The notes beneath the pieces were generated by a model. It searched no databases. It was not told the DNA's origin and saw nothing but the letters and a program-made list of their open reading frames with translations. The translations under genes were made by a program, and so were the position numbers. A DNA stretch of 64,000 nucleotides, taken from NCBI GenBank assembly GCA_963663495.1, contig OY760427.1, forward strand, positions 412,040-476,039, written 5' to 3'. The stretch is from Rhodothermales bacterium. Its GTDB lineage: Bacteria > Bacteroidota > Rhodothermia > Rhodothermales > Bin80. Below are positions 1-64,000 of this stretch, one piece after another; within the stretch, counting starts at the first letter, position 1, and every line of letters begins with the position of its first letter.

Positions 1-1357
1 CCACTCCCGCGGTCTTATCCGCATAAATCACCCGTCCGGAGACGTACTGCGCGCTCTGCAAAGCGCTCTACAGCCCGTTTGCGGGTGATTCCATGCAGAA
101 AATCGGGAAGGCAGCGCTTTTGTGTACCAGGGGAAGAGTGTTGAAGTACCCTCGCTGCTGCAAAAGCCCCTCCCGTTCGGTATTCGTATCTCTCATGCCT
201 GCTGCTCGGACACCTCATCAGCAAACAATGCCGACCGCATCGGTAATAACTTCGACGCATGCTCCAGTCTGCGCATGCGTGATTCCATCTCCAACAGCAA
301 CAGCGCCAACTGCGCCCGTCGCTCCTGTGGCGGATACCAGTGACGAAGGCCGCGCAACTGCTTGACCAGCCTGTGCGAGGTATGCATCAAACAACGGGTG
401 CTCCTAAGACTCGGACTCAGCATCTCGTACAAGCCCGTACCATGCAGCGTCAGTGTCCGGTCCAGATCCTGCAGCAGCCATTGCGCCGCAGATCGGTTGC
501 ACCGTTGTAACTCGGCATGGATCCGCATCAGGGAACTGTGGGCCTCCTGTCGGTCCGGTAATTGATAAGCACGCGAGATGGCGCCCTTTACACGGCGTTG
601 ATCCTCATCGGCAAGATAGCTGACTACACGCTCGCGCTTGGCCATCTGGCAATGCTGCAGGCATACATGCATGCCCAAGCTCTGACCAAGAACTCGTGTT
701 AGCCCCGCCTGTCCAGATGTGATGCAAAGCAGGCCCCGATCCACACACAAACCGCGCTCGCACAACCCTTGTAGCAGCTGCCGCACCGCCCCCGTATCCT
801 GCACCGTGGACTCTGTAAATCCCAGCATATGCCGATACCCCTCTGCGGTAACGGCCATGCAAAGCAACAATGAACGACCGTACACCGATGTGGCATCCAT
901 CCACAGAGCCACGTAATCTTCCCCGCCTATGTGCCGACCCTCAAAGACCTCCAAGGCCTGGTTGCGCACCTCCCGCATATAGGCATTATCCTGACCACCA
1001 CCACCTTGTAACGAGGCCTCCTTCGCCTCCAGAACACGGGACGACTCCTCTGTTTGCGTCTTGCTGTCCGTAGGGGATGATGGAACCGCATTCACACCCG
1101 GGCTGGCCGACTCCTCTTGTTGCACATCCGACTCCAGACTGCATGTCAGGCGTTGTGCAAGCTCGGTGCATTGTCGCAGGAGAAAATATCGCAGCGACCG
1201 ACCGGATTGACCCGCGTCGCGAAGCATCTGATCAAGCTCCGAAAGATCATCTGAAGGCATCTTGGGAGAAAATAATTGGCTCGTGTAAAAGGCTCCGAAT
1301 ACTCCTAAACATTCGCGACCCTCGTTTTATAAGCCAACTAAATCTGGCACCATGCCC
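1..1357 (-). mobile_element. Window-truncated second copy of the large IS256-derived element (repeat-array edge, transposase-like gene, terminal IR at 1334-1357)
   Basis: 1-192 is the reverse complement of 7175-7370. 193-1260 is near-identical to 6107-7174. The 24-bp end CCAACTAAATCTGGCACCATGCCC (1334-1357) is the complement of the end at 6010-6033. Confidence 0.7.
193..1260 (-). CDS. IS256-family (Mutator-type) transposase-like protein with a degenerate DDE triad
   Basis: 355 aa, aligns with the bona fide IS256 transposase at 10707-12002 (YVALWMDATSV / LCITSGQAGL / STRCLMHTSHRL versus YVTLLIDGKYL / LCVVDGAKGL / TTNIIENVNGQL). The second Asp and the Glu are replaced. Confidence 0.8.
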   Translation of the reverse strand: MPSDDLSELDQMLRDAGQSGRSLRYFLLRQCTELAQRLTCSLESDVQQEESASPGVNAVPSSPTDSKTQTEESSRVLEAKEASLQGGGGQDNAYMREVRNQALEVFEGRHIGGEDYVALWMDATSVYGRSLLLCMAVTAEGYRHMLGFTESTVQDTGAVRQLLQGLCERGLCVDRGLLCITSGQAGLTRVLGQSLGMHVCLQHCQMAKRERVVSYLADEDQRRVKGAISRAYQLPDRQEAHSSLMRIHAELQRCNRSAAQWLLQDLDRTLTLHGTGLYEMLSPSLRSTRCLMHTSHRLVKQLRGLRHWYPPQERRAQLALLLLEMESRMRRLEHASKLLPMRSALFADEVSEQQA

Positions 1358-3220
1358 AGACCCCCAAACGCTCCACCTTGCACCCGCTCTTGAGCACGCG
1401 GAAGAAGTCTTCCACCCGCCACCGCTTGAGATACATGGCCAACACCCGCCGTGCATCCGCTACGCTCCCTACCTCCATGCTGGTCAATAGCATCCACTCC
1501 ACCGGCGGCGCATCCCCCGGAGGCTCCACCTCCAACACATGCACCCCGTACATCACCACCGGCTCCTCCTCGTTCTTCGGATCCGGCAACAAGAACCTCC
1601 CGTAGCGTACCTCCGCATTGACCATCCGGTAACTGCGACCCTTCCGTGCCTGCTTGCGCGCCTGCTTCTTGCGCGCCGTCACCCGATTTATCTCTATCGC
1701 TACATTCCCCGGAGCCTCACCACTGCGCATTACCGCAAACAGCTTGCGATCATCCAACAGCTTGCGATCATGCTTCGCTCGTATCAATACCTCCGCCTTA
1801 CCCTGTCTACGCTGCTCGGCAAACATCGCAAAGCTGTCCGCCTCCCGGTCCGCAACACAGATCACCTGCGTCTCGCCGGACAGCTCCGCCGCCGCCTCGC
1901 ATATATCCTTGAACCCGTCTATCCACTGCTGCGTCCGCGGAACATGCGGACCCTCCTCCGGATCCTTGAAGCTGCCACGCAACACCCCCAACGTCAATCC
2001 ATCCTCCGTCACCGCCAGCGTCGCATGCAACGGCAACCCCAGCGTCTTCGCCGTCGTCTGATTACTCCCTGTTACCTCCAAATCCGTACACGCCGGCCGC
2101 GTACTGTACCGCAACTTCGTCGTGTCCTGGATGCATAACACGGTCTCCTGACTACGCATACGCTCTATCGTACGCCCACGATGCGGCGCCAATATGTTCT
2201 CCGGCGTTACCGTTTTGTCCTTCTTGCTCTCCAATAACCGGTAATGCCCCTTCACCGCCGCGCGGTCCGCATCCGTATGCGCGGTAATGCTGTGGACTAT
2301 CACATCGGCCAACATGGACGTGCTCTTTACCAGTCGCACAGACAACCGCCTGTCTCCCAATGGCGCTCCGCCAAACTCCGTTTCGGCCCACTGCGCACTG
2401 TCAATCCCCTCGTGCGGATCCCTCACCGGACGCAACTCCTCCTCCGGTTCCCCCAGGGTTCCGCGCCATTCTTTGTCCAACTCGTATACATACAGCCCCT
2501 TGGGATCCTTTTCCTTTGCCTCCTTGTGCCGCTTTCCGCCTGCGGTATGGCCGATCAATACAAAATTGTTCACCTCAAAACACGTTCCTTCCCCTTGGGG
2601 ATCCACATACGTTTCGACAACCCAGGGACGGTAACGGTACCGTGCCTGAAAATCATCCGCCAACCGTCTCAACACCTTACCCAGTACATGGCTGGCCAAA
2701 TCCTGACACTGCCCCCGTATCAGAAAACGACTCAAACACACCACACGGTGCAAATGCGCCTTGCGCTGCTCATCACTCCACGCCATCCAGTGCTCCCTGG
2801 GCGCCAGGCACAACGCCGCCGCCGAAAATCCCACCGCTCCCAGGTAACCATGGGCACTGCCTATCAGATAGCGTACCTGCGCTCCCACAAATGTGGTCGT
2901 ACGCCTCGGATGCTCAAAGTGCAGCAACGTGTTCCACACCACACGCTGCTCGTCCGTCTCAACCAACTCAATCGTCAACCCCCGGACACCGTGTACCGTG
3001 TCCGGTAACGCTATCGGATCCGGTACCCGCTCCTCGCGCCTACGCGGTTCCGCCTTAGCCGCATTACAATTCTCGGGCTTGGGCAACACCATCCTCCCCC
3101 GGGCCTCCAACTTCGATAAAGCCTGCGCACAGTTGCTCACCTGCAGTTCGCCCCGTGCATCAACAAACCCGAACTCTTCGCAGACAGCGCGCGCTATCTG
3201 CGTGCGATACCGCCAACGAT
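1358..3220 (-). pseudogene. IS4-family transposase fragment (DUF4338 N-terminal domain + Tn5-like DDE domain), cut at both ends by other IS
   Basis: About 95% identical to 12650-14512 of the intact 769-aa gene. Its 3' side is cut by the IS256-like end at 1357 and its 5' side by the IS66 end at 3221. Confidence 0.85.
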
Positions 3221-3520
3221 GTATCCGTACGGTAAAGTACATGGTAAAGCGGGCTTAGCATTGGTCTGCGTAGTCCGCTTGTAGAGCTTAGTGCAAGGTG
3301 ATTATACGCCGGGTTTGGTGTGCCGATATGGGAATTTCGGAGTGGTGTGCAGCTTATCGTCCAGGCGCCTGAATGCAGGCAGCAATCAGCGTCTTTTGGG
3401 ACAAAAAACATGGGTTTTGGGGAGAAGAACCGGAACATTGTGGAGGACGCACATGCACATGAACTATGCGGTCCAAGGCATCTTTCTCCCCCTCTTCTCC
3501 TGCCGGTGAAGTCCTTTTTC

Positions 3521-3592
3521 AGAGGCTAAGAAACCAAGAGGCTAAGAAACCAAGAGGCTAAGAAACCAAGAGGCTAAGAAACCAAGAGGCTG
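3521..3592 (+). repeat. 16-bp tandem repeat AGAGGCTAAGAAACCA, 4 full units plus a partial one
   Basis: Read directly. IS66 copy 2 has a single unit at the homologous position (about 21240-21260). Confidence 0.9.
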
Positions 3593-3624
3593 AGAACAAG
3601 GATCTGCGAAAACAGGTCCGTCGC

Positions 3625-5190
3625 TTGGAGAAAAAAGCCGATCGTCTATCCAAGAACAACGCGGATATGGCTGCGACAATTGCCGATCAGGCTGCGAAGA
3701 TTAGCCATCTGGAAGATAGGTTGGAACAAGCGCATCGCCTACTCTCTGGCAAAAAGAGTGAGCGTTACACGCCGGCGGACAATGCGCAGCAAGGCCGGTT
3801 GTCTGGAGAGGAACCAGAAGCTGTTGAGCCCGAGGAGGAGGAGGACGAGTATGTCCTGGTAAAGCGCAAGCGGCGTGGGAAGAACAAGCCGGTGCGCGGG
3901 CCGCTTCCGGACCATCTGCCCAGAGAGGTGATCCGCCTTGAGCCGGAGGGCAGCACCGCGGGTATGAAGTACATCGGCGAGGAAGTAACGGAGTACCTGG
4001 AATATGTGCCGGGCTTCACGAGGGTAGTACGGATTGTGCGGCCGAAGTACGTTGTCTGCAAGGAGCCTCGCAAGGGGGTGGTCATAGCGCCGTTGCCGAA
4101 GCGTGTTATACCGAAGGGGAAGGCGGGTCCGGGGTTGTTGGCGTATTTGGCGGTAGCCAAATATGTGGATCATATGCCGCTATACCGGCTGCGGAAGAAG
4201 TTTCAGCGCCATGGCGTGAAGCTATCGGCTGCTACAATGGGGGATTGGATTGCGAAGGTAGCGACGTATCTGGGTCCGTTAGGAGATGCGTTGCGTAAGG
4301 AGGTGCTTCGTAGCGGGTATCTGCAGGTGGATGAGACAATGTTCCCGGTGCAAAAGCCGAAGAAGAAAGGGAAGAAGAAAGGGAAGGAGAAGGAGAAGGA
4401 AGGGAAGAAAAACGAAGGAAAGACGCATCGCGGCTATCTTTGGGTATACCTGGCACCGCGGGCGAAGGTGGTGATGATGGATTACAGCCCGAGCCGTGCG
4501 CGCGCTGGACCGTGGGAATTCTTGCGCGGATATAGAGGGGCGATGCAAACCGACGGGTATGTGGTGTACGATGCGTTTGGTACGCGGGGCGGGATAACGC
4601 TGTTTGGATGTATGGCGCATGCGCGTCGCAAGTTTTATGACTGCAGGAAAAAGGAGCCCAAGAAGGTGCGCCATGTAATGGAGGAAATCCGGCAGTTGTA
4701 TGCGATAGAGCGTGGGTTGCGTAAGGAGGGAGCTGGTCCGGCTCGGCGTGTAGAGGTACGACAGGAGGAGGCACGGCCGGTACTGGAGAAGTTGAAGCCA
4801 TGGCTTGAGGAGAGTCGTGAGCACCGGCCGAGTGCGGGATGGGATGAAGCCGTGGGGTACATGCTCAACAGGTGGGAGAAGCTGGCTTGTTACCTGGAAG
4901 ACGGTGAGGTTGAGATTGACAACAATCTGGTCGAGAACCAGATGCGAGCGATTGCGCTTGGTCGAAAAAACCATCTGTTTGCGGGATCGCATGCGGCAGC
5001 GCAGCGGTCCGCAGTACTGTACGCTCTTTTTGCCACATGCAAGTTGCAATCGACAAACCCGATTGAATGGCTTACCGACGTACTACGCCGTCTTCCGACA
5101 CATCCTGCCGACCGCATGGCTGAACTCTTGCCCCATCATTGGAAAGCTAGTCGGGACTTGCAGCAAGCTACCGTCAAGAAAGCGGCATAG
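3625..5190 (+). CDS. IS66-family transposase (TnpC-type), N-terminus disrupted relative to copy 2
   Basis: 521-aa ORF about 95% identical to the 544-aa ORF at 19688-21322. IS66 hallmarks present (MPLYRLRKKF, DETTFPV-type segment, DNNLVENQMR). The upstream ATG at about 3468 is put out of frame by stops inside the 16-bp repeat expansion. Confidence 0.8.
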   Translation: MEKKADRLSKNNADMAATIADQAAKISHLEDRLEQAHRLLSGKKSERYTPADNAQQGRLSGEEPEAVEPEEEEDEYVLVKRKRRGKNKPVRGPLPDHLPREVIRLEPEGSTAGMKYIGEEVTEYLEYVPGFTRVVRIVRPKYVVCKEPRKGVVIAPLPKRVIPKGKAGPGLLAYLAVAKYVDHMPLYRLRKKFQRHGVKLSAATMGDWIAKVATYLGPLGDALRKEVLRSGYLQVDETMFPVQKPKKKGKKKGKEKEKEGKKNEGKTHRGYLWVYLAPRAKVVMMDYSPSRARAGPWEFLRGYRGAMQTDGYVVYDAFGTRGGITLFGCMAHARRKFYDCRKKEPKKVRHVMEEIRQLYAIERGLRKEGAGPARRVEVRQEEARPVLEKLKPWLEESREHRPSAGWDEAVGYMLNRWEKLACYLEDGEVEIDNNLVENQMRAIALGRKNHLFAGSHAAAQRSAVLYALFATCKLQSTNPIEWLTDVLRRLPTHPADRMAELLPHHWKASRDLQQATVKKAA

Positions 5191-5332
5191 GAGCCCCTAA
5201 ACAGGCGCGCCCGGTCATCCGATAGATCCGTGTACGGGTCTGCGAATACGCTGTCAGGTACTTGACTCCTGCACACCCAACCGACGCTAGCCTATAAACC
5301 TTCGAACCGCGCTCTAACTTACTCTAATTGAG

Positions 5333-5503
5333 GGGAATTATATGGCTGAGTACCCATCTGCTGAGGTTTTCGAATTAATTGCAGTTTTTTCGCGAAAAGC
5401 GGGAACTGATTATGAAAAACTGGCGCAAGCCATCCTGACCGCACCACCACAGCGCAATAATAACGGGTGCCAAAACGCGTGGGTACTCAGCTATATAATT
5501 CCC
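5333..5503. mobile_element. 171-bp MITE with near-perfect 24-bp terminal inverted repeats, inserted into the right arm of IS66 copy 1
   Basis: GGGAATTATATGGCTGAGTACCCA ... TGGGTACTCAGCTATATAATTCCC. Flanked by the direct repeat TAATTGAG (5325-5332 and 5504-5511). The uninterrupted site with a single TAATTGAG is seen in IS66 copy 2 (about 19545-19560, complement). Confidence 0.85.
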
Positions 5504-5555
5504 TAATTGAGAGAGTAAATACCCTCGGTTATAATGTACTTCACCGGACGGATAC

Positions 5556-5742
5556 TTACCAGGAGCATGACGCCCACGCCCCTTGGTTTTCCCCACACAC
5601 TGAAACCCCGCAGCCCGAAAACACGTGCCGCGATGTTCGGGGCCCACAAAGGTCTCTATCACCCACGGCACATACCCGTAACGGTTCTCAAAATCCTCCG
5701 GAAAACAACGCAATACCTTCCCCAGTGTATGGCTGGCAAGGT
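5556..5742 (-). pseudogene. Internal fragment of a second, diverged DUF4338-type IS4 transposase gene
   Basis: Translates to LASHTLGKVLRCFPEDFENRYGYVPWVIETFVGPEHRGTCFRAAGFQCVGKTKGRGRH, homologous to residues of the 769-aa protein. It continues the reading frame of 14828-15430 across the IS4 insertion. Confidence 0.6.
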
Positions 5743-6106
5743 CTGCCCTGTACCCATAAATCATCCATTACGGTTCGATTGTTCGTCAGGTATGGTCAAA
5801 TATCGCTGGCATGGCTGTCGGAATATCTCGGGTATTTCGGCCTAACAGGTATGGTGTGTGACTTGAGGTGAATAATGCCATCCTCTCGTGCGGATACGCG
5901 ATCTCTTCCTGCGCCGCTTCCCTTGGCGCTGCATTGCCTACATCCACGAACCCTCGGCTGCAGTCTCCTGGCGATACTTCTGCCTCCAGTAATTCAACGG
6001 TCCGTACGAGGGCATGGTGCCAGATTTAGTTGGCTTATAAAACGAGGGTCGCGAATGTTTAGGAGTATTCGGAGCCTTTTACACGAGCCAATTATTTTCT
6101 TCCAAG

Positions 6107-7174
6107 ATGCCTTCAGATGATCTTTCGGAGCTTGATCAGATGCTTCGCGACGCGGGTCAATCCGGTCGGTCGCTGCGATATTTTCTCCTGCGACAATGCA
6201 CCGAGCTTGCACAACGCCTGACATGCAGTCTGGAGTCGGATGTGCAACAAGAGGAGTCGGCCAGCCCGGGTGTGAATGCGGTTCCATCATCCCCTACGGA
6301 CGGCAAGACGCAAACAGAGGAGTCGTCCCGTGTTCTGGAGGCGAAGGAGGCCTCGTTACAAGGTGGTGGTGGTCAGGATAATGCCTATATGCGGGAGGTG
6401 CGCAACCAGGCCTTGGAGGTCTTTGAGAGTCGGCACATAGGCGGGGAAGATTACGTGGCTCTGTGGATGGATGCCACATCGGTGTACGGTCGTTCATTGT
6501 TGCTTTGCATGGCCGTTACCGCAGAGGGGTATCGGCATATGCTGGGATTTACAGAGTCCACGGTGCAGGATACGGGGGCGGTGCGGCAGCTGCTACAAGG
6601 GTTGTGCGAGCGCGGTTTGTGTGTGGATCGGGGCCTGCTTTGCATCACATCTGGACAGGCGGGGCTAACACGAGTTCTTGGTCAGAGCTTGGGCATGCAT
6701 GTATGCCTGCAGCATTGCCAGATGGCCAAGCGCGAGCGTGTAGTCAGCTATCTTGCCGATGAGGATCAACGCCGTGTAAAGGGCGCCATCTCGCGTGCTT
6801 ATCAATTACCGGACCGACAGGAGGCCCACAGTTCCCTGATGCGGATCCATGCCGAGTTACAACGGTGCAACCGATCTGCGGCGCAATGGCTGCTGCAGGA
6901 TCTGGACCGAACACTGACGCTGCATGGTACGGGCTTGTACGAGATGCTGAGTCCGAGTCTTAGGAGCACCCGTTGTTTGATGCATACCTCGCACAGGCTG
7001 GTCAAGCAGTTGCGCGGCCTTCGTCACTGGTATCCGCCACAGGAGCGACGGGCGCAGTTGGCGCTGTTGCTGTTGGAGATGGAATCACGCATGCGCAGAC
7101 TGGAGCATGCGTCGAAGTTATTACCGATGCGGTCGGCATTGTTTGCTGATGAGGTGTCCGAGCAGCAGGCATGA
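6107..7174 (+). CDS. IS256-family transposase-like protein with a degenerate DDE triad (copy 2)
   Basis: 355 aa, 2 substitutions relative to 193-1260. D retained in WMDATS, S replaces the second D (CITSGQAGL), M replaces E when the ...RHW / ...RRW anchors are aligned. Confidence 0.8.
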   Translation: MPSDDLSELDQMLRDAGQSGRSLRYFLLRQCTELAQRLTCSLESDVQQEESASPGVNAVPSSPTDGKTQTEESSRVLEAKEASLQGGGGQDNAYMREVRNQALEVFESRHIGGEDYVALWMDATSVYGRSLLLCMAVTAEGYRHMLGFTESTVQDTGAVRQLLQGLCERGLCVDRGLLCITSGQAGLTRVLGQSLGMHVCLQHCQMAKRERVVSYLADEDQRRVKGAISRAYQLPDRQEAHSSLMRIHAELQRCNRSAAQWLLQDLDRTLTLHGTGLYEMLSPSLRSTRCLMHTSHRLVKQLRGLRHWYPPQERRAQLALLLLEMESRMRRLEHASKLLPMRSALFADEVSEQQA

Positions 7175-10100
7175 GAGATACGAATACCGAATGGGAGGGG
7201 CTTTTACAGCAGCGAGGGTACTTCAACACTCTTCCCCTAGTACACAAAAGCGCTGCCTTCCCGATTTTCTGCCTGGAATCACCCGCAAACGGGCTGTAGA
7301 GTACTTTTAGAGCGCGCAGTACGTCTCCGGACGGGTGATTATGCGGATAAGACCACGGGAGCGGCAACGGAGATCGCCTCCATTGGGCCAAAAAGGGGCT
7401 CGTGCAGGCTGTTTTTGTACAAACAGCTGGCTTTTCGCCGCACAGCGGCCCGTAGAACCTCAATAAACGCTCTCGCAGGCCCGGTTTCCTGCTGCGGCCG
7501 GACACACCCGGTGTGCAGATCAGGCTTCAAGTACACAAAAAACGCGGATATCCCCGTTTTTCTGCCCGGAATCACCCGTAAACGGCCTGCCGAGCGCCTT
7601 TCAGAGCGCGCAATACGTCTCTGGACGGGTAATTATGCGGATAAGACCACGGGAGCGGCAACGGAGAGCGCCTCCATTGGGCCAAAAAGGGGCTCGTGCA
7701 GGCTGTTTTTGGTCCAACAGCTGGCTTTTCGCCGCACAGCGGCCCGTGGAACCTCAATAAACGCTCTCGCAGGCCCGGTTTCCTGCTGCGGCCGGACACA
7801 CCCGGTATGCAGATCAGGCTTCAAGTGCACAACAAACACGGATATCCCCGTTCCGGAATCACCGGTAAACGGCCTGCCGAGCGCCTTTCAGAGCGCGCAA
7901 TACGTCTCTGGACGGGTAATTATGCGGATAAGACCACGGGAGCGGCAACGGAGAGCGCCTCCGTTGGGCCAAAAAGGGGCTCGTGCAGGCTGTTTTTGGT
8001 CCAACAGCTGGCTTTTCGCCGCACAGCGGCCCGTAGAACCTCAATAAACACTCTCGCAGGCCCGGTTTCCTGCTGCACCCGGTATGCAGATCAGGCTTCA
8101 AGTGCACAACAAACGCGGATATCCCCGTTTTTCTGCCCGGCATCACCTGCAAACGGCCTGCCGAGCGTCTTTCAGAGTGCGCAATACGTCTCTGGACGGG
8201 TAATCATGCGGATAAGACCACGGGAGCGGCAACGGAAAGCACCTCCATTGGGCGAAAAAGGCCTTGTGCAGGCCTGTAAGGATGCCAATTGCTGTGCACA
8301 GAGGGATGACCAAGGCCATCAAGGAAGCAGACTGCCCTGTGTTAAAGAGCTGCCGAGCTGGCTAACAGCACTATTGGAACGCGTACGATTGATCCATGCT
8401 TGCCAGAACAAGAATGTGGCCGTGCAATACTACTATGAGCACGATATCCGGGCGCACCGTGCCATGGTTGAAAAGATTGGCACGTTTTCGGAGCTAATCA
8501 CACGCATGGCAGGCTACAATGACTCCAGATCGTACGCTTTAAGCCGCTATAGCGATGCCAGCGCACGCAGAAGGGCTCAACGAAGCCGTTCGCGTGCAGA
8601 AACGCGCCCATATCTGCCACCAAAACGCCGACGACACCATACATCGCGCGTGTAGGTTATTGCGTGCACGGAAAACGGTGCATAAAGTATTCAATATTTG
8701 TAACCTGCACGGAATGGCATAACACCGCTGTTTTTGTACAAACAGCCGACTTGTTGCCGCACAGCAGCCCGTGGAGTCGCTATAACCTCTCTCAAAGGCC
8801 CGGTTTCCTGCTGCAGCAGGACCCACCCGGTATGCAGATCCGGCTTCAAGTGCACAATAAACGCGGATATCCCCGTTTTTCTGCCCGGAATCACTTGTAA
8901 ACGGCCTTGCAGAGCACTTTGCAGAGCGTGCAAAACGTCTCCAGACGGGTAACTATGCGGATAATACCGCGGGAGCGGCAACAGGAAGCGCCTCCATTGG
9001 GCCAAAAGGGCCTCGCACAAGGCCTGTAAGGATGCCAATTGCTGTGCACAGAGGGATGACCAAGGCCATCAAGGAAGCAGACTGCCCTGCGTTAAAGAGC
9101 TGCCGAGCTGGCTAACAGCACTATTGGAACGCGTACGATTGATCCATGCTTGCCAGAACAAGAATGTGGACGTGCAATACTACTATGAGCACGATATCCG
9201 GGCGCACCGTGCCACGGTTGAAAAGATTGGCACGTTTTCGGAGCTAATCACACGCATGGCAGGCTACAATGACTCCAGATCGTACGCTTTAAGCCGCTAT
9301 AGCGATGCCAGCGCACGCAAAAGGGCTCAACGAAGCCGTTCGCGTGCAGAAACGCGCCCATATCTGCCACCAAAACGCCGACGACACCATACATCACGCG
9401 TGTAGGTTATTGCGTGCACGGAAAACGGTGCATAAAGTATTCAATATTTGTAACCTGCACGGAATGGTATAACACCGCTGTTTTTGTACAAACAGCCGAC
9501 TTTTTGCCGCACAGCAGCCCGTGGAGCTGCTATAACCTCTCTCAAAGGCCCGGTTTCCTGCTGCGGCCGGACACACCCGGTATGCAAGATCAGGCTTCAA
9601 GTGCACAAAAAACACGGATATCCCCGTTCCGGAATCACCGGTAAACGGCCTGCCGAGCGCCTTTCAGAGCGCGCAATACGTCTCTGGATGGGTAATCATG
9701 CGGATAAGACCACGGGAGTGGCAACAGGAAGCGCCTCCATTGGGCCAAAAAGGGGCTCGTGCAGGCTGTTTTTGGTCCAACAGCTGGCTTTTCGCCGCAC
9801 AGCGGCCCGTAGAACCTCAATAAACACTCTCGCAGGCCCGGTTTCCTGCTGCACCCGGTATGCAAGATCAGGCTTCAAGTGCACAACAAACACGGATATC
9901 CCCGTTTTTCTGCCCGGCATCACCTGCAAACGGCCTGCCGAGCGTCTTTCAGAGTGCGCAATACGTCTCTGGACGGGTAATCATGCGGATAAGACCACGG
10001 GAGCGGCAACGGAAAGCACCTCCATTGGGCGAAAAAGGCCTTGTGCAGGCCTGTAAGGATGCCAATTGCTGTGCACAGAGGGATGACCAAGGCCATCAAG

Positions 10101-10600
10101 GAAGCAGACTGCCCTGTGTTAAAGAGCTGCCGAGCTGGCTAACAGCACTATTGGAACGCGTACGATTGATCCATGCTTGCCAGAACAAGAATGTGGCCGT
10201 GCAATACTACTATGAGCACGATATCCGGGCGCACCGTGCCATGGTTGAAAAGATTGGCACGTTTTCGGAGCTAATCACACGCATGGCAGGCTACAATGAC
10301 TCCAGATCGTACGCTTTAAGCCGCTATAGCGATGCCAGCGCACGCAAAAGGGCTCAACGAAGCCGTTCGCGTGCAGAAACGCGCCCATATCTGCCACCAA
10401 AACGCCGACGACACCATACATCGCGCGTGTAGGTTATTGCGTGCACGGAAAACGGTGCATAAAGTATTCAATATTTGTAACCTGCACGGAATGGCATAAC
10501 ACCGCTGTTTTTGTACAAACAGCCGACTTGTTGCCGCACAGCAGCCCGTGGAGCTGCTATAACCTCTCTCAAAGGCCCGGTTTCCTGCTGCAGGCATCTA
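7175..10600 (+). repeat. Higher-order tandem repeat array (about 285-294-bp units interleaved with three about 430-bp blocks)
   Basis: The motif GTCTC(C/T)GGA(C/T)GGGT starts at 7323, 7617, 7904, 8188, 8937, 9680 and 9965. The block GGCCTGTAAGGATGCC starts at 8271, 9021 and 10048, and each carries a 93-codon TTG-initiated ORF (8374-8655, 9124-9405, 10151-10432). Conserved hairpins: GCCGC-ACA-GCGGC, GCAGG-CCCGGTTT-CCTGC, GCTGTT-loop-AACAGC. Confidence 0.85.
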
Positions 10601-10706
10601 CAAAGTCATCCTCGTCGTTGGAAATCCTTACTATTGAACCATCTGGGGGCTCTGCATTATGCTACTTGGAGCCCTAATCATCCAACACCCTAACACACCC
10701 ATCGTT

Positions 10707-12002
10707 ATGCAAGCATGTGAGACAACAACCAAGCCCTCAACCAAGGCCAGGAAGCGAGTGAAGCACTTCCGGGATATAATTGATCAAGATCGGGAGACCA
10801 AGATGGCACTCTTGCGATGCAGCGGTAGCATTGAGGAGCTGTTGGCTAAATTGGTCATGGAAGAGGAGGTAGAGTCGCTCTGTGGCAAGCGCTACGCGAG
10901 AGACGATGTGCACGACGGACGTTACGAGAGATGGGGGACCAATCCGGGTTCAATCAGGATCATGGGGAAACGCCTGAAGATCCGGGTGCAGCGCGTACGG
11001 GATAAGAAAGAGGGCAAGGAGCGTCCTCTGGAGACCTATTGTGAGCTACGCAATGCATCGGTTGAAGAGGAGAACAATCTGACGGAAAACATTCTTCTTG
11101 GGATCAGCCAGCGGGATTATCACCGTGTGGTCAGCGCGTTTGCGGACAGTTATGGATTGAGCGCTTCCTCGGTCAGTCGCACTTTCAGGAAGAAGAGTGC
11201 GGAGGCCCTCAAGAAGTTCGAAGAACGCGATCTGTCTTCGGAAACCTATGTGACGCTGCTGATAGATGGCAAGTACTTGCAGGAGTGCCAGATCGTGCTG
11301 TGTATGGGCATTACGGCAGACGGAAAGAAGGAGATCTTGGGCATGGTGGAGACGACCACGGAGAATGCGGAGGCGATTGCAGGTTTGTTGGAAGGCCTGA
11401 TCAATCGCGGCCTGTGCTATGACCAGGGCCTGCTGTGCGTTGTGGATGGAGCGAAGGGGCTTTACAAGGCGGTAAAGGATGTCTTCGGCGACTACACGCA
11501 GGTGCAGCGTTGTACCTGGCACAAGCGGGAGAATGTGGTGAGCAAGCTCACGAAAAAGGAGGATGCGCCCAAGGTGCGTCGGAAGATGCAGGAGGCGTAT
11601 CGTGAAGACACGTACGACGACGCAAAAGCGGGGCTTGAGACCCTACGGGATGACTTGGAGGAACAAGGGGAGGAAGCGGCCGCACGTAGCCTGGAAGAGG
11701 GCATGGAAGAGACGCTGACACTGCACAGGCTGGGTGTGGCGGATACGGTCGGATGCAGTCTGCTAACCACCAACATCATTGAGAATGTCAACGGCCAGCT
11801 GGCTAATCGAACGCGGCGGATCAGACGTTGGGTAAACTCAGATCAACGTCACCGATGGGTAGCAATGGCTATGCTGGAAACCGAACCCCGATTATGTAAG
11901 CTTGGCTGCGCAAAACACCTTCCGAAGCTCCAAAAAGCCCTGCTAAAATGTGTGCCGAAACCGTATCTTGGGCCCACTCCTAAGCCGGTCTTGAAAAAAT
12001 AG
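10707..12002 (+). CDS. IS256-family transposase, apparently intact
   Basis: Mutator-type motifs LLIDGKYL, CVVDGAKGL, TTNIIENVNGQLANRTRR. ATG at 10707 is preferred over the non-ATG start at 10659 in the ORF track. Confidence 0.9.
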   Translation: MQACETTTKPSTKARKRVKHFRDIIDQDRETKMALLRCSGSIEELLAKLVMEEEVESLCGKRYARDDVHDGRYERWGTNPGSIRIMGKRLKIRVQRVRDKKEGKERPLETYCELRNASVEEENNLTENILLGISQRDYHRVVSAFADSYGLSASSVSRTFRKKSAEALKKFEERDLSSETYVTLLIDGKYLQECQIVLCMGITADGKKEILGMVETTTENAEAIAGLLEGLINRGLCYDQGLLCVVDGAKGLYKAVKDVFGDYTQVQRCTWHKRENVVSKLTKKEDAPKVRRKMQEAYREDTYDDAKAGLETLRDDLEEQGEEAAARSLEEGMEETLTLHRLGVADTVGCSLLTTNIIENVNGQLANRTRRIRRWVNSDQRHRWVAMAMLETEPRLCKLGCAKHLPKLQKALLKCVPKPYLGPTPKPVLKK

Positions 12003-12279
12003 ACCAACTAAATCTGGCACCATGCCCGTACGAAGATGCCCTGCTCTGCGCAAGACGCCGCTGCGGACCGGGTCCTTTCGTTATACTGCTCTACCAGCGG
12101 AAACATCTCTTCCGCCGTACGTCTGGGCTGTACCAGGCGGGCGGTCCGGGGTCTGGGTTCTCACGTCTACGGGTAAGCTCTACAGAACCCGTCACCTAAT
12201 CAAGATGCAAGTTCACCGCACGCTCACGCAGGTGTAGCCACTGGGGCATAGGCCCACATCAGGCAGGTTGATATGCCAT

Positions 12280-14589
12280 TTATATGAACCCAGATGAATT
12301 CCCGTGCGAACATGCACTCAATTGTTCGTCTCTTACCTCGTATCCCAATGTCATTAGGTGTAACCTCTCTAGGCCACGCCACATGATCTGGTAACCCACC
12401 GGTCCATCACGAGTGCGGTTCTGATAACCGCCGAGCACCGCTACGATCAGGATAGCAGCTCCCAAAGTACTGGGCTTCGGCAGCTTTACCCGTGCTGCAT
12501 ATCCTTCCAAGAATCGCAGCTCCATCTCCGTGAAAAAGACATCCGCGTCCAGCTCCGGCACCTCCCGACCCAATTGCACCAAGGTCATGACGCGCCAGGA
12601 TATCACACAATACATCGTTATTGCTCGCTGCAGACGCAACGAGGTACGCAGACCCAAACGCTCTACCTTGCACCCACTCTTGAGCACGCGGAAGAAGTCT
12701 TCCACCCGCCACCGCTTGAGATACATTGCCAACACCCGCCGTGCATCCGCTACGCTCCCTACCTCCATGCTGGTCAATAGCATCCACTCCACCGGCAGCG
12801 CATCCCCCGGAGGCTCCACCTCCAACACATGCACCCCGTACATCACCACCGGCTCCTCCTCGTTCTTCGGATCCGGCAACAAGAACATCCCGTAGCGTAC
12901 CTCCGCATTGACCATCCGGTAACTGCGACCCTTCCGTGCCTGCTTGCGCGCCTGCTTCTTGCGCGCCGTCACCCGCTGTATCTCTATCTCCACATTCCCC
13001 GGAGCCTTACCACTGCGCATTACCGCAAACAGCTTGCGATCATCCAACAGCTTGCGATCATGCTTCGCTCGTATCAATACCTCCGCCTTACCCTGTCTGC
13101 GCTGCTCGGCAAACATAGCAAAGCTGTCCGCCTCCCGGTCCGCAACACAGATCACCTGCGTCTCGCCGGACAGCTCCTCCGCCGCCTCGCATATATCCTT
13201 GAACCCGTCTATCCACTGCTGCGTCCGTGGAGCATGCGGACCCTCCTCCGGATCCTTGAAGCTGCCACGCAACACCCCCAACGTCAATCCATCCTCCGTC
13301 ACCACCAGCGTCGCATGCAACGGCAACCCCAGCGTCTTCGCCGTCGTCTGATTACTCCCTATTACCTCCAAATCCGTACACGCCGGCCGCGTACTGTACC
13401 GCAACTTCGTCGTGTCCTGGATGCATAACACGGTCTCCTGACTACGCATGCGCTCTATCGTACGCCCACGATGCGGCGCCAATATGTTCTCCGGCGTTAC
13501 CGTTTTGTCCTTCTTGCTCTCCAATAACCGGTAATGCCCCTTCACCGCCGCGCGGTCCGCATCCGTATGCGCGGTAATGCTGTGGCCTATCACATCGGCC
13601 AACATGGACGTACTCTTTACCAGTCGCACAGACAACCGCCTGTCTCCCAATGGCGCTCCGCCAAACTCCGTTTCGGCCCACTGCGCACTGTCTATCCCCT
13701 CGTGCGGATCCCTCACCGGACGCAACTCCTCCTCCGGTTCCCCCAAGGTCCCGCGCCATTCTTTGTCCAACTCGTATACATACAGCCCCTTGGGATCCTC
13801 TTCCTTTGCCTCCTTGTGCCGCTTTCCGCCTGCGGTATGGCCGATCAATACAAAATTGTTCACCTCAAAACACGCTCCTTCCCCTTGGGGATCTACATAC
13901 GTTTCGACAACCCAGGGACGGTAACAGTACCGTGCCTGAAAATCATCCGCCAACCGTCTCAATACGTTACCCAGTACATGGCTGGCCAAATCCTGACACT
14001 GCCCCCGTATCAGAAAACGACTCAAACACACCACACGGTGCAAATGCGCCTTGCGCTGCTCATCACTCCACGCCATCCAGTGCTCTCTGGGCGCCAGGCA
14101 CAACGCCGCCGCCGAAAATCCCACCGCTCCCAGGTAACCATGGGCACTGCCTATCAGATAGCGTACCTGCGCTCCCACAAATGTGGTCGTACGCCTCGGA
14201 TGCTCAAAGTGCAGCAACGTGTTCCACACCATACGCTGCTCGTCCGTCTCAACCAACTCAATCGTCAACCCCCGGACACCGTGTACCGTGTCCGGTAACG
14301 CTATCGGATCCGGTACCCGCTCCTCGCGCCTACGCGGTTCCGCCTTAGCCGCATTACAATTCTCGGGCTTGGGCAACACAATCCTCCCCCGGGCCTCCAA
14401 CTTCGATAAAGCCTGCGCACAGTTGCTCACCTGCGGTTCGCCCCGTGCATCAACAAACCCGAACTCTTCACAGACAGCGCGCGCTATCTGCGTGCGAAAC
14501 CGCCAACGATCGTCGGCAAGAACCCTGTCCAAACGCTCTCCATTGCAGGGAGCGGTGAGCGTTCGTAAGACCTGACTTCGTTGAAACAT
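12280..14589 (-). CDS. IS4-family transposase with N-terminal DUF4338-like domain, full length (769 aa)
   Basis: N-terminal FEHPRRTTTFVGAQVRYLIGS...WVVETYVDP (DUF4338-type). C-terminal IS4 signature YLKRWRVEDFFRVLK (Y-2-R-3-E-6-K). Confidence 0.85.
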   Translation of the reverse strand: MFQRSQVLRTLTAPCNGERLDRVLADDRWRFRTQIARAVCEEFGFVDARGEPQVSNCAQALSKLEARGRIVLPKPENCNAAKAEPRRREERVPDPIALPDTVHGVRGLTIELVETDEQRMVWNTLLHFEHPRRTTTFVGAQVRYLIGSAHGYLGAVGFSAAALCLAPREHWMAWSDEQRKAHLHRVVCLSRFLIRGQCQDLASHVLGNVLRRLADDFQARYCYRPWVVETYVDPQGEGACFEVNNFVLIGHTAGGKRHKEAKEEDPKGLYVYELDKEWRGTLGEPEEELRPVRDPHEGIDSAQWAETEFGGAPLGDRRLSVRLVKSTSMLADVIGHSITAHTDADRAAVKGHYRLLESKKDKTVTPENILAPHRGRTIERMRSQETVLCIQDTTKLRYSTRPACTDLEVIGSNQTTAKTLGLPLHATLVVTEDGLTLGVLRGSFKDPEEGPHAPRTQQWIDGFKDICEAAEELSGETQVICVADREADSFAMFAEQRRQGKAEVLIRAKHDRKLLDDRKLFAVMRSGKAPGNVEIEIQRVTARKKQARKQARKGRSYRMVNAEVRYGMFLLPDPKNEEEPVVMYGVHVLEVEPPGDALPVEWMLLTSMEVGSVADARRVLAMYLKRWRVEDFFRVLKSGCKVERLGLRTSLRLQRAITMYCVISWRVMTLVQLGREVPELDADVFFTEMELRFLEGYAARVKLPKPSTLGAAILIVAVLGGYQNRTRDGPVGYQIMWRGLERLHLMTLGYEVRDEQLSACSHGNSSGFI

Positions 14590-14827
14590 GCCGCAACATA
14601 AAGAACAAGTAGCAAAATGTCAAATACATGAAGTGGTAGGATGGCAGTGGAAGCGGCGCAGGAAGAGATCGCGTATCCGCACGAGAGGACGGCATTATTC
14701 ACCTCAAGTCACACACCATACCTGTCAGGTCGAAATACCCGAGATATTCCGACAGCCATGCCAGCGAGAGTTGACCAGAACTGACGAACAATCGAACCGT
14801 GATGGATGATTTATGGGGGAAGGGCAG

Positions 14828-15430
14828 GGCAAGGTTCTTGATCCGCACCATGGAGCGAATCAGGAACCGATTCAAACCCACGACATGGTCCCGGTAGTCC
14901 TCACGCTGCTCGTCCGACCACGCCATCCATCTGTCGCGCGCCTTCAGATACAGCCCCGCAGCCGCAAAGCCTATCGCTCCGATGTAGCCATGCTCGCTCC
15001 CGACAAGATAGCGCAACTGCCGTCCGACAAACCGTGGCGCACACAACGGATGCTCGGCCTCCACAAGCGTATTCCAGATCGCACGCTGCCCGGCATCTTC
15101 TACCAATTCCAACTCCAGGCCGTGCACATCCTTGAGCAACGTCGGCACTCCAACAGGCGCAGGTACCGGTTCGTCCAACAAACGAGGCACTGTGCTTCGG
15201 ACCACGCGCTTCGGTGCAGGCAAGGACAGCGCACCCTCGGCTTCGAGTGTCTTGAGCGCCTGCAAACAACTGCTGTGCTGCACACGCCCTAAGGCATCAT
15301 AAAAGCCAAACGCTTCACTCACACGGCGACTTATCGCTGTGCGACCATCGTCAGGATGCTGCTCCATGACCTCTGTCAACTCACATGGAGCGGCACGCAG
15401 TGTCTTCAGAATCTGATGTTGAACCACCAT
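14828..15430 (-). pseudogene. N-terminal half of the diverged DUF4338-type transposase gene that was the target of the IS4 insertion
   Basis: Translates to MVVQHQILKTL...RFLIRSMVRIKNLA. The frame continues at 5742 downward (SHTLGKV...) once the IS4 element and one copy of GGCAAGGT are removed. Confidence 0.65.
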
Positions 15431-15489
15431 GCCGCCAATCTAAGCGGCATGAATTGCAAAGTCAAGTAGGGGTACCGGTTGAACGGTAG

Positions 15490-15729
15490 TGCTAGGTGAT
15501 CGGTGACCCTCTCAGCAGTCCTCAAATCAGCGGTGGAGGTGTATCGCCAGACCAACTGGAAGAGAACATGAGTGAATCCATGTTCCCGCAGGTCACCACC
15601 GTAAGCGAGATTCGTGTCTGCGGCGAGAAGTTGGAGTGCAATCTCGGCCATGGCCTCCTTGAAGTGTCCTTCGCTTAGACCCAAAGCCACCATGTCCGGG
15701 CTGTCTGATGTTGAAATTGCAACAGTCAT
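15490..15729 (-). pseudogene. About 80-codon N-terminal fragment of a possible SLOG/STALD-like protein, truncated by the adjacent IS
   Basis: MTVAISTSDSPDMVALGLSEGHFKEAMAEIALQLLAADTNLAYGGDLREHGFT recalls SLOG-type N-termini. This rests on memory of the family only. The boundary is approximate. Confidence 0.25.
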
Positions 15730-16011
15730 TGGTACAGATAGGTCTTACGTAGTCTTCCGCGCAAGCCATTGAGTTAGTGTTTGCCAGAAAAAGGTAGGAG
15801 GGCTGAAAAACGGCGAAACAAGGCCGTTTGATACTCGTTTTGTCAAGCTGTAAGCGTCACGTGTACAGATGGATATGAGCCATACGGTATTTGCACATTG
15901 CAGATTATTCAGCCAGCGTGTCTCTAACGAATGTTTGGCCAAATCCTTCTGTTTCGGGCGTTTTCATCGATATAAGGCCCCTTGTGGCCGATTATTCATA
16001 CGATTAATACC

Positions 16012-17436
16012 ATGCGGATTGTAGAGGATACACAGTTTAAGCTCGGGCAGGTCCCCATTGAAGAGATGACCTTCCACCCCAAAGACCGGGACGATATACC
16101 GGCAGTGCTAAAAGGACTGCAGCACCTGTATTGCGACCCAACGGCTCGGCAGAAGATCTTTGAGATCCTGGAGAAGCAGTTGCTTCCGAATATTGATTTG
16201 CAGCGTGGTCGTCCGGGGATGGCACTTTGGCGCGTCTTTGTCTTGGGGGTATTGAAGCAGGCCCTCAACTGCGACTTTGATCGTTTGAGGAGCCTGGCCG
16301 CCAATCATTTGGAGGTGCGCCAGATGCTGGGGCATACGAATTTCTGGGACGAGCCTGTCTATCAGCTGCAGACCGTTATTGATAACGTGAGCCTGCTAAC
16401 AGCGGACATCCTGAAGCAGATCAACGATGCGGTGGTGGCTTGCGGTCACCGATTGGTAGAACAGGAGCCAGAGGAGCCGCTTCTTTGCCGGGTTGATTCG
16501 GCGGTGGCCAAAGCGAATGTGGAGTGGCCTACGGATGTTCGTTTGTTGTGGGAATCGATGCGGTGCCTGATTCGGGAGTTGCATTGCGCATGTGAGGCGC
16601 ACAGCCTTGCGGGCTGGCGCAAGGCTGTGTACTGGAGTCGTACCTTGAAGAAGGCCTTCAACCGGGTGCGTACGCACCGTCAGTGGCGTGATGAGTCGAA
16701 GGTGAGAAAGTATGTGAAGATGTGTCGTGTTCTGATTGAGCGTGCGGAGAGCAGTGTCAGCGTGTTGAAGGAGAAAGACGCGGATCTTGAGGAGGTGTTG
16801 CGGTACTTGGCAGATGCACAAAGGCAGATAGATCAAGTAGATAGGCGTCTATTGAAGGGGGAGGTGATTCCGCATGATGAGAAGGTATTTTCGATACATG
16901 AGCCGCATACTCGTTGGATCACCAAGGGGAAGGCGGGGGTGATTGCGGAGTTGGGTCTGCCGGTATGCGTGCTGGAGGATCAGCATCAGTTGATATTGTG
17001 GCATCAGATACTGCACGAAGGGGTGGATTCGGATATGATTGTGGGGTTTATGAAGGAAGCGAAGGATCGGTATCCGGCGATCACATCGTGCAGCATGGAT
17101 AAGGGGTACTCATCGGTAAAGAACCGTAAGGCGCTGGAGCCGGTGTTGGACACGGTGATCATGCCGAAGAGGGGTAAGTTGAGCAAAGCGGACAAGGAGA
17201 GGGAATCCGATCCGAAGTTTGTGGAGGGTCGTCGTCAGCATCCGGCAGTGGAGTCGGCGATCAACAATTTGAATCATCGGGGCCTGGGTTTGATACGGAC
17301 CCGTGGCAAGGAAGGCTTTGTTCGAACGGTGGCGCTGGTAGTGGTAGCGGCAAATGTGCACCGTATCGGACAGATAGTGAAGCGGAGCGAGGAGCGACGA
17401 AGGCGGTGCGAGCAGGCCCGCAAGCGCGCGGCGTAG
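16012..17436 (+). CDS. DDE transposase of the IS4/IS5 superfamily (ISNCY-like)
   Basis: Start MRIVEDTQFKLGQVPIEEMTFHPKDRDDIPAVLKGLQHLY and C-terminal VESAINNLNHRGLGLIRTRG are typical of this transposase type. ATG at 16012. Confidence 0.7.
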   Translation: MRIVEDTQFKLGQVPIEEMTFHPKDRDDIPAVLKGLQHLYCDPTARQKIFEILEKQLLPNIDLQRGRPGMALWRVFVLGVLKQALNCDFDRLRSLAANHLEVRQMLGHTNFWDEPVYQLQTVIDNVSLLTADILKQINDAVVACGHRLVEQEPEEPLLCRVDSAVAKANVEWPTDVRLLWESMRCLIRELHCACEAHSLAGWRKAVYWSRTLKKAFNRVRTHRQWRDESKVRKYVKMCRVLIERAESSVSVLKEKDADLEEVLRYLADAQRQIDQVDRRLLKGEVIPHDEKVFSIHEPHTRWITKGKAGVIAELGLPVCVLEDQHQLILWHQILHEGVDSDMIVGFMKEAKDRYPAITSCSMDKGYSSVKNRKALEPVLDTVIMPKRGKLSKADKERESDPKFVEGRRQHPAVESAINNLNHRGLGLIRTRGKEGFVRTVALVVVAANVHRIGQIVKRSEERRRRCEQARKRAA

Positions 17437-17734
17437 GTACTCGCGCGAGCGTCTTCAGCACAGAATCAAGGTAGCCTGCAAGGGCGAGAGGCCAACGTAT
17501 GTTCATGCCTCGCTGATGGACGACAAAAACACGTCTGATCAACGTCAAAACCCTAGGATTGCCGGCGTGAGCGGACAAAGTCGGCACCGTTACCGTCGAA
17601 AAATCCTTGCTGACTTGTCATTCCGATCCCCAATTCGAATTCCAGCCCCCCACTCAGCCAAGAGTCGCTCGCAAGACCATACTTTTCTGGCAAACACGAG
17701 TTATGGTTTGGAATTGCAGGCCGCCCCTAATCGC

Positions 17735-18130
17735 ATGGAGAAGTTGCACTTCTTCCTTGCCGAGTGGTGGATCAGGATAAACTACCACGCCGCGCATCTC
17801 CTGATTGATCACCGGAGCCGAAAGGGAGGCTGGCTCGGGAGAATCTGCCAGACGTTTCTGGATTTCGAGGAGACGGAGGAGAGCAAGATCTTTGAGAATG
17901 AGGCGTTCGAGTTTTGGAAGGTAACGGTGGAGCGGCTGTTGCGGCTGGCGGTGGATCTGTCGGAGGAGCGATGGGAAGAGTTCTTCGACGGATGTATAGA
18001 CGCAGGGAATGTGAAGCTGGGTGATGCGGTGCATGCGGTAGGGAACAGGATGGATTCCGGGCCGTATGTAGACTACAATCGGTTCTTGGAACTTAGGACT
18101 ATTCAACAAGAGCCCTCCAATGGTGCATGA
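17735..18130 (+). CDS. Hypothetical protein (131 aa) overlapping the start of the downstream HEPN gene
   Basis: ORF from ATG 17735. 11-nt overlap with 18120. AT-richer than the flanking IS. No recognisable motif. Confidence 0.4.
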   Translation: MEKLHFFLAEWWIRINYHAAHLLIDHRSRKGGWLGRICQTFLDFEETEESKIFENEAFEFWKVTVERLLRLAVDLSEERWEEFFDGCIDAGNVKLGDAVHAVGNRMDSGPYVDYNRFLELRTIQQEPSNGA

Positions 18131-19376
18131 ATTAACTCAACCTGCTATCAGACAGCCTACCAGGATCGTGAAGGTTGATGGACAATTTGTTGATGTACCC
18201 GCCGTTGTCGAGCATATGGTGTGTTCTAGTTCGATAGTTGTAAGTGAAGCCGGTGCATTGTGGAAAATATTCCGGAAGCCGCAGGACTTTCGAGTTGTGC
18301 TAAATGGTGGTGTGCAATTTGAAGTCATGCTGGCGTCCCACAAACCTGGATCATCCGAGTTTACCCTGGTCCCGGTCCGCCAGCCTGTGACCGTCATTGA
18401 TAAGGGCGGTTCTCTCCAAGAGCTACGCTTTTCTATTCTCAACTTACCGGACATGCATGGACCACAAGTCAAGACGGTCCGAAAAGGGAACCAGGAAATA
18501 TTCATCCCGAGTGTGCAGGTCGCTATACCAGATTGGCATGTGGAGGTTGAGGCAGTGCCGGAAATCAGGGACATTGAGAAGAAGCTGGTTCGAGAAAGAG
18601 GCATCGGGGTCACATATACGGGCCGAATTGCCCGATCCGACGCGGGCGATTTCACACGGAAGGAAGTCGAGCCACTTCTGAACGCACTACGGGACTTTCT
18701 TTTGTTTTCCTGCGGTTCTTGGTGCGGCTTCAATTCGGTAAGAGCCTTTGATCAAGCTGGGCAACAATCGTGGGTCCGCTGGGGGGCACCTAAGATTGCT
18801 GCTTTTGATAAGAACCGCCTATCATGGTTCTTTACCCATAAGGGCACTGCCATTCTTTCGAAGCTTTTTCCCGTGTATTGGGACTTGGTTAACACTAGTG
18901 GGCAAGAGACTATAAACCAGGTTATATACAGTTACCTGAGGGCTAACGAAAGCGCGATGAATATGGGGGTAATTAGGGCGCAAGCAGCCTTGGAGAGATT
19001 GTCTTTGCACATCCTCGAGAGAGACAGAAAACCTAAAGAGCGCACTGCAGAATTCATTCGTAAAGCATTAGTCAAATCAGGTCTGGATTCTGATATCCCA
19101 GCGTGCTGCCGTCAACTCAAGGCTCTGCAGCAACGTGGTTCACGCAAGTGGGAGCATGGTCCGCACGCGATTGTGGATCTTCGGAATAACCTAATTCACC
19201 CCAAAAATCGCATTGGTTGCGTGACTGATCGTGCTTACTACGAGGGTTGCAATTTGGGGTTGTGGTACGTAGAGATGCTGTTACTAAAGCAATTGGGTTA
19301 CCAGGGGGCGTACCGTAACCGACTCGCCACTCGATACAATGGAGAGGAATCAATTCAACTTATCCCGCGGGCCTAA
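18120..19376 (+). CDS. HEPN-domain protein (ApeA-like architecture), candidate abortive-infection effector
   Basis: C-terminal R-x4-H motif in HAIVDLRNNLIHPKN within a helical region. The about 300-aa N-terminal region is unassigned. Confidence 0.55.
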   Translation: MVHELTQPAIRQPTRIVKVDGQFVDVPAVVEHMVCSSSIVVSEAGALWKIFRKPQDFRVVLNGGVQFEVMLASHKPGSSEFTLVPVRQPVTVIDKGGSLQELRFSILNLPDMHGPQVKTVRKGNQEIFIPSVQVAIPDWHVEVEAVPEIRDIEKKLVRERGIGVTYTGRIARSDAGDFTRKEVEPLLNALRDFLLFSCGSWCGFNSVRAFDQAGQQSWVRWGAPKIAAFDKNRLSWFFTHKGTAILSKLFPVYWDLVNTSGQETINQVIYSYLRANESAMNMGVIRAQAALERLSLHILERDRKPKERTAEFIRKALVKSGLDSDIPACCRQLKALQQRGSRKWEHGPHAIVDLRNNLIHPKNRIGCVTDRAYYEGCNLGLWYVEMLLLKQLGYQGAYRNRLATRYNGEESIQLIPRA

Positions 19377-19500
19377 CCCGCGTTTCTCACAAGCAGGTCG
19401 AGACGGCCTGAGAAGCATTCAATTGGACTTCAGCACGAGTGCGTTTGAGTCAGAATCTTGGTAGCGTGTAATTTTTTGCTCCTCCAGTACCAATTTCCGG

Positions 19501-21567
19501 GTATCCGTCCGGTGAAGTACATTATAACCGAGGGTATTTACTCTCTCAATTAGAGTAAGTTAGAGCGCGGTTCGAAGGTTTATAGGCTAGCGTCGGTTGG
19601 GTGTGCAGGTGTCAAGTACCTGACAGCGTATTCGCAGACCCGTACACGGATCTATCGGATGACCCGGGCGCGCCTGTTTAGGGGCTCCTATGCCGCTTTC
19701 TTGACGGTAGCTTGCTGCAAGTGCCGACTGGCTTTCCAATGATGGGGCAAGAGTTCAGCCATGCGGTCGGCAGGATGTGTCGGAAGACGGCGTAGTACGT
19801 CGGTAAGCCATTCAATCGGGTTTGTCGATTGCAACTTGCATGTGGCAAAAAGAGCGTACAGTACTGCGGACCGCTGCGCTGCCGCATGCGATCCCGCAAA
19901 CAGATGGTTTTTTCGACCAAGCGCAATCGCTCGCATCTGGTTCTCGACCAGATTGTTATCAATCTCAACCTTACCGTCTTCCAGGTAACAAGCCAGCTTC
20001 TCCCACCTGTTGAGCATGTACCCCACGGCTTCATCCCATCCCGCACTCGGCCGGTGCTCACGACTCTCCTCAAGCCATGGCTTCAACTTCTCCAGTACCG
20101 GCCGTGCCTCCTCCTGTCGTACCTCTACACGCCGAACCGGACCAGCTCCCTCCTTACGCAACCCACGCTCTATCGCACACAACTGCCGGATTTCCTCCAT
20201 TACATGGCGCACCTTCTTGGGCTCCTTTTTCCTGCAGTCATAAAACTTGCGACGCGCATGCGCCATACATCCAAACAGCTTTATCCCGCCCCGCGTACCA
20301 AACGCATCGTACATCACATACCCGTCGGTTTGCATCGCCCCTCTATATCCGCACAAGAATTCCCACGGTCCAGCGCGCGCACGGCTCGGGCTGTAATCCA
20401 TCATCACCACCTTCGCCCGCGGTGCCAGGTATACCCAAAGATAGCCGCGATGCGTCTTTCCTTCGTTTTTCCTCCCTTTCTTCTCCTTTCCTTTCTTCTT
20501 CGGCTTTTGCACCGGGAACGTTGTCTCATCCACCTGCAGATACCCGCTACGAAGCACCTCCTTACGCAACGCATCTCCTAACGGACCCAGATACGTCGCT
20601 ACCTTCGCAATCCAATCCCCCATTGTAGCAGCCGATAGCTTCACGCCATGGCGCTGAAACTTCTTCCGCAGCCGGTATAGCGGCATATGATCCACATATT
20701 TGGCTACCGCCAAATACGCCAACAACCCCAGACCCGCCTTCCCCTTCGGTATGACACGCTTCGGCAACGGCGCTATGACCACCCCCTTGCGAGGCTCCTT
20801 GCAGACAACGTACTTCGGCCGCACAATCCGTACTACCCTCGTGAAGCCCGGCACATATTCCAGGTACTCCGTTACTTCCTCGCCGATGTACTTCATACCC
20901 GCGGTGCTGCCCTCCGGCTCAAGGCGGATCACCTCTCTGGGCAGATGGTCCGGAATCGGCCCGCGCACCGGCTTGTTCTTCCCACGCCGCTTGCGCTTTA
21001 CCAAGTCGTACTCCTCCTCCTCCTCGGGCTCAACAGCTACTGGTTCCTCTCCAAACAACCGGCCTTGCTGCGCATTGTCCGCCGGCGTGTAACGCTCACT
21101 CTTTTCGCCAGAGAGTAGGCGATGCGCTTGTTCCAACCTGTCTTCCAGATGGCTAATCTTCGCAGCCTGATCCGCGTTGTTCTTGGATAGACGATCGGCT
21201 TTTTTCTCCAAGCGACGGACCTGTTTTCGCAGATCCTTGTTCTCAGCCTCTTGGTTTCTTAGCCTCTGAAAAAGGACTTCACCGGCAGGAGAAGAGGGGG
21301 AGAAAGATGCCTTGGACCGCATGGTTCATATACATGTGCGTCCTCCACAATGTTCCGGTTCTTCTCCCCAAAACCCATGTTTATTGTCCCAAAAGACGCT
21401 GATTGCTGCCTGCATTCAGGCGCCTGGACGATAAGCTGCACACCTCTCCGAAATTCCCATATCGGCACACCAAACCCGGCGTATAATCACCTTGCACTAA
21501 GCTCTACAAGCGGACTACGCAGACCAATGCTAAGCCCGCTTTACCATGTACTTTACCGTACGGATAC
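19501..21567 (-). mobile_element. IS66-family insertion sequence, copy 2 (intact)
   Basis: The same IRs as copy 1 at 19501 (GTATCCGTCCGGTGAAGTAC) and 21567 (complement of GTATCCGTACGGTAAAGTAC). Confidence 0.9.
19688..21322 (-). CDS. IS66-family transposase, 544 aa, intact
   Basis: Full-length ORF homologous to 3625-5190 with an intact N-terminus (MRSKASFSPSSPAGEVLFQRLRNQEAENKDL). Confidence 0.9.
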   Translation of the reverse strand: MRSKASFSPSSPAGEVLFQRLRNQEAENKDLRKQVRRLEKKADRLSKNNADQAAKISHLEDRLEQAHRLLSGEKSERYTPADNAQQGRLFGEEPVAVEPEEEEEYDLVKRKRRGKNKPVRGPIPDHLPREVIRLEPEGSTAGMKYIGEEVTEYLEYVPGFTRVVRIVRPKYVVCKEPRKGVVIAPLPKRVIPKGKAGLGLLAYLAVAKYVDHMPLYRLRKKFQRHGVKLSAATMGDWIAKVATYLGPLGDALRKEVLRSGYLQVDETTFPVQKPKKKGKEKKGRKNEGKTHRGYLWVYLAPRAKVVMMDYSPSRARAGPWEFLCGYRGAMQTDGYVMYDAFGTRGGIKLFGCMAHARRKFYDCRKKEPKKVRHVMEEIRQLCAIERGLRKEGAGPVRRVEVRQEEARPVLEKLKPWLEESREHRPSAGWDEAVGYMLNRWEKLACYLEDGKVEIDNNLVENQMRAIALGRKNHLFAGSHAAAQRSAVLYALFATCKLQSTNPIEWLTDVLRRLPTHPADRMAELLPHHWKASRHLQQATVKKAA

Positions 21568-21892
21568 CCAACGATCGTCGGCAAGAACCTCGTCCAAACG
21601 CTCTCCATTGCAGGGAGCGGTGAGCGTTCGTAAGACCTGACTTCGTTGGAACATGCCGCAACATAAGAAACACGTAGCGGAAAGCCAAATACCTGAAGCG
21701 GTAGAAGGGCAGGGGAAGCGGCGCAGGAAGAGATCGCGTATCCGCACGAGAGGAGGGCATTATTCACCTCAAGTCACACACCATACCTGTTAGGCCGAAA
21801 TACCCGAGATATTCCGACAGCCATGCCAGCGAGAGTTGACCAGAACTGACGAACAATCGAACCGTGATGGATGATTTATGGGGGAAGGGCAG
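21568..21892 (-). mobile_element. 5' arm of an IS4 (DUF4338-type) element: first about 26 codons plus the long terminal IR
   Basis: Collinear with 14505-14827. Begins with CCAACGAT, exactly where IS66 abuts. Ends ...TTATGGGGGAAGGGCAG. Confidence 0.8.
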
Positions 21893-22060
21893 GCCAAGGC
21901 TCCTGCATTGGATGACATGCGTCCGCCGTCGAATTCTGCGATGATTTTCCGTTTTCCGATCTTGGAAAACTCCACGGGTTGGGCTGGGCAGTTTGTGGTG
22001 TTGGTTTGTGGCTGCATGATGGCGTATAAGTGTATACCAATGATACACTTAGGAACCAAA
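21893..22060 (-). pseudogene. Possible N-terminal fragment of an IS1380-like transposase, cut by the IS4 arm
   Basis: Frame gives VEFSKIGKRKIIAEFDGGRMSSNAGAL, resembling IS1380-family N-termini. Short and from memory only. Confidence 0.3.
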
Positions 22061-22436
22061 AAGTTCCTACAATGACCAGCCGTGGTGAGATTTGCGGGTT
22101 AAGCGGGTTGTGGCATTACTGAGAGTTGAGGGATTTCAATCTGAGCGCGGCAGTGTGTCGGTGGGTAAGGCTACATCCAAGGTTCAAAATCAGTACAAAG
22201 CGTAGCACGCAACAACGCCTGGTCGGGCAATCCGGCAAGTAGCCGACCGTTGTGACCAGTGTCCGTGTTGATAGGTGGACGACATTGCAGGGCTGCTTGA
22301 GGGAATTGCGGCATCGTGTATCGCAGGATGTCAATCTAGAAATTACATACGGAGACGATTGGGTCGCAGTTGGAGTTGACAATGTCAGACAATTTGAATA
22401 AATTTGCGACATTATCAAAGCAGATAGCAAGCTTGA

Positions 22437-23027
22437 ATGATTGATGGACCATTAGGAATCCGTAAGTTGCCGAGGCATTGGAAAACGGTAGCGGAGCGAG
22501 CGGCCAACGAGAACTACACACTCACTGACTTGATGCAGGCGATAGAGCTTGCGCTGCGCAACGAGATTGGCAAAATCCCAATCACTGATATTGTAAGGAA
22601 TCTGGACAATGGCGTGCAGGCCATTCCCTTTTCTGACAGCGAATCAGTTTCAATTGACCTGTGTTAGGAGGACTTCATCGGTAGCGGCCTAGGGCTCTTA
22701 CTTAAGGACATTTTACAAGAGGAACCTTTTGGGGAGAAAACCGGGAAAGTTTTGGTGCAGACCTCTCTCTATAAGGCGCTCAAGATATACGCAGCTGCGC
22801 AGGCGCGCGAAATAGTGCGGCACTATTTGCTCGACACTCGCGGCGGTTTTTCAGTCTCTCCACTTCGTGTGCGACTCAAAGAAGCTATTGACTGCTGTCA
22901 CTTTTCCGATTTGGCCAGCGAATACGTTGATGGGCGCGGCTCGGCACCGAAAAAGGCGGGGCAACTAACTAAGCATTTCGGTCTCGACTCGGGGCCTCAG
23001 ATTCCAGCTCTGTGCGCCGAGAAATAG
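22437..23027 (+). pseudogene. Hypothetical gene interrupted by one in-frame TAG (22665-22667)
   Basis: ORF 22437-22667 and the open frame 22668-23027 are in the same frame. Its end overlaps the QueC-like start by 16 nt. Confidence 0.35.
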
Positions 23028-24544
23028 ATTGTTCCACGCGAGATGTGGTTTACGTTCACAGGACGAGCGATAGCGGTTGTTCCATCAAAAAGAGATTTGA
23101 CGTTTCTCGCAATTTTGAATTCAATTTCGGACTGCTATGCCAACAGGCATGCGCACCGTGGAGACCAATCTTAGGGGACTTGAAAACTGTTGTGGGTGCA
23201 GTAGAATTTGCGGACAGGTCCTTCCGTCGCCCAACGAATGGTTGGGGGCGCCAGCTTCGTGCGACCATCCCGGTGTCCGATTATGGGGAGTGGAACCGGG
23301 AAGCAGTTGTATCGCGATTAAGGAATACTCTTAATCAGCTAACTGGTGATTCTTGGAATTTGACATTTTATAAAAGGAAAACTGAACCAAATCATGTGTC
23401 CCAACTTTGCTTCGCCCTGGATCCAGCGATATCAGCAGTAATTCCGTACAGCGATGGATTGGATTCATATTCAGTTTACGTTATCGAGAGAGCGCGGCTT
23501 GGAGACGAGATCGCGAAAGTTCGGGTCCAGAATCGCGTTGCCACACGTTCAAGCTTGGAGAGGTGTTTCACTCCCGCGCTATTTCGAATTAGCACCGAAG
23601 ACGACTACAAGAAGGAATCGAGTTATAGGTCGAGAGCCTTCAAGTTTTTGGCACACGGTGCTATCATGGCATACCTTGCAAGCGCGAAAAGCATTATTGT
23701 ACCTGAAAGCGGACAATCCTCCTTCTATTCGGTACTAGTTCGCAATGCAATGGAGTATCCCCACTATGGCAGCCATCCCGAGTTCACCAGAAAGATGGAA
23801 CTGTTCTTGAACGCGCTGCTCGGCACCAATTTGCGAATTGAGACTCCGCAACTGTGGTTTACGAAAGGTTAAACCTTATCTAAATGCATATCATTGTGTC
23901 CGCACGGAACGTGGTCCAAAACAAGGTCATGTTGGATGCCCAACTTTCTTAGCTATGCTTTTGGCGAATCGCGTCAGTGCGGAATCTGTGCTTCTTGTCT
24001 GCTGCGGCGAATGTCCGTTCACTCTGCAAATTGCATCGAACCGGTCGGGACTTATTTGTTTGAAGACCTAAACGTCAGTATTCTCGAAGATGCAGTAATC
24101 AAAGACACAAGATCAGCTTGCATCGAACCGGCCGAGACTTATTTGTTTGAAGACCTAAACGTCAGTACTCTCGAAGATGCAGTAATCAAAGACCCAAGAT
24201 CAGCTTGCATCGAACCGGCCGAGACTTATTTGTTTGAAGACCTAAACGTCAGTACTCTCGAAGATGCAGTAATCAAAGACACAAGATCGGCAAGAAAGGA
24301 TGCCAACTATTTCAAGCATTACGCAATTGCCGGTGTCAGGGCGATGAGTGATTTTGCCAGTCTTTCCCTTGAAGATGTGCAGGATGAAAGCCTTCGGTTG
24401 ATCCGCCTGAGTCGCGACTCGAAACCCGACTCCGGCTATATACGGAATCAGCTGATTACACTAGTCAACCGGCATAAGGAAGAATGGTCTTCCTTTAAGC
24501 AATCGCTTCTGTCACAATCCTTCCTAAGAAAATGGGCAGCATAG
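23012..24544 (+). pseudogene. QueC-like PP-loop ATPase (QatC/DpdC-like family member) interrupted by one in-frame TAA (23870-23872)
   Basis: PP-loop-like IPYSDGLDSYSV. After the stop the same frame continues TLSKC...HGTWSKTRSCW...QCGICASCLLRR, matching the QueC C-terminal Cys cluster. 23012 and 23894 are in the same frame. Confidence 0.65.
24031..24291 (+). repeat. 3 x 87-bp in-frame tandem repeat inside the QueC-like C-terminal region
   Basis: Units start at 24031, 24118 and 24205 and encode CIEP(V/A)(G/E)TYLFEDLNVS(I/T)LEDAVIKD(T/P)RSA. Units 2 and 3 differ at about 2 positions. Confidence 0.9.
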
Positions 24545-25722
24545 CAATCAAGGGGCCACAAAAGGCTCTCCTAAATGACCGAGAAATTGGCAGAAGGCTT
24601 AGGATCGCGCGCGAGACTGCTAGATTGAGTCAAGAGAAGGCGGCCAATAAAGTGGGTTTGGCACGCACAACCCTGGTTGCCATCGAACAAGGCAATCGCG
24701 GGATTAGGACTGAGGAACTGTTAGGGCTTGCAAAACTGTACGGACGTTCGGCTAATGCAATTCTGCGCAGTGAGGTAGTTCACGTAGATCTCGTGCCGTT
24801 ATTCCGTGAAATCCGCAGGGTAGCGAGCGATAATGGAGTGGAGGCTGCTCGATTTATCAACGACTTTGCGAGTGCTGAAGTGGAGCTTGAGAATTCTCTT
24901 GGCGTAAACCGTGTGTTCGATTACCCCCGCGAACGCCCCCTGCTGCCTGGCCCACCGAAGCAGCAGGCGGAAGACGATGCTCAAGAGTTGCGCTGGTGGC
25001 TAGGTCTCGGTCCGGGCCCGGTCCGTGACATTATGACGCTTTTGGAAATGCAGATAGGCATTCGGGTCTATTCGTATCCAATTGACAGTAGTATCTCGGG
25101 CCTGTTCGCTTGGCATGAAGCGCTTGGCGCATGTATGCTATTCAATTCGAAGCATCCACCGCAGAGACGTAAGTTCACTGCGGCACACGAATTGGGGCAT
25201 TTCATGTCGATGCGTGCGACTCCAACAGTCCTCATGGCTAAGAAACAACCGAAGTCGCGGGAAGAGCAGTATGCCAATTGTTTTGCGAGTGCGTTCTTGA
25301 TGCCCAAACAAGCGGTTCGGCAACGGTTTGCCCAAGTAACTTCTGGGCAATCGTATTTCACACGGCGCCATGTGATTTTGCTCGCGCACATGCTTGATGT
25401 TTCGCGCGAAGCTATTGTCAGGAGACTCGAAGAATTGGAGCTTGTTCGTTCTGGGACATGGGACTGGTTCAACGAAAACGGTGGAATCACAGATAAGCAA
25501 GCCCAAGAGGTGCTAGGAGAGACTACACAATCGCCGCCAGCGCTGCGAGAACGATGGTTGTTACCCATACGATTAGCGTTGTTGGCACGCGAGGCTTGGG
25601 AACGAGATCTGTATAGCGAAGGGCAGTTGGGCCGCATGCTGCATTTACACCGGCGTGATTTGAGAAAAATCCTCTACGAAGTGTCCGACGAGGAGAAAAT
25701 GGCTAATAGATTGTCTTACTAA
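24532..25722 (+). CDS. XRE-family HTH fused to an ImmA/IrrE (COG2856) zinc metallopeptidase domain
   Basis: N-terminal HTH (LSQEKAANKVGLARTTLVAIEQGNR). HEXXH motif AAHELGHF. Confidence 0.8.
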   Translation: MGSIAIKGPQKALLNDREIGRRLRIARETARLSQEKAANKVGLARTTLVAIEQGNRGIRTEELLGLAKLYGRSANAILRSEVVHVDLVPLFREIRRVASDNGVEAARFINDFASAEVELENSLGVNRVFDYPRERPLLPGPPKQQAEDDAQELRWWLGLGPGPVRDIMTLLEMQIGIRVYSYPIDSSISGLFAWHEALGACMLFNSKHPPQRRKFTAAHELGHFMSMRATPTVLMAKKQPKSREEQYANCFASAFLMPKQAVRQRFAQVTSGQSYFTRRHVILLAHMLDVSREAIVRRLEELELVRSGTWDWFNENGGITDKQAQEVLGETTQSPPALRERWLLPIRLALLAREAWERDLYSEGQLGRMLHLHRRDLRKILYEVSDEEKMANRLSY

Positions 25723-25818
25723 TCTGTGACTTGCAGAAAGTTGGTGCCATTTTCCCGGCATCACTAGTGGCGTTGATTGGACGACTGGGGTTCTCGTGGT
25801 CAAGGGCAGACGGTGCGG

Positions 25819-26424
25819 ATGATGACAACATTTAGAAGCGTGAAGACGGTCGTGTTGGATTCAAGCGTCGTGATTAATCTGAATGCGACAGGTCGCGCTG
25901 CAGAAATATTGAAAGCGTTAGAAGTAAATGTAGAAGTCTCGGAACAGGTGCGCGACGAGTTGGAGCTCGGCAAGACTCATGGTTATGACGACGGGAATAA
26001 GCTGCAGGAATTAATTGAGCGTGAGGTCATTGATATAGTGGAACTTTCCACAGATGAATTGACGATCTTTCGCGAATGCGTCACGGGTGAACCAGGGCGT
26101 TCGCTTGATGATGGTGAAGCTAGCACGATCGCTCGAGCAGTTGGGTCTGGAGCAGCCGCTGCGATTGATGATAGGAAGGCAATAAAGTTGTGCGATAGGA
26201 GCTTTCACAGCGTCCAGGTTGTTTCGACTGCGGAAATACTTTTGCACGGCTCTGTTATTACACGATTGGGACAACGAGATGTCACAGAGGCTGTATTTGA
26301 TGCATTGGCCAAGACACGGATGTATGTTCCACCAAAATTGGTTAACAGGGTCATCTCCCTAATTGGCGTTAAACGAGCAGCAGTTTGCTCTAGTCTGCGC
26401 GGTGGAGTTACCCGCCATCAGTAG
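25819..26424 (+). CDS. PIN-like nuclease domain protein (DUF4411-like partner of ImmA/IrrE proteins)
   Basis: VVLDSSVVINL N-terminal acidic motif, later DDGEASTIA and AAIDDRKA acidic positions. ATG at 25819. Confidence 0.55.
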   Translation: MMTTFRSVKTVVLDSSVVINLNATGRAAEILKALEVNVEVSEQVRDELELGKTHGYDDGNKLQELIEREVIDIVELSTDELTIFRECVTGEPGRSLDDGEASTIARAVGSGAAAAIDDRKAIKLCDRSFHSVQVVSTAEILLHGSVITRLGQRDVTEAVFDALAKTRMYVPPKLVNRVISLIGVKRAAVCSSLRGGVTRHQ

Positions 26425-27135
26425 TAGGTTAGTATTTTGCCTGAATTCGAGGAATCCAATAGTGTTCGGGATGTGAGCACTCAGGAGATTGTGTTAAGAC
26501 CCCGAGCTCAGACCTACAAATTGCATGAATAGTTGTGTCGCTCGGCGGGGGAGATGTTTCCGCGTGTGGAATTGTTCGAGCAGAAGACGCGGGGTACAGG
26601 TGTCTGATAGATTGGCATGAGGTATCTCGTAGGCACAAGAGTCCTGTAAGTGCAGTGAGGCATGACTAATAGGCGGATGGGAGATCGATCCTATCCGAGA
26701 TGTGCTGGGGCGAACGAATATAATGTGTTCATTTGCGGTAGTTGGATTGGAAGCTAAGAACGGCGAGGAGGAGAGTCGTGGCTGGGAGAGGCAACTCGAT
26801 TCGCTACTGAGTATCAGAAGGCTTGTGGTCACGCCATCAACGGGGAAGGAGGGTTTGTCAACATAATTGGCCCATATTCAACCAACAAGACGATCACTTG
26901 GCCCTTATTCTTGGGGAAGAATGCCTGTCGCGGGATGCAGACTGGGTCTGAGTTTCAATTTTGTCAGCTAAGCCGGCCATTGGCATTTGATTCCCAGACA
27001 ATCACCATATGACGCTACTGAGTTTGCTATCCCAACTAGGTCTGACCACACTTTTCCGGGACCATAGCCCAAACACGGGTCGTCTATGGTCAGATTTTCG
27101 ATTTCAAGGCGTTGAGTCACAGCGGCGGTGCCACC

Positions 27136-30100
27136 ATGGCTGCTAAACTCCAAGACCTAAAAGCGGGAGTTGTACTTCGTGGGCTAGTTTCATCCGGTAG
27201 CGCCACGGTAGTGGGGGTGGAGAATATTGTCCCTGGCACCGTCAATCTCACCTATCGCCTCCCGAGTGGGAGAAATGATAGCCAGTTGGTTTCATCCGAC
27301 ATGTGCGACCGCCTCGACATCGTAGAAACGAAGTCCGGGCGCAGCTTTGGAGCCGACGGACGGCTATTCAAGCTGGTTGCGGAAGCGATGCGGATTCGCA
27401 ATGCGTATCTGTTCGATCCAGTCATTGCCGTGCGAACGTCAATGATCGAGCCGCTGCCCCATCAGATCACCGCCGTTTATGAATCCATGCTGCCGCGCCA
27501 ACCTCTGCGGTTTCTGTTGGCGGACGACCCAGGGGCGGGTAAAACCATTATGGCGGGCTTGCTCATAAAGGAGTTGATGGTTCGTGGCGATGTAGAGCGA
27601 TGCCTTGTCGTATGCCCGGGCAGTCTTGCAGAACAGTGGCAGCAGGAGCTCGCGGACAAGTTTCAGCTGCATTTTGACGTATTGTCAAATGACGCACTGC
27701 GTGGTTCAGCCGGGAATTACTTTGTTGAGCGGAGCTTGGTGATTGCGAGGTTGGATAAGCTGTCGCGTGACGAAGAGACCCAGGCACTTCTCAAAGCGCC
27801 TGATTGCCGATGGGATCTCGTCGTCTGCGACGAGGCCCACAAGATGTCTGCCACCTACAGCGGTAGCGAGATCAAGTTTACGAAGCGGTACAAACTTGGT
27901 CAGTTGCTGTCAACATTGACGCGGCATTTTCTACTGATGACAGCAACCCCGCATAACGGGAAAGAGGCAGATTTTCAGTTGTTCATGGCATTGTTGGATC
28001 GCGACCGATTCGAGGGTCGGTTCCGGGATGGCGTGCATCGAGTGGATGTTTCAGACTTGATGCGAAGGATGGTCAAGGAACGCTTGCTACGGTTTGATGG
28101 CACGCCATTGTTTCCTGAGCGGAGAGCATATACCAGGTCGTTCGTGCTCACACCTGTAGAGTCTCGTTTATACGAGGCGGTGACGGCTTACGTGCGCGAG
28201 GAATTCAACAGGGCGGAAGCACTTAGTGGGCGTCGCGTCCGTGCGGTTGGATTTGCACTGACTTTATTGCAGCGACGCCTAGCTTCCTCTCCGCGCGCGA
28301 TACTACGATCACTTCAGCGTCGAGAAAAGAAGCTGCAGGAGCATCTGGCTGATTTTGAAGATAGGCGTAGGAGCGGATTCGACACCAGGGCGGAGTCGAC
28401 AGATTTTGACGAGGAATTCTTGGAGAACCTCGAAGATGCGCCGGAATCGGAACGGGAAATCACGGAACAGCAGATTCTCGACGAAGCGACCGCAGCGCTC
28501 ACAGAGGACGAACTGCGGGCAGAATTAGATACGCTACAAACACTTGTGGCGTTAGCTAACGAGGTGCAACAGGCGAAAAAAGATGCCAAGTGGGTAGCCA
28601 TGGCAAAGCTATTGCAGGAGATCAGAGATCCTGATGGGGATTACGGTGCACGAGATCTACGCAAGCTTGTGATCTTTACCGAGCATCGCGACACGCTCGA
28701 TTATCTCCACAGCAAGATTCAGACAATTGTTGGTAGACCCGATGCAATTTGCATTATACATGGCGGCGTAGACAGACTAGAACGTCTTCGTATCCAGGAG
28801 AGTTTTCGTAATGACCCTGCAGTCCAAATCCTTTTGGCTACCGACGCGGCTGGAGAAGGCATAAACCTGCAGCGGGCGCATCTCATGGTGAATTACGATC
28901 TACCATGGAATCCTAATAGGCTGGAACAGCGATTTGGCCGTATCCACCGCATTGGTCAGAGGGAAGTATGCCACCTCTTCAACTTGGTGTCCACCGACAC
29001 GCGAGAGGGAGAGGTTTACAAAACGCTGTTGGTCAAGCTGGACCAAGCCCGGGAGAGTCTTGGAGGGCAGGTCTTTGACGTACTGGGCGAGATGGATTTT
29101 GAGGGGCTCTCGCTGCGGGATCTGTTGTTGGAAGCCGTTCGATATGGGGACCAGCCCGAAGTAAAGCAACGCCTCTCCACAGCTGTTGGAGATGCATTGG
29201 ACACAGATAGGATTGAAGCACTGATAACCGAGAGCGCACTCGCTCCAGATACAATGGACATGAGCCGATTGTTGGCAGTCCGCGAAGAAATGGAGAGAGC
29301 GCAGCTTCGGAGATTACAACCACACTTTGTCGAGGATTACTTCGTTCAGGCATTCAAGGAGCTAGGTGGGAGTATCCATCGACGCACGCAGGGCCAACAT
29401 AAGATTTCCTATGTACCTGCGGCAATTCGAAAGCAGGCCCAAAGGAGGCACCCCGTTGCCACTCGCTATCGACGCATCGCGTTTGATACCCAGCACGCAA
29501 GCGAAAATAGTGGGGTTGAGTTCGTGGCGTGCGGTCACCCGCTACTTGACGGTGTTACGGATTTGATTCTGCACCGCCACAAGAATGTGTTCGATGAAGG
29601 GACAATCCTGATTGACGAGACCGATCCTGGTAAGGAACCCCGCCTTATGGTCTGTTTCGAGCATGTGATCCAAGACGGCTCAGATGCTGAATCTGGAGGG
29701 TCTCGCGTCGCTTCTCGCAAGATGCTTTATGTGGATGTGGGCACAAGCGGCCCGCAGCCTTGCGGAAAGTACGCCCCATACCTGGATTACCGGGCGCTCG
29801 CCGCAGACGATCCAGACCGTGAGCTAATCCTGGGTCATCGCTTAGTAGCCAGCCTTCGAGATTCAAGCGAGCTCAAAGCTATGGGATACGTAGTAACAAA
29901 GCTGGTCCCTAAACACCAAGAAGAGGTAGAGACGGCGCGGCTGGAGCTGATCGCCAAGACGCGGGCGGCAGTTCGCGACCGGTTAAGTAAGGAGATCAAT
30001 CATTGGGACCTTCGCGCATCGGAGCTGAGGGAAAAGGAGCGTGCAGGTAGGCCTGGGGCCCGCCTCAACTCCAGTGAGGCAAGGCGAAGGGCTGACGAAT

Positions 30101-30642
30101 TACAGGAGCGCCTCAGTAGCCGCATGACGGAACTCGACCAACAGAAGGACATCAGATCCATGTTGCCTAGGGTTGTCACGTCTTCGCTGATTGTGCCCCT
30201 CGGACTGAAATCGGAGCTGCAGGGCAAGGATAGTCCGGTTGGAACAAACGAGCTTGCAAACAGGATGAAGGTCGCTGCCGAAGCACGTGAAATCGTTATG
30301 CAGAAGGAGCGTGAATTGGGATGCGACCCAAAGGATGTAGAGCTTGAAAAGCTGGGTTATGACATCGAGAGTAAGCATTCAGAGGAAGGGCGCCTACGGT
30401 TCTTGGAGGTGAAAGGTAGAAGAGAAGATGCCACAACCATTACGGTTACCAGGAATGAAATCCTGTTCGCATTGAATAGCCCAGAACAGTTTATCTTGGC
30501 CATCGTCCTTTTTGGAGCGGAGGGGAATTATTCTGTCCACTACTTAAAGCAACCATTTCAGCGCCAGCCAGACGCAGGCGCTGCCAGCGTGAACTACGAG
30601 CTAAAGGACCTGCTCAAGCGGTCTTGCCCTCCTCACTTGTAG
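27136..30642 (+). CDS. SNF2-family helicase with C-terminal DUF3883-like domain
   Basis: Motif I DDPGAGKT, motif II CDEAHK, ATDAAGEGINLQ, QRFGRIHRIGQ. C-terminal RFLEVKGRREDATTITVTRNEILFAL. ATG at 27136. Confidence 0.85.
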   Translation: MAAKLQDLKAGVVLRGLVSSGSATVVGVENIVPGTVNLTYRLPSGRNDSQLVSSDMCDRLDIVETKSGRSFGADGRLFKLVAEAMRIRNAYLFDPVIAVRTSMIEPLPHQITAVYESMLPRQPLRFLLADDPGAGKTIMAGLLIKELMVRGDVERCLVVCPGSLAEQWQQELADKFQLHFDVLSNDALRGSAGNYFVERSLVIARLDKLSRDEETQALLKAPDCRWDLVVCDEAHKMSATYSGSEIKFTKRYKLGQLLSTLTRHFLLMTATPHNGKEADFQLFMALLDRDRFEGRFRDGVHRVDVSDLMRRMVKERLLRFDGTPLFPERRAYTRSFVLTPVESRLYEAVTAYVREEFNRAEALSGRRVRAVGFALTLLQRRLASSPRAILRSLQRREKKLQEHLADFEDRRRSGFDTRAESTDFDEEFLENLEDAPESEREITEQQILDEATAALTEDELRAELDTLQTLVALANEVQQAKKDAKWVAMAKLLQEIRDPDGDYGARDLRKLVIFTEHRDTLDYLHSKIQTIVGRPDAICIIHGGVDRLERLRIQESFRNDPAVQILLATDAAGEGINLQRAHLMVNYDLPWNPNRLEQRFGRIHRIGQREVCHLFNLVSTDTREGEVYKTLLVKLDQARESLGGQVFDVLGEMDFEGLSLRDLLLEAVRYGDQPEVKQRLSTAVGDALDTDRIEALITESALAPDTMDMSRLLAVREEMERAQLRRLQPHFVEDYFVQAFKELGGSIHRRTQGQHKISYVPAAIRKQAQRRHPVATRYRRIAFDTQHASENSGVEFVACGHPLLDGVTDLILHRHKNVFDEGTILIDETDPGKEPRLMVCFEHVIQDGSDAESGGSRVASRKMLYVDVGTSGPQPCGKYAPYLDYRALAADDPDRELILGHRLVASLRDSSELKAMGYVVTKLVPKHQEEVETARLELIAKTRAAVRDRLSKEINHWDLRASELREKERAGRPGARLNSSEARRRADELQERLSSRMTELDQQKDIRSMLPRVVTSSLIVPLGLKSELQGKDSPVGTNELANRMKVAAEAREIVMQKERELGCDPKDVELEKLGYDIESKHSEEGRLRFLEVKGRREDATTITVTRNEILFALNSPEQFILAIVLFGAEGNYSVHYLKQPFQRQPDAGAASVNYELKDLLKRSCPPHL

Positions 30643-32793
30643 TGGCCAGGAAACTGATCGAAGTAGCGATTCCATTGGACGCCATCAACAGGGCGTCCAA
30701 GCGGGAGAAGTCGATTCGGCACGGGCATCCAAGCACGCTGCATTTGTATTGGGCGCGGAGGCCACTCGCTGCGGCGCGTGCTGTAATCTTTGCCCAGATG
30801 GTGGATGACCCGTCGGAGTATGTTGATGTCCTGCTTTCTGATGCCCGAAGGCGCCGCGCTGCGGAAACAGAACTCAGAAAAAGCGCGGAGAAGGGCGGAA
30901 ATGATGACCTGACCATTGAAGAGGTAGCCATTGAGCTGGAGCGCAAGCGGCTGTTTCGCATTATCGAGGAACTCGTTGTTTGGGAGAATTCCACTCGAGA
31001 AGATGTGCTGGACCGTGCACGCGATGAAATCTGGCAGAGCTGGAGGAGAGCATGCGTTCGCAACGCGGGAGAGCCGGATGCCGAGGTGCTTTACGATCGG
31101 CACAAGCTGCCGCCGTTTCACGACCCGTTTTGTGGAGGAGGAGCGATTCCATTGGAAGCCCAGCGTTTGGGGTTGGAGGCACATGCTACGGATTTGAACC
31201 CCGTGGCGGTACTGATAAACAAGGCGATGCTGGAAATCCCGCCGCGGTTTGCCGGAAGGCCGGCAGTGAATCTGGAGGCCCAGAGGGTTGGGGGCGGATG
31301 GAATGGAGCAGAGGGGCTTGCGGCGGATGTGGCTTATTACTCTGAGTGGATGCGTGCGCGAGCCAAGGAGCGCATTGGGCACCTTTATCCCAAGATTCAT
31401 GTGACTGTTTCCATGGCGCGGGATCGAGATGACTTGAAGAATTATGTGGGAAGAGATCTTACCGTGATTGCGTGGCTGCATGCACGCACGGTGCGTAGTC
31501 CGAATCCGGCATTCTCCGATGTAGAGGTGCCGCTGGTATCAAGCTATCTGCTGTCGAGCAGGAAAGGCAAGGAAGTGTATCTGCATCCGGTGGTTGAGAA
31601 GACTCGGTACCGTTTTGAGGTGCGCAAGGATACTCCGCCAGATTATTCGGCAACGAGGGCCGGTACCAAGCAGGGGCGCGCCAGCTTTAGGTGCATTGTT
31701 TCGGGGACGACTATTACCGCAGGTTATATCCGCAAGGAAGGCCAGGCTGGGAGATTAGGGAGCGGGCTGATTGCCATCGTAGCAGATGGGGCTCCTGGAC
31801 GCATTTACCTGCCTGCAACACCGGAGCATGAGGAAGCCGCGCGGGCTGCTCATGCTGAGTGGCGGCCGGATCTACCGTTGCCGAAAAAAGCACTGAGTTT
31901 TAGTGCACAGTTGTACGGCTTCAAGACGTATGGTGACCTGTACACCGAACGTCAGGTGGTAGCCTTAACCGCCATGTCGGACTTGGTGGAGGATGTAAAG
32001 CAGGAAGTGGAAAAAGACGCGATCCGCTCCTACACAATATATACACACGTGCGGGGGGGCGACGTATTGCAGACGGCGGTGCCGGAGCACGCGCTTACGG
32101 AGAAGCCCTCGGCGTCTACATGGCGCTTTGCATCGACAAGGCCGCCGATTATTGGTCCCACATTTGCACGTGGGATGCGTCACGGGATAATATTAGAAAC
32201 ACCTTTACTCGCCAAGCCCTTCCCATAACGTGGGATTACGCGGAAGCCAACCCGTTTTCTCACTCAACAGGAAACTGGTTTAGCTTCGCCAGTTGGGTCA
32301 GCAAGGTGCTGTTGGCACTGCCGACCAAAAGCCAAGGTCACGGATACATCGCGGATGCCCAGGTGGGAAATGCCAGTGCAAACGCTGTCGTTTCGACTGA
32401 TCCGCCTTACTACGACAATATTGGGTACGCGGATTTGTCGGACTACTTCTACGTCTGGCTCCGGCGTACCCTGCACAGCACATACCCGGAGTTATTTGCA
32501 ACGGTAGCCACACCAAAGGCTGCAGAATTGATTGCCTCGCGCTACCGCCACGGTAGCAAACAGCAGGCGGAGGTATTCTTCCTGGAAGGGATGACGCGCA
32601 CGTTACGCAATGTGTCTAGGCAGGTGCATCCCGAATTCCCCGTCACGATCTATTATGCCTTCAAGCAGAGTGAGAAGCGCTACGATGGCGGCGACGTAAG
32701 CACGGGGTGGCAGACATTCCTGGAAGCATTGGAGCGCGCAGGGTATGCCGTGACCGGTACTTGGCCAATGCGAACAGAGCTCATGAATCGTCC

Positions 32794-34583
32794 GAGCCTT
32801 TTGCAAAACCCTTGAATCGGGGTGTTTTTGTCTGAAGATGCGATTTCCTAAGATAGGGGGCTGGTCAGGTAGATTTGACTGCTCGGCGGGTGCAGATGGA
32901 GGATTCTACAGGCCATGAAAATGTGTGCTAGCAAGCACACTTGAGGGACTGGAACCTCCGTGTTAGGTATCTTTGGAGGAGAAACTAAACTCGCAAAAAA
33001 CGAAGGTTCTCATGTCTCTCAATTCTAAGTTAAGCGGATTCTGGATCAACTGCCAACGGGAGCTTTTTCCCTGGGTGGAGGAAACGATTGGCCCCTTGGA
33101 GGGGCGCCATAAGAAGCTGCTCTCGGTACTGGAGATGGTGCGAGTTGAGCGCTTTCTGCCCAGTGCTCAGGACGGTATACCCGGGCGTCCGTTGAAGAGC
33201 CGTGCTGCCCTCGCGCGGGCGTTCCTGGCGAAGATGGTGTTCAATATGGATACGACCAGAGCGTTGGTGGAGCGGTTGCGTTCGGATCCGACGCTGCGGC
33301 GTTTGTGTGGTTGGCATCGGTTGGAGGATGTGCCGAGTGAGGCGACCTTTTCACGTGCGTTCAGGGAATTTTCAGAGGCGGAATTGCCGACGCGTGTACA
33401 TGAGGCTCTGATAAAGGAGGGGTATTCGGAGCAGTTGGTGGGGCACCTATCGCGTGATTCGACCGCAATAGCAGCGCGAGAGAAGCCGGTACTGAAAAAG
33501 GAGTCGGAGCGTCCAGAGTGCAAACCAGCGAGTCCTTCCAAGGATGAAGAGCGTTCAAAGAAGCCGAAGCGGCTCGTGGGCCAGCTGGCAATAGAGATGG
33601 AGGAGGAATTACCGGAGGTGGGCCATCCATCGCAGGATTCGACCGCGATAGTGGCGCAAGAGGACCCGGTACCCCAGAAAAAGGAGTTAGAGCGTCCAGA
33701 AGAGTGCAAATCATCGCATCCTACCAAGGATGAAAAGCCTCCGAAGGAGTTGCCGCGGCTGGTGCGCCAGCGTACCATGGGGACAGAGGAGATGTTGGAG
33801 GAGTTACCGAAGCGATGTACGGTAGGCGTTAAGCGCAATGCGAAGGGACATACGCAGAAATGGACGGGGTACAAGTTGCACATGGATGTGGCCGACGGAG
33901 GCGTACCGATCAGCGGTTTTGTTTCCTCTGCATCATTGCATGATAGCCAAGCGGCGATTCCGTTGGCTACGATATCTCAACTGCGGGTACGCAATTTGTA
34001 TGATCTGATGGACAGTGCATACGACGCGAAGCAGATTCACGAGCACAGTAAAGGCTTGGGGCACGTGCCGATTATCGACCATAATCCGCGACGCAAAGGT
34101 AAGGCGGCGCTTATCCGCGAGAAAACGGCCCAGCGAGCAGCCGGATTGGTACTGCCTGAGGATGTTCGTTACAGGGAGCGCTCAACGGTTGAGCGAGCCT
34201 TCGGGCGGCTCAAGGATGAGTTTGGTGGTCGTAATGTCCGCGTGCGTGGGCACAAGAAGGTGACATGCCACTTGATGTTCGGCGTGCTGGTACTGACGGT
34301 AGATCAGCTGTTGCGTATGGTGCAATAGAGACAGGAATCCAGACGTAAATTGCGCTAATCGGGTTTTGTGCGAAGCAGGAGCTAGGCATAGGTGTGCCCG
34401 CAAAGCACGGATTCTGCCCCGAATTCACCCCCCCGGGAAGCCTTCAACGCCTATGGACCGCCTATACATCTGGATCCAAAGGCTACACATGCCAATGCTC
34501 CCGGCGTAATGTCGAAAAACCCGAAAATTTGGGCATTTTGGTCGCCACCACCGCCGAATACACCGGGGTTTTGCAAAAGGCTC
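32794..34583 (+). mobile_element. IS5/IS1182-like insertion sequence inside the methyltransferase gene
   Basis: IRs GAGCCTTTTGCAAAACCC (32794) and GGGGTTTTGCAAAAGGCTC (ends 34583). Direct repeat GTCC at 32790-32793 and 34584-34587. Excision restores ELMNRPNSIGSNAL. Confidence 0.8.
33012..34328 (+). CDS. DDE transposase (DUF772 N-terminal region + DDE_Tnp_1-type core)
   Basis: RLRSDPTLRRLCGW, SRDSTAI, YKLHMDV, RERSTVERAFGRLKDEFG motifs. Internal about 60-aa duplication. Confidence 0.8.
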   Translation: MSLNSKLSGFWINCQRELFPWVEETIGPLEGRHKKLLSVLEMVRVERFLPSAQDGIPGRPLKSRAALARAFLAKMVFNMDTTRALVERLRSDPTLRRLCGWHRLEDVPSEATFSRAFREFSEAELPTRVHEALIKEGYSEQLVGHLSRDSTAIAAREKPVLKKESERPECKPASPSKDEERSKKPKRLVGQLAIEMEEELPEVGHPSQDSTAIVAQEDPVPQKKELERPEECKSSHPTKDEKPPKELPRLVRQRTMGTEEMLEELPKRCTVGVKRNAKGHTQKWTGYKLHMDVADGGVPISGFVSSASLHDSQAAIPLATISQLRVRNLYDLMDSAYDAKQIHEHSKGLGHVPIIDHNPRRKGKAALIREKTAQRAAGLVLPEDVRYRERSTVERAFGRLKDEFGGRNVRVRGHKKVTCHLMFGVLVLTVDQLLRMVQ

Positions 34584-35387
34584 GTCCAAATAGCATTGGG
34601 TCAAACGCGCTGGCATCGTCTATCGTGCTAGTATGCAGGCCTGTCAGGAAAGCAAGGCCGCAGACTACACGGAAAAAATTTGTTCAGGAATTACAAGAGG
34701 AGGTGCGCACTGCTATAAAGGTGCTTACCAGCGCTAATACTGCTCCCGTCGATGTGGCGCAAGCAGCGATCGGACCGGGCATGGCGGTATTTACGCGCTA
34801 CGAGCGAATCATCGACGCACGAGGGAATAGATTAAGCGTGTCGGACGCTCTTTCCCTCACCAACAAGGTGCTCGATGACATCACTTCAGAAGAGGAGGGC
34901 GATCTGGATACAGACAGTCGCTGGTCCTTGAGCTGGTTCAAGCAGCATGGATTTGCAGAGGGAACGTATGGTGATGCTGAGCAGCTATCCAAAGCCAAGA
35001 ATACCAGCGTGTCGGGATTGGTCGAGGCGGGCGTGCTTATCTCGGGAGGTGGCGCGGTGCGGCTGCTCAAGCCCGAGGAACTTCCAGAAGATTGGGATCC
35101 TGAACAGGATATGCGGCTCACCGCATGGGAAACCGTGCATCATCTGATTCGAGCACTTGACACGGGAGGCGAAATGGAAGCCGCGAACATTATTGCTCGA
35201 CTAGGAGCGGGAGCGGAAAGCGCGAGAGACTTGTGTTATCGATTGTATGTGCTATGTGAGCGGTCGAAGCGGATGGCCGAGGGCTTTGCCTACAACCGCC
35301 TCGTACAGAGCTGGCCGGAGATTACCCGGCTTGCCAAGAATATCCCCCATGAGCAGGGGACGCTAGATCTAGACTAAACTGTATTCC

Positions 35388-38300
35388 ATGGCTGCAACAA
35401 ATCACGAGCGCGTCGGACAAGCGCTCCACCTACTGAAACAGGGGCTTGCCCCCTTCGTCGATCGCGAAATCAAAGAAGCAGTATCGTCAGGTCGAGTGGA
35501 TACCGCATTATCATTAGGAAGCAGCGAGTGGCCGAGTGAGCCCATTGCGGAGTGGGATGCCGCTGCTCTACTCAAGCTGATGGTGCGGGTATGGGAAGAG
35601 GTGTTCCGTATACCACTTGGGTACGCCGAAAGGAATCTTGTGAGCGAACTGCGAACCACCCGCAATAAGTGGGCCCACCAGGAGCGCTTTTCGAGCGACG
35701 ATACCTACCGCGCACTTGATTCAACGCACCGACTTCTGCTTGCAGTCTCGGCACCTGAATCTGGAGCGGTGGATCAGATGAAGAAGGAACTGCTTCGAAT
35801 TCAATACAGCCAACAGGTACGCAATGATCTGCGAAAGCAGCGCGGATCCAATATTGAGCGCACGGGCTCCCACGAATTGCCTGCGTGGCGCGATGTTGCC
35901 GAGCCGCACGAGGATGTGACAAGCGGCGATTTTCAGCAGGCTGAGTTTGCGGCTGATCTGTGGCAGGTGCATGTGGGAGAAGGACAAATAGAATACCAGG
36001 ATCCGGCGGAGTTTTTCAGGCGCACCTTCCTGACAGACAGCCTCAAAGCCCTCCTGTCGGGAGCTATCCGAAGGCTATCTGGATCCGGTGGAGACCCGGT
36101 TGTCCAATTGCAGACAAACTTTGGTGGAGGCAAGACACATTCTATGCTCGCCCTTTACCACCTGGTGTCAGGCGTAAATACGGCAGCGTTGGAGGGATTG
36201 GACGATCTGGTGGTAGAGGTGGGTAGGCCTGTGCCTGCGTCCGTACGGCGTGTGGTATTGGTGGGCAATAAGATTTCTCCAGGCAATCCATCGGTGAAGG
36301 AGGACGGCACGCAGGTACGCACCTTGTGGGGTGAGCTGGCATGGCAGCTTGGGGGAAAGGAGGCATTTGAGCAAGTTGCGGAAGACGACCGCCATGCGAC
36401 CAATCCGGGGGATGTCCTACGTCAACTCTTTAACCGTTACGCCCCGTGCCTTGTGTTGATCGACGAATGGGTGGCCTACGCGCGCCAGCTTCTGGAACGA
36501 AGTAATCTACCCGGTGGAAATTTCGACACACAGTTTACTTTCGCGCAGGCACTGACCGAGGCGGCCAAGGGTGCGAAAGAGTGTCTCCTGGTGATAAGCC
36601 TGCCAGCTTCGGATACGGCCGGCACGGCGCACACGCATGCGGAGGATATTGAAGTCGGGGGTGTGCGTGGCCGCGATGCATTAATACGACTACAGAACGT
36701 GACGGGCAGGGTTGATTCTTCCTGGCAGCCCGCGAGCGCAGACGAGGGCTTTGAGATCGTTCGCAGGCGCCTGTTCGCACCCTTGCGCGAGGAGGCCCAG
36801 TCTCGCAAACGTGATACCGTTGCGCGAACCTTTGTTGAATACTATAGGGCAGCAAAAGGAGCCTTCCCTTCGGAATGTGCGGAGCGCGACTACGAACGCC
36901 GGCTCACGTCTGCCTATCCTTTGCATCCGGAGATCTTTGACCGCCTTTACAGCGATTGGTCCACTCTCCCGCGCTTCCAGCGTACCCGCGGTGTACTGCG
37001 CCTAATGGCGGCAGTAATCCATGCACTCTGGGAGGAGGGGGACAGGAACCCGCTCATAATGCCCTGCCACATTCCCATGAGCCGGCAGGATGTAAAGTCG
37101 GAGTTGACAAGGTACTTGCCAGAAGGCTGGTCACCGGTCATAGATGCGGATATTGACGGGCCGGGATCCACGCCCACCCAAGTGGAAAAAGCAGAAAGTC
37201 GGATGGGCCGTTATAGCGCCGCTCGGCGCGTTTCAAGGACGATCTATCTGGGGTCCGCTCCGAGACAGGGATCGAGTCATCCTGGCGTTAACGAGCAGCG
37301 AATCAGGCTAGGTGCGGCCGTGCCGGGTGAACCCAGTGGGGTGTTTGATGACGCGCTCCGCAGGCTGGCTTCGCAGTCTACCTACCTCTATCAGGAGGAT
37401 GTCCGCTATTGGTACAATACACGACCAACGGTCGCGCGTCTCGCCAAGGATCGGGCACAGTCCATGCATAACAATCCGCATCGCGTGATGGACGAGTTGC
37501 AGCGACGATTGAATGAGGACGTAAAGTCACGCGGTGATTTTAGCAGGGTACATGTTCTGCCAACGGGGTCGTTCGAAATCCCAGACGAGATGGGCGCGCG
37601 CCTCGTGATTCTTGGTGCAGACCATCTATATACTCGCGGACCAGGCAATGCGGCCGAGCAGGCGGCAACCGAGTACGTGAGGAGTCGAGGAAACATCGCT
37701 AGGGTATACCATAATACCTTGGTATTCCTGGCAGCCGACAGTGGACGATGGCAAGACCTGGATGAAGCGATATGCCTGCAATTGGCTTGGCAGTCCATCC
37801 TTGATGAAAAAGACGAACTCAATCTTGATCCGCAGCAGGTAAAGCAAGCGCAATCTCGCTGCGAAAAGGCAGGTGAAACCGTAAAGTCCCAAATATCGGC
37901 AGCGTTCCAGTGGCTATTGGTGCCGGCCAAGATCCACGCAGACGGCTCGTTGGATTATGAGGCCCATCGAATGACCGGGTCAGGGTCGTTGGCGGAGCGT
38001 GCGGCAACCAAGTTGAAAGGAGAGGAGCTTCTAGTGCCCATCCTGGCACCCAGCCGGCTACGGATGGAGCTCGACGACATGCCCCTTTGGAAGGATCACG
38101 TTGCCTTGTCCGAGCTGGCAAGCGACTTTGCGCAATTCCTTTACCTTCCGCGCCTCACTTCGACTAACGTCTTGGTGGAAGCCATAAAGCGAGGTCTCGT
38201 TGGGCAAATCAACTGGATAGAAGAGTCCTTTGCATATGCCGACGAATTCGACGAGCGCACGGGGAAATACACGGGTTTGAAGGTGGCAACCGATCTCCCG

Positions 38301-38690
38301 TTGGATCCCGCGTTCCTCACAGGGCTATTGGTGCAGCCCGATGTAGCGCAACGCCATTTTGCGGCCGATAAACCCGAGATAATTACCGAAAAGAGAAGCC
38401 TCCCCGAAGGGGAAAAAGTTGAGACAGAACCTGTCAAAGATCCGCATCCTTTCAAACCCAAGAGGTTCTTCGGAAGTGCATCAACGGATTCTCCACGGAT
38501 AGGCACCTGGGCGGCGAGGATTGGAGACGAAGTGATGGGCCACCTTGCAGGCATTGAAGGAGCAAAATGTACCGTGACGCTGGAGATAACGGTTGACGCC
38601 CCTGAGGGAATTTCGGATCGGGTTCGGAACACTGTACGGGAGAATGCAACCGTGCTGGGATTTAAGACAATTGTGTTTGAGGATGACTAG
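35388..38690 (+). CDS. DUF499-type P-loop ATPase with N-terminal Swt1-like HEPN motif
   Basis: TTRNKWAHQERF (R-x4-H), Walker A NFGGGKTHSM, Walker B LVLIDEWV. 1100 aa. Confidence 0.8.
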   Translation: MAATNHERVGQALHLLKQGLAPFVDREIKEAVSSGRVDTALSLGSSEWPSEPIAEWDAAALLKLMVRVWEEVFRIPLGYAERNLVSELRTTRNKWAHQERFSSDDTYRALDSTHRLLLAVSAPESGAVDQMKKELLRIQYSQQVRNDLRKQRGSNIERTGSHELPAWRDVAEPHEDVTSGDFQQAEFAADLWQVHVGEGQIEYQDPAEFFRRTFLTDSLKALLSGAIRRLSGSGGDPVVQLQTNFGGGKTHSMLALYHLVSGVNTAALEGLDDLVVEVGRPVPASVRRVVLVGNKISPGNPSVKEDGTQVRTLWGELAWQLGGKEAFEQVAEDDRHATNPGDVLRQLFNRYAPCLVLIDEWVAYARQLLERSNLPGGNFDTQFTFAQALTEAAKGAKECLLVISLPASDTAGTAHTHAEDIEVGGVRGRDALIRLQNVTGRVDSSWQPASADEGFEIVRRRLFAPLREEAQSRKRDTVARTFVEYYRAAKGAFPSECAERDYERRLTSAYPLHPEIFDRLYSDWSTLPRFQRTRGVLRLMAAVIHALWEEGDRNPLIMPCHIPMSRQDVKSELTRYLPEGWSPVIDADIDGPGSTPTQVEKAESRMGRYSAARRVSRTIYLGSAPRQGSSHPGVNEQRIRLGAAVPGEPSGVFDDALRRLASQSTYLYQEDVRYWYNTRPTVARLAKDRAQSMHNNPHRVMDELQRRLNEDVKSRGDFSRVHVLPTGSFEIPDEMGARLVILGADHLYTRGPGNAAEQAATEYVRSRGNIARVYHNTLVFLAADSGRWQDLDEAICLQLAWQSILDEKDELNLDPQQVKQAQSRCEKAGETVKSQISAAFQWLLVPAKIHADGSLDYEAHRMTGSGSLAERAATKLKGEELLVPILAPSRLRMELDDMPLWKDHVALSELASDFAQFLYLPRLTSTNVLVEAIKRGLVGQINWIEESFAYADEFDERTGKYTGLKVATDLPLDPAFLTGLLVQPDVAQRHFAADKPEIITEKRSLPEGEKVETEPVKDPHPFKPKRFFGSASTDSPRIGTWAARIGDEVMGHLAGIEGAKCTVTLEITVDAPEGISDRVRNTVRENATVLGFKTIVFEDD

Positions 38691-38929
38691 CCGATTCTTC
38701 CTCTATGCCACAAGGGATTCACTAAGCCATTGCTTTTGGTGATCAGGGAGTCTCATTTTTCGACTGCGCCGGGTCCAAGGATCGTTCCGAAGCCTGATTT
38801 GCGTACCCAAGTGGCTGGTTAAGACTAGTGGCGTAGGCGAGGGCATGGTTGCAAAACTAGTGGTATTTCGAAAATTGGGTTGGGGTTGATTTGGGGGATT
38901 TCGTCCCCATTCACCATCCATTTTCACGC

Positions 38930-39835
38930 ATGGATTTATCAGATGATCTTGCGCAGCTAGAACAAGGGTTGCGCGAGGCTGGACCGTCTGGAAGACAACT
39001 ACGATACTACCTCCTTCGCCACTTCAGCGAGCTCGTACAACACCTGACTTGTAGCCTGGAGTCAGACGTACAACCAGATCTGCCCGCGGGTGCGGACAAG
39101 CAACCGCAGGCAGCCACCAGTACCCAGCCAGAAGGGGGCTTGCTGGAGACAACTTCGAGTTGGATAGGCAATCCTGTGGAGGATGCCTACCAGCGAGAGG
39201 TGCGCAATCAGGCGCGGGAGGTCTTTGACGAGCGCTCTCTGGAAGGAGAGGACTATGTAGCCCTGTGGATGGATGCCGTACCGGTGTGGGGACGGTCTCT
39301 GGTGCTCTGTATGGGGGTGACCGCAGGCGGGTATCGGCACATGCTGGGATGTATAGAGGCCACACTGCAGCACGATGCCGCCATACGGCAACTACTGCAG
39401 GGCTTGCGCAAGCGCGGCCTATGTACGGATCGGGGTCTTTTGTGCATTACACGCGGGCAGTCCTGGCTGACGCGGGTACTGGAAGAGGTTCTGGGTCCTC
39501 GGTTGTGCCACCAACACTGTCAGATGGCCAAGCGGGAGCGGGTAGTCAGCTTTCTTGCCGAGAAGCAACAGCGTCGCGTACGGGGCGCCATCACGCGGGC
39601 ATTCCAGTTGCCGGATCGTGACGAAGCCCACGCTGCCTTGATGCGGATCCACGCGGAGTTGGAGTTGCTCAATCGGTCTGCGGCCCAGTGGCTGCTACAG
39701 GACCTGGAGCAGACGCTGACTGCATCAAACGGGCATGTACGAGCTGCTGTGTTCGAGTCTCAGGAGCACGCCGCCTTGGAACACACGGCAAGTCAGCTGT
39801 TCCGACAGATGCGTGACCTTCGCAAGTGGCTACCC
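38930..39835 (+). pseudogene. Third, diverged IS256-like degenerate transposase paralogue, 3' end truncated by an IS4 arm
   Basis: Homologous to 6107-7174 (ALWMDAVPV, LCITRGQSWL: second Asp again absent). Reading runs into the IS4 terminal repeat at 39836. Confidence 0.7.
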
Positions 39836-39948
39836 CTGCCCTGTACCCATAAATCATCCAACACGGTTCGATTGTTCGTCAGGTATGGTCAAATATCGCT
39901 GGCATGGCTGTCGGAATATCTCGGGTATTTCGGCCTAACAGGTATGGT
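39836..39948 (+). mobile_element. Solo fragment of the IS4 long terminal repeat
   Basis: CTGCCCTGTACCCATAAATCATCC... collinear with 5743-5855. Similarity ends at 39948. Confidence 0.75.
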
Positions 39949-39974
39949 CCTCCCTTATTCATAAGGGAGGGAAA

Positions 39975-40275
39975 AAGGGCTTCACCGGCAGGAGGGGGGG
40001 GAGAGAGAGAAAGATGCCTTGGGCCGCACAATTTATGTACATGTGCTTCCTCCACAGTGTTCCGATTCTTCTACCCCAAAACCCATGTTTTTTGTCCCCA
40101 ACAGCGCTGATTGCTGACTGCATTCAGGCGCTTGGACGATAAGCTGCACACCACTCCGAAATTCCCATATCGGCACACCAAACCCGGCGTATAATCACCT
40201 TGCACTAAGCTCTACAAGCGGACTACGCAGACCAATGCTAAGCCCGCTTTACCATGTACTTCACCGTACGGATTC
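39975..40275 (-). mobile_element. Remnant of an IS66 left arm (IR plus 5' leader, no transposase)
   Basis: Reverse complement is collinear with 3221 to about 3517. Ends ...CCATGTACTTCACCGTACGGATTC. Confidence 0.7.
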
Positions 40276-40410
40276 CTACATTGGGCTCGTGGAGCGCTCA
40301 GTGGATAAAAAGTGGATAAAAGGAGTATCCTGCCTGATGCAAACCTTGCTTACGGTGTCTGTTGTCCGGCTGCTGGGCGGCTCCCAAGCAGCCTCGGTAT
40401 CTGTCATGAT

Positions 40411-41520
40411 ATGAGTCCACGAGATATACTTGGGGCAAACGGCAAAGGTAATCCTACATCGCGAGTCAGGGTATTCGACTTCTTTTCTGGTTGCGGCGGG
40501 GCTAGTCGTGGGTTCAAGGAAGCTGGAATGGATGTGGTGTTTGCCCTAGACTGGGACACGAACGCCAAGCGGACCTTTGAGCAAAATTTTCCGCAGACCA
40601 AGTTTGTGGCCAAGGACATCCGAAAGGTGAACGAAGACACAGTCCGCAGGCTTGTTGACCAACTGCGACCCCACCCCGTCCTGTTCTCTGGATGTGCTCC
40701 CTGCCAGCCGTTTACTCGGCAAAATACTATTCGTCCTGCGCCAGATCAAGACGAACGGGTGCCGCTGCTCCTTGAATTTCTCCGCTTCATACAGACATGC
40801 GAACCGGACATCGTGTTCGTAGAAAACGTTCCCGGGATTCAGAATGTGTGCCCTAACTCGGAGCCGATCAGTGATTTTCTTCGGGGACTGAGCGACGCGG
40901 GATACGCGAATCCGGCCTACGATTCTGTATCCTTAAAACGGTACGGGGTGCCCCAGGGCCGCAAGAGATTCCTGTTACTCGCGAGCCGGCATAGCCGACT
41001 GGATCTCCCTTGCGAGACGCACGGCCCTGGAACCGATAATCCCGACTACTCCACCGTGCGTGAGTGGATCGGTGACTTTCCAAGGCTGGCCGCTGGTGAA
41101 ACGGATCCCAACATCGCTGACCACCGCGCAGCCGGCCTATCCTCGCTTAACCTGAAACGCATTCGCGCGACACCCGAAGGCGGTGGCAACCGGGATTGGC
41201 CGGAGTGCCTTCAGCTCGCGTGCCACCAAGGTGCAACGGGGTACAGCGATGTGTACGGTCGCATGTCGTGGGACAGGCCGGCTTCTGGACTGACCACGCG
41301 GTGTATCAGCTATTCAAACGGCCGCTTCGGTCATCCCGAGCAAGATCGTGCGATCAGCGTCCGGGAAGCCGCTTGTCTTCAGACATTCCCGATGGAATTT
41401 CGTTTTTCTGGTGCCTTAACCTCAATGGCTCGGCAAATTGGTAATGCCGTGCCCGTGAGGTTGGCTACCATCGTTGGCCGCCATGTGACCAGGCACTTGG
41501 CAGAGGTGGGCCTCAGCTGA
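40411..41520 (+). CDS. dcm: DNA (cytosine-5)-methyltransferase
   Basis: Motif I FDFFSGCGGASRGF, motif IV GCAPCQPFT, motif VI FVENVPG, motif VIII QGRKRFLL, motif X IGNAVPV. ATG at 40411. Confidence 0.9.
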   Translation: MSPRDILGANGKGNPTSRVRVFDFFSGCGGASRGFKEAGMDVVFALDWDTNAKRTFEQNFPQTKFVAKDIRKVNEDTVRRLVDQLRPHPVLFSGCAPCQPFTRQNTIRPAPDQDERVPLLLEFLRFIQTCEPDIVFVENVPGIQNVCPNSEPISDFLRGLSDAGYANPAYDSVSLKRYGVPQGRKRFLLLASRHSRLDLPCETHGPGTDNPDYSTVREWIGDFPRLAAGETDPNIADHRAAGLSSLNLKRIRATPEGGGNRDWPECLQLACHQGATGYSDVYGRMSWDRPASGLTTRCISYSNGRFGHPEQDRAISVREAACLQTFPMEFRFSGALTSMARQIGNAVPVRLATIVGRHVTRHLAEVGLS

Positions 41521-44489
41521 TGGCATTTGAAGCAACCTTCAAAGCACGAGCCAGAACGCTGGACATGTTGGGGAGGCAGCAGATCGCTGGCATTCCAACA
41601 GCGATTAGCGAGCTGTTCAAAAACGCGCACGATGCGTATGCCTCTAGGGTGGTGGTGGACTACTACCGGCAGGACGGTCTGTTTGTCCTACGGGATGACG
41701 GTAACGGCATGGAAACCAGCGAATTCGTTGACCGATGGCTTACCCTAGCGACCGAGGCCAGCGTTATGCGCAACGGAGGAAAAGGTCGGCTCGCGGAGTC
41801 CGCGAAAAATGCACGCCCTGTCCTTGGAGAAAAAGGCATTGGTCGCCTCGCTATCGCTACAATCGCCCCCCAAGTGCTGGTACTTACTCGCGCGCGGCGT
41901 AATGGCGCGTTATCCGACCTCACCGCTGCCTTCGTGAACTGGCGTGTATTTGAGTGCCCTGAGCTAGATCTTCAGGACATCAGGATTCCGATTCGGACAT
42001 TTCGAGGAGGAACACTTCCCGACAAAACGGATGTTGCCAGCATGGTTGGTTATTTCCACCGTCGGAACGAGCGACTTCGCCGCCGCGTGGACAGCAAGAA
42101 ATGGGACCAATTGGAAGCCGAGCTTTCACAATTTAATGTTGATCCTTCGGAAATGGCGAAGGATATGGGTAAGCCGACGCTTCTTGGCGGCGGTCACGGT
42201 ACCCACTTCTACCTTCTACCTGCATCCACTAATCTAAAACACGACATAGCGGGGGATCGCGGCTCTGATGTGGCGCCACCGCTCCAGAGAGCACTCTTGG
42301 GGTTCACCTGTCCGTCATTTGCTGGTGGGGGCGAACCAGTCATCCACACCTCTTTTTGGGATCACCGGGTCGATGGCACCCGTGAAGATCTAATTGGGGA
42401 GAGGAGTTTCTTCACCTCCTACGAGTACGAGAATGCCGATCATCAAATCTGGGGGCGATTCGATGAGTACGGCCAGTTCAAGGGGAGTGTCACCGTGTAC
42501 GGCGATACTGTGGAGGATCATGTGATCCACTGGAGCGGCGGGAAGGGGAAGAAGACGGATTGCGGTCCGTTCCACGTCAGGTTCGCCGCAGTGGAAGGGG
42601 TGGCGCGGTATTCGACCTTGCCACCAGAGGAGCATGGCCGTATGCTTGATAAGACGCGAAAGATCGGTGGTTTGTACATCTATCGGGACGGCGTACGCAT
42701 TCAGCCGTACGGAAACACCGACTACGATTGGCTCGAAATCGAACTCCGACGGACAAAAAGTGCTTCGTACTACTATTTCTCCTACCGGCAGATGTTTGGT
42801 GTCGTTGAGGTAGACTCAACCCACAATGGGCGGCTTCGCGAGAAGGCTGGTCGCGAAGGATTTCGCAAGAACAAGGCGTTCCGTGACTTACGGGGAATAC
42901 TGAAGAGCTTCCTCGTGCAGATCGCCGCAGATTTCTTCCGTCAGGAGGGCGTACATGGCGATCGGTTCGTGAGTCGGAAGCGGGAGATAGAGGAAAACGA
43001 ACGGCATCTACGCGCACGCTCCAAGCAAGTCACCGCTAAGCGCACCAAGTTCAAGAAGGAATTGACCGCATTCTTCAACCGGATGGAGACTGAGAAGCCG
43101 CTTGAAAGGATCTTGGAATTGGGTGAGAAAATTGAGGCGCGCGTTAGGGAGGCAGGCCTTGATACGGATCGTCTGAGGGCGGCCAGACGGATCATCAAAA
43201 TTGAAAGTGAAGCACGAAAGGGACTCAAGGATCTGGAAGCCAGCTATCAGGTCTCCAAGCCCCGAATTGGTATGAGCCGAGCCTTGCAACGGGAGTGGGG
43301 CGATTATCAGGAGGCGTTCGCGAACCTCCGCGAGAGCAGTCACAACCTCCGTGACATGATTGAGAGCGTCGTGACACAGGAAGTGACCGACGCGGGAGTT
43401 AGCCTAAGTGCGCGAAAGCGCATAGAGACAGCTCTCAACGAGGAAGGACAATCTGCGCGGCGCGAGATCAGAAAACTTCGCAAGGATGTGGTGAAGGAGG
43501 CCGAGGATATCCTTGTCGGTGTACAAGCTATCGGGCGCCAGTGTGTTCGGGATGTTGAGTCGGCGATCCGGGCCACGATGGCCAATTTCGCTCGGCGTGA
43601 ATTTGAGAACATTGACGACCAGCAACTGATTGCGGTACGCTCGGACTTGGAGGCACCAATCCGCAAGGCTTTGGACAACGCTACTGGTAAGCTTAGCGCA
43701 CTGCGCTTCCAGCTGGCAGCGGTCGTCCTTAGGAATGACTCCTCCCTGGTAGATCAGCTTGAAGCGGTTGAACAGAGCAATCTCACGTTACGGGAGCAGG
43801 CTTCCGTCGACCTCCACCTCGTACAGGTCGGCATGGCAATTGAGATTATTAGCCACGAATTCGGCGCAGCCATCCGTTCAGTCCGGTCGGGGCTTCGAAG
43901 TCTCAAGGCCTGGGCTGACCTGAACCAAGACCTGAAGTCGCTTTATCAAGGGATCCGCGGCAGCTTTGACCACCTTGATGGTTACCTCACCCTCTTCACA
44001 CCGCTTCAAAGGAGGCTTTACCGCAAAGCGGTGGACATCCATGGATGGGAGATCTACGAGTTTCTGACTAACCTATTCGGCCAGCGACTGGCCAGACATA
44101 ATGTCCACATGACTCGAACCGATGCTTTTGCCGCTGCTATGGTAACTGGTTATCCGTCTTCGTTTTACCCTGTCTTTGTCAATCTCGTGGACAACGCGAT
44201 CTATTGGCTCGCCGGCAAGAACGAGCGCTTTGAACGGCGAATCCGGCTTGATGCATCTGGAAATACGTTCTGTATCTCGGATTCGGGTCCAGGAATCCAT
44301 GGCCGTGATCAAGACTACATCTTTGATATCGGGTTTACCCGGAAGCCGGGGGGACGTGGTATGGGATTACACATCTCAAGGGCAACATTACGCGAAGTAG
44401 GCTATGACCTGATCCACCAAGCGGATGCCCCGGGGCAGGGTGCAACATTTGTTATCATACCGATCAGGAAAAAGGGACGGGCGCATTGA
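41520..44489 (+). CDS. Fusion protein: N-terminal MORC/MutL/Hsp90-type GHKL ATPase module + C-terminal histidine-kinase core (H-box + HATPase_c)
   Basis: N-terminal ELFKNAHDAYA, LRDDGNGM, GEKGIGRLA. C-terminal H-box AIEIISHEFGAAIRS (His codon 43854-43856), N box VNLVDNAIYW, G1 SDSGPGI, F IFDIGFT, G2 GRGMGLH. The ATG overlaps the dcm stop (TGATG). Confidence 0.75.
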   Translation: MAFEATFKARARTLDMLGRQQIAGIPTAISELFKNAHDAYASRVVVDYYRQDGLFVLRDDGNGMETSEFVDRWLTLATEASVMRNGGKGRLAESAKNARPVLGEKGIGRLAIATIAPQVLVLTRARRNGALSDLTAAFVNWRVFECPELDLQDIRIPIRTFRGGTLPDKTDVASMVGYFHRRNERLRRRVDSKKWDQLEAELSQFNVDPSEMAKDMGKPTLLGGGHGTHFYLLPASTNLKHDIAGDRGSDVAPPLQRALLGFTCPSFAGGGEPVIHTSFWDHRVDGTREDLIGERSFFTSYEYENADHQIWGRFDEYGQFKGSVTVYGDTVEDHVIHWSGGKGKKTDCGPFHVRFAAVEGVARYSTLPPEEHGRMLDKTRKIGGLYIYRDGVRIQPYGNTDYDWLEIELRRTKSASYYYFSYRQMFGVVEVDSTHNGRLREKAGREGFRKNKAFRDLRGILKSFLVQIAADFFRQEGVHGDRFVSRKREIEENERHLRARSKQVTAKRTKFKKELTAFFNRMETEKPLERILELGEKIEARVREAGLDTDRLRAARRIIKIESEARKGLKDLEASYQVSKPRIGMSRALQREWGDYQEAFANLRESSHNLRDMIESVVTQEVTDAGVSLSARKRIETALNEEGQSARREIRKLRKDVVKEAEDILVGVQAIGRQCVRDVESAIRATMANFARREFENIDDQQLIAVRSDLEAPIRKALDNATGKLSALRFQLAAVVLRNDSSLVDQLEAVEQSNLTLREQASVDLHLVQVGMAIEIISHEFGAAIRSVRSGLRSLKAWADLNQDLKSLYQGIRGSFDHLDGYLTLFTPLQRRLYRKAVDIHGWEIYEFLTNLFGQRLARHNVHMTRTDAFAAAMVTGYPSSFYPVFVNLVDNAIYWLAGKNERFERRIRLDASGNTFCISDSGPGIHGRDQDYIFDIGFTRKPGGRGMGLHISRATLREVGYDLIHQADAPGQGATFVIIPIRKKGRAH

Positions 44490-46084
44490 TGTGCACTGAA
44501 GACTACGCAGAGCACTGTAGAGAGATTGCACGGCGTTTCCTCCTTACGGCGGTCGTAGTCGACGACGAACTCGCTGTTGTTGACGATGCTGTTGTCCACC
44601 GTAAACTCACGACGCCCGGACGGGGTGTGTCAATGCCGACAGCAATGGAGTCCGGTCCAACTCAGAACCGCTCGCTCAATGTTAACCTAATCACACGGTC
44701 CTTTGCTCGGCTCGGCATGATTTGTGGGCTGGTATCACCACTGAAAGGGGAGGATACCGAGGAGCTGCTTGCCAAAGCCGTCGCTCGTGCGGATATTGTG
44801 ATTTTGGACTGGATTTTGGACCGGACGACCGGCGCCAACGCGCTGCAGCTGTTGAAGCGGATTCTGACTGAAGACCAGCCTCGCCGACTTCGCCTGCTAG
44901 CGTTCTACACCGGCGAGCCCGATCATGACAAGATTCGCGTAAAGATCGTCGAGTGCGTTAACGGAATTGACGACCTGTACAAAGCGGGATGCCCCAGCGA
45001 TGGCAGCGACAAAGCCATCAGCTACCGTTCTTGCCGGATTGTAGTGTACGGGAAGCCCGGATCTGGTACCCGTGATTTGGAAAGCGAGGTTGACGAGGAG
45101 AAATTGGCCGACCGGCTAATCGCCGATTTCGCCAGTATGGTTGAGGGGCTTCTGCCCAGTTTGGTTCTTACCGCTCTGGGCGCAGTTCGGGAGAATGTGT
45201 ATCAATTGCTGGAGTGTTTCGGACCCGATCTTGACCCGGCATTTCTTGTGCATCGCGTATGCTTACCACAACCTGCGGATTCTGATCTACACATCGTAGA
45301 ACAGATCACAAGTGAATTGCATGGGATCATGGAAGACGCGGTCGGTAAATGGCGTCCGGCGGGAATCCGTGCGATTAAGCTATGGCTCGAGAAGCACTTC
45401 CCCGAAAATGAAGACATCGTGCTTGCACCGAGGAGTAAAGGTCAGGACGCTAAGCGGATATCTCGGGGCAAAGCCATTGATTTGCTTAAGAATGGCATTA
45501 AGGAGAGCTCAGGACCACTTAAAAAGAATGGCAGCGAATACGATCTTCTCTCTCATGGATTCACGGGGGGCGCAGATAACAGCCGGGAACTTGATCAACG
45601 TCTCGCCGCCGTTATGAGCTTTCGTCAGGTACCGCCTTCCGATCGGCGCCAGCTATCATTGGGCACGGTAATGGTCAAAGACGAAAATAAATCAGGAACC
45701 TTCCTCCTTTGTGTCACTCCGCAATGCGATAGCGTTCGATTGACCGGAACGACAAAATTTCTTTTCCTCCGACTCACAAACGCCAAAGCCAATACCTCGC
45801 GGCTTGTGGTGCCGGTCAGCGATACCGAACACCGGTGCATGACCATATCACTGAATCCATCGCAGTGGTGTCAGCTAAAATTCGCACGCGACCGTGAGGT
45901 GCGCTGCGTATTGGCGCAGCGGAATGATACCGATAATTCCTTCACGTTTAAGGATAAGAACGACATAGCATACCGCTGGGTAGGAGAGTTGAAGTTCGGA
46001 CAGGCCCAGGCAATCGCGATGTTAATTGCCCAAAGAATGTCTAGGATCCCTCTCAACCAGTCGGAGTGGCTCAGACGGTCATAG
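44489..46084 (+). CDS. Receiver (REC) domain protein with an about 340-aa uncharacterised C-terminal domain
   Basis: AVVVDDEL (acidic pair), ADIVILDWILD (Asp codon 44807-44809), LLAFYTGEP (Thr), VVYGKPG (Lys-Pro). The ATG overlaps the upstream stop (TGATG). Confidence 0.65.
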   Translation: MCTEDYAEHCREIARRFLLTAVVVDDELAVVDDAVVHRKLTTPGRGVSMPTAMESGPTQNRSLNVNLITRSFARLGMICGLVSPLKGEDTEELLAKAVARADIVILDWILDRTTGANALQLLKRILTEDQPRRLRLLAFYTGEPDHDKIRVKIVECVNGIDDLYKAGCPSDGSDKAISYRSCRIVVYGKPGSGTRDLESEVDEEKLADRLIADFASMVEGLLPSLVLTALGAVRENVYQLLECFGPDLDPAFLVHRVCLPQPADSDLHIVEQITSELHGIMEDAVGKWRPAGIRAIKLWLEKHFPENEDIVLAPRSKGQDAKRISRGKAIDLLKNGIKESSGPLKKNGSEYDLLSHGFTGGADNSRELDQRLAAVMSFRQVPPSDRRQLSLGTVMVKDENKSGTFLLCVTPQCDSVRLTGTTKFLFLRLTNAKANTSRLVVPVSDTEHRCMTISLNPSQWCQLKFARDREVRCVLAQRNDTDNSFTFKDKNDIAYRWVGELKFGQAQAIAMLIAQRMSRIPLNQSEWLRRS

Positions 46085-46172
46085 AGTCATGCGATTGCAG
46101 GAAGACCAATGACGGCCCGGGTTAATGTCCTGATCACACCCCCAATTCCCAGAGTACCCGCTGCGGCTCTCC

Positions 46173-46449
46173 TCAAAGAAACCCAACTCTCCGCGCGGCG
46201 ATCGCTTCCAGATCGGACTTATCACATTCTTGGATCACAATCACTCGCCACCCGATTTGGTGGAAGGCTTCCCCATTCCGCAGGTCTTGGACGACATTGC
46301 CATTGAACTAGTTCTTGTAGAACTGAAGGTCATGTAGTGTTTCTCGTTGAATTCGGGACGTGGAGTAGCTTTCGCATCCTGTAACCTGCCGATGCTAGCG
46401 GCAATACGGTTGGCAAGATTAGGGGGCTAACTCTTGTTGGGTTTCCATA
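46173..46449 (-). pseudogene. vsr: Decayed very-short-patch repair endonuclease (vsr) remnant, frameshifted and split by the 46450-49798 insertion
   Basis: C-terminal frame NGNVVQDLRNGEAFHQIGWRVIVIQECDKSDLEAIAARRVGFL resembles the Vsr ...N.ERD......L...GWRVL.VWEC tail. An upstream frame gives ATPRPEFNEKH (compare PATRTEFWLEKI). Confidence 0.45.
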
Positions 46450-46910
46450 GGGAGTTATATGGCTGAGTGCCACGCGTTTTCGCAGGCGTTACTTTTTGTG
46501 CTTTGGTGGTGCAGACAGGATGGCTTTCGCCAGTTCTTCCAATGTGGTAGGGATGGATTGTTGGATATTGAGAATGTCGTTTGTCACGGGGCGGCCGGGG
46601 CGTTTCGTTTCCTGAATCTTGTTACCGGGCTTCGGGGATTTATCTATGCGCATGGCGTTATAAGCTATAGAGTAGCACTAATCCATTGGGGCAGAATACC
46701 GAAATGATTGCATGGCGGACATCTGCTTAGAGCATGTAGGAGGCTGCATATCCAGTTTTCACGACAGTCGATCAATTTCAGGACCGATTCCTTGGCTTAT
46801 ATCGGGATGCTCTTGACAATGCGGAAGTACTGGGCGGACCCCGGTACGGGCCACGAAGCGCACCGGACGAACCCATGAGACGCGGGCCATCAAGCACAGA
46901 CATGGAAAAG

Positions 46911-47093
46911 CTAGCACATAACGGCCTTGACCACCGGAATGGGTACGGCGTTGCCAGTAAGCCGTCTGACAGTCGTTATCGGACTGTCAATCTCGTAGCT
47001 GTCGGGGAAGCCTTGCAGGCGCAGTATTGCGCGGCCCGTTAGTCTCCGTCCACGAGCAAGCAGTTGTAGCTGGCCGATGCCCGGAGTGCGCAT
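46911..47093 (-). pseudogene. C-terminal fragment of a second C5 DNA methyltransferase
   Basis: RLTGRAILRLQGFPDSYEI...RLTGNAVPIPVV matches the motif IX-X region of C5-MTases. No N-terminal part present. Confidence 0.6.
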
Positions 47094-47131
47094 GAGTACG
47101 GATGGCTTGATACGTTGCCGCTTACGTCTGG

Positions 47132-48088
47132 CTATGAAATGAGGGATTTGTACATGAGCCGTTTACCGACCAGTCCTTGAGCAATTATTGCCATTTGCTC
47201 CGCTGTGTCGAAGTCGCGTGCATTGTGTCGCCCTGCAAATTCGTTCACGTACCGCTGTAGGTGTTTCTTGCTCATGTGGTGGTACGTTCCGTAGTACCCA
47301 CGCTTCAGCAATGACCAGAAGCTCTCTACGCCATTGGTGTGGACCTGCTCACGAACGTATTCGCCAACAGAGTGACGTACGTAGGCGTAGTTGTTGCGGC
47401 CCCGGTATGTTGACGAACCATCCGTATAGACCTCGGTGTCTTCCGAGACATGGGTATCCACAAACGCATTGAGCGTCTGTCCGTCTGTGTTTTCTACTAC
47501 TTGGGCAGAAATACTATTGGTGACACGATCACGGACTCCTACAACGGCTTTCTTACCTACTGGCCCACGGCCTGCATTCAGCTTCTTACTGGCGTGCCTG
47601 TTCTTTTCCTTACCACCGAAGTAGGCTTCGTCAACCTCTACCGGACCGGCAAATAGTGCATGCTCTCCATTCCATGATTATCGAATACGGTGGGACAGAT
47701 GCCACGCTGTAGTCTGGGTTATGCTAAGGTCACGATGCAGCTTCATGCTGGATACGCCCTTGATACTGGTAGTCATGATGTAAATGGCTAATGCCCATAC
47801 CTGGTATCCCAGTTTCGAGTCCTGCATTACTGTTCCTATGCGGATACTGAATCGTTTACCGCAACTACGGCAACGATAAGGCATGCTAGGATGCTTGGCG
47901 CCGCACTGTACGTTGTTAGACGCACAGTGCGGGCAAACAGGAGTGTCGCCCCAACGCTTCATTGCGAACCATGCTTCGGCTGATGGGTCGTCTGGAAACA
48001 TTTTGGTTAGCTTGATCAAGGACACTCCTTCACGATCAGCCCGTCCAGGGCCATTGGTGTTTCTGTTGTTTCTTTTCTTTGAAGGCAT
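47132..48088 (-). pseudogene. IS1595-family transposase with a single in-frame TAA (47678-47680)
   Basis: N-terminal zinc ribbon CPHCASNNVQC...CRSCGKRFS. C-terminal DDE_Tnp_IS1595-type HTNGVESFWSLLKRGYYGTYHHMSKKHLQRYVNEFAGRHN. ORFs 47678-48088 and 47132-47461 are in the same frame and the stretch between them is open. Confidence 0.8.
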
Positions 48089-48341
48089 CTAGTGGGTCAT
48101 CAATCTATCACGGGATGGTGCCCATTTTCGGCATAATCGGTTCCCGCTTTACGCGACCACACTGCAATTATTTCAACAATTTAACGCGCGGGCACTCAAC
48201 TGTATAACTACCATAGGTATCACTCACAGTACGGGAGCTCGCCCATCCGGCTACGACAACACACCGTGTCAAGCGCCGTGGTGGCACAAGACCGTGTGAG
48301 CACACGAATTGTTTTGGAGGACTTACGTCAAGGTTACATTT

Positions 48342-48512
48342 GGGAGTTATATGGCTGAGTGCCACGCGTTTTCGCAGGAGTTACTTTTTGTACTTTGGTG
48401 GTGCAGACAGGATGGCTTTCGCCAGTTTCTCATAATCGGTTCCCGCTTTTCACGACAAACTGCAATTATTTCAAATAACTCAACACGTGGGTATTCATGC
48501 TATATAATTGCC
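48342..48512 (+). mobile_element. 171-bp MITE of the same family as 5333-5503, placed 8 bp upstream of the tnpB unit
   Basis: GGGAGTTATATGGCTGAGTGCCACGCG ... CACGTGGGTATTCATGCTATATAATTGCC. Its right half matches the IS1595 5' arm at 48130-48212. Confidence 0.8.
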
Positions 48513-48542
48513 ATATATCAGGGAGTTATATACCACAGTGCC

Positions 48543-49793
48543 ATGCCCGAAACGGTTAGTGCATACCGCAATATTACATACAGGCTGTTGCCCGGAAGTC
48601 GGAGTAACGCCAAGCACCTTGCTGGATTAGCGGGTGCGTGTAGGTTTGTGTGGAATGCCATCCTCGCAGAGCAGAGCGAGGCGTACAAGAAAGCGAAAGA
48701 GGCTGGAGAGAAGCCGCCCTCGGTAAGCTTCTTCTCGCTGGGGAAGCGGTTCACGGCGCTGCGCCGCACGGTCGAGTGGCTACCTGAATACTCCTTTGGT
48801 GTCGTTAGATACACATTGAAATATCAGGCGGATGCATGGAAGGCATTCTTCAAGGAGGGTAAGAGAAGACCGAGATTCCATTCTAGACGTGGTAGTACGC
48901 CTTCGTTCACGATCCTGGATAACGTAAGGGTTCGGGATGGCAAGCTGTATATCCCGAAAGTGGGATATATGGCACTCCGCAGGCGGGGAGGCAACCCGTA
49001 CCCTGATGGTATACCCGTCAAAGCCACGGTAAAGAAGAACGCCGGCAAAGGGTATGCTATCATCTGCTACAAGATGGAGGCACCTGTAATAGAGGATACC
49101 GGCGGTGCTGTAGGCATTGACCGTAATTGCGGGCAGGTCGCTATGGTCTCCACAGAGGGCGATACAAGCATTATCAGACAACCGGATACCAAGCGTCTTG
49201 ATGCCAAGTTGAAGCGGCATCAGCGAAGACTGGCGAGACAGAAGAAAGGCTCCAACCGTCGTAACAGGCGGAAGCATAGCATCGCCCGCATACAGCGCAA
49301 GCGTGCTAACGTCCTCAAGAATGCGAACCACCAGGTAAGTCGCAGTATTGCCAATTGCTCCTCAACGGTGATACTGGAGGACCTGAAGATCAAAGCGATG
49401 ACACGTTCAGCTAAGGGGACGATGGAGAGCTTTGGCACAAACGTCAGACTGAAGTCTGGCCTCAACCGTGGGATACTGCGAACAGGTTGGGGCCAGCTGG
49501 ATCAGATGCTGGGCTATAAGTGCCGCAAGGTGATAAAGGTTACCGCTGCCTATACGAGTCAGCGGTGTTCTGTGTGTGGGCACACAGAAGCGAGTACCCG
49601 TAAGACACGGAGCAAATTCACGTGTATGTCCTGTGGACATGCGGATCATGCAGACCTGAATGCGGCTGCAAACATACTGGCCTCCGGGATTGGGGCTTCT
49701 GCACGGCGAGGGGCGTTCGGGTTACTGACCCCTATGACCCGTGAAATTGATACTAGTGCCTCACTGTGTACAGTTGGTCACTCACGTATATAA
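48543..49793 (+). CDS. tnpB: TnpB (OrfB_IS605-type RNA-guided endonuclease family), 416 aa
   Basis: RuvC-like GIDRNCG, ILEDLKIK, HADLNAAANI. Zn finger CSVCGH...CMSCGH. ATG 48543: the track ORF start at 48309 reads through the MITE. Confidence 0.9.
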   Translation: MPETVSAYRNITYRLLPGSRSNAKHLAGLAGACRFVWNAILAEQSEAYKKAKEAGEKPPSVSFFSLGKRFTALRRTVEWLPEYSFGVVRYTLKYQADAWKAFFKEGKRRPRFHSRRGSTPSFTILDNVRVRDGKLYIPKVGYMALRRRGGNPYPDGIPVKATVKKNAGKGYAIICYKMEAPVIEDTGGAVGIDRNCGQVAMVSTEGDTSIIRQPDTKRLDAKLKRHQRRLARQKKGSNRRNRRKHSIARIQRKRANVLKNANHQVSRSIANCSSTVILEDLKIKAMTRSAKGTMESFGTNVRLKSGLNRGILRTGWGQLDQMLGYKCRKVIKVTAAYTSQRCSVCGHTEASTRKTRSKFTCMSCGHADHADLNAAANILASGIGASARRGAFGLLTPMTREIDTSASLCTVGHSRI

Positions 49794-49931
49794 TTCCCTT
49801 TCCATAACAGCGCGCACGCAAAGCAGGGTCGAACATGCTGCCCCAAAACATCCACACAAAGTTCCAGAAAATGCAGCGCAGCCTTCCCACATGATGGAGG
49901 ACGAATCGTCTCCCACCTCGGGTCCGGTCTG

Positions 49932-50004
49932 TGGAGCTAAGCGGAATCGAACCGCTGACCTCCTGAGTGCGATTCAGGCGCTCTACCAGCTGAGCTATAG
50001 CCCC
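49932..50004 (-). tRNA. tRNA-Ala (anticodon CGC)
   Basis: Complement reads GGGGCTATAGCTCAGCTGGTAGAGCGCCTGAATCGCACTCAGGAGGTCAGCGGTTCGATTCCGCTTAGCTCCA. It has a G3:U70 pair, anticodon loop AUCGCAC and a GTTCGATTC T-loop. No CCA is encoded. Confidence 0.9.
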
Positions 50005-50092
50005 GGATGCCCGTGTTACCCGGATAGCCACGGGCAGGGTCCCTGAACCGTGAACTTTGCCAAGCGTATCTGTGAATCGCAACGCCGTAACA

Positions 50093-52801
50093 ATGGATTC
50101 CATGCACAGTGAACTAAAAAAGATGGATTTCCTCGGAGCAAGGTACACCTTTGAGACAGGCTCGGGCCCCGCATACCTATACCGCCTGGATTGGTTAGAG
50201 GGCCAGGGGTTTGCGATAGATCGACTGCCCTTTTCTATCCGCGTGATGTTGGAGGCTGCACTGCGTGGGTGCGATGGTTTTGTGGTCACCAAGGATGACG
50301 TAGAAAGCCTCGCACGCTACGATGCGCGCTCGCCGGCCCGCACGGAAATCCCGTTCTCACCCTCGCGCGTGCTGCTGCAGGACTTTACGGGTGTACCGGC
50401 GGTCGTGGACCTTGCTGCCATGCGCTCGGCTATGGCTCGCGCAGGCGGAGACCCCAACAAGATCAATCCGCGCGTACCTGTACACCTCATTATTGATCAT
50501 AGCGTCCAAGTGGATCACTATGGGTTCGCCGGCGCCTTACGCCTCAATTCTGAGCTGGAATTCCGACGTAACAGGGAGCGGTACGCGTTCCTCCGCTGGG
50601 GGCAGCAGGCCTTTAACAATTTCTTCGTCGTACCTCCCGCAAGCGGAATCTGCCACCAAGTAAACCTGGAATACGTGGCCCGGTGCGTCTGGACGCGCCC
50701 AGAAGGCGATCTGCAAGTGGCTTATCCAGATTCCCTGGTTGGTACCGACTCGCATACTACCATGATTAACGGCCTAGGAGTGATGGGCTGGGGAGTAGGC
50801 GGCATAGAAGCGGAGGCCGTCATGCTTGGGCAACCAATCTATATGCTGCTGCCCGAGGTGGTAGGGTTTCGCCTTAGGGGTGCTCTTCCAGAGGGCGCTA
50901 CCGCCACAGACCTTGTTCTGACCGTAACACAGATTCTGCGCTCGTACGGCGTGGTTGGCCGCTTTGTGGAATTCTTCGGCCCCGGCGTACAAATGCTAAG
51001 CGTGCCGGACCGCGCAACCATCAGCAACATGGCGCCGGAGTATGGAGCGACGATGGGTTACTTCCCGGTTGACTATACCACTCTCGGGTTCCTGCGACGG
51101 ACAGGTCGTGAACCGGCTTTGGTGGATCTAGTGGAGCGCTATACAAAGGAGCAAGGGTTGTTCTTGACGGCGGATACGACAGAGCCGGACTACCTTGATG
51201 TGCTGGAACTGGACCTGTCACATGTGGTGCCCAGTGTGGCAGGCCCCAAGCGTCCCCAGGACCGGATACCTGTCCCGGAACTCGGACAGTCATTTCAAGC
51301 ATCCCTAACAGGACCGGTGGGGCCCCAAGGATTCGGTCGTACGAATGTGGAGCGCCCATCAGGAGAGGAATTGGGACACGGAGATGTGGTGATTGCCGCC
51401 ATCACCAGTTGTACCAACACCAGCAATCCCAGCGTAATGATCGGGGCCGGGCTGGTAGCCAAGAAGGCCGTGGAACGCGGCCTCACTGTCAGCCCCCATG
51501 TTAAGACTAGCCTGGCGCCGGGCTCCAAAGTGGTAACGGGATATCTACGAGAGGCGGGGTTGCTTCCGTACCTTAGCCAACTGGGCTTTGATGTGGTGGG
51601 GTACGGTTGCACCACATGCATTGGGAATTCTGGCCCCTTGCCGCCCGAGGTTGCCCGTCCGGTAAAGGATAACGACCTGATCGTTGCTGGCGTACTGTCA
51701 GGAAACCGCAACTTTGAGGGGCGGATCCATCAGCTGGTGCAGGCGAACTATTTGGCATCGCCTCCTTTGGTTGTGGCATACGCGCTGGCAGGTACCGTGG
51801 ATACCGACCTTACCACGGAGCCGCTGGGCGAAGATCTTGCAGGCAATGATGTGTTGCTAGATGATATCTGGCCATCCGCTCAGGAGGTGCAGACCGCGAT
51901 TGACAGCGCCATTACTCCGGCCATGTTCAAAGAGGAGTACGAAGGTATTGAGGGCTCCAACTCCACATGGAACCAGATTGAGATACCTAAGGGATCGCTG
52001 TACGAATGGAGTGATGCCTCAACCTATGTTCGTGAACCCACGTTTTTCGAGGGGCTCACTGGTGAGGTGCCGCCGATCGTTCCGATCAAGGGGGCGCGCG
52101 TGCTCGTCAAGGCAGGCGATTCTACTACGACCGACCACATATCTCCCGCCGGTGCTATTGCCCCTGATGGCCCCGCAGCCCAATACCTGGAAGAACGGGA
52201 AGTGCGATTGCGAGACTTTAATTCTTTCGGTTCGCGCCGAGGCAATCACGAGGTGATGATGCGTGGTACCTTTGCCAATATTCGCATCAAGAACCAGCTG
52301 GTGCCAGGAACGGAGGGGGGCGTGACGCGATGCTTTGTGGATGGAGGGCAGGTGATGCAGATATTTGATGCCGCCCTGCGGTACCGAGATGCGGGGGTGC
52401 CCCTGGTTGTTCTGGGCGGGAAGGACTACGGAATGGGTTCCAGCCGTGATTGGGCTGCCAAAGGTACGGTACTGCTTGGCGTCAAGGCAGTGATAGTGGA
52501 AAGCTTCGAACGGATCCACCGCTCCAACCTTATCGGGATGGGCGTCCTGCCGTTGGAGTACACTAACGGAGAAACGGCTGTTACACTCGGCCTGGCGGGA
52601 ACTGAGACATTCGATATTCCGATTGCGCAGGATGTGCAGCCACGGCAGGCGATTGAGGTTACTGCGCGCAGAGCGGACGGAACGGTCGTGTGCTTTGAGG
52701 TGCGCTGCCGGTTGGATACGCCGGTAGAGGTGGAGTATTACCGCCACCGCGGCATCCTGCACTTTGTGTTGCGCGAGTTCCTGAGTTCGGTTACGGCTTA
52801 A
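50093..52801 (+). CDS. acnA: Aconitate hydratase A
   Basis: About 900 aa with [23 protein letters not shown] and SGNRNFEGR Fe-S/aconitase motifs. ATG 50093 is preferred to the TTG at 50057. Confidence 0.9.
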
Positions 52802-54389
52802 CCCCCCAACCGCCGCCGCCAGGTGTAACAATACGTAGACGGTCACCTGGATGTAGCTGCCGGGTAAAATGCCCGGGAAGCTGCTCCTCGTGCCCGCCTA
52901 CGCGGCAGAGCCAGTTGCTGCCGCAGGCACCGGGATTGCCGCCCGCCAGTCCCCATGGAGGGGTGCGGCGCCGTTCGCTGAGCATCGTCACAGTGACGGG
53001 TGCAAGCATCTCGTATTCGCGCACTATTCCCTCTCCACCGCTGTACAGGCCCTGACCACCTGAGCCGGCTGCTAACGCGTACTTCCAGATGCGGAAGGGG
53101 AAGTCCATCTCAAGGGCCTCTACCGGCGTATTGCGTGTATTACTCATATGGACATGAACACCGCTGAGCCCATTCCCATCGGGCGCAGCACCCATCCCGC
53201 CACCGATGGTTTCGTAGTAGGCGAATGGGCTACCATCGGCCTTGCGACCTCCGATGGTGAGGTTGTTCATGGTTCCTTGCCCGGCAGCAGCCACCTTCCC
53301 TGGCAGCGCTTGGGCCAACGCGCCGAAAACAGCATCGGTAATGCGCTGGCTAGTCTCCACATTACCGCCAGCCACGGCGGCAGGATGTACACTGTGCACC
53401 AAGGTGCCCGGAGTAGCAACGATGTTTACGGGTGCAAAGCAGCCGGCATTAACAGGCACCTCCTCCACCTGCAGGCAACGTACGGCATAGTAGCAAGCAG
53501 ACTGCGTGACGGCAAGGACGGTATTGAGTGACGAAGCGACAATGGGATCGGTACCCTCAAAGTCAAAGGTAATCTGGTCTCCGGCAATGATGGCGCGCAC
53601 CCGAATATATGGCTGCGTTCCATCGGGTAGGGCGAGACAATCTGCGAACGCAAAGTCGCCGTCCGGCCATGAGGCGATTTCCGCACGTGTCGCGCGTTCG
53701 CTATAGGCAATGAGGTGCCTCGCATACGTGAGCACCTCGTCCTTCCCGAAGTCATGCATAAGTGCTTCAAGGCGCCGGGTGCCCGTGGCGTGTGCAGATC
53801 GCTGTGCTATCAGGTCGCCACGCCGTTCGTCGGGCGTTCGCACATTCCGAAGAATGACACGCAACAGGTCACCATTCAGTATGCCTTTGTGCGCCAGACG
53901 CACCGGAGGAATGACGATGCCTTCCTGGTAAAGCTCCGTGGACAGCGGAAGGGAGCCGGGTGTCATCCCGCCAACATCCGCATGGTGTGCCCGGCTGGCT
54001 ACAAAGAAATCAGGGGCGAGCTCGCCTGATCCAAAGACAGGAGAGACCATCGTGATGTCCGGTAAGTGGTTACCACCTGCGTACGGATCGTTTAGCATCA
54101 CAATATCGCCTGGATGCCATGTCGTGAACGCTTCCAGCGCGGCGGCACAGCTGGCAGGCATGGCGCCCAGATGGGCCGGGATGTGGGCGGCCTGTGCCAC
54201 CATGTTGCCTCGTCGGTCGAAGAAAGCGCACGAGAAATCCAAGCGCTCCTTGATATTCGGGGAGTGCGCCGTACGCTGGAGCGTAATACCCATCTCCTCG
54301 GCCACACCGGCAAACCGATGGTGATACACTTGGAGAAGGATCGGATCAATCGGGCTCATGCTGCAAGATTGCGTTCGCACGGGCGTCAA
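52791..54389 (-). CDS. hyuB: Hydantoinase B / 5-oxoprolinase subunit family protein
   Basis: Family-typical N-terminal [21 protein letters not shown] and length. An alternative start at 54359 would remove the overlap with hyuA. Confidence 0.85.
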
Positions 54390-56343
54390 TTGTTACTTGC
54401 CAGGCTCGTGTTACCAATAGTGTGGCGTCGTACTGAAACACAATCGCCGGTCCTGTAAAAGTCTGGCCATGGCAAAGGTTCTGCCTTTCATAGCACGGGA
54501 CAGAAACAGGTCCGTCCATGTCAAGCCATACCGGGCTGTGATAGGAAGGCTGGCAGGGGGAATCAGTCAAAGGCTCCGCCGGCATGCTGACATCAGCACC
54601 GGGCAGGCTGCCCCGTAGCCGAATGGCGGTAGATTCTACGGTTTGCTCAGCGGCGGCATAGCCATAGCGGCGCTCGTGGAGGTCGTGGAACCGTTGGCGG
54701 GCATTGGCAATGGTTGCTGCCGTGAGTGGTAATTCGACGGGAGTTTGCAGTTCATAGCTTTGCCCGCGATAGCGAAGATCAAGGGATGCCATCAGCGTTG
54801 CGTCTGTGCTACCCAGGGCGGACAGGACACGCCGCCGGAGCGAAGCCAAGACCGCGCCGGCACGATCGGGATTGTTTTCCAATGTCTCCAACGAATGCAG
54901 GAGCGCCGAGGAACTGTCAGCAGTGACGTCAGCCATCAGGAGTCCGAGTGCACTCAGCACGCCAGGATACCGTGGCACTAGTATGCGCCGAATACCCAGT
55001 GCCTCTGCCAGCTCGCACGCGTGAAGCGGGCCGGCGCCGCCAAAGGGGACAAGGGTGTAGGAGCGTGGGTCGTAGCCGCGCTCAAGAGAGACGCGCCGCA
55101 GAGCGCGCTCCATCGCGGCATTTGCCACGCGCACGATGCCAAGCGCTGTCGTCTCAGTATCCATATCAAGTATCTCGCCGAGTTCGCGCAGCAGCGCGCG
55201 GGCGCTGCCTACATCAAGCGCCCTCGGCATTCCCCCCAGAACACGGTCTGACACCATGCGACCGAGTACCACATTGGCGTCCGTGACTGTGGGCAGCACT
55301 CCACCGCGTCTGTAGCATATTGGTCCGGGGACAGCGCCGGCACTCTCGGGTCCAACGTGCAGTAATCCTCCAGCGCCAATACGCGCGATGCTACCTCCGC
55401 CTGCTCCAACTGTATGGATCCTCGTACAGGGCAAACGCAAAGGGAGACCAGCGATCGTGCACTCCGTAGTGTGCGGGATGCGACCCGGGCACAAGGCAAC
55501 ATCGGTGCTTGTGCCCCCCATATCAAACGTGATAATTCGGGGATCATCAAGTACTTGGCGTGCTATGCCGAAGGCACCTGCAACGCCGCCGGCCGGTCCG
55601 CTGAGTACAAGGCGGGCCGGCTCCCGTGCGGCCTGTTCCGTACCTACGGTTCCTCCGCTGGATTGCATCACGCGCAGCGTGCGGGGGTGTACTACTGCCG
55701 CCAGTTCTTGAAGGTAGCGGCTCACCAATGGCTGGACATAAGCGTTGATTACGGTGGTCGCGGTACGCTCATATTCGCGGTACTCGGGTATGATATCGGA
55801 GCTGAGCGAGAGACGGATTCCGGGAATATAGTCTCGGAGTAGGGCTGCAGCGTGCTGTTCGTGCTCGGCGTTCATATAGGAGAACAGGAACACAATGGCT
55901 ACACTTTCCACCCCGGCGTTCAAAAGATGCTCAGCAAGGCTGCTCACTTCCGACACACACAGCGGAATAACCACTTCACCGTCTGCGGAAAGGCGCTCGG
56001 AAACCTCAAACCGTCTGGATTGAGGAGCCAGTGGCGGGCGCCGCTGTTGCGAGAGCTGGTAGAGGTGCGGCCTATTCTGTCGGCCAATGGCCAGTACATC
56101 GGTGAAGCCGCGCGTGGTCAGTAACGCCGTATGTGCACCGCTGCGCTGCAAGAGCGCATTTGTAGCGATGGTTGTGCCATGGATGATGGGGCCGGTGGCT
56201 GCAGGTTGCAAGCGCGCCATCCCTCCCGCGATGCCAAGACTCTGCACCTTTGTGGTGGGCACCTTCAGGATTTGCAGTGTGCCGCTTGAGACGAGCACAA
56301 AGTCCGTGAAGGTACCGCCAACATCAATCCCGATCACCTGCAT
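54346..56343 (-). CDS. hyuA: Hydantoinase A / 5-oxoprolinase subunit family protein
   Basis: N-terminal MQVIGIDVGGTFTDFVL (ASKHA ATPase fold start typical of HyuA), 665 aa, directly upstream of hyuB. Confidence 0.85.
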   Translation of the reverse strand: MQVIGIDVGGTFTDFVLVSSGTLQILKVPTTKVQSLGIAGGMARLQPAATGPIIHGTTIATNALLQRSGAHTALLTTRGFTDVLAIGRQNRPHLYQLSQQRRPPLAPQSRRFEVSERLSADGEVVIPLCVSEVSSLAEHLLNAGVESVAIVFLFSYMNAEHEQHAAALLRDYIPGIRLSLSSDIIPEYREYERTATTVINAYVQPLVSRYLQELAAVVHPRTLRVMQSSGGTVGTEQAAREPARLVLSGPAGGVAGAFGIARQVLDDPRIITFDMGGTSTDVALCPGRIPHTTECTIAGLPLRLPCTRIHTVGAGGGSIARIGAGGLLHVGPESAGAVPGPICYRRGGVLPTVTDANVVLGRMVSDRVLGGMPRALDVGSARALLRELGEILDMDTETTALGIVRVANAAMERALRRVSLERGYDPRSYTLVPFGGAGPLHACELAEALGIRRILVPRYPGVLSALGLLMADVTADSSSALLHSLETLENNPDRAGAVLASLRRRVLSALGSTDATLMASLDLRYRGQSYELQTPVELPLTAATIANARQRFHDLHERRYGYAAAEQTVESTAIRLRGSLPGADVSMPAEPLTDSPCQPSYHSPVWLDMDGPVSVPCYERQNLCHGQTFTGPAIVFQYDATLLVTRAWQVTIDARANAILQHEPD

Positions 56344-56347
56344 AGCG

Positions 56348-57112
56348 TCACGAGCGGGGAGGACGGAGCTGACTTAGCACCTTCGTGCTGCGGGAGGGAT
56401 AGCTGCCTTCCGTATGGTAGCGAAAATAGGCCTCAATCAGGCGGCTTACCTCTGCTCGAACATCCTCGCCGAGGTGCATGCGTTGTATGTCGCTGAAGTT
56501 CGCACGGCAATAAATGGCAAATGCTCTCAGTGCGGCACGGGAGCCGCGTTGCAGCCCTGGGCCAGTCCCAGACGGGGGCGCTACGGTGCCAGCCTCAAGC
56601 TGCAGCATTCCGCCGCCATCTGTAAGCTGTACGATGCTGTTACGTGTAAACCGTGGCTCAAAACCGAGCGCGGATGCCAAGCGCATCTGAAAGTACGGAA
56701 ACACATGGTTGACGGACGTTTCCGGTGTATCCAGTAACTGCAGGCAATAGACCAGGAGCGCGAATAGGCCTTCATCCTGCTCGCCATCCTCTACCAACGC
56801 TCGCAATAACTCAATGACTTTGTATCCCGTGGTAATCCGTTCCAGGCTGGTGGATAGTCTTGGAAACAGCCGGGCATGAGATGCCTCGGTGAGAATTTGT
56901 AGCTCCCGGTCGGGCCGAACATGCACCACAACATGCAGGTATGCCAGAGGCTGCAGACATGGGCCTATACGACTGCGGGGCCTTCGCGCTCCCTTTGCCA
57001 CCACTCCCATACGCCCCTCTTCCCGTGTGAACAGCGTAGCGATACGGCTAGTCTCACGAAAATTCAGCGTTCGCAGGACTACAGCATCGGTATGCATGAC
57101 TTTGCGGGTCAA
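56348..57112 (-). CDS. recO: DNA repair protein RecO
   Basis: Typical RecO N-terminal OB region (TDAVVLRTLNFRETSRIATLFTREEGRMGVVAKGARRPRSR), 254 aa. Confidence 0.8.
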   Translation of the reverse strand: MTRKVMHTDAVVLRTLNFRETSRIATLFTREEGRMGVVAKGARRPRSRIGPCLQPLAYLHVVVHVRPDRELQILTEASHARLFPRLSTSLERITTGYKVIELLRALVEDGEQDEGLFALLVYCLQLLDTPETSVNHVFPYFQMRLASALGFEPRFTRNSIVQLTDGGGMLQLEAGTVAPPSGTGPGLQRGSRAALRAFAIYCRANFSDIQRMHLGEDVRAEVSRLIEAYFRYHTEGSYPSRSTKVLSQLRPPRS

Positions 57113-57171
57113 AACCGTGTGCAGGGCTTTACACCCTTCCGTATCCTACATGCGAACTTAATGAGGTACCA

Positions 57172-60100
57172 ATGAAAAGGGTGACATTGTGGCATATGGT
57201 GGCATTCGCACTGCTTTTGCAGGCAGCTCCAGATGTGGCTGCGCAGACCTATGATACGACGTTTTTTCAGGCACTTTCGTACCGGAGTGTTGGCCCGCTT
57301 CGTGGCGGACGCTCTGCAGCCGTCACTGGTGTGCCCGGTGAGCCGCGGCTTGCATACTTTGGTGCAACCGGCGGCGGCGTGTGGGTCTCGCGCACTCGGG
57401 GAGATAGCTGGGAGAATATATCTGACGGATTCTTCGGGGGCTCTATCGGCGCGGTCGCGGTAAGCACATGGGATCCGAACGTGATGTATGTAGGTGGCGG
57501 CGAGAAGACCGTCCGTGGCAATGTGTCGCACGGCTACGGGATGTTCAAGTCCATGGATGCCGGCAAGACATGGGAATCCATCGGATTGGAAGACTCGCGG
57601 CGCATTCCACGTATTCGGATCCATCCGCGCAACCCTGACCTAGTCTATGTGGCAGTGCTGGGGCATCTGTTCGGGCCTAATGAGGAACGAGGAATTTATC
57701 GCACCAAAGACGGGGGGACCACATGGGAGAAGGTGCTGCATGTGAGCGACCAGGTCGGGTTTGTGGACCTAGCAATGGACCCTTCCAATTCGCGCGTCAT
57801 GTATGCCAGCGCCTGGCGGGTTCTGCGGACCCCTTACAGCCTGGAAAGTGGAGGGGAAGGGTCCGGTATCTGGAAGACGATGGATGGCGGGGATACATGG
57901 CATGAGGTGACAGGGCGCGACAACGGGCTACCACAAGGTACGCTGGGAATTAGCGGCGTTACGATTTCTCCCGTGAATTCGCAGCGTGTCTGGGCCATTA
58001 TTGAGGCGGAAGATGGTGGGGTGTTTCGCTCGGACGATGGCGGCGCCATGTGGCGGAGGGTATCCGATGACCGTAATCTGCGGCAGCGGGCCTGGTACTA
58101 CACGCGCATCTATGCAGATGTGGCGAACGAGGACATGGTGTATGTGCTCAATGTGCAATTCTGGCGCTCCAAGGACGGCGGAAGAACATACGAGAGCATA
58201 TCTACGCCTCACGGCGATCATCATGATTTGTGGATTGATCCAGATGACGCCAGTCATCTGATCATAGCGGATGACGGGGGCGCACAGGTCAGTTTTGACG
58301 CCGGACAAACGTGGTCTACCTACTATAACCAGCCAACATCGCAATTCTACCGTGTTACCACCGATAATCATTTTCCTTATCGCATCTTGGGCGCGCAGCA
58401 GGACAATTCTACAGTGCGGATACTGCACACGTCCAGCGGAATCAATGAGCGTAACTGGGAGCCTACTGCGGGAGGAGAGAGCGGTTGGCTTGCCCCTCAT
58501 CCTGATAATCCGGATATCGTTTATGGTGGTTCGTATGGCGGGTACTTAACGCGTGTGGACCACACAATGGGGCAGGTACGCAATGTCAATGTGTATCCAG
58601 ACAATCCAATGGGGTACGGTGCGGAGGGAATGAAGTATCGTTTTCAGTGGAACTTTCCCATTCTCTTTTCCCAGCACAACCCGAATGTGCTATATACGGC
58701 AGGTAACCACCTCTTCCGGTCTACCACTGAAGGGGAGTCGTGGGAAATGATGAGCCCTGACCTGACACGCGCCGACACGTCCAAGCTCGGCTCAAGCGGA
58801 GGTCCCATTACGAAGGACAATACGGGTGTGGAGTATTACGCCACGATTTTTTCCGTTGCGGAGAGTGCACACAACCCTGACGTCATGTGGGTTGGTTCGG
58901 ACGACGGATTGGTGCATGTTACGCAGGATAGGGGTGCTTCGTGGACGGATGTGACACCGGACGGATTGCCGGAGTGGACTCAGATCAATGAGTTGGTGGG
59001 GCATCCCATTGAGCCCGGCGGTGCCTACCTGGCGGGCACGCGTTACAAGATGGACGATTTTAGCCCGTACCTGTACCGGACCACAGATTTTGGAGCGACC
59101 TGGACTAAGATCACGGAGGGAATTGCTGCGGATCATTTTACGCGGTCCATTCAGCCTGATCCGGTAAGGGATGGACTCTTGTGGGCCGGGACAGAGTCCG
59201 GGATGTATATATCCTTTAACGACGGGGAACAGTGGACGACATTTCAGCGCAACCTGCCAGTGGTTCCGATCACGGATCTGGAGCGCAAGGACGACGACTT
59301 GGTCATTGCGACGCAAGGGCGGTCGTTTTGGGTGATGGAGGATGTAACGCCGCTACATCAGCTTGATAACAACGTAGTCGCGTCCGCCATGTGGTTGTTT
59401 ACGCCCGCACCTGTGCACGCAATCGGAGGCTCTACCGTGCCGCTGCGCTACTACCTGCAGGATGAAGCAGACTCGGCCGCGGTAGCCATTCGCATCCTTG
59501 AAAGCGATGGTAGCGTCATCCGCAGCTACACGGCGGGGGATGATGACCTGGGGATTACGGCAGGCATGCATACGTTTAATTGGAACATGCGCTACGAGGA
59601 TGCCGAATCGTTTGAAGGGCTCATCATGTGGGCAGGGAGTGTCCGGGGGCCGCGAGCCGCCCCCGGAGCCTACCAGGCGCGGCTCGTGGTAGGTGAAGAC
59701 TCCATGGACATTGGTTTTGAGGTGCGTATGGATCCTCGGAGCACTTCTACGATGGAAGATGTGCAGGCTCAGTTTGACTTTCTCCTAGGCATACGGGACA
59801 AACTGTCCGAGACGCATGTCGCTATCCGTCGCATCCGGTCTGTGCGTAGCCAGATAAAGGATGCGGTAGGGCGCCTGCAGGAGGGCGAGCAAGAAGGTAT
59901 TCGATCAGATGCGAAGGTACTAACGGATAGTTTGACAACCATTGAGGAAGCGTTGTATCAGACAAAGAACAGAAGCAGGCAAGATCCGCTGAACTTCCCC
60001 ATCCGACTTGGCAATAAACTCGCTAGTCTGGCAAGTGCCGTATCCACAGGTAACTATCGGCCAACCAACCAGGCGATGGATGTGCGCAAGGATCTCACCG

Positions 60101-60222
60101 AGCGCATTGATGCCGAGTTAGCCCGGCTTGAGGGACTGCTTAGAGAGGCTGTTCCCGCGCTTAATCAAGCCATGCTGGAGGCGCGTGTTCCTGCGGTGGT
60201 GGCACCGGATGAGGACATGTAG
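57172..60222 (+). CDS. Secreted BNR/Asp-box repeat (sortilin/VPS10-like) beta-propeller protein
   Basis: Signal-peptide-like N-terminus (MKRVTLWHMVAFALLLQAAPDVAAQ). Repeated S-x-D-x-G-x-T-W Asp-boxes (SMDAGKTWE, TKDGGTTWE, SDDGGAMWR, SKDGGRTYE, TQDRGASWT, TTDFGATWT). Confidence 0.75.
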   Translation: MKRVTLWHMVAFALLLQAAPDVAAQTYDTTFFQALSYRSVGPLRGGRSAAVTGVPGEPRLAYFGATGGGVWVSRTRGDSWENISDGFFGGSIGAVAVSTWDPNVMYVGGGEKTVRGNVSHGYGMFKSMDAGKTWESIGLEDSRRIPRIRIHPRNPDLVYVAVLGHLFGPNEERGIYRTKDGGTTWEKVLHVSDQVGFVDLAMDPSNSRVMYASAWRVLRTPYSLESGGEGSGIWKTMDGGDTWHEVTGRDNGLPQGTLGISGVTISPVNSQRVWAIIEAEDGGVFRSDDGGAMWRRVSDDRNLRQRAWYYTRIYADVANEDMVYVLNVQFWRSKDGGRTYESISTPHGDHHDLWIDPDDASHLIIADDGGAQVSFDAGQTWSTYYNQPTSQFYRVTTDNHFPYRILGAQQDNSTVRILHTSSGINERNWEPTAGGESGWLAPHPDNPDIVYGGSYGGYLTRVDHTMGQVRNVNVYPDNPMGYGAEGMKYRFQWNFPILFSQHNPNVLYTAGNHLFRSTTEGESWEMMSPDLTRADTSKLGSSGGPITKDNTGVEYYATIFSVAESAHNPDVMWVGSDDGLVHVTQDRGASWTDVTPDGLPEWTQINELVGHPIEPGGAYLAGTRYKMDDFSPYLYRTTDFGATWTKITEGIAADHFTRSIQPDPVRDGLLWAGTESGMYISFNDGEQWTTFQRNLPVVPITDLERKDDDLVIATQGRSFWVMEDVTPLHQLDNNVVASAMWLFTPAPVHAIGGSTVPLRYYLQDEADSAAVAIRILESDGSVIRSYTAGDDDLGITAGMHTFNWNMRYEDAESFEGLIMWAGSVRGPRAAPGAYQARLVVGEDSMDIGFEVRMDPRSTSTMEDVQAQFDFLLGIRDKLSETHVAIRRIRSVRSQIKDAVGRLQEGEQEGIRSDAKVLTDSLTTIEEALYQTKNRSRQDPLNFPIRLGNKLASLASAVSTGNYRPTNQAMDVRKDLTERIDAELARLEGLLREAVPALNQAMLEARVPAVVAPDEDM

Positions 60223-60379
60223 GGAGGCGCGGCATTGAGCGATGCAGTAAGGTGTGGTTATGTGGTGCCTCGGCGTTGCTCCGCATGTGAAGCAGGAATG
60301 CTGCCTCAGCATGTTTGCGGTAGCTGGCATGAGCCATGGTTTGGCCGTCAGAACACCCCGCTTTGGCGGGATTATTATT

Positions 60380-61836
60380 GGGAATTATTTACGTGAGTGA
60401 CCAACTGTACACAGTGAGGCACTAGTATCAATTTCACGGGTCATAGGGGTCGGTAACCCGAACGCCCCTCGCCGTGCAGCAGCCCCAATCCCGGAGGCCA
60501 GTATGTTTGCAGCCGCATTCAGGTCTGCATGATCCGCATGTCCACAGGACATACACGTGAATTTGCTTCGTGTCTTACGATTACTCGCTTCTGTGTGCCC
60601 ACACACAGAACACCGCTGGCTGGTATAGGCAGCGGTAACCTTTATCACCTTGCGGCACTTATAGCTCAGCATCTGATCCAGCTGGCCCCAACCTGTTCGC
60701 AGTATCCCACGGTTGAGGCCAGACTTCTGTCTGACGTTTGTGCCAAAGCTCTCCATCGTCCCCTTAGCTGAACGTGTCATCGCTTTGATCTTCAGGTCCT
60801 CCAGTATCACCGTTGAGGAGCAATGGGCAATACTGCGACTTGCCTGATGGTTCGCATTCTTGAGGATGTCAGCACGCTTGCGCTGTATGCGGGCGATTCT
60901 ATGCTTCCGCCTGTTACGACGGTTGGAGCCTTTCTTCTGTCTCGCCAGTCTTCGCTGATGCCGCTTCAACGTGGCATCAAGACGCTTGGTATCCGGTTGT
61001 CTGATAATGCTTGTATCGCCCTCTGTGGAGACCATAGCGACCTGCCCGCAATTACGGTAAATGCCTACAGCACCACCGGTATCCTCTATTACAGGTGCCT
61101 CCATCTTGTAGCAGATGACAGCATACCCTTTGCCGGCGTTCTTCTTTACCGTGGTTTTGACGGGTATACCATCAGGGTACGGGTTGCCTCCCCGCCTGCG
61201 GAGCGCCATATATCCCACTTTCGGGATATACAGCTTGCCATCCCGAACCCTTACGTTATCCGGGATCGTGAAGGAAGGCGTACTACCACGTCTGGAATGG
61301 AATCTCGGTCTTCTCTTACCCTCCTTGAAGAATGCCTTGCATGCATCCGCTTGATATTTCAATGTGTATCTAACGACACCAAAGGAGTATTCAGGTAGCC
61401 ACTCGACCGTACGGCGCAGTGCCGTGAACCGCTTTCCCAGCGAGAAGAAGCTTACCGAGGGCGGCTTCTCTCCAGCCTCTTTCGCTTTCTTATAGGCCTC
61501 GCTCTGCTCTGCGAGGATGGCATTCCACACAAACCTACACGCACCCGCTAATCCTGCGAGGTGCTTGGCGTTACTCCGACTTCCGGGCAACAGCCTGTAT
61601 GTGATATTGCGGTATGCACTAACCGTTTCGGGCATGGCACTGTGGTATATAACTCCCTAATAGATGGAAATTATACAGCATGAATACCCATGTGTTGAGT
61701 TATTTGAAATAATTGCAGTTTTTTCGTGAAAAGCGGGAACCGATTATGAAAAACTGGCGAAAGCCATCCTGTCTGCACCACCTAAGCACAAAAAGTAACT
61801 CCTGCGAAAACGCGTGCACTCAGCCATATAACTCCC
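60380..61836 (-). mobile_element. MITE + tnpB composite element, copy 2, with 8-bp target-site duplication
   Basis: Ends GGGAATTATTTACGTGAGTG (60380) and the complement of GGGAGTTATATGGCTGAGTG (61836). TTATTATT at 60372-60379 and 61837-61844. Internal layout: tnpB unit 60380-61657, 8-bp spacer, MITE 61666-61836. Confidence 0.8.
60385..61635 (-). CDS. tnpB: TnpB, 416 aa, copy 2
   Basis: About 96% identical to 48543-49793 with the same catalytic and zinc-finger motifs. Confidence 0.9.
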   Translation of the reverse strand: MPETVSAYRNITYRLLPGSRSNAKHLAGLAGACRFVWNAILAEQSEAYKKAKEAGEKPPSVSFFSLGKRFTALRRTVEWLPEYSFGVVRYTLKYQADACKAFFKEGKRRPRFHSRRGSTPSFTIPDNVRVRDGKLYIPKVGYMALRRRGGNPYPDGIPVKTTVKKNAGKGYAVICYKMEAPVIEDTGGAVGIYRNCGQVAMVSTEGDTSIIRQPDTKRLDATLKRHQRRLARQKKGSNRRNRRKHRIARIQRKRADILKNANHQASRSIAHCSSTVILEDLKIKAMTRSAKGTMESFGTNVRQKSGLNRGILRTGWGQLDQMLSYKCRKVIKVTAAYTSQRCSVCGHTEASNRKTRSKFTCMSCGHADHADLNAAANILASGIGAAARRGAFGLPTPMTREIDTSASLCTVGHSRK

Positions 61837-61918
61837 TTATTATTCCAGCATGCTTAACGAGCCAGCCGTTTTAATTGTGTATCTTCAGGATCTAAGAAAA
61901 ATGGGGGAGGTACTTATT

Positions 61919-62217
61919 GCGGACGTGGCGAAATCGGTAGACGCAGCAGACTTTAATTGGAGTGCCCGCGCGGAAACGCGCGGTGTAGAACCGCTCAACT
62001 TCGGGGAAAGCTCTGGCACTTCTTGCCGTGCCAATCCCGAGCCAAGCCCGGCCTTGCCGGGAAGGTGTAGAGACTAGACGGGCGGCACCTACGGCCTGAT
62101 GGCTACGGTGAAGGGATAGTCCAGACCACGAACGCCAGATGGCGGCGGCGAAAGCCGAAGTGGTACGAAAATCTGCTTCTCGAAATGGGAGTGCGGGTTC
62201 GAGTCCCGCCGTCCGCA
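61919..62217 (+). tRNA. tRNA-Leu (anticodon UAA) interrupted by a 214-nt intron in the anticodon loop
   Basis: 5' exon GCGGACGTGGCGAAATCGGTAGACGCAGCAGACTT (61919-61953). 3' exon AAAATCTGCTTCTCGAAATGGGAGTGCGGGTTCGAGTCCCGCCGTCCGCA (62168-62217). Joined they give an 85-nt class II tRNA with loop CUUAAAA. Confidence 0.8.
61954..62167 (+). ncRNA. Group I intron (tRNA-Leu UAA / IC3-like)
   Basis: Inserted between U34 and A35. Ends in G (..GGTACG). The internal guide GGAGT can pair with exon ACUUU. Core blocks CCAATCCCGAGCCAAGCC, GGAAGGTGTAGAGACTAGACGGGCGGCACC and GGGATAGTCCAG closely resemble the cyanobacterial tRNA-Leu intron core as I remember it. Confidence 0.75.
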
Positions 62218-62399
62218 CAGGGTGGACCGGCGCGTAAAAAGATGCGCGTTCGGTCATGTGGCGCGAGATGGGTTGGCACCTTCGCAGGCTTGGAACGGAC
62301 ACGGAGAGCGTCATACGCAAGACATCATAAACAATCGCCTGAAAGATTCAGACCTCCGTGACCATAGAAGAATCTGCGAGTAGGTCGCCATAATCGTTG

Positions 62400-62428
62400 G
62401 AGCCTTTTGCAAAACCCTTGAACATCGA
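62400..62428 (+). mobile_element. Solo end fragment of the IS5/IS1182-like element
   Basis: AGCCTTTTGCAAAACCCTTGAA matches the left end at 32794-32816. Confidence 0.5.
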
Positions 62429-62439
62429 CAGCCCACGCG

Positions 62440-62640
62440 GTTATTGAACACGGCGGATCAGAGGTTGGGTAAACTCAAATCAGCGTCACCGATGGGTAGC
62501 AATAGCCGTCCGGGAAACCGAACCCTGATTATGCAAGCTTCGTTGTGCGCCCCACCTTCCGAAGCTCCAAATAACTTTGGTAAATTGTGTGCAGCAGTAG
62601 TATTTTGGGTCCACTCCTAGCCGGTTTTGGAAACCATGGC
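62440..62640 (+). mobile_element. Degenerate remnant of the 3' arm of the IS256 element
   Basis: Collinear with 11810-12010 (…GGCGGATCAGA(C/G)GTTGGGTAAACTCA(G/A)ATCA…CACCGATGGGTAGCAAT…CCTTCCGAAGCTCCAAA…). Confidence 0.55.
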
Positions 62641-62799
62641 CAATCTAAGTCCAGGACTATCCTCCGTCACTCACGGACCGCCTGTACATTCGGATTCAAA
62701 GGCAACACATCCCAGTCTTCCAGCGCAATCCCAGAAGGTGAGATCTGCTTCATTTCGCCCACGCCGGGTTCTACAGGGGAATGCAAAAGGCTCGGATTG

Positions 62800-63075
62800 T
62801 AGGCGCGAAGTCCATCCATAATGTCCTAAGGTATTTTGCTTTTGCTTCAAGTCTCGCGGATGTGGAGGTGCATTCTCTTGGACGGGGTAGCACCTGCACA
62901 GATTTGTCTCCCGAATTCCTCACAGACTTTCGCGTGCCTCTCCCTCCACTCCCTAGGGAACGTACTGTCGTCTTCTCCGCTAACTGCACCACCCGGCGCA
63001 TCCGGGGCAGTATCCGCGCCAGTGAGCGACTGATTGAGCTATTGGAGGGTTGGATGTGGGTGCAACCTTATAAGG
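62800..63075 (+). pseudogene. Possible type I restriction specificity subunit (HsdS) remnant
   Basis: DFRVPLPPLPRERTVV...ASERLIELLEG resembles the conserved PLPPL-EQ..I....ERLIELL region between/after HsdS TRDs. Short and degraded. Confidence 0.3.
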
Positions 63076-63160
63076 TGGGCAGTAACGGGCTAGGCAAATG
63101 TCCCAGTCGGTCAGTCTTGTCCGGCCTACAAGGATTCGGAGGTGGGGTGGCTGGAGGAAG

Positions 63161-64000
63161 GTGTCCGTCCGGTGAAGTACATTATAACCGAGGGCATTTA
63201 CTCTCTCAATTAGAGTAAGTTAGACCGCGATCCGAAGGCTAAATAGGCTGGCGTCGGTTGGGCGTGCAGGAGTCAAGTACCTAACAGCGTGTTCGCAGAC
63301 CAGCACACGGATCTATCGGATAACCCGGGGCACCTGTTTAGGGGCTCCTATGCCGCTTTCTTGACGGTAGCTTGCTGCAAGTCCCGCCTAGCTTTCCAAT
63401 GATGGGGCAAGAGCTCAGCCATGCGTTCGGCAGGATATGTCGGAAGACTGCGTAGTACATCGGCAAGCCATTCAATCGGGTTTACCGATTGCAGCTTGCA
63501 TGTGGCAAAAAGAGCGTACAGTACTGCGGACCGCTGCGCTGCCGCATGCGATCCCGCAAACAGATGGTTTTTCCGACCAAGCGCAATCGCCCGCATCTGG
63601 TTTCGACCAGATTGTTATCGATCTCAACCTTGCCGTCTTCCAGGTAACAAGCCAGCTTCTCCCACCTGTTGAGCATGTACCCCACGGCTTCATCCCATCC
63701 CGCACTCGGCCGGTGCTCACTACTCTCCTCAAGCCATGGCTTCAACTTCTCCAGTACCGGCCGTGCCTCCTCCTGTCGTACCTCTACACGCCGAGCCGGA
63801 CCAGCTCCCTCCTTACGCAACCCACGCTCTATCGCATACAACTGCCGGATTTCCTCCATTACATGGCGCACCTTCTTGGGCTCCTTTTTCCTGCAGTCAT
63901 AAAACTTGCGACGCGCATGCGCCATACATCCAAACAGCGTTATCCCGCCCCGCGTACCAAACGCATCGTACACCACATACCCGTCGGTTTGCATCGCCCC
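63161..64000 (-). mobile_element. IS66-family insertion sequence, copy 3 (runs off the window)
   Basis: Right IR GTGTCCGTCCGGTGAAGTAC at 63161, collinear with 19501 onward. Confidence 0.85.
63348..63994 (-). pseudogene. IS66 transposase with a 1-nt deletion frameshift near 63600
   Basis: ORFs 63482-63994 and 63348-63596 are consecutive parts of the copy 2 protein in different frames. CTGGTCGAAACCAG here versus CTGGTCGAGAACCAG in copies 1 and 2. Confidence 0.85.

Follow-up and report, generated by a model that had tools for sequence, protein, structure and literature searches.

An IS256-type element, probably of a two-gene subgroup, that encodes a catalytically dead transposase paralogue upstream of its canonical transposase

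To our knowledge, elements of the IS256 family are single-gene insertion sequences, and a full-text literature search, with ISfinder outside its scope, found them described only as such. Classical members have one transposase gene in 1.2-1.5 kb (ISfinder descriptions). In IS3/IS911 and IS1 (InsA), a small upstream product modulates the downstream transposase, and this OrfA is the DNA-binding part, which is fused to OrfB by frameshifting. Tn5/IS50 encodes Inh, a transposase derivative without the N-terminal DNA-binding part, translated from the transposase gene with its active site intact and thought to poison the transposase through inactive mixed multimers. Within the IS256 family itself, the transposase of ISCth4 (PDB 6XG8/6XGW/6XGX) forms an asymmetric dimer in which end binding falls to one protomer and cleavage, in trans, to the other, and the N-terminal DNA-binding domain of the chain B protomer is disordered (PMC7780238). 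Among eukaryotes, catalytically inactive PiggyMac-like partners are required for the activity of the domesticated, host-encoded PiggyMac transposase of Paramecium (PMC6143343).

The stretch of Rhodothermales DNA analysed here (the window, 64 kb) contains a 6-kb segment in which two transposase-related genes, orfA and tnpA, lie between one pair of inverted repeats:

6003..6010, no strand: left target duplication, 8 bp, CGTACGAG, matching 12027-12034 at 7/8
6011-12026, 6016 bp: IS256-type element, probably of a two-gene subgroup (left repeat, orfA, spacer, tnpA, right repeat)
6011..6038, + strand: left terminal inverted repeat, GGCATGGTGCCAGATTTAGTTGGCTTAT
6107..7174, + strand: orfA, 355 aa, catalytically dead IS256 transposase paralogue with the triad D-S-M
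7175..10591, + strand: expanded orfA-tnpA spacer, 3.4 kb
10659..12002, + strand: tnpA, 447 aa, canonical IS256-family DDE transposase
11999..12026, - strand: right terminal inverted repeat
12027..12034, no strand: right target duplication, CGTACGAA

The exact 24-nt repeat GGGCATGGTGCCAGATTTAGTTGG occurs at 6010-6033 (+) and 12004-12027 (-), and again at 1334-1357 (-) in a second, inverted copy of the element. No further site was found in the window even with 3 mismatches allowed (shuffles expect none), in agreement with the initial annotation, which had placed this repeat only at the element ends and in the second copy. Extended to 29 nt, the terminal repeats are 93% complementary; between them there is no internal copy of the repeat or of its 18-nt core at up to 3 mismatches, and looser 13-nt matches are at chance level, none of them within the element. 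The left repeat is related to the repeats of four relatives on other contigs, L008, L009, L010 and L012 (GGCRWGGTGCCA...TTAGTTG). With the element ends set as GGCATGG...CCATGCC, the similarity of the outer flanks that had been reported earlier proves genuine and resolves to the 8-bp target duplication, CGTACGAG / CGTACGAA, with one mismatch. The unit also recurs elsewhere: a near-identical element in a metagenome contig, L001, sits at an unrelated site within a perfect 8-bp duplication, CTCTATTG, albeit with a shorter repeat block between its genes, and none of the loci examined has the window insertion site in uninterrupted form. More distant relatives have duplications of 8/8 (L010, L011 and L005) or 9/9 (L006), and none was recognisable in L003, L008, L009 and L012. 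A composite transposon of two insertion sequences with cargo does not fit, the flanking insertion sequences having no repeat pairs of their own and internal repeats being absent. We therefore consider it probable that the 6-kb segment is a single insertion sequence belonging to a two-gene subgroup of the IS256 family; the single repeat pair, the lack of internal repeats and the target duplications at two independent loci uphold the earlier view of one insertion.

Family membership follows from the downstream gene. TnpA clears the thresholds of both curated family models, with 124 bits against a cut-off of 21 for Pfam PF00872 and 216 bits against 150 for NCBIfam NF033543, and carries the motifs LIDGK, VVDGAKG, TTNIIEN and CTWH, that is, the DDE triad and CxxH as in IS256 and ISCth4. 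Its likely start, by comparison with L010, is M17 at 10707, the longest open reading frame beginning at 10659. The terminal repeats of 24-29 nt and the target duplications of 8-9 bp are likewise those of the family. The element departs from the classical single open reading frame in 1.2-1.5 kb: it has a second, catalytically dead paralogue upstream and measures about 2.5 kb in its basal form and 6016 bp in the window, and is thus a variant architecture of the IS256 family. By analogy with IS256 and ISCth4 (PMC7780238), we infer that the unit is moved by TnpA through copy-out/paste-in transposition with a circular intermediate.

OrfA is a paralogue of TnpA that has retained the scaffold of the catalytic and insertion domains and lost the active site. 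It is 33% identical to residues 176-429 of the 447-aa TnpA (124 bits), matches only positions 146-320 of the Pfam Transposase_mut profile (39 bits), and reaches 83 bits on NF033543, where the cut-off is 150, over profile positions 107-303 only. In the BLASTP alignment columns the first D of the triad is kept (WMDAT / LIDGK), the second D is replaced by S (CITSG / VVDGA) and the E by M (CLMHT / IIENV). The loss of the second D and of the E, already read from the window protein in the initial annotation, extends to the whole family: the second-D position is S, P, A, G or R in the various OrfA proteins, the E position is variable or deleted, and in a distant clade the first D has gone as well. 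The H of the CxxH motif is also missing in OrfA of the window clade, which would fit any non-catalytic role. With the D-D-E triad broken and no full-length match to the family model, OrfA was rejected as an active IS256 transposase; a role in defence was set aside because PADLOC gave no match. Profile-profile comparison (hhalign) aligned OrfA with TnpA solely over OrfA 91-344 and TnpA 170-425 and found no OrfA counterpart of the N-terminal DNA-binding or helix-turn-helix domains of TnpA. In an AF2 model (mean pLDDT 85), helices at residues 4-15 and 18-45 and a disordered stretch at 45-68 are followed by an RNase H-like fold with an alpha-helical insertion domain. The top Foldseek matches of this model are ISCth4 TnpA chains (E 5e-11), and it superposes best on the chain B protomer. 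The two N-terminal helices are not detectably homologous to the TnpA dimerisation domain by profile-profile comparison; the resemblance is confined to the two-helix shape and an LLR-type motif (MAFFT).

Elements with orfA followed by tnpA are not peculiar to the window. The order recurs in about 15 elements on other contigs (among them L001, L003-L006, L008-L013, L017 and L018) at 28-99% protein identity, and wherever ends were found a single repeat pair, homologous across eight relatives, encloses both genes (L003, L005, L006, L008, L009, L010, L012 and L018). The gene orfA is always directly upstream of tnpA, and the two co-diverge under comparable purifying selection: identities to the window proteins run in parallel (66/62, 62/60, 54/55, 53/53 and 42/45%), and at informative divergence dN/dS is 0.14-0.33 for orfA and 0.18-0.38 for tnpA, the value of 0.64 between the two orfA copies of the window resting on very few changes. 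Basal elements measure about 2.5 kb, with a spacer of 40-70 nt or overlapping genes, the overlap being 4 or 17 nt in the distant clade. One 5.9-Mb genome contains many copies from several lineages (one cluster, P0014, has 35 member sequences), and so far this branch of the IS256 family has been found only in Rhodothermales-type genomes. The degenerate paralogue, initially regarded as cargo travelling with the transposase, is instead a conserved core gene of the lineage. These results also bear on another explanation, in which a decayed and an active IS256 element came to lie side by side by chance or nesting, or formed a composite transposon, or in which, separately, the repeat block is an assembly artefact. 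Juxtaposition would be easy in a region saturated with IS4-like, IS66, IS5-like and IS256-like elements, but the same gene order within one repeat pair down to 28% identity, a dN/dS below 1 with intact reading frame and conserved length, and the absence of internal repeats make explanations of this kind highly improbable.

What, then, might a dead transposase do in an active lineage? Our preferred reading, a tentative one, is that OrfA associates with TnpA by way of two N-terminal helices rich in leucine. In an asymmetric dimer of the ISCth4 type, such OrfA:TnpA heterodimers would be inert because OrfA can neither bind the end nor cleave. OrfA would thereby restrain transposition as a dominant-negative factor built into the element, and since the shared operon would yield OrfA before TnpA, this brake would be present whenever the enzyme is. 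The two functions first suggested for the paralogue thus part company: a regulator is plausible, and an end-binding factor is unlikely because OrfA lacks a counterpart of the DNA-binding and helix-turn-helix domains by profile comparison. Like OrfA, Inh of Tn5 has no DNA-binding domains, although inhibition by OrfA is putative and OrfA, unlike Inh, is a separate and long-diverged gene with a destroyed active site. The resemblance to IS3/IS911 and IS1 InsA lies in an upstream product that may modulate the downstream transposase, and in the gene overlap of the distant clade; by contrast, the present OrfA duplicates the catalytic part, without the DNA-binding domains. A frameshift fusion of OrfA and TnpA was rejected as a general mechanism, since the spacers of most members contain stop codons (spacer range 40-3485 nt). 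As with PiggyMac, dead paralogues are maintained by selection alongside an active transposase, but here the pair resides in a mobile bacterial insertion sequence and the effect of OrfA could be of either sign.

Strict conservation in every element would be just as compatible with a required subunit as with an inhibitor. OrfA would then be the obligate non-catalytic member of a heteromeric transposase, giving structural support or serving in synapsis or target capture, with the asymmetry that ISCth4 obtains from two identical chains hard-wired in two genes. This is what one might expect from the strict retention of orfA beside tnpA in every intact element, from purifying selection as strong as that on tnpA, from the gene overlap in the distant clade (4 or 17 nt), a hint of translational coupling, and from the many copies in the 5.9-Mb genome, where the elements proliferate despite, or because of, OrfA. 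We know of no precedent for an obligate dead-subunit transposase in bacterial insertion sequences, and in the window clade the element has persisted without evident loss even though the array places 3.5 kb between the two genes, a finding that sits better with a dispensable modulator. The structural comparison cuts both ways: the best match of OrfA is the ISCth4 protomer with the disordered DNA-binding domain, yet in ISCth4 it is the protomer not bound to the end that supplies the active site in trans (PMC7780238), and a 1:1 heterodimer could not make the first cleavage because OrfA has no active site. On balance, we regard an obligate subunit as rather unlikely. A further reading, which we hold to be unlikely, is that the lineage encodes a dedicated non-catalytic protomer to which a conserved 170-nt module of the spacer was perhaps added as a control RNA or binding site. 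That module is part of the repeat block that separates the two genes in the window:

7237-7407, + strand: part-unit right after the orfA stop codon
7408, 7702, 7989, 8727, 9477 and 9765, + strand: starts of array units of about 290 nt
8273..8726, + strand: first copy of the orphan 454-nt insert B, immediately following a unit's hairpin stem
9023-9476 and 10050-10503: insert B, copies 2 and 3, 99-100% identical
10504-10591, + strand: last array unit, partial

As assembled, the block comprises seven units of about 290 nt (lengths 294, 287, 284, 296, 288 and 285), a part-unit and three 454-nt inserts, with a terminator-like palindrome at every unit junction. The 3.4-kb tandem array of the earlier description is real as a repeat block, although it is not a simple tandem, given the three interleaved inserts. 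Going by its sequence, it is best read as a clade-specific expansion, in which the 3' end of orfA, the spacer and a terminator-like hairpin were amplified in tandem, with the orphan insert in addition. Nor does it belong to the conserved travelling unit, as had been supposed: in basal relatives the two genes either overlap or are 40-70 nt apart, and the otherwise 99%-identical L001 has about 1.8 units, with a junction at a CTCAA microhomology, against 7 units and 3 inserts in the window. In L008 and L009 there are two 459-nt repeats that take in the orfA 3' end. A coding array was discarded: Pfam has no match for the open reading frames in the units or in insert B, the insert B frame has no homologue among 5.8 billion proteins, and substitutions in the module show no 3-periodicity. 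Insert B was likewise discarded as a miniature transposon for want of convincing terminal inverted repeats, and it folds no better than shuffles on either strand.

The 3' part of the unit, the module of about 170 nt, invites a functional interpretation. It is picked up by nhmmer in L008 and L009 (E 1e-12 to 1e-16) and is 65-67% identical between clades with almost no indels, although synonymous sites between these clades are near saturation, and a solo copy sits away from any insertion sequence, so some function of the module is possible. The array could thus be a set of functional RNAs or DNA sites working with OrfA, for instance a small RNA, an antisense transcript or a binding site controlling tnpA. 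The unit lengths and missing 3-periodicity, which speak against coding, are compatible with this, as are a + strand fold of one unit that is somewhat better than shuffles (z = -2.75) and a sigma-70-like promoter match recurring in four units on the minus strand. The junction palindrome, however, contributes most of the fold-energy signal. Rfam gave no match for the array at E <= 1, and RNAalifold on 12-13 module copies returned a weak consensus with essentially no covariation on either strand (covariation terms -0.65 and -0.14 kcal/mol). Moreover, the module is absent from most of the two-gene family, elements that are 99% identical differ in their number of units (about 2 to 7), OrfA has no recognisable nucleic-acid-binding domains, and a scan of JGI metagenomes for the conserved module motif gave three chance matches, whose flanks have no similarity. 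We consider such a functional array improbable. The block likely uncouples tnpA expression from orfA and lowers it, or may equally be neutral. The assembly artefact weighed above would account for the much shorter array of L001 and its CTCAA junction, long tandem repeats being error-prone in assembly; against it, both window copies have the same array edge at 99% identity, and L008 and L009, from different samples, independently have the two-copy repeat.

What is new here is a dead transposase duplicate, devoid of DNA-binding domains, that has been retained in a mobile element over deep divergence (28-99% identity) and under purifying selection. How an asymmetric transposase dimer comes together and is kept in check is a question posed by the ISCth4 structures, and the two-gene elements offer a natural test. 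A brake function would make OrfA a clear-cut bacterial example of a dominant-negative paralogue encoded by the element itself; were it a required subunit, the transposase would be a heteromeric copy-out/paste-in enzyme. Annotation pipelines will label orfA a transposase or a pseudogene and count such elements as two insertion sequences.

The surroundings of the element contain its insertion target, its second copy and a diverged relative:

5743..6002, no strand: terminal part of the IS4/Tn5-like host element into which the unit inserted, with the remainder at 12035-14834
12280-14589, - strand: 769-aa DruA-domain transposase of the host IS4-like element
1..1357, - strand: second element copy, inverted, inside another IS4-like copy and cut by the window edge (repeat 1334-1357, orfA 193-1260, first array part-unit 1-192)
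38841..39835, + strand: relic belonging to another lineage of this two-gene insertion sequence, no tnpA remaining

The window region is saturated with IS4-like, IS66, IS5-like and IS256-like elements, and Rfam at gathering thresholds found only a tRNA in the entire window. The sequence at 5743-5925 repeats 14649-14827 in inverted orientation, so the IS4-like host runs from about 5743 to 14834 and encloses the 6-kb unit; both flanks belong to one IS4 element, and the initial annotation had taken them for the two halves of its 3' arm. The inverted second copy (4-1357 against 7361-6010, 99.0% identity) does occupy a different IS4 site, as reported at the outset, and that site is uninterrupted in the other IS4 copy. 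The third, diverged paralogue is equally present: preceded by its own diverged left repeat, GGGCATGGTTGCAAAACTAGTGG, at about 38841, the relic orfA (38891-39964) is 58% identical to the window orfA over residues 3-310 and is truncated by a fragment of an IS4 end at 39835.

The unit that moves is the one bounded by the outer repeats of the 6-kb element. The 24-nt sequence GGGCATGGTGCCAGATTTAGTTGG has three exact sites in the window, at 6010-6033 (+), 12004-12027 (-) and 1334-1357 (-), with no further site at up to 3 mismatches and none in shuffled sequence, in agreement with the restriction claimed in the initial annotation. An 18-nt core of the terminal repeat recovers only the same three sites; a search for internal copies with a 13-nt core and 3 mismatches gave matches at chance level across the window and none within the element. 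The terminal repeat reaches 29 nt at 93% complementarity. The content between the facing repeats, and the IS4/Tn5-like element that hosts the insertion, are as follows:

6107-7174, orfA, a 355-aa ORF
between orfA and tnpA, a 3.4-kb repeat block
10659-12002, tnpA, a 447-aa ORF
5743-5925 and 14649-14827, terminal inverted repeats (roughly 180 bp) of the host IS4/Tn5-like element
12280-14589 (-), host IS4-like transposase, 769 aa, with an N-terminal DruA domain

Setting the ends as GGCATGG...CCATGCC by analogy with relatives (for example, GGCGTGG...CCACGCC in L010) gives an element of 6016 bp (6011-12026), flanked by CGTACGAG and CGTACGAA, an 8-bp target duplication with 1 mismatch. With its single repeat pair and no internal repeats, the whole 6 kb is one insertion, as first proposed. 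The second copy, also reported initially, runs off the window start (4-1357 equals 7361-6010 inverted, 99.0% identity) and sits in another IS4-like copy, at a site uninterrupted in the first. A metagenome contig (L001) has a 99%-identical element at an unrelated site, with a perfect 8-bp duplication, CTCTATTG. The transposase, terminal repeats and target duplication are those of the IS256 family, from which the element departs in not having a single-ORF architecture; family knowledge suggests that it moves by copy-out/paste-in.

tnpA is the sole catalytically competent gene within the unit. Its product is a canonical IS256-family transposase (Pfam Transposase_mut, 124 bits; NCBIfam NF033543, 216 bits against a cut-off of 150) that also matches the ISCth4 TnpA structure entry by sequence. 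OrfA does not qualify as an active IS256 transposase: it matches Transposase_mut at 39 bits over profile positions 146-320 only and NF033543 at 83 bits, under the cut-off of 150, and is 33% identical to residues 176-429 of the window transposase. Alignment columns uphold the D-S-M triad read initially, with the first D kept (WMDAT in OrfA, LIDGK in TnpA), the second D replaced by S (CITSG versus VVDGA) and E by M (CLMHT versus IIENV). Within the OrfA family, the main clade almost always retains the first D, which the distant clade replaces with K, Q, R or G; the second-D position is S, P, A, G or R, and the E position is variable or deleted; many other positions, such as RGL, GLLC, QxC, NRSAA, TLT and SLRxT, are invariant.

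Profile-profile comparison aligns OrfA 91-344 to TnpA 170-425 and nothing upstream. The AlphaFold model of OrfA (mean pLDDT 85) has two helices at the N-terminus (4-15 and 18-45), then a disordered linker rich in Pro and Ser (45-68) and an RNase H-like fold that carries an all-helical insertion, and its only strong structural matches are ISCth4 TnpA chains (E 5e-11). As far as we are aware, ISCth4 TnpA is the one solved IS256-family transposase. Its domains comprise a dimerisation domain of two leucine-rich helices (residues 1-56), an N-terminal domain for DNA binding (56-108), a helix-turn-helix domain (108-165), a catalytic domain (165-261 plus 325-407) and an insertion domain holding a CxxH motif (261-325) (PMC7780238). 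Mapped onto these, OrfA retains the scaffold of the catalytic and insertion domains and lacks the DNA-binding and helix-turn-helix domains. Most OrfA family members still have the CxxH (QHCQxHKR); the position reads CQMA in the window clade (window 6716-6727, OrfA residues 204-207), and the histidine is also lost in the distant clade. The two-helix N-terminus looks like a dimerisation domain, with no sequence homology to it detectable.

Within a two-gene IS256 subgroup, this paralogue has been maintained as a core gene. Searched against 5.8 billion proteins, the 355-aa query found only 34 clusters, most of 340-360 aa and 42-99% identical, which a genome scan places in Rhodothermales metagenome-assembled genomes. 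An exhaustive HMMER search across 1.84 billion cluster representatives yielded no more than about 15-20 full-length orfA-type clusters, followed by ordinary 400-430-aa transposases at about 213 bits and below. In every locus with an intact orfA (L001, L003, L004, L005, L006, L008, L009, L010, L011 with two copies, L012 and L013), a canonical IS256 transposase gene follows on the same strand, and the distant clade (L017 and L018, about 28% identical) has the same order, with genes overlapping by 4 and 17 nt. One pair of related terminal repeats spans both genes in L003 (2494 bp), L005 (2556 bp), L006 (2542 bp), L008 (3416 bp), L009 (3471 bp), L010 (2813 bp), L012 (2502 bp) and L018, and target duplications of 8 or 9 bp occur in L005, L006, L010 and L011. 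The two genes drop in step in their identity to the window (66/62, 62/60, 54/55, 53/53 and 42/45%). dN/dS is 0.14-0.33 for orfA at informative divergence (0.64, from very few changes, between the two 99%-identical window copies) and 0.18-0.38 for tnpA. orfA is under selection and co-evolves with tnpA; what had been described as cargo is instead a core gene, conserved beside tnpA.

The recurring gene order, single repeat pair, parallel divergence and dN/dS therefore rule out both a decayed neighbour and a composite; that this is no simple composite of two IS had been anticipated. Full-text literature searches turned up no description of an IS256 element with a dead paralogue. Several diverged lineages of the element coexist in one 5.9-Mb genome, some of them multi-copy; one cluster, for example, has 35 member sequences. 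The third, diverged paralogue noted earlier in the window (38891-39964, 58% identical) carries a diverged repeat of its own near 38841, is cut at 39835 by an IS4-end fragment and is a relic of one such lineage. L011 has a head-to-tail pair of two-gene elements (941-6345), of which the second is missing the left repeat and first 31 orfA codons. That copy begins 3 nt past the first element's right repeat, and the 8-bp duplication, TTCAGCGA, derives from orfA codons, so the arrangement arose by insertion of one copy into another's 5' end.

ISCth4 TnpA acts as an asymmetric dimer, in which the N-terminal domains of one protomer bind the end while the other, its DNA-binding domain disordered, supplies the active site in trans (PMC7780238). 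We tentatively prefer to see OrfA as a dominant-negative brake encoded by the element: OrfA would heterodimerise with TnpA and, being unable either to bind an end or to cleave, would leave the complexes inert, a logic analogous to that of the Tn5 inhibitor protein. The main rival reading, rather unlikely, would make OrfA a required non-catalytic subunit, in the manner of PiggyMac's PiggyMac-like partners. Strict conservation of OrfA, gene overlap in the distant clade and the proliferation of two-gene elements speak for such a role; against it, in the ISCth4 dimer the protomer not binding DNA is the catalytic one. The end-binding role suggested initially is unlikely because the DNA-binding domains are missing. 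The two-gene element bears directly on the assembly or restraint of the asymmetric copy-out/paste-in transpososome, a matter of moderate interest to transposition specialists.

The repeat block between the genes is non-uniform:

7237-7407, part-unit directly after the orfA stop codon
7408, 7702, 7989, 8727, 9477 and 9765, starts of roughly 290-nt units (count as assembled)
8273-8726, 9023-9476 and 10050-10503, three copies of insert B (454 nt, 99-100% identical)
10504-10591, partial last unit

A long palindrome, GGGCCAAAAAGGGGCTCGTGCAGGCTGTTTTTGGTCC, which looks like a two-way intrinsic terminator, lies at every unit junction, and insert B directly follows its stem. The genes of basal members overlap or are separated by 40-70 nt. 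In the closest clade (L008 and L009), a 459-nt repeat present twice takes in the orfA 3' end along with the palindrome and a module of roughly 170 nt; this module is the conserved 3' half of the window unit (nhmmer E 1e-12 to 1e-16). L001 has about 1.8 units and no B. The array, taken initially for travelling cargo, is therefore a tandem amplification of spacer plus orfA 3' end that is clade-specific and still varies. We found no evidence that it encodes any product: an Rfam search gave no match, Pfam and protein-homologue searches of its ORFs found nothing, and no consistent reading frame crosses the units because of their lengths (294, 287, 284, 296, 288 and 285); the module has no 3-periodicity of substitutions and no covariation on either strand, and insert B folds no better than shuffles. 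A function is very unlikely; in its favour, the module retains 65-67% identity and hardly any indels between clades that are close to saturation at synonymous sites, and a solo copy sits away from any IS. The most economical effect would be an uncoupling of tnpA from orfA transcription, brought about by 3.5 kb of spacer together with the recurrent terminator-like hairpins.

Solo modules of roughly 170 nt away from any orfA or tnpA occur at 14773-14900 in L008 (nhmmer E 1.7e-6) and 8639-8726 (-) in L002 (2.5e-3); in these genomes the module may exist independently. In L001, a deletion at a CTCAA microhomology (11565-11640) terminates the array, taking out the likely tnpA start (M17) and joining the array's reading frame to tnpA as a called gene of 561 aa; the copy is perhaps crippled, or it may use a downstream start.

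The host IS4/Tn5-like IS, of about 3.07 kb (ends about 5743-5925 and 14649-14834; further coordinates 1338-3242 (-)), has unusually long terminal inverted repeats (about 180 bp) and was struck twice by the two-gene element, at different sites. In its transposase, DruA (DUF4338) precedes Tn5-type DNA-binding, DDE and dimerisation domains. The fragment cutting the third orfA paralogue (39836-40273, about 440 bp) joins the two IS4-like ends, one of 113 bp that resembles 5743-5855 and one of 304 bp that resembles 3223-3520, lacks a transposase in between, and looks like an internally deleted, MITE-like derivative. A 3'-end fragment of another IS256-type transposase lies at 62421-62633 (protein 59% identical to TnpA residues 376-446; DNA 82% identical to 11806-11997). 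A 16-nt tandem repeat, AGAGGCTAAGAAACCA (4.8 copies, 3521-3596), lies just upstream of an IS66-family transposase gene (3625-5190), and an 87-nt tandem repeat (24031-24288; 3.0 copies, 97% identity) overlaps an ORF at 23894-24544.

PADLOC identifies an Hma defence system at 27112-38690, with hmaA at 27112-30642 and hmaB and hmaC at 35388-38690. hmaC has an extra N-terminal Swt1-like HEPN domain, and an IS5/IS1182-like transposase gene (32973-34328) interrupts the hmaB methylase, leaving parts at 30624-32228 and 34394-35377. At 40312-46084, a Dcm-type cytosine methylase, a 989-aa protein (HATPase_c_3, HEF_HK and HATPase_c) and a 532-aa Response_reg_2 protein follow one another in what looks like a methylase-linked sensor module adjoining the defence island.

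Follow-up and report, generated by a model that had tools for sequence, protein, structure and literature searches.

What is a 3.4-kb array of about 290-bp tandem units doing in the genome of a Rhodothermales bacterium, and to what kind of sequence does it belong? The original prediction had been unable to assign the array to any known class, and had linked it to the adjacent IS256-like transposase paralogue. We analyzed the surrounding DNA (the whole stretch of 64,000 nucleotides, hereafter the window) and found that the array and both transposase-type genes beside it are enclosed by one IS256-family insertion sequence with inverted repeats at its ends, located at positions 6011-12026 and 6,016 bp (about 6 kb) in length. 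The array can therefore be placed as part of a known family, and the link to the paralogue was borne out: within the 64-kb window, the unit motifs were found only in this element.

The left terminal inverted repeat of the element, GGCATGGTGCCAGATTTAGTTGG (6011-6033, plus strand), is 23 bp long and matches the right one (12004-12026, minus strand) with 0 mismatches. The identical 23-mer ends also bound copies of the element in locus L001 and at window position 1356. Target-site duplications of 8-9 bp are expected for the IS256 family. Here, the element is flanked by the 8-bp copies CGTACGAG on the left (6003-6010) and CGTACGAA on the right (12027-12034), both without strand assignment, which match at 7 of 8 positions, and the L001 copy has a perfect 8-bp duplication, with CTCTATTG on both sides. 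At least two copies of the element are present in the window. The second is truncated (1-1356, minus strand) and comprises the left repeat, ORF1 and the start of the array; it sits within a DruA-Tn5-type transposase gene and continues past the window edge. ORF1 is about 99% identical among the element copies.

The gene order in the element is ORF1, array and ORF2. ORF2 (10659-12002, plus strand) is 447 aa as the longest ORF, with the likely start at ATG 10707, and represents an intact IS256/Mutator-family DDE transposase. It matched the PF00872 profile nearly in full (E=9.5e-36, profile positions 30-369 of 379) as well as the solved structure of the ISCth4 transposase (PDB 6XG8), and its DDE-aligned motifs are LIDG, VVDG and IIEN. 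A unique leader precedes it (10592-10706, plus strand), and the region around ATG 10707 is similar to the ORF2 starts in L015 and L018. ORF1 (6107-7174, plus strand, 355 aa) is a conserved, catalytically dead paralogue that corresponds to the transposase core only of PF00872. It is 33% identical to residues 176-429 of ORF2, has lost two catalytic residues (D2 to S and E to H), and in the alignment lacks any equivalent of the ORF2 N-terminus. The ORF1 family consists of homologues of about 345 aa that are 42-66% identical. Because ORF1 is kept despite its dead catalytic site, it must have some non-catalytic role. Tn5 encodes Inh, a transposase derivative without the N-terminal DNA-binding part. 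ORF1 resembles Inh as a transposase derivative that lacks an N-terminal part, an analogy that concerns ORF1 only; Inh is made from an alternative start in the same gene, whereas ORF1 is a separate paralogue with the sequence divergence and catalytic losses given above.

The element shares with IS256 and ISCth4 a Mutator/IS256-type DDE transposase (PF00872), terminal inverted repeats, an 8-bp target duplication and the presence of several copies per genome. It belongs to the IS256 family as an atypical, unusually large member: ISCth4 is 1,503 bp with one ORF (PMC7780238) and classical IS256 members have a single ORF in about 1.3-1.5 kb, whereas the element described here has 6,016 bp, two ORFs and a 3.4-kb array that accounts for 57% of its length. 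From the family membership, a copy-out/paste-in mechanism is expected for it (PMC7780238). The layout of two genes separated by an array is odd and apparently unreported for a transposon.

The array extends from 7175 to 10591 and consists of seven units of about 290 bp, the first of them partial, and three longer blocks. All seven unit markers and all three blocks predicted originally were located at their given places, and the block length needed correction, from about 430 bp to 456 bp. The motifs of the A and C segments each occur seven times, where chance predicts about zero, and the rest of the 64-kb window has none; the period determined by TRF was 294 with 91% matches. The natural repeat unit is A-B-C; the array starts with a partial B'C (about 7230-7407) and ends with a lone A'. 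All segments are given here on the plus strand. The 3' flank of ORF1 together with this first, most diverged partial unit (7175-7407), which is without a T2 hairpin (see below), is followed by unit 1 (A-B-C, 294 bp, 7408-7701), unit 2 (A-B-C, 287 bp, 7702-7988; 99.7% identical to unit l1 of L014) and unit 3 (A-B-C', 282 bp, 7989-8270; 100% identical to unit l6 of L014 and 99.3% to unit 6 of the window). Unit 3 adjoins the first 456-bp block (8271-8726), which holds a 93-codon ORF at 8374-8655. Unit 4 (A'-B-C', 294 bp, 8727-9020), the second block (9021-9476), unit 5 (A'-B-C, 288 bp, 9477-9764), unit 6 (A-B-C', 283 bp, 9765-10047), the third block (10048-10503) and the terminal A' segment (10504-10591) complete the array. 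Without exception, each block is flanked by a C' variant on one side and an A' variant on the other. The block copies are 98.7-99.8% identical. A MITE or other small mobile insertion would have terminal inverted repeats, a target duplication and copies elsewhere; the block shows an imperfect subterminal inverted repeat only (ATGCCAATTGCTGTGCA / TGCACGGAATGGCAT), with 2-4 bp of microhomology at the junctions, and no copy was seen outside the array. The block is most likely a non-coding passenger sequence.

The array was compared with other kinds of repeat. CRISPR arrays are composed of short repeats (about 23-55 nt) and unique spacers, usually with cas genes nearby, whereas the units here are about 290 bp and run head to tail without unique spacers, in agreement with the original prediction. 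Up to about 6 kb away from the array in both directions, the ORFs scanned with Pfam were transposase or DruA-domain proteins. An integron cassette array would have attC sites, cassette ORFs and an intI integrase close by; the scanned neighbours here are transposases, and units that are nearly identical do not resemble cassettes. REP units are about 20-40 nt long and scattered in intergenic regions genome-wide. The array is palindromic, non-coding and repeated as REP/BIME sequences are, but its unit is about 290 bp and is confined to the element within the 64-kb window, and the unit motifs were absent from 12 related Rhodothermales loci; the REP/BIME-type repeat raised earlier as a refuting case is thus not what the window and these loci show.

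The spacer between ORF1 and ORF2 is about 60-130 bp in the more distant relatives L003, L005 and L007, roughly 350-500 bp in L016, about 0.9-1 kb in the closest relatives L015 and L018 (ORF1 65-66% identical) and 3.5 kb here. In L015 and L018 it contains a module, present twice, that is homologous to the core of the unit, segments B-C (62-70% identity, E down to 1e-19), and the L015 repeat also includes a copy of the last 36 codons of ORF1. The short gap in the distant relatives and the gap of about 1 kb with two modules in the closest ones indicate that an older spacer module was amplified in tandem, specifically in this lineage, to give the array. The order of plain units and blocks reads A A A I I A I in the window and A A I I A A I in L014, and the L001 array has two units and no block. 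Unit identities pair across the element copies (99.7%, 100%, 98.6% and 98.3%), and unit l2 is a chimera. The varied order and number of units among the element copies match the behaviour of a minisatellite, with unequal recombination or slippage as the source of change. We propose that the array would have originated by tandem duplication of an ancestral segment that comprised the 3' end of ORF1 and the spacer, and would then have grown and been reshuffled via unequal recombination or replication slippage, possibly in copy-out/paste-in transposition; long palindromes may have helped in both. The unit count is probably close to neutral. Since the unit types differ by up to 20%, and the element copies are about 99% identical in ORF1, the array is far older than the last transposition burst, and some selected role fits its long persistence better than pure neutrality.

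By a sequence profile, we also detected three weak, single module-like copies without a nearby transposase remnant, in L015, L019 and L002, and given these stray copies the module may also exist on its own. Neither the unit nor the block occurred in plasmid and phage collections, and a degenerate pattern of the module gave one chance match in JGI metagenomes and zero in viral contigs. The 288-bp repeat in L010 is unrelated, being a coding repeat within a 3,163-aa ORF.

The best-conserved structural feature of the array is a long palindrome composed of an A-tract, a GC hairpin and a T-tract, which resembles a bidirectional terminator. This palindrome, T1, is exemplified by TGGGCCAAAAA-GC hairpin-TTTTTGGTCCA at 7678-7716 (no strand assigned); it follows the motif GGGCCAAAAA...TTTTTGGYCC and has a folding energy of -18 to -27 kcal/mol. 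Further full copies are located at 7384-7422, 7965-8003 and 9741-9779, and forms with the A-tract only at 8250-8275, 8999-9025 and 10027-10052. The inner stem of T1 has a changed sequence in the L015/L018 lineage, with pairing retained. A second palindrome, T2, is exemplified by AAAAAA-CGCGGATATCCCCG-TTTTT at 7537-7561 (no strand assigned) and recurs at 7834-7852, 8111-8132, 8859-8880, 9607-9628 and 9888-9909. In the units of the window it folds weakly (-4 to -7 kcal/mol), and the first unit lacks it; in L015 and L018 its position is occupied by another stem sequence, e.g., GCGCGG-ATA-CCGCGC. The small hairpins had been described earlier as the same in all units, which proved incorrect for the A' variant: it breaks both GCCGC-ACA-GCGGC (reads GCAGC) and GCAGG...CCTGC (reads AAAGG). 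The minus-strand hairpin and T-run described at every block junction were indeed present.

Judged by sequence, both T1 and T2 have the form of an intrinsic terminator, a GC-rich stem-loop followed by a U-tract. T1 shares with bidirectional rho-independent terminators the GC-rich hairpin between an A-tract and a T-tract, with pairing kept across lineages, but it differs from ordinary ones in that a mobile element carries it 4-7 times over a stretch of 3.4 kb, and it is a putative terminator. As every unit has two palindromes of this kind, a strong one and a weaker one, the most likely activity predicted for the array is transcription termination in both directions; in the units adjoining a block, T1 is without the T-tract and would stop minus-strand transcripts only. 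Termination would uncouple ORF2 from the transcription of ORF1 and from outside read-through, and the array is probably a non-coding spacer that insulates ORF2 transcription from ORF1. On balance, we lean toward reading the array as a tandemly amplified non-coding ORF1-ORF2 spacer, with putative terminators that uncouple ORF2 and with a near-neutral number of units.

The amplified spacer might also be a selected regulatory array of terminator-bounded modules in a two-gene IS256 subfamily, each module possibly making a small RNA or binding ORF1, that sets the ratio of ORF1 (a putative inhibitor or partner) to transposase, with copy number tuning a heritable transposition rate; we consider this stronger version doubtful. 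More doubtful is the reading that every unit is the gene of a small RNA, such as a regulator of ORF1 or ORF2 of the antisense or 3'-UTR-derived type, whose dose is multiplied by the array. The candidate transcript would run on the minus strand from the promoter-like TTGCCG-18-CATAAT to the T2 hairpin and its T-run and would be about 85-90 nt long. Minus-strand promoter-like sites at 7367, 7661, 7948 and 9724 and minus-strand terminator-like sites at T2 agree with it, as do the conserved core of about 130 nt between the T2 and T1 hairpins and the module identity of about 65% between elements with 65-66% identity in the ORF1 protein. However, the promoter scan barely exceeded chance (5 vs 2.9 +/- 1.8 expected), conservation of the -35 box does not extend to L015 or L018, and the middle hairpin shows all four haplotypes, with an A.C mismatch in most units. 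The structured RNA suggested in the original prediction was not supported by folding. Compared to shuffled sequence, the minus strand of the unit has a slight folding advantage (z=-2.0; plus strand, -1.0), a point in favour of the small RNA, and the two strands of the 456-bp block gave -0.8 and +0.9; none of these values is significant. On 11 module copies, RNAalifold returned a weak -18.7 kcal/mol and a covariation term of just -1.1 kcal/mol; the copies come from two independent lineages, which gives covariation little power either way. There was no Rfam match at the gathering score, nor at E<=5 on 7100-10750, and ARAGORN found no tRNA or tmRNA. Nothing demonstrates a new RNA or defence system. 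It is improbable, too, that the ORF1 protein or the transposase has a binding site in one unit after another, with the array acting as a decoy, enhancer or assembly platform that tunes transposition. The array is directly downstream of ORF1 in all copies seen, and ORF1 is conserved though catalytically dead; against this, no 9-mer is common to the array and either element end (120 bp each), BLAST of the element ends matched ends only, ORF1 lacks the N-terminal region that ISCth4-type transposase uses for DNA binding (PMC7780238), and more distant family members have ORF1 without such a spacer.

A slightly lower probability goes to tandem promoter monomers that drive ORF2, with copy number setting the transposase level. 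The array is directly upstream of ORF2 and its copy number differs among element copies, and there is a parallel in the L1Md 5'-UTR monomers of mouse, which are likewise tandem units of about 200-300 bp in a mobile element, upstream of coding sequence, whose copy number and subtype differ between copies (PMC6454616). The parallel is an analogy only, since L1Md is a eukaryotic retrotransposon with monomers that are proven promoters, whereas here the units are terminator-like, their hairpins face ORF2, and no promoter was detected: the scan found no plus-strand sigma-70-like promoter in the units or leader, a weak test because it excludes the Rhodothermales promoter type. Marginally less probable again is that the 456-bp block encodes a real small basic passenger protein (93 or 149 aa), with the units as its flanking regulatory DNA. 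All six copies that were read have the frame open, as do at least 17 protein variants of the source genome, a count biased by the fact that broken copies would be missing from protein databases. Unit ORFs showed no codon-usage signal and the 93-codon frame was mildly gene-like, with the best score of the three frames (0.07 vs -0.17 and -0.31), but far under host genes (0.23). The best AlphaFold model was a long helix with pLDDT 85, but a single helix with pTM 0.39 and four other models at 55-70 give no evidence of a fold. The coding doubt voiced earlier was well placed: the six copies differ by 6 non-synonymous and 2 synonymous changes, and no relative outside the source genome was found among 5.8 billion and 1.84 billion proteins. 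In addition, TTG is the sole start codon unless the ORF starts within the repeat, the 190-aa and 127-aa translations matched only the source genome's own ORFs, Pfam and PHROGs gave no match for the array ORFs, and the module had no synonymous excess in any of the six frames. We found no purifying selection on the 93-codon ORF. An assembly artefact, with a collapsed or expanded repeat, is hardly credible: misassembly is common in tandem repeats, but the array stands on three independent contigs, on each with a coherent unit order that differs from the others, the unit types have diverged (80-100% identity), and the flanking sequence is unique.

Bacterial insertion sequences are usually viewed as minimal, with a transposase gene between two short repeats. 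The element described here, in which we favour an amplified spacer with putative terminators, is four times the usual IS size and more than half variable non-coding repeats, yet it clearly went on transposing. The arrays would be a convenient strain-typing marker for these sponge-type Rhodothermales genomes. Control of transposition by the array or ORF1 would mean that a very widespread IS family can regulate itself in a new way. A neutral array would measure how much non-coding ballast a copy-out/paste-in element tolerates, and would indicate that bacterial transposons, like eukaryotic ones, can grow internal minisatellites.

Window 6011-12026 is a single 6,016-bp IS256-family element, and the tandem array (7175-10591) is the spacer between its two ORFs. 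The downstream ORF2 (10659-12002, 447 aa) matched Pfam Transposase_mut and, when aligned with the solved structure of the ISCth4 transposase, shows intact DDE motifs; the upstream ORF1 (6107-7174, 355 aa), a transposase paralogue, matched the same family weakly and over its core only. The element is bounded at 6011-6033 and 12004-12026 by the inverted repeat GGCATGGTGCCAGATTTAGTTGG, 23 bp long and without mismatch, next to which stand CGTACGAG (left) and CGTACGAA (right), and a copy on the metagenome contig L001 has identical terminal repeats with a perfect 8-bp duplication (CTCTATTG). We also found a second copy (left repeat, ORF1 and the array start) at window 1-1356 on the minus strand, which interrupts a DruA-Tn5-type transposase gene. 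The ORF types, inverted repeats, flanking duplications, shared ends in L001 and second copy together define the element. Its transposase, inverted repeats and target duplication are those of the IS256 family, whereas its size and two ORFs differ from the classical compact, single-ORF form (PMC7780238); the array-bearing element is thus a variant of this family. In a non-exhaustive search of the literature on tandem repeats in IS256 elements, we found no such array and no two-gene IS256, and the nearest analogy was the monomer array in the mouse L1 5' UTR (PMC6454616).

The surroundings (window 1-17500) form a dense insertion sequence nest with IS66, two IS256-type copies, several DruA-Tn5 copies and a further DDE_Tnp_1 gene at 15982-17436. 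In the DruA-Tn5 copies and fragments (12280-14589, 1338-3242, 14699-15430 and 5375-5764, all minus strand), a DruA (Druantia, PF14236) domain is fused to a Tn5/IS4-type transposase with DNA-binding, DDE and dimerisation domains. Two other tandem repeats were seen in the window, one of 16 bp x 4.8 just upstream of the IS66 transposase gene (3521-3596) and one of 87 bp x 3.0 with 97% matches (24031-24288).

The tandem repeats described in the original prediction are real and exceed chance by a wide margin. Each of the two best-conserved unit motifs has seven plus-strand occurrences between 7294 and 10591, against about zero expected in the window scan, and none in the rest of the 64-kb window. 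TRF gave a period of 294 at 91% matches, and the repeat finder recovered the spacings of about 285-294 bp as well as those of 750 and 1027 bp. We re-registered the array into units of segments A, B and C with interposed blocks: a partial first unit (B'C, about 7230-7407), unit 1 (A-B-C, 7408-7701), unit 2 (A-B-C, 7702-7988), unit 3 (A-B-C', 7989-8270), block copy 1 (8271-8726), unit 4 (A'-B-C', 8727-9020), block copy 2 (9021-9476), unit 5 (A'-B-C, 9477-9764), unit 6 (A-B-C', 9765-10047), block copy 3 (10048-10503) and a terminal A' (10504-10591). The block measures 456 bp instead of the predicted 430 bp or so; its copies are 98.7-99.8% identical to one another and are always flanked by the C' variant on one side and the A' variant on the other. 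The small hairpins thought to be kept in every unit do exist, but the A' variant disrupts two of them.

The units are non-coding; ORFs running through them showed no codon-usage signal, and no synonymous excess was found in any frame of the B-C module copies of loci L015 and L018. Each block holds a 93-codon ORF, already regarded as doubtful, and our results bear out that doubt. Its six DNA copies have 8 variable sites, 6 non-synonymous and 2 synonymous, and neither it nor longer translations had a relative outside the source genome (5.8 billion clustered proteins; 1.84 billion representatives) or a Pfam or PHROG match. Its codon-usage score (0.07) was above the other two frames and well below host genes (0.23), ORF1 (0.24) and ORF2 (0.33), and the single long helix modelled by AlphaFold (pTM 0.39) is uninformative. 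We conclude that the block ORF is very unlikely to be a real gene.

The conserved structure had also been read as a repeated structured RNA, which our results do not favor: the proposed Rfam search gave no match, folding z-scores of the unit were -1.0 and -2.0 and those of the block -0.8 and +0.9, and RNAalifold on 11 module copies gave -18.7 kcal/mol with a weak covariation term of -1.1. Conserved structure is local and consists of two hairpins. The end of segment C carries T1, a long palindrome (GGGCCAAAAA-GC hairpin-TTTTTGGYCC) folding at -18 to -27 kcal/mol, whose inner stems vary by lineage with pairing kept; T2, in segment B, is weaker, with A- and T-runs on its flanks and lineage-specific stem sequences. 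Both look like bidirectional intrinsic terminators. The minus-strand terminator-like hairpin noted earlier at the block junction corresponds to T1, which there retains its A-tract but has lost its T-tract. No 9-mer is common to the array and the terminal 120 bp of either element end; the array holds no copies of the transposase end sites.

Across the loci compared, the ORF1-ORF2 gap length tracks element relatedness. The two-gene IS256 subfamily in Rhodothermales comprises the window and loci L003-L008 and L015-L018. In L003, L004, L005, L007 and L008 (ORF1 46-53% identical to that of the window) there are no repeats, the ORF2 match begins at most about 230 bp from the ORF1 match in all five, and the gap is ~60-130 bp in L003, L005 and L007. 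The gap is roughly 350-500 bp in L016 and L017 (62%), about 0.9-1 kb in L015 and L018 (65-66%), and 3.5 kb in the window. In L015 and L018 it contains two module copies with a period of 440-520 bp, 62-70% identical to segments B-C, and the unit and block had no match in any other related locus searched. We conclude that the array arose by lineage-specific amplification of an older spacer module. The L015 repeat also duplicates the final 36 codons of ORF1, and the end of segment A (GGTTTCCTGCTGCGG; last copy ...CTGCTGCAGGCAT) still seems to resemble the ORF1 terminus (TTGTTTGCTGATGAGG...GCAGCAGGCATGA); the first duplication would have spanned the ORF1 3' end and the spacer. Weak single B-C module copies (nhmmer E about 1e-10 to 1e-4) were seen in intergenic DNA away from any transposase remnant, at L015 14779-14902, L019 4275-4374(-) and 4547-4628(+), and L002 8620-8721(-) and 8894-8975(+); such copies may be left over from dead elements, or the module may exist independently. 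In L014, a diverged tandem duplication (379-1722, minus-strand context; periods about 400 and 825 bp) follows another two-ORF IS256-like element (1737-3899) and contains a copy of that element's ORF2 3' end; such duplication close to gene ends may recur among these elements. L015 also carries, between IS66 and IS4 remnants, a non-coding tandem repeat (3584-4280; period 288 bp, 2.4 copies, 81% matches) with no sequence similarity to the array unit.

The arrays differ among three element copies. With A for a plain unit and I for a block, the order is A A A I I A I in the window and A A I I A A I in L014, and L001 has two plain units and a deletion reaching into ORF2. This deletion (L001 11620-11630) fuses an A segment to about codon 25 of ORF2 and removes the transposase start, and the copy is probably dead. 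Unit types pair between copies at 98-100% (window unit w2 with L014 unit l1, 99.7%; w3 with l6, 100%), unlike types inside one array differ by up to 20%, and L014 includes a unit that is chimeric between two types. Such a pattern points to a minisatellite, older than the recent transposition burst, that changes by unequal recombination or slippage. Many arrays must exist in the source genome, since at least 7 variants of ORF1 and at least 17 of ORFs reading through the block are present there.

The element thus combines a dead-paralogue gene, an amplified spacer whose units carry terminator-like palindromes, and a transposase gene, and its array changes by recombination. The module would terminate ORF1 transcripts and read-through from outside, thereby uncoupling ORF2 expression from ORF1; in short-spacer relatives, the two genes would be near enough for co-transcription. 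Unit number is probably nearly neutral, and the palindromes and replicative copy-out (PMC7780238) may promote slippage. The persistence of diverged units and the stray single modules outside recognisable elements leave room for a selected function.

ORF1 is 33% identical to ORF2 residues 176-429, has an unrelated N-terminus of ~95 aa, and carries S at the second catalytic D and H at the E. It occurs in the window at 6107-7174 and 193-1260(-), and belongs to a conserved family of ~345 aa (42-66% identity, 34 clusters), in which the second D and the E are absent from 26/26 full-length members aligned. The host genomes of this family are Rhodothermales MAGs, presumably sponge-associated to judge from their names. 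In ORF1, which lies directly upstream of an active-type transposase gene, the DNA-binding N-terminus and two of the three DDE residues have been lost. It could serve the element as a regulator or partner of its own making, and may be of more interest than the array.

Follow-up and report, generated by a model that had tools for sequence, protein, structure and literature searches.

A methyltransferase-linked HEF_HK/Response_reg_2 kinase-receiver module with a possible defence role in a Rhodothermales genome

Three adjacent genes of a Rhodothermales bacterium, encoding a C5 cytosine methyltransferase (g1), a fusion of a GHKL ATPase with a histidine kinase (g2) and a receiver-domain protein (g3), raise the questions of whether they form one module, whether such a module is already known and what it might do. 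We analysed them within a window of 64,000 nt from contig OY760427.1, and all coordinates are positions within this window. The earlier note on this DNA had claimed that the genes are one operon and that no such system had been described. The first claim stands, since all three lie on the plus strand with overlapping stop/start codons (TGATG, read directly at 41518-41522 and 44487-44491) and form a single operon. The second was wrong. The gene combination was reported in 2021 by comparative genomics (Bellieny-Rabelo, Pretorius & Moleleki 2021, Genome Biol Evol evab024, PMC8011034), with an HK-RR linkage of 91.6%, a C5 methyltransferase upstream, Vsr downstream, an enrichment of restriction-modification (R-M) genes and a paraMORC ancestry, and the Pfam families PF19191 (HEF_HK) and PF19192 (Response_reg_2) were founded on this kinase-receiver gene pair. 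The triad thus maps essentially to an already named system.

Judged by its domains and gene order, the locus is a typical HEF_HK/Response_reg_2 'two-component-like' module, travelling with a C5 methyltransferase and usually Vsr. It shares with the published system both Pfam families at high scores, the 'group 1' kinase architecture (HATPase_c_3, HEF_HK, HATPase_c) in a soluble protein, the adjacent receiver gene, the methyltransferase upstream, Vsr downstream and an R-M/defence neighbourhood. There is no essential difference; this copy comes from a lineage unsampled in PMC8011034 and its vsr is truncated. That study gave no annotation for the C-terminal 340 aa of the receiver protein, for which helical and barrel domains are predicted here. 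What is new here are the locus counts for the triad and Vsr, the absence of a conserved nuclease, and the receiver-restricted C-terminal domain with its predicted MazF/Kid-like fold.

Table 1. Features of the module and its downstream flank, by position in the window (res, residues).
Feature	Position	Strand	Basis
g1, C5 cytosine DNA methyltransferase, 369 aa	40411..41520	+	Pfam, TIGR00675, PADLOC, motifs
g2, soluble GHKL-ATPase/histidine-kinase fusion, 989 aa, 'group 1' HEF_HK architecture	41520..44489	+	Pfam
g2 res 1-135, MORC/MutL-type GHKL ATPase; E31, N35, D59xGxG, GEKGIGRL	41520..41924	+	HATPase_c_3 2.7e-12
g2 res 225-480, conserved middle domain; CGPF, GGxYxYRDxxRxxPYG, DW, REKAGREGF	42192..42959	+	Conservation, 70 orthologues
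g2 res 481-760, charged helical/coiled-coil linker	42960..43799	+	Composition, low conservation
g2 res 769-835, HEF_HK DHp domain; phospho-acceptor His779 (codon 43854-43856)	43824..44024	+	PF19191 5.2e-27
g2 res 881-980, kinase catalytic ATP-binding (CA) domain; N, G1, F, G2 boxes	44160..44459	+	HATPase_c 4.8e-16, PDB histidine-kinase matches
g3, Response_reg_2 family receiver protein, 531 aa, ~340-aa family-specific output region	44489..46084	+	PF19192 1.4e-30
g3 res 17-192, REC; D25, D26, D107 phospho-acceptor (codon 44807-44809), T141, K189	44537..45064	+	Pfam, AF2/Foldseek
g3 res 196-377, conserved all-helical middle domain; GLLP, LDPAFLxHR, PAG, LDxRLA	45074..45619	+	AF2
g3 res 378-531, predicted beta-barrel + C-terminal helix, MazF/Kid-like fold, candidate effector	45620..46081	+	AF2, Foldseek
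vsr pseudogene, C-terminal half only, in-frame stop, convergent with g3	46170..46403	-	tblastn, translation
96-nt repeat, solo copy	46440..46535	+	Repeat search, 94% identity to other copy

The open reading frames agree with those of the earlier note, except that g3 has 531 aa and not 532 aa. We took ATG 40411 as the start of g1 (GTG 40312 is an alternative) and ATG 44489 as that of g3 (a TTG lies at 44486). The note had assigned domains from the letters, and profile searches, in which the Pfam scores for g1, g2 and g3 all exceeded the gathering cut-offs, bore these assignments out. For g1, the C5 methyltransferase motifs FSGCGG, PCQ, ENV, QGRKR and GNAVP agree with matches to DNA_methylase (6.5e-51), TIGR00675 dcm (9.9e-39) and PADLOC MTase_II (1.3e-84). 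In g2, the proposed N-terminal MORC/MutL-type GHKL ATPase matched HATPase_c_3 (res 27-129), and the proposed histidine-kinase core matched HEF_HK and HATPase_c over the ranges in Table 1 and aligned with the DHp+CA core of ZraS in the PDB. Among 70 orthologues, the N-terminal ATPase was near-invariant and the 'SHEF' of the DHp domain invariant, with the H-box His of the note being His779. The long charged helical middle was also recovered: residues 481-760 are 37% charged with 5% Pro+Gly, are poorly conserved in the same orthologues and match, weakly, only coiled coils of LmuB and HEXIM1. No hydrophobic segment was found in g2 (maximum KD19 1.32). Iyer, Abhiman & Aravind 2008 described paraMORC-methylase-Vsr neighbourhoods and a MutL-Vsr functional interaction, and by analogy with their paraMORC module we infer that residues 225-480 may be its S5/transducer-like part.

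The receiver landmarks that had been read in g3 correspond to a Response_reg_2 domain with CheY/flavodoxin-like matches (AF2 model and Foldseek), in which the five residues listed in Table 1 are invariant among homologues and residues 30-59 form a disordered insert. More than 200 full-length homologues of g3 were found, and a PADLOC model search (PADLOC-DB 2.0.0) gave no match to it. The earlier note had proposed structure prediction and a fold search for the remaining ~340 aa, which the AF2 model divides into two parts. Residues 196-377 are modelled as helices (pLDDT 52-87) whose conservation persists to 24% identity, and the fold search with them returned no credible match. For the C-terminal part (pLDDT 85-95) the model gives a barrel like that of MazF/Kid, a likeness at fold level only (Foldseek matches to several MazF structures, probability 0.97-1.0, TM 0.60-0.67, E 0.03-0.1). 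This part is strongly conserved; its invariant positions are LG, CxxPxCD, W497, Q507, R519 and a SEWLRR tail, and the last ~150 aa recur in 982 clusters, always at the C-terminus of Response_reg_2 proteins. A candidate nuclease motif, D414...E500xK502, was rejected, as neither E500 nor K502 is constant among distant homologues, and the fold is that of a barrel. Catalytic residues are all intact in g1 and in the two ATPase domains of g2, as are the phospho-His and the pocket of the phospho-Asp; the three core genes look functional in this genome, whereas vsr is dead.

In order to see whether the triad is kept elsewhere, a check that the earlier note had proposed, we drew neighbourhood counts from 80 genomic loci. 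The complete triad was present in unchanged order and spacing at 72 of these, in Gemmatimonadota, Acidobacteriota, Bacteroidota, Nitrospirota, Pseudomonadota and others, and the g2 orthologue lay immediately 5' of the receiver gene at 76. Vsr, which generally accompanies C5 methyltransferases, was found at 44 loci, where it lies downstream in convergent orientation or else just before dcm, and was lacking at 36. Type I R-M genes adjoin about 20 loci; otherwise no further conserved partner was found, and at the 80 loci the triad has no nuclease gene as a constant companion. The distribution is patchy and horizontally transferred. Relatives of this copy come mostly from uncultured marine MAGs. 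The decayed, convergent vsr noted downstream of g3 was recognised by tblastn with the L003 Vsr over residues 66-136 only (44% identity, E 5e-13); close relatives have an intact Vsr at the same position. The solo 96-nt repeat adjoins this truncated gene and may have caused the cut; a TnpB ORF, in which TnpB domains were found, has the second copy (48332-48427) at its 5' end. As had been noted, the module sits in an IS-rich defence island, with Hma, RmrA-like and QatC-like genes as neighbours; the additional description of an AT-richer patch is weak (GC 0.52-0.58 at the module, 0.58-0.61 in the housekeeping flank).

Functional evidence comes from the related Ambrosia of Pseudomonas aeruginosa (AbrR-AbrA-AbrB-AbrC-AbrD), whose anti-phage activity has been validated and in which GHKL N40A and REC D60A each abolish defence (bioRxiv 10.1101/2025.09.30.679545). 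That methylation marks self and that the GHKL sensor-kinase phosphorylates an effector-bearing receiver is plausible and agrees with these mutants. Methylation in Ambrosia gave phage DNA no protection (same preprint), and therefore the 'methylation = self' logic may not apply to our module. Our preferred reading, held with about even confidence, is a methylation-linked, phosphorelay-triggered, mobile defence or addiction module in which the C-terminal region of the receiver protein itself serves as effector. Resident DNA would be marked by g1, with Vsr repairing T:G mismatches from 5mC deamination. The MORC/MutL-type ATPase, conserved middle domain and coiled-coil dimer of g2 would act as a cytoplasmic sensor, probably of DNA state, e.g. 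unmethylated or invading DNA. An ATP-driven conformational change would switch on the C-terminal kinase core, leading to autophosphorylation of His779 and phosphate transfer to Asp107 of g3, which would release the helical domain and the MazF-fold barrel as effector. Since the triad keeps no separate nuclease gene as a conserved companion, this output would most likely be a nucleic-acid-directed toxin or nuclease. As the MazF likeness is at fold level only and gives no transferable catalytic residues, the C-terminus is a candidate effector.

Searches of g3 with Pfam, NCBIfam and by fold gave neither HTH nor wHTH, its output is unrelated to AbrC, and a 150-aa beta-barrel output conserved in ~980 clusters is no known type of DNA-binding regulator. 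These results make it unlikely that the genes are a regulatory two-component system, in which an infection- or stress-sensing kinase would turn the phosphorylated receiver into a transcription factor for the methylase or neighbouring R-M genes. Such a role was suggested for the family in PMC8011034 and for Ambrosia in the 2025 preprint, whose authors prefer a model in which transcription of a separate HNH nuclease is controlled; reporter inserts in the Ambrosia operon were induced upon infection and AbrC reportedly has a wHTH, and the type I R-M genes at about 20 loci also favour it. However, the methylase and often Vsr are the sole constant partners at the 72 loci, and there is therefore no restriction gene to regulate. 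Less probable still is an unconventional ATP-dependent restriction enzyme, with g2 and g3 as the joint 'R' component of a type II-like R-M system, constitutively cleaving DNA that lacks g1 methylation and phosphotransfer being just an assembly or licensing step. The methylase is immediately upstream in every case, the g2 N-terminus matches that of the BbrUII/HgiDII REase family (1.1e-18) and PADLOC REase_II models, and a DefenseFinder REase profile matches AbrB; however, the REase matches of g2 span the GHKL domain only, that to BbrUII/HgiDII with 67 bits against a family cut-off of 550 bits, neither g2 nor g3 has a conserved motif of the PD-(D/E)xK, HNH, GIY-YIG or PLD type, and D414...E500xK502 fails. 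Methylation-damage repair or epigenetic maintenance, in which the MutL-like GHKL protein and Vsr would repair 5mC deamination caused by the linked methylase while kinase and receiver signal the state of the DNA, with no part in immunity, is very improbable, for although Vsr is linked at 44 loci and the paraMORC neighbourhoods, the MutL-Vsr interaction and the stimulation of Vsr by MutL in E. coli offer parallels, Vsr is a general companion of C5 methyltransferases, is lacking at 36 loci and is a pseudogene here beside an intact triad, and the distribution is patchy and horizontally transferred, the site a defence island and the homologous Ambrosia anti-phage.

Among known systems, Detocs reportedly comprises a kinase (DtcA), a buffer receiver (DtcB) and a receiver-PNP effector (DtcC). 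A cytoplasmic histidine kinase there likewise phosphorylates a receiver-effector fusion to trigger defence, whereas its buffer receiver, PNP/nucleosidase and TPR-type sensor are all missing from our module; Pfam searches of g2 and g3 gave no such Detocs domains (PNP/nucleosidase, TPR-type). Our module has instead a GHKL ATPase sensor and a methyltransferase as obligatory partner. The MazF/Kid/PemK toxins (CcdB/MazF fold) resemble g3 in the predicted beta-barrel and following C-terminal helix (res ~390-520), but g3 has no sequence or profile similarity to them (hhalign probability below 1% with four MazF-family sequences), no alignable catalytic Arg/Thr and no antitoxin gene, and carries the domain on a receiver protein; it is at most a possible member of this family. 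Ambrosia shares with our module a methyltransferase, a GHKL-ATPase/histidine-kinase protein and a receiver protein, in this order and in one cluster, and g2 is homologous to AbrB both in its N-terminal part, the GHKL domain (28% identity, E 3e-13), and in the middle domain (AbrB res 277-395, E 5e-9). Ambrosia differs in its N6-adenine methyltransferase (g1 is C5), XRE regulator, separate HNH nuclease and 747-aa kinase, and in having no Vsr, whereas our module is without XRE or HNH and its receiver bears its own 340-aa output, with no detectable similarity between g3 and AbrC, a 209-aa canonical REC protein. The paraMORC/MORC R-M ATPases, the BbrUII/HgiDII REases and GHKL-Shedu (VcSduA) are alike in an N-terminal HATPase_c_3-type GHKL domain with intact ATP-binding motif, in linkage to cytosine methylase and Vsr and in defence-island location. 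Those GHKL proteins contain or accompany nucleases or helicases (RecB-like, DUF4263, HNH, SF2), whereas g2 carries a C-terminal histidine-kinase core and would give its output via a receiver protein.

The three co-directional open reading frames g1 (the C5-methyltransferase gene, dcm), g2 (the GHKL-ATPase/histidine-kinase fusion) and g3 (the receiver gene) overlap by 1 nt at the g1/g2 and g2/g3 junctions, as the earlier note had claimed; the TGATG stop/start sites were read directly at 41518-41522 and 44487-44491. All five Pfam matches in the three proteins score far over their gathering thresholds. They bear out the earlier domain reading of a C5-MTase, a GHKL module with kinase core, and a receiver, and both the kinase core and the receiver fold are supported in the profile searches then proposed for g2 and g3. 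Judged by its sequence, the operon is intact, with catalytic residues kept in the g1 methylase, both ATPase domains of g2, the phospho-His and the receiver pocket of g3. A promoter and terminator scan across the operon gave a number of sites not above chance expectation.

Features of the operon and its surroundings. Domain rows give protein residues and Pfam E-values.
Feature	Position (nt)	Strand	Details
QatC-like ORF	23012-23872		defence-island gene, farther upstream
RmrA-like HTH + Peptidase_M78 protein	24532-25722		defence-island gene, farther upstream
HmaA helicase	27112-30642		Hma system, upstream of g1
HmaB DUF1156 methylase	30624-32228 and 34394-35377		two ORFs
IS with DDE_Tnp_1 transposase	32973-34328		interrupts HmaB
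HmaC, HEPN_Swt1+DUF499	35388-38690		Hma system
g1, C5-MTase	40411-41520	+	369 aa from ATG; alternative GTG at 40312 (+33 codons)
g1 DNA_methylase			residues 20-359, E 6.5e-51
g2, kinase fusion	41520-44489	+	989 aa
g2 HATPase_c_3			residues 27-129, E 2.7e-12
g2 HEF_HK (PF19191)			residues 769-835, E 5.2e-27; 94.6 bits, cut-off 24.1
g2 HATPase_c			residues 881-980, E 4.8e-16
g3, receiver	44489-46084	+	531 aa
g3 Response_reg_2 (PF19192)			residues 17-192, E 1.4e-30
vsr remnant	46403..46170	-	tblastn with intact Vsr of a related locus: residues 66-136 only, 44% identity
96-nt direct repeat, 94% identity	46440-46535 (solo copy) and 48332-48427		
60-aa ORF, C-terminal fragment of second C5-MTase	46911-47093	-	motif X, GNAVP; distinct from g1
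IS1595 transposase fragments	47132-47461 and 47678-48088		downstream of module
TnpB ORF	48309-49793		repeat copy at its 5' end

The earlier note had also held that no described system joins a Dcm, a GHKL-kinase and a REC protein. [quoted passage not shown] The window locus matches this description in its soluble group 1 kinase, whose HEF_HK domain has the conserved His-Glu, in the adjacent Response_reg_2 receiver with acidic pair, Asp, Thr and Lys kept, and in the upstream C5-MTase and adjacent downstream Vsr, the latter truncated here. It is a typical member of this gene triad, which has been in the literature since 2021 and underlies the two Pfam models.

In order to assess whether the three genes co-occur elsewhere, as the earlier note had proposed, GTDB representative genomes were scanned, which gave 80 loci with g3 relatives (24-70% identity), mostly in uncultured marine MAGs of Gemmatimonadota, Acidobacteriota, Bacteroidota, Nitrospirota, Pseudomonadota and other phyla. 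Comparison of the window proteins with all ORFs in these loci by phmmer revealed a conserved neighbourhood: a g2 orthologue lies immediately 5' of the receiver gene in 76 of the 80, the full dcm-kinase-receiver triad is present with order and spacing unchanged in 72, and the complete triad is missing in just 4 of the 73 loci with sufficient upstream sequence. Clustering of all flanking ORFs in the 80 loci yielded no conserved partner other than Vsr and no nuclease gene, and type I R-M genes adjoin about 20 of them; most genomes have the triad as a self-contained unit. Candidate cultured carriers of the operon are Methylomicrobium sp. wino1 (CP024202.1, locus L079) and Pectobacterium brasiliense (PMC8011034). 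Two Longimicrobiales MAG loci (L007 and L046) hold, at about 8000-10200, a receiver gene and a convergent vsr, with kinase and dcm absent within 8 kb upstream; they may represent the module in orphaned or rearranged form. A plasmid search gave only two weak matches. One is a truncated copy of the module at 7598-8603 of the mobilizable Pseudomonas syringae plasmid pPsy0479a (L081), where an 82-aa remnant of an 'ATP-binding protein' and a receiver fragment of 268 aa lie beside an IS5 transposase.

We propose a mechanism for the triad whose chances we consider about even as a whole. The g1 methylase would mark resident DNA, with Vsr mending deamination damage, and the MORC/MutL-like ATPase module of g2, in a coiled-coil dimer, would sense DNA state or invasion and turn the kinase core on. 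Phosphate would then pass from His779 of g2 to Asp107 of g3, a transfer for which all the residues needed are present, and phosphorylation of g3 would free its own C-terminal module, the candidate effector, which would most plausibly act on nucleic acid.

The receiver landmarks of g3 lie at the positions first assigned to them, and Asp25 and Asp26 (acidic pair), Asp107 (phospho-Asp), Thr141 and Lys189 stay unchanged even in homologues with as little as 24% identity. These homologues are all 500-610 aa long and all have a common C-terminal region, in which (g3 numbering) L389, G392, C408, P411, C413, D414, R417, W497, Q507, R519 and the terminal S-E-W-L-R-R are invariant or nearly so. AlphaFold2 models of whole g3 (mean pLDDT 74) and of residues 196-531 (mean pLDDT 76) agree on a helical middle domain (pLDDT 52-87), followed at residues ~390-520 by a beta-rich domain and then a helix (pLDDT 85-95). 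In both Foldseek searches against the PDB, MazF/Kid-family toxins recur for the beta-rich domain, with probability 0.97-1.0, target-normalised TM-score 0.60-0.67 and rmsd 4-5 Å over ~135 columns, at merely 10-12% identity and non-significant E-values of 0.03-0.1. A viral structure library gave nothing significant, only a PemK-like protein (probability 0.63). Since hhalign comparison with four sequences of the MazF family stayed under 1% probability, the likeness is at fold level only, and the Pfam search found no PemK_toxin or other match in the output region. The structure prediction and fold search which the earlier note had suggested for this region give a beta barrel with a MazF-like fold, with neither a significant E-value nor a sequence relation, and the output domain probably has that fold.

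When the 154-aa output domain was searched exhaustively with phmmer, the matches fell into 982 clusters at 50% identity. In the best 150 of these, nearly all full-length matches have the domain C-terminal in receiver-length proteins, and six of the seven non-repeat matches scanned carry Response_reg_2; two giant repeat-protein matches (Calx-beta) were spurious. On this placement at the C-termini of Response_reg_2 proteins, the domain is family-specific and no shuffled module. A PD-(D/E)xK reading (D414 ... E500-x-K502) was rejected because E500 varies as E/Q/D and K502 as K/R/N in homologues of 24-40% identity, and because the modelled barrel and helix are unsuitable, having no alpha-beta-beta-beta-alpha-beta core. 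In the helical middle domain neither a HEPN motif (Rx4-6H) nor an HTH/wHTH motif was seen, and neither had Pfam or fold-search support. Residues 215-233 (45131-45187), the conserved ASMVEGLLPSLVLTALGAV, are borderline hydrophobic (KD19 = 1.62) in a low-confidence model and may form an amphipathic helix, or one that interacts with the membrane, in the middle domain.

Tentatively, the C-terminal module of g3 (helical domain and MazF-fold barrel, with the invariant CxxPxCD loop, W497, Q507 and the SEWLRR tail) may be a new phosphorylation-activated nuclease or toxin replacing the restriction enzyme; if so, the triad would form an immune system complete in itself, with DNA methylation or invasion read by the MORC-like ATPase and the effector fired through a His-Asp relay. 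That g3 is a transcriptional regulator seems unlikely, given that no DNA-binding domain was found in it and that a nuclease gene to regulate is absent from the operon.

The input side of the proposed relay lies in g2, where the group 1 domains run from an N-terminal HATPase_c_3 through HEF_HK to a C-terminal HATPase_c. The C-terminus (DHp and CA) aligns with the ZraS kinase core and other solved kinases, the H-box His779 sits where it was first placed, and H779-E780-F781 are invariant among homologues. The protein is predicted to be soluble, with no hydrophobic segment (maximum KD19 1.32). Conservation across 70 orthologues is concentrated in the GHKL domain (residues 1-135), a block at 225-480 with the motifs CGPF, GGxYxYRDxxRxxPYG, DW and REKAGREGF, and the DHp and CA domains. 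Residues 481-760 are poorly conserved, 37% charged and low in Pro/Gly, with coiled-coil proteins as their only matches, in agreement with the charged helical middle described earlier. The GHKL domain has ATP-binding motifs as in MORC/paraMORC ATPases, in which a GHKL domain is followed by an S5-fold transducer domain. The g2 N-terminus also resembles those of BbrUII/HgiDII-type restriction enzymes and PADLOC REase_II models, in the GHKL part only and with scores far under family thresholds. An unconventional ATP-dependent restriction complex of g2 and g3 is quite improbable, as the nuclease motif was not found; no such motif is conserved in g2 across the 70 orthologues.

The decayed, convergent vsr noted downstream of g3 is real, truncated and carries an in-frame stop. 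The solo repeat copy lies 37 nt past the remnant, and its counterpart sits at the TnpB ORF's 5' end; vsr may thus have been cut by an insertion of IS type. The fragment of a second C5-MTase sits between both repeat copies, beside the IS1595 fragments. Vsr is present in 44 of the 80 loci, convergent right after the receiver gene in close relatives of the window and co-directional right before dcm in distant ones. That the module serves repair or epigenetic maintenance, with Vsr as the nuclease, is highly improbable, Vsr being dispensable in the other 36 loci and dead in the window.

An IS256-like transposase gene fragment lies directly 5' of g1. With Hma, RmrA-like and QatC-like genes and IS256, IS1595 and TnpB elements flanking the module, the description of a defence island between IS debris is correct; the AT-richer patch also reported is present as an AT excess, but a mild one only. 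The Hma system (27112-38690) looks complete and is probably inactivated, since HmaB is split by an IS. Two large minus-strand ORFs of the window (1338-3242 and 12280-14589) have near-identical nested ORF patterns, pointing to a single mobile element present more than once; a third (19688-21322) has a different nested pattern, and it is uncertain whether it is a further copy.

The HEF_HK/Response_reg_2 triad family is large (~980 clusters at 50% identity, many phyla) and joins the usually separate themes of epigenetic self-marking, a MORC/MutL-type ATPase and His-Asp signalling. Knowledge of the GHKL input and of the role of the g3 output would reveal how sensing of DNA state is linked to a phosphorelay in bacteria, and would bear on methylation reading by MORC ATPases. 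The window locus is one more example and no new kind of system; what is added here is that the triad stands alone in most genomes, that the output domain is family-specific with a probable, modelled MazF-like barrel, and that the Ambrosia kinase has the sensor module in common, its receiver and effector not.

In classical type II R-M, the MTase has beside it a cognate restriction enzyme whose nuclease fold can be recognised. In contrast, g2 and g3 have no nuclease domain in Pfam, NCBIfam or PADLOC save the GHKL-only partial matches, and no nuclease motif is conserved in either among homologues. To MazF/PemK toxins g3 is alike in fold only, and it falls outside that family, which is marked by the PemK_toxin profile and a catalytic Arg/Thr pair. 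Detocs reportedly comprises a kinase, a stand-alone buffer receiver and a receiver fused to PNP or another known effector, whereas here a single receiver gene is present, the buffer receiver is absent, and neither PNP nor any other known effector domain was found by Pfam. PADLOC-DB 2.0.0, which may not include Detocs models, gave no match on g3.

The Ambrosia system of Pseudomonas aeruginosa, validated in a 2025 preprint, consists of AbrR (XRE), AbrA (N6-adenine MTase), AbrB (HATPase_c_3/HATPase_c, 747 aa), AbrC (REC, 209 aa) and AbrD (HNH); defence requires all five genes and is abolished by AbrB N40A or AbrC D60A, infection induces reporter genes placed in the operon, and AbrA methylation does not protect phage DNA (10.1101/2025.09.30.679545). 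By residue count in the Table S1 sequence, the Mg-binding Asn of the AbrB GHKL domain is N40, which corresponds to N35 of g2. BLASTP against the first 399 of the 747 AbrB residues aligned the GHKL domain with g2 at 28% identity (E 3e-13), and g2 residues 338-448, the conserved middle domain, are homologous to AbrB as well (E 5e-9). Between AbrC and the g3 family no similarity is seen, the methylase here is of the C5 class and not N6-adenine, and ORF calls gave no XRE or HNH ORF within 39965-46450. As only the kinase is homologous, and that partially, while methylase class, receiver and effector differ, the sequences place Ambrosia as a cousin of the triad, a distinct system with a common sensor-kinase.

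Follow-up and report, generated by a model that had tools for sequence, protein, structure and literature searches.

The tnpB gene at 60385-61635 of the window (the whole 64,000-nt stretch of Rhodothermales DNA that was analysed) is carried by an element with IS1595-type terminal inverted repeats and 8-bp target duplications. Overall, this element is probably best explained as a non-autonomous member of the IS1595 transposon family that would carry, as cargo, a TnpB RNA-guided nuclease together with its guide RNA. The idea of a TnpB housed in a DDE transposon has been known since 2023; what is new here is a polar G at position -1, on the left flank of these insertions.

Results and Discussion

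Organization of the element and of a second copy in the window

The element under study, copy B, is made up of the following features:

60372-60379, unstranded: target-site duplication TTATTATT, copy at the tnpB 3' end
60380-61657, minus strand: tnpB unit of copy B, 1278 bp
60380-60399 (right end in tnpB orientation) and 61638-61657 (left end): inverted repeats of the tnpB unit itself
60385-61635, minus strand: tnpB ORF, 416 aa, canonical domain set, D193Y
60380-60504, minus strand: predicted omega-RNA scaffold, last ~125 nt, overlapping the tnpB 3' end and the right inverted repeat
61658-61665, unstranded: 8-bp spacer between tnpB unit and MITE, ATCTATTA in tnpB orientation
61666-61836, unstranded: 171-bp MITE, copy B
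61837-61844, unstranded: target-site duplication TTATTATT, second copy
61845, minus strand: G at -1 (C on the plus strand), adjoining the left duplication on its 5' side (tnpB orientation); candidate for the final TAM base

Re-inspection of the sequence bore out the first-pass annotation of a 1457-bp unit (60380-61836) with inverted ends and a perfect flanking direct repeat, in which a tnpB unit of 1278 bp is joined through 8 bp of spacer to a MITE of 171 bp. The element begins GGGAATTATTTACGTGAGTG and terminates in the complement of GGGAGTTATATGGCTGAGTG, and the outer repeat of the MITE forms the left end of the 1457-bp composite. The spacer has the length of one duplication, and for that reason it is probably a shared target site. 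At the other end, the ORF coordinates agree with the earlier statement that 5 nt separate the stop codon from the element end, and the adjoining duplication at 60372-60379, read AATAATAA on the minus strand, corresponds to the first 8 nt of the guide predicted for copy B.

The recurrence of the same MITE, spacer and tnpB layout at 48342-49798, also proposed in the first pass, was confirmed, with 97% identity to copy B over 1342 nt. This second copy, copy A, is part of a larger structure:

46442-46449, unstranded: duplication TTTCCATA, left copy, of a 3349-bp compound element, preceded by G at 46441
46450-48212, minus strand: IS1595-family element, with inverted repeats at 46450-46469 and 48193-48212
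46489-46653: conserved 54-aa ORF inside the IS1595 element
46911-47093: C5-methylase remnant inside the IS1595 element
47132-48088, minus strand: IS1595 transposase gene, interrupted by a single in-frame TAA at 47678-47680
48213-48341, unstranded: 129-bp filler between the IS and the MITE-tnpB composite
48342-48512, unstranded: 171-bp MITE, copy A
48513-48520, unstranded: 8-bp spacer, copy A, ATATATCA
48521-49798, plus strand: tnpB unit of copy A, 1278 bp
48543-49793, plus strand: tnpB ORF of copy A, D-E-D triad intact
about 49674-49798, plus strand: predicted omega-RNA scaffold, copy A
49799-49806, unstranded: duplication TTTCCATA, right copy; first 8 nt of the guide predicted for copy A (49799-49818, TTTCCATAACAGCGCGCACG)
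5325-5511, unstranded: solo 171-bp MITE (5333-5503) with its flanking duplication TAATTGAG

Copy A is not itself flanked by a duplication, as the 8-mers on its two sides differ (TTACATTT versus TTTCCATA). The two copies of TTTCCATA bracket the whole 3349-bp block 46450-49798, in which an IS1595 pseudogene element, the 129-bp filler, the MITE and tnpB follow each other in this order. The block has the organization of a compound transposon, with TTTCCATA at its outermost ends and unrelated 8-mers at its inner junctions. The filler ends in GG followed by TTACATTT, resembling the left half of an earlier site at which the composite had inserted. The resemblance of the MITE to the arms of the IS1595 element, noted in the first pass, held for both arms (94% over 96 nt in one of the alignments) and, judged by these matches, the 171-bp MITE is a deletion derivative of that element. 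The MITE of copy A also contains a promoter-like match at 48480-48508, directed towards tnpB.

Within the window there are three 8-bp duplication events (TTATTATT, TTTCCATA and TAATTGAG). The 1278-bp tnpB unit is nested in the 1457-bp composite, and this in turn in the 3349-bp compound element, and the duplication is always borne by the outermost pair of repeats in use.

Ends and duplications shared with IS1595-family transposons

Relatives of this TnpB with 45-79% identity were found in Rhodothermales, Paracoccaceae, Arenicellales and Gammaproteobacteria MAGs, in tnpB-only elements of 1.27-1.48 kb whose terminal inverted repeats read GGG(G/A)(A/C)TTATAT... The search for further copies with target duplications that the first-pass annotation had suggested was productive: among 50 elements, collected systematically, whose inverted repeats could be detected, a perfect 8-bp duplication flanks 29 and another 8 match in 7 of the 8 positions, with sequences that are all different. 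Three additional duplications became visible after removal of a group II intron, and three more were found in a later validation set.

Autonomous elements of the IS1595 family have near-identical repeats and 8-bp duplications. The ends are shared with elements encoding the Zn_ribbon_IS1595 and DDE_Tnp_IS1595 domains, namely the IS in the window and the elements L081, L169, L099, L104, L110, L127 and L128. Repeats of L099, L104 and L110 match those of the tnpB element L047, and those of L127 and L128 match L049 and L055. Left and right repeats differ systematically (ACGTG versus ACATG; GGGG versus GGGA), and the autonomous element L169 (left GGGAATTATATACGTGAGTAACCC, right ..ACATGAGT..) shows the same asymmetry as the Rhodothermales tnpB elements. 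The tnpB elements never co-encode a transposase, the compound element of the window with its pseudogene being the exception. The 5.9-Mb Rhodothermales contig of the window also carries intact transposase paralogues of 318 aa (cluster P0001, with 20 members) and a TnpB cluster of 212 members. The comparative ends, the duplications and the transposase paralogues support the first-pass proposal that tnpB is trans-mobilised cargo of an IS1595-type non-autonomous element, and we infer that the tnpB element is moved by an IS1595 DDE transposase supplied in trans.

It is extremely improbable that a Y1 TnpA mobilises this unit as a usual member of the IS200/IS605 group (IS1341 type) and that the inverted ends and flanking repeats are coincidental. 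The protein is a standard TnpB whose nearest solved structure is ISDra2 TnpB, with an alignment that spans the full length, but its score against the NCBIfam model IS200_TnpB (183 bits) falls below the cut-off of 425, and no Y1 transposase was seen adjoining any copy. Furthermore, a degenerate pattern of the inverted repeat has 10 matches in the 64 kb against 0.16 expected, all 10 at element ends; together with the presence of these repeats in IS1595 transposase elements, this rules out a chance likeness. Dozens of independent perfect 8-bp duplications add to this, and the IS200/IS605 reading is refuted by the repeats, the duplications and the ends shared with IS1595. IS200/IS605 elements carry subterminal hairpins. 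Elements of the IS605 type lack inverted repeats, do not duplicate their target and depend for their mobility on a Y1 HUH transposase acting on single-stranded DNA (PMC13565253), whereas inverted repeats and 8-bp duplications are both present here.

The TnpB protein

TnpB contains the Pfam domains OrfB_IS605, Cas12f1-like_TNB and HTH_OrfB_IS605, has the HTH/WED-REC, split RuvC and zinc finger expected of the family, and scores 236 bits against the NCBIfam model guided_TnpB (NF040570, cut-off 100). In a search of a plasmid collection the closest TnpB was just 35% identical, and no annotated close relative was found. The catalytic D-E-D triad (GxDxN / xxxE / D-x-NAA) is kept in copy A, in 15 diverse intact relatives and in 8/8 full-length paralogues examined. 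Copy B reads GIYRN where copy A and 8 paralogues of the genome read GIDRN, which corresponds to D193Y at the catalytic Asp of RuvC-I and probably makes this copy nuclease-dead. The pN/pS ratio of 0.30 between copies A and B indicates that the TnpB lineage is under purifying selection, with the triad retained except in copy B. Truncated tnpB genes occur in many Paracoccaceae copies and in about half of the source-genome paralogues listed, and in nearly all intact copies the stop codon lies 5-29 nt from the element end.

A predicted omega RNA at the right end

The first-pass annotation had reasoned that any omega-RNA scaffold must overlap the 3' coding end of tnpB and run to the element end, and covariation supports this. 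A comparative alignment of the last ~125 nt gave a five-helix fold with a pseudoknot at its terminus, extending up to the final base of the right repeat. The fold has 94% of its cells paired, and compensatory changes are seen in 15/24 pairs. The covariation score was 0.293 against 0.101 for shuffles (0/500 reach 0.293) and at most 0.112 for slid controls. Covariation thus supports an RNA fold ending exactly with the repeat, and we interpret this structured RNA as the omega-RNA scaffold. For the span given for copy B, it is the homologous region of copy A that was included in the RNA alignment. The terminal ARUCCC of the RNA, which is the repeat tip, is predicted to pair with an upstream GGGAYU loop, and known TnpB RNAs contain a comparable pseudoknot. 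The fifth pair of the pseudoknot helix is U-U in about half the sequences. The single-sequence fold of the 3' end of copy A was no more stable than shuffles (z = 0.12). The scan with omega-RNA covariance models that had been proposed in the first pass, carried out here as Rfam scans of both copies at permissive E-values, found no omega-RNA family.

These data bear on the reading that tnpB is inert cargo, that is, a decaying IS605/IS1341-type gene trapped between two IS1595-type ends and devoid of a functional guide RNA or nuclease activity. The D193Y change in copy B, the frequent truncations and the Rfam scans would fit it. We nevertheless regard it as very unlikely, since the same build is conserved across phyla down to 45% protein identity with ORFs and D-E-D triad intact, the pN/pS is low and the triad persists in all full-length paralogues examined. 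In addition, compensatory base changes maintain the RNA fold within the coding region, and the stop codon keeps its place close to the element end.

A G on one side of the insertions

A G lies directly 5' of the left duplication in 39/41 tnpB elements versus 4/23 tnpB-less IS and MITEs (Fisher p = 1.8e-10), this control set being small and drawn for the most part from other hosts and from transposases only 37-65% identical to that of the window. The extra tnpB elements have the G in 6/6 cases, for a total of 45/47. The bias is one-sided, as the left G compared with the mirror C of the same elements gives p = 1.3e-9 and the mirror position is unbiased. Position -1 is the sole strongly conserved position of the flank; at -2 there is G or C in 31/39. 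The polar G holds across repeat sub-lineages and phyla. Copies A and B of the window both keep it though their left end is provided by the IS or the MITE rather than by the repeat of the tnpB unit, and it therefore follows the presence and orientation of tnpB and not a particular left repeat.

Two other sources of the G were rejected. A 9-bp duplication or a shifted boundary is incompatible with the right junction, which is always CCC followed by the 8-mer, and with the first base of the 8-mer, which is G in 0/39; the position after the right copy of the duplication is also unbiased. Nor is the G tied to a GGGG left end, as Rhodothermales elements begin GGGA and yet have it.

Another explanation keeps the same trans-moved IS1595 architecture and ascribes the polar G to a target preference of the particular transposases that move these elements or to the action of a host factor on the left end, in either case unrelated to TnpB. 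The systematic differences between left and right repeats make an asymmetric transpososome conceivable, the four controls with G at -1 include L081, the controls come mostly from other hosts, and a single conserved base is short for a TAM. However, the autonomous elements L169 and L170, whose repeats are near-identical to those of tnpB elements and share their asymmetry, have C at -1. Furthermore, two solo MITEs, among them that at 5333-5503, lack the G in both orientations, the G stays when a MITE or an IS provides the left end (copies A and B), and the signal is consistent over repeat sub-lineages and phyla. Altogether, we consider a transposase or host preference unlikely.

Characterised TnpB TAMs usually comprise 4-5 nt. 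It is quite possible, if short of probable, that the polar G at -1 represents the TAM of these TnpBs, and that RNA-guided re-cutting of the emptied site has been transplanted from IS605 elements, which transpose as single strands, onto a double-strand DDE cut-and-paste transposon with a variable 8-bp duplication.

Proposed mechanism

Under the preferred reading, a non-autonomous IS1595-family transposon with TnpB and guide RNA as cargo, a scaffold ending at the repeat tip would be followed by a guide consisting of the 8-bp duplication plus the right flank. Its target would be the empty or precisely excised site, and the TAM would be the sequence directly 5' of the duplication in the left flank, which would account for the polar G. 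The occupied site would escape cutting because the base before the target is there the C of the repeat tip. The duplication would supply the guide bases nearest the TAM, with the repeat tip doubling as RNA pseudoknot. Cutting of emptied sites would force their re-copying by recombination, and by this means G-adjacent insertions would persist and multiply, which fits the >200 copies in the source genome. The result would be a ratchet in which departure of the element leaves a copy behind only at G-adjacent insertions. Copy B, without its catalytic Asp, could not itself carry out the proposed cutting step. In IS607 and in eukaryotic inverted-repeat transposons, flank or duplication bases have been reported within the RNA scaffold (PMC10711439); a scaffold absorbing such bases here would shift the predicted guide and TAM.

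Relation to known systems and significance

This protein belongs to the same family as those of the IS200/IS605 and IS1341-group elements (e.g. ISDra2), with the same domain order and D-E-D triad, and the predicted scaffold likewise covers the 3' end of tnpB and goes no further than the transposon boundary. As in the TnpB homing model, reportedly put forward by Meers and coworkers in 2023, a conserved motif of the left flank adjoins the sequence that the predicted guide would match at the emptied site. Unlike in IS605 elements, the duplication lies between the candidate TAM and the left end, and it also constitutes the first 8 bases of the predicted guide.

A 2023 study already reported TnpB in DDE transposons with inverted repeats, with solo copies mobilised in trans (Altae-Tran et al., PNAS, PMC10691335). 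The partner families named are IS630 (main text of PMC10691335) and ISL2 and IS1031 (2026 review, PMC13565253), and IS1595 is not named as a TnpB partner in the texts searched. Like the branches DDE-1 to DDE-6, as described in the text of PMC10691335, our element is an inverted-repeat transposon with the TnpB 3' end near the transposon end (<250 bp). Like the solo TnpBs of those branches, in the same text, it has the ends of transposase-bearing elements, from which movement in trans is inferred. It differs from the DDE-1 to DDE-6 branches of that text in its variable 8-mer duplication and in the lack of a co-encoded transposase (barring the pseudogene of the compound element), and neither a polar G at -1 nor a repeat tip within an RNA pseudoknot is described there for the DDE branches.

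The IS1595 family has repeats starting with GG and makes 8-bp duplications (Siguier et al. 2009, summarised in PMC8101967). The elements described here share with IS1595 IS and MITEs the repeats that begin GG, the 8-bp duplications and a partner with Zn_ribbon_IS1595 and DDE_Tnp_IS1595 domains and, as in the family at large, passenger genes are present in the autonomous relatives. Unlike those IS and MITEs, they would carry an RNA-guided nuclease and a predicted guide RNA as cargo, have no transposase in the unit and show the polar G at -1. There is also a likeness to Fanzor and Fanzor2* (Bao & Jurka 2013, PMC3627910; Yoon et al. 2023, PMC10711439), where transposons with inverted repeats and duplications contain a TnpB-family nuclease whose guide RNA reads through the repeat into flanking DNA. 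The Fanzor elements, eukaryotic or viral, have duplications that are mostly short and fixed (TA, TTAA) and reportedly absorbed into the scaffold (PMC3627910, PMC10711439), whereas ours have a bacterial host, a variable 8-mer duplication and a canonical compact TnpB.

According to the 2026 review, OMEGA nucleases are rarely associated with prokaryotic DDE transposons, and a homing nuclease is of little benefit to a cut-and-paste element, as excision already leaves a break (PMC13565253). The lineage described here runs counter to that view, as it numbers hundreds of copies in a single genome and its relatives are spread over several phyla. The one-sided G, which is found 8 bp from the left end, leads to concrete predictions for TAM, guide and target, and the family may supply compact nucleases (about 400 aa) with a TAM ending in G. 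Lastly, if the proposed ratchet is true, it would explain how a 1.3-kb non-autonomous element has reached >200 copies, ~10x the number of its transposase donor, and has spread across phyla.

Organisation of the elements in the window

The tnpB element at 60380-61836 (copy B) is built as the first-pass annotation described it, with ends GGGAATTATTTACGTGAGTG and the complement of GGGAGTTATATGGCTGAGTG, TTATTATT flanking each side and the tnpB stop codon 5 nt from the element end. Its layout recurs in copy A (48342-49798), the copies being 97% identical, and the two MITE arms do match both arms of the IS1595-type element at 46450-48212. Chance was tested as the origin of these repeats: a degenerate pattern gave 10 matches in the 64-kb window, all of them element ends, against 0.16 expected from shuffles.

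Components of copy B and the solo MITE
60380-61657, tnpB unit, 1278 bp, own inverted repeats
60385-61635, minus strand, tnpB ORF, 416 aa
61658-61665, spacer, 8 bp
61666-61836, MITE, 171 bp
5333-5503, solo MITE, 171 bp, duplication TAATTGAG

Neither this solo MITE nor the lack of a separate duplication around copy A had been noticed. The 8-mer TTTCCATA, at 46442-46449 and 49799-49806, brackets a single 3349-bp compound element in which 129 bp of filler separate the IS1595 element (46450-48212) from the MITE and tnpB. The inner junctions of this block are unrelated 8-mers (ATAGGTAT and TTACATTT), as expected if it moved by its outermost repeats, carrying along a piece of its earlier location. 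For this repeat family, copy B, the compound element and the solo MITE thus each mark an independent 8-bp duplication event in the window, three in all.

Copy B sits in the T-tract of an apparent intrinsic terminator (CCCCGCTTTGGCGGG then ATTATTATT, 60340-60379), which looks like that of a 1016-aa Sortilin/BNR-repeat gene (57172-60222), and lies about 75 bp upstream of a tRNA-Leu(UAA) gene at 61920-62217 that ARAGORN did not call. That gene is interrupted between U34 and A35 by a group I intron (61944-62144; Rfam RF00028, 47.1 bits, E 1e-10, slightly below the gathering score), the classic position of this intron in cyanobacteria and plastids, occupied here in a genome of the Rhodothermales. 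A TATAAT facing outward is present in each repeat tip, and two sigma-70-like matches (10/12, by a consensus that may not fit the phylum) occur at 48480-48508 (+), at the MITE inner end and aimed at tnpB, and at 49767-49794 (+), in the right repeat of the tnpB unit and aimed into the flank. The MITE may be a promoter donor for tnpB, which would account for the retention of the MITE-8 bp-tnpB arrangement.

The IS1595 transposase of the window carries Zn_ribbon_IS1595 and DDE_Tnp_IS1595 (NF033547, 180 bits) and is a pseudogene with a single in-frame TAA, missed at first pass. Of a C5 DNA methylase, the element retains just 60 aa from the C-terminal part (46911-47093, minus strand). DNA methyltransferase passengers were found in autonomous IS1595 elements of the same subgroup: a C5 methylase with a 319-aa ORF (locus L081, 3457-4488), an N6_N4 methylase fused to HNH (L169-L172; L169 5272-6735) and a DPPF-motif methylase (L073, ~1960-3600). 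In addition, the transposase-distal arm holds a small ORF (46489-46653, minus strand) ending ...LAKAIL(S/R)(A/S)PP..KK-stop, with an AT-hook-like PGRP motif, which has a 43-aa counterpart at the same position in L081 (5451-5582; 49% identity, E 3e-10); the MITEs keep just its 3' end (61737-61787, 5400-5450).

Relatives and the partner transposase

A scan of species-representative genomes yielded 80 loci with TnpBs 43-79% identical, in Rhodothermales, Paracoccaceae, Arenicellales, Gammaproteobacteria and other MAGs. The intact elements were all tnpB-only, 1.27-1.48 kb long, with GGG(G/A)(A/C)TTATAT... inverted repeats at their ends. The 8-bp duplications held up in these genomes: among 50 elements with detectable repeats they were perfect in 29 and matched at 7 of 8 positions in 8 more, the sequences all being different. 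Autonomous IS1595 elements, located via transposase homologues, were ~1.9-3.2 kb long, with methyltransferase or other passengers, 8-bp duplications and near-identical repeats.

Repeats common to autonomous IS1595 and tnpB elements
L169-L172: left GGGAATTATATACGTGAGTAACCC, right ..ACATGAGT..; same left/right asymmetry as the matching Rhodothermales tnpB elements
L099, L104, L110: GGGAyyTATATACTTAACTAGCCA; match tnpB element L047
L127, L128: GGGAATTATATACTTGACTCCC; match tnpB elements L049 and L055
L081: GGGRATTACATACCTGAGTRCCC; agrees with the Rhodothermales repeat at about 20/23 positions

Several repeat sub-lineages are therefore common to both kinds of element, and at L073 an IS1595 element and the tnpB element beside it both have GGGAATTATAT as their terminal sequence. 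These matches are strong sequence evidence that IS1595 transposases act in trans on the tnpB elements, and they support the proposal that tnpB is cargo of a non-autonomous IS1595-type element; we consider this architecture and mode of movement highly probable. The palindromic 8-mer TTTGCAAA was repeatedly the duplication of unrelated autonomous insertions (L085, L142 at both ends; L097, L098 at the left end), and AAACTAAT was that of two tnpB elements, each from a different MAG (L009, L016), which suggests preferred target words.

Copy numbers were counted on the 5,919,514-bp contig that holds a protein 100% identical to the window's aconitase, for which the closest relatives with a name come from Rhodothermales MAGs. 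The 90%-identity TnpB cluster had 212 distinct members there, with further clusters of 19 and 28 (P0135, P0144, P0186), and the IS1595 transposase cluster had 20, many of them full-length (318 aa), so that the non-autonomous element exceeds its presumed donor roughly 10:1. The transposase variants comprised about 20 full-length and 21 truncated forms (clusters P0001, P0002). Truncated TnpB copies were also numerous, both in this genome and in Paracoccaceae; truncation is common among expanded insertion sequences.

TnpB itself has the full domain set, and ISDra2 TnpB aligns across its entire length. The D-E-D triad and zinc-finger cysteines are kept in 15 diverse intact relatives, and copies A and B differ at 35/1251 nt (17 synonymous and 17 non-synonymous codon changes), the pN/pS of 0.30 indicating purifying selection in the lineage. 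Copy B reads GIYRN for the GIDRN of copy A, a D193Y change at the RuvC-I catalytic aspartate that had gone unnoticed; this residue is kept in 8/8 full-length paralogues examined from the source genome, and copy B is probably a dead nuclease.

Altae-Tran et al. 2023 (PMC10691335) describe six TnpB branches associated with DDE transposases, inverted terminal repeats being present in each, infer movement in trans for solo TnpBs that have the same ends, and name IS630 as a partner family; a 2026 review (PMC13565253) gives ISL2, IS630 and IS1031. No functional TnpB-IS1595 link was found in the literature searched. Prior cataloguing, raised at first pass as an objection, applies to the DDE-associated kind, known since 2023; IS1595 was not found named as a partner in the texts searched. 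The ends and partner described here share the GG-starting repeats, 8-bp duplications and zinc-finger DDE transposase of the IS1595 family (PMC8101967). The observation is confirmed and its interpretation supported, as an element of known kind with IS1595 as the partner family.

A predicted conserved RNA fold at the element end

An omega RNA scaffold had been expected to overlap the 3' coding end of tnpB, and the last ~125 nt are indeed predicted to fold. On an alignment of 20 diverse 3' ends, the five-helix structure specified paired in 94% of cells, with compensatory changes in 15/24 pairs and a covariation score of 0.293 (shuffle mean 0.101, reached by 0/500; slid controls ≤0.112). Rfam gave no match in the omega RNA region and single-sequence folding energy was unremarkable, so the support for the fold is its covariation. 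In the predicted pseudoknot helix the tip of the right repeat, a terminal ARUCCC, pairs with a loop GGGAYU encoded in the Ser-Gly-Ile/Thr-Gly codons, the partners being GGGACU with AGUCCC, GGGGUU with AAGCCCC and GGGAUU with AAAUCCC (L008); elements of the AAUUCCC group have U-U as their fifth pair. Like the omega RNAs of IS200/IS605, the predicted fold includes the very last base of the element, and by this analogy the guide would begin with the duplication.

Group II introns are lodged within the inverted repeats of some tnpB elements, and the repeat appears to serve them as a homing site. One such intron (RF01999 and RF00029), found in Rhodothermales MAGs, is inserted in the tnpB/omega-RNA sense with 6 nt of the right end beyond it, TATATA/intron/ATTCCC (L003, 5223-~7132; same position in L004 and L010), where the scaffold would be separated from its guide until splicing. 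In a Paracoccaceae MAG, at least seven copies have an RF02005-class intron on the opposite strand, directly adjoining the left repeat at one and the same place (L017, L018, L020, L024, L025, L034, L063).

A polar G beside the insertion site

Insertion sites, elements oriented by tnpB (n=39)
-1, immediately 5' of the left duplication: G in 37/39, 1.66 bits
-2: G or C in 31/39
+1, the mirror position beyond the right copy, where C would be expected: C in 13/39, no bias
Duplication positions 1-3: A-biased; overall A/T A/T A/T N N A/T A/T not-C

With two more elements, G stood at -1 in 39/41 tnpB elements, compared with 4/23 (3/23 mirrored) of 21 autonomous IS1595 insertions and 2 solo MITEs (Fisher p = 1.8e-10), and the two sides of the same tnpB elements also differed (p = 1.3e-9). 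The two autonomous insertions with repeats closest to the tnpB-element type both had C there. G was found again in all three elements with a right end split by a group II intron and in all three insertions retrieved after the hypothesis was formed, for a total of 45/47. Both composites of the window fit, their left ends coming from a MITE or IS (GGG then TTTCCATA; CTGG then AATAATAA, in tnpB orientation), as does the old left junction preserved in the filler (GG then TTACATTT). The G does not arise from a duplication of 9 bp or from a shifted boundary: the right junction is always CCC followed by an 8-mer whose first base is never G.

The IS1595-type ends, 8-bp duplications, nesting, repeats common to autonomous elements and conserved nuclease are established, a conserved terminal RNA fold is supported by covariation, and a mechanism may be proposed around them. 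An IS1595 DDE transposase would mobilise the tnpB element in trans, and the omega RNA would extend through the right repeat into the duplication and flank. The emptied site, with a single 8-mer between the two flanks, would then match the guide with the flank G directly 5' of the match, which would make this G the 3' end of the TAM; we give roughly even chances to the polar G being the TAM of these TnpBs. The occupied site would be spared by the C of the repeat tip in place of G, and the left junction by a guide match of just 8 nt. Cutting of emptied sites would lead to recombinational re-copying, as has been proposed for IS605 elements. Insertions beside G would persist and leave copies behind, others being lost or moving on, and G at -1 would become enriched. 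Alternatively, flank and duplication bases could be absorbed into the RNA scaffold, as described for IS607 and eukaryotic inverted-repeat elements (Yoon et al. 2023, PMC10711439), which would leave the G at -1 without explanation. Read as a TAM, the polar G is a testable clue to how TnpB may cooperate with a DDE transposon, and copy A and the genome consensus (P0135) are the copies suited to testing it.
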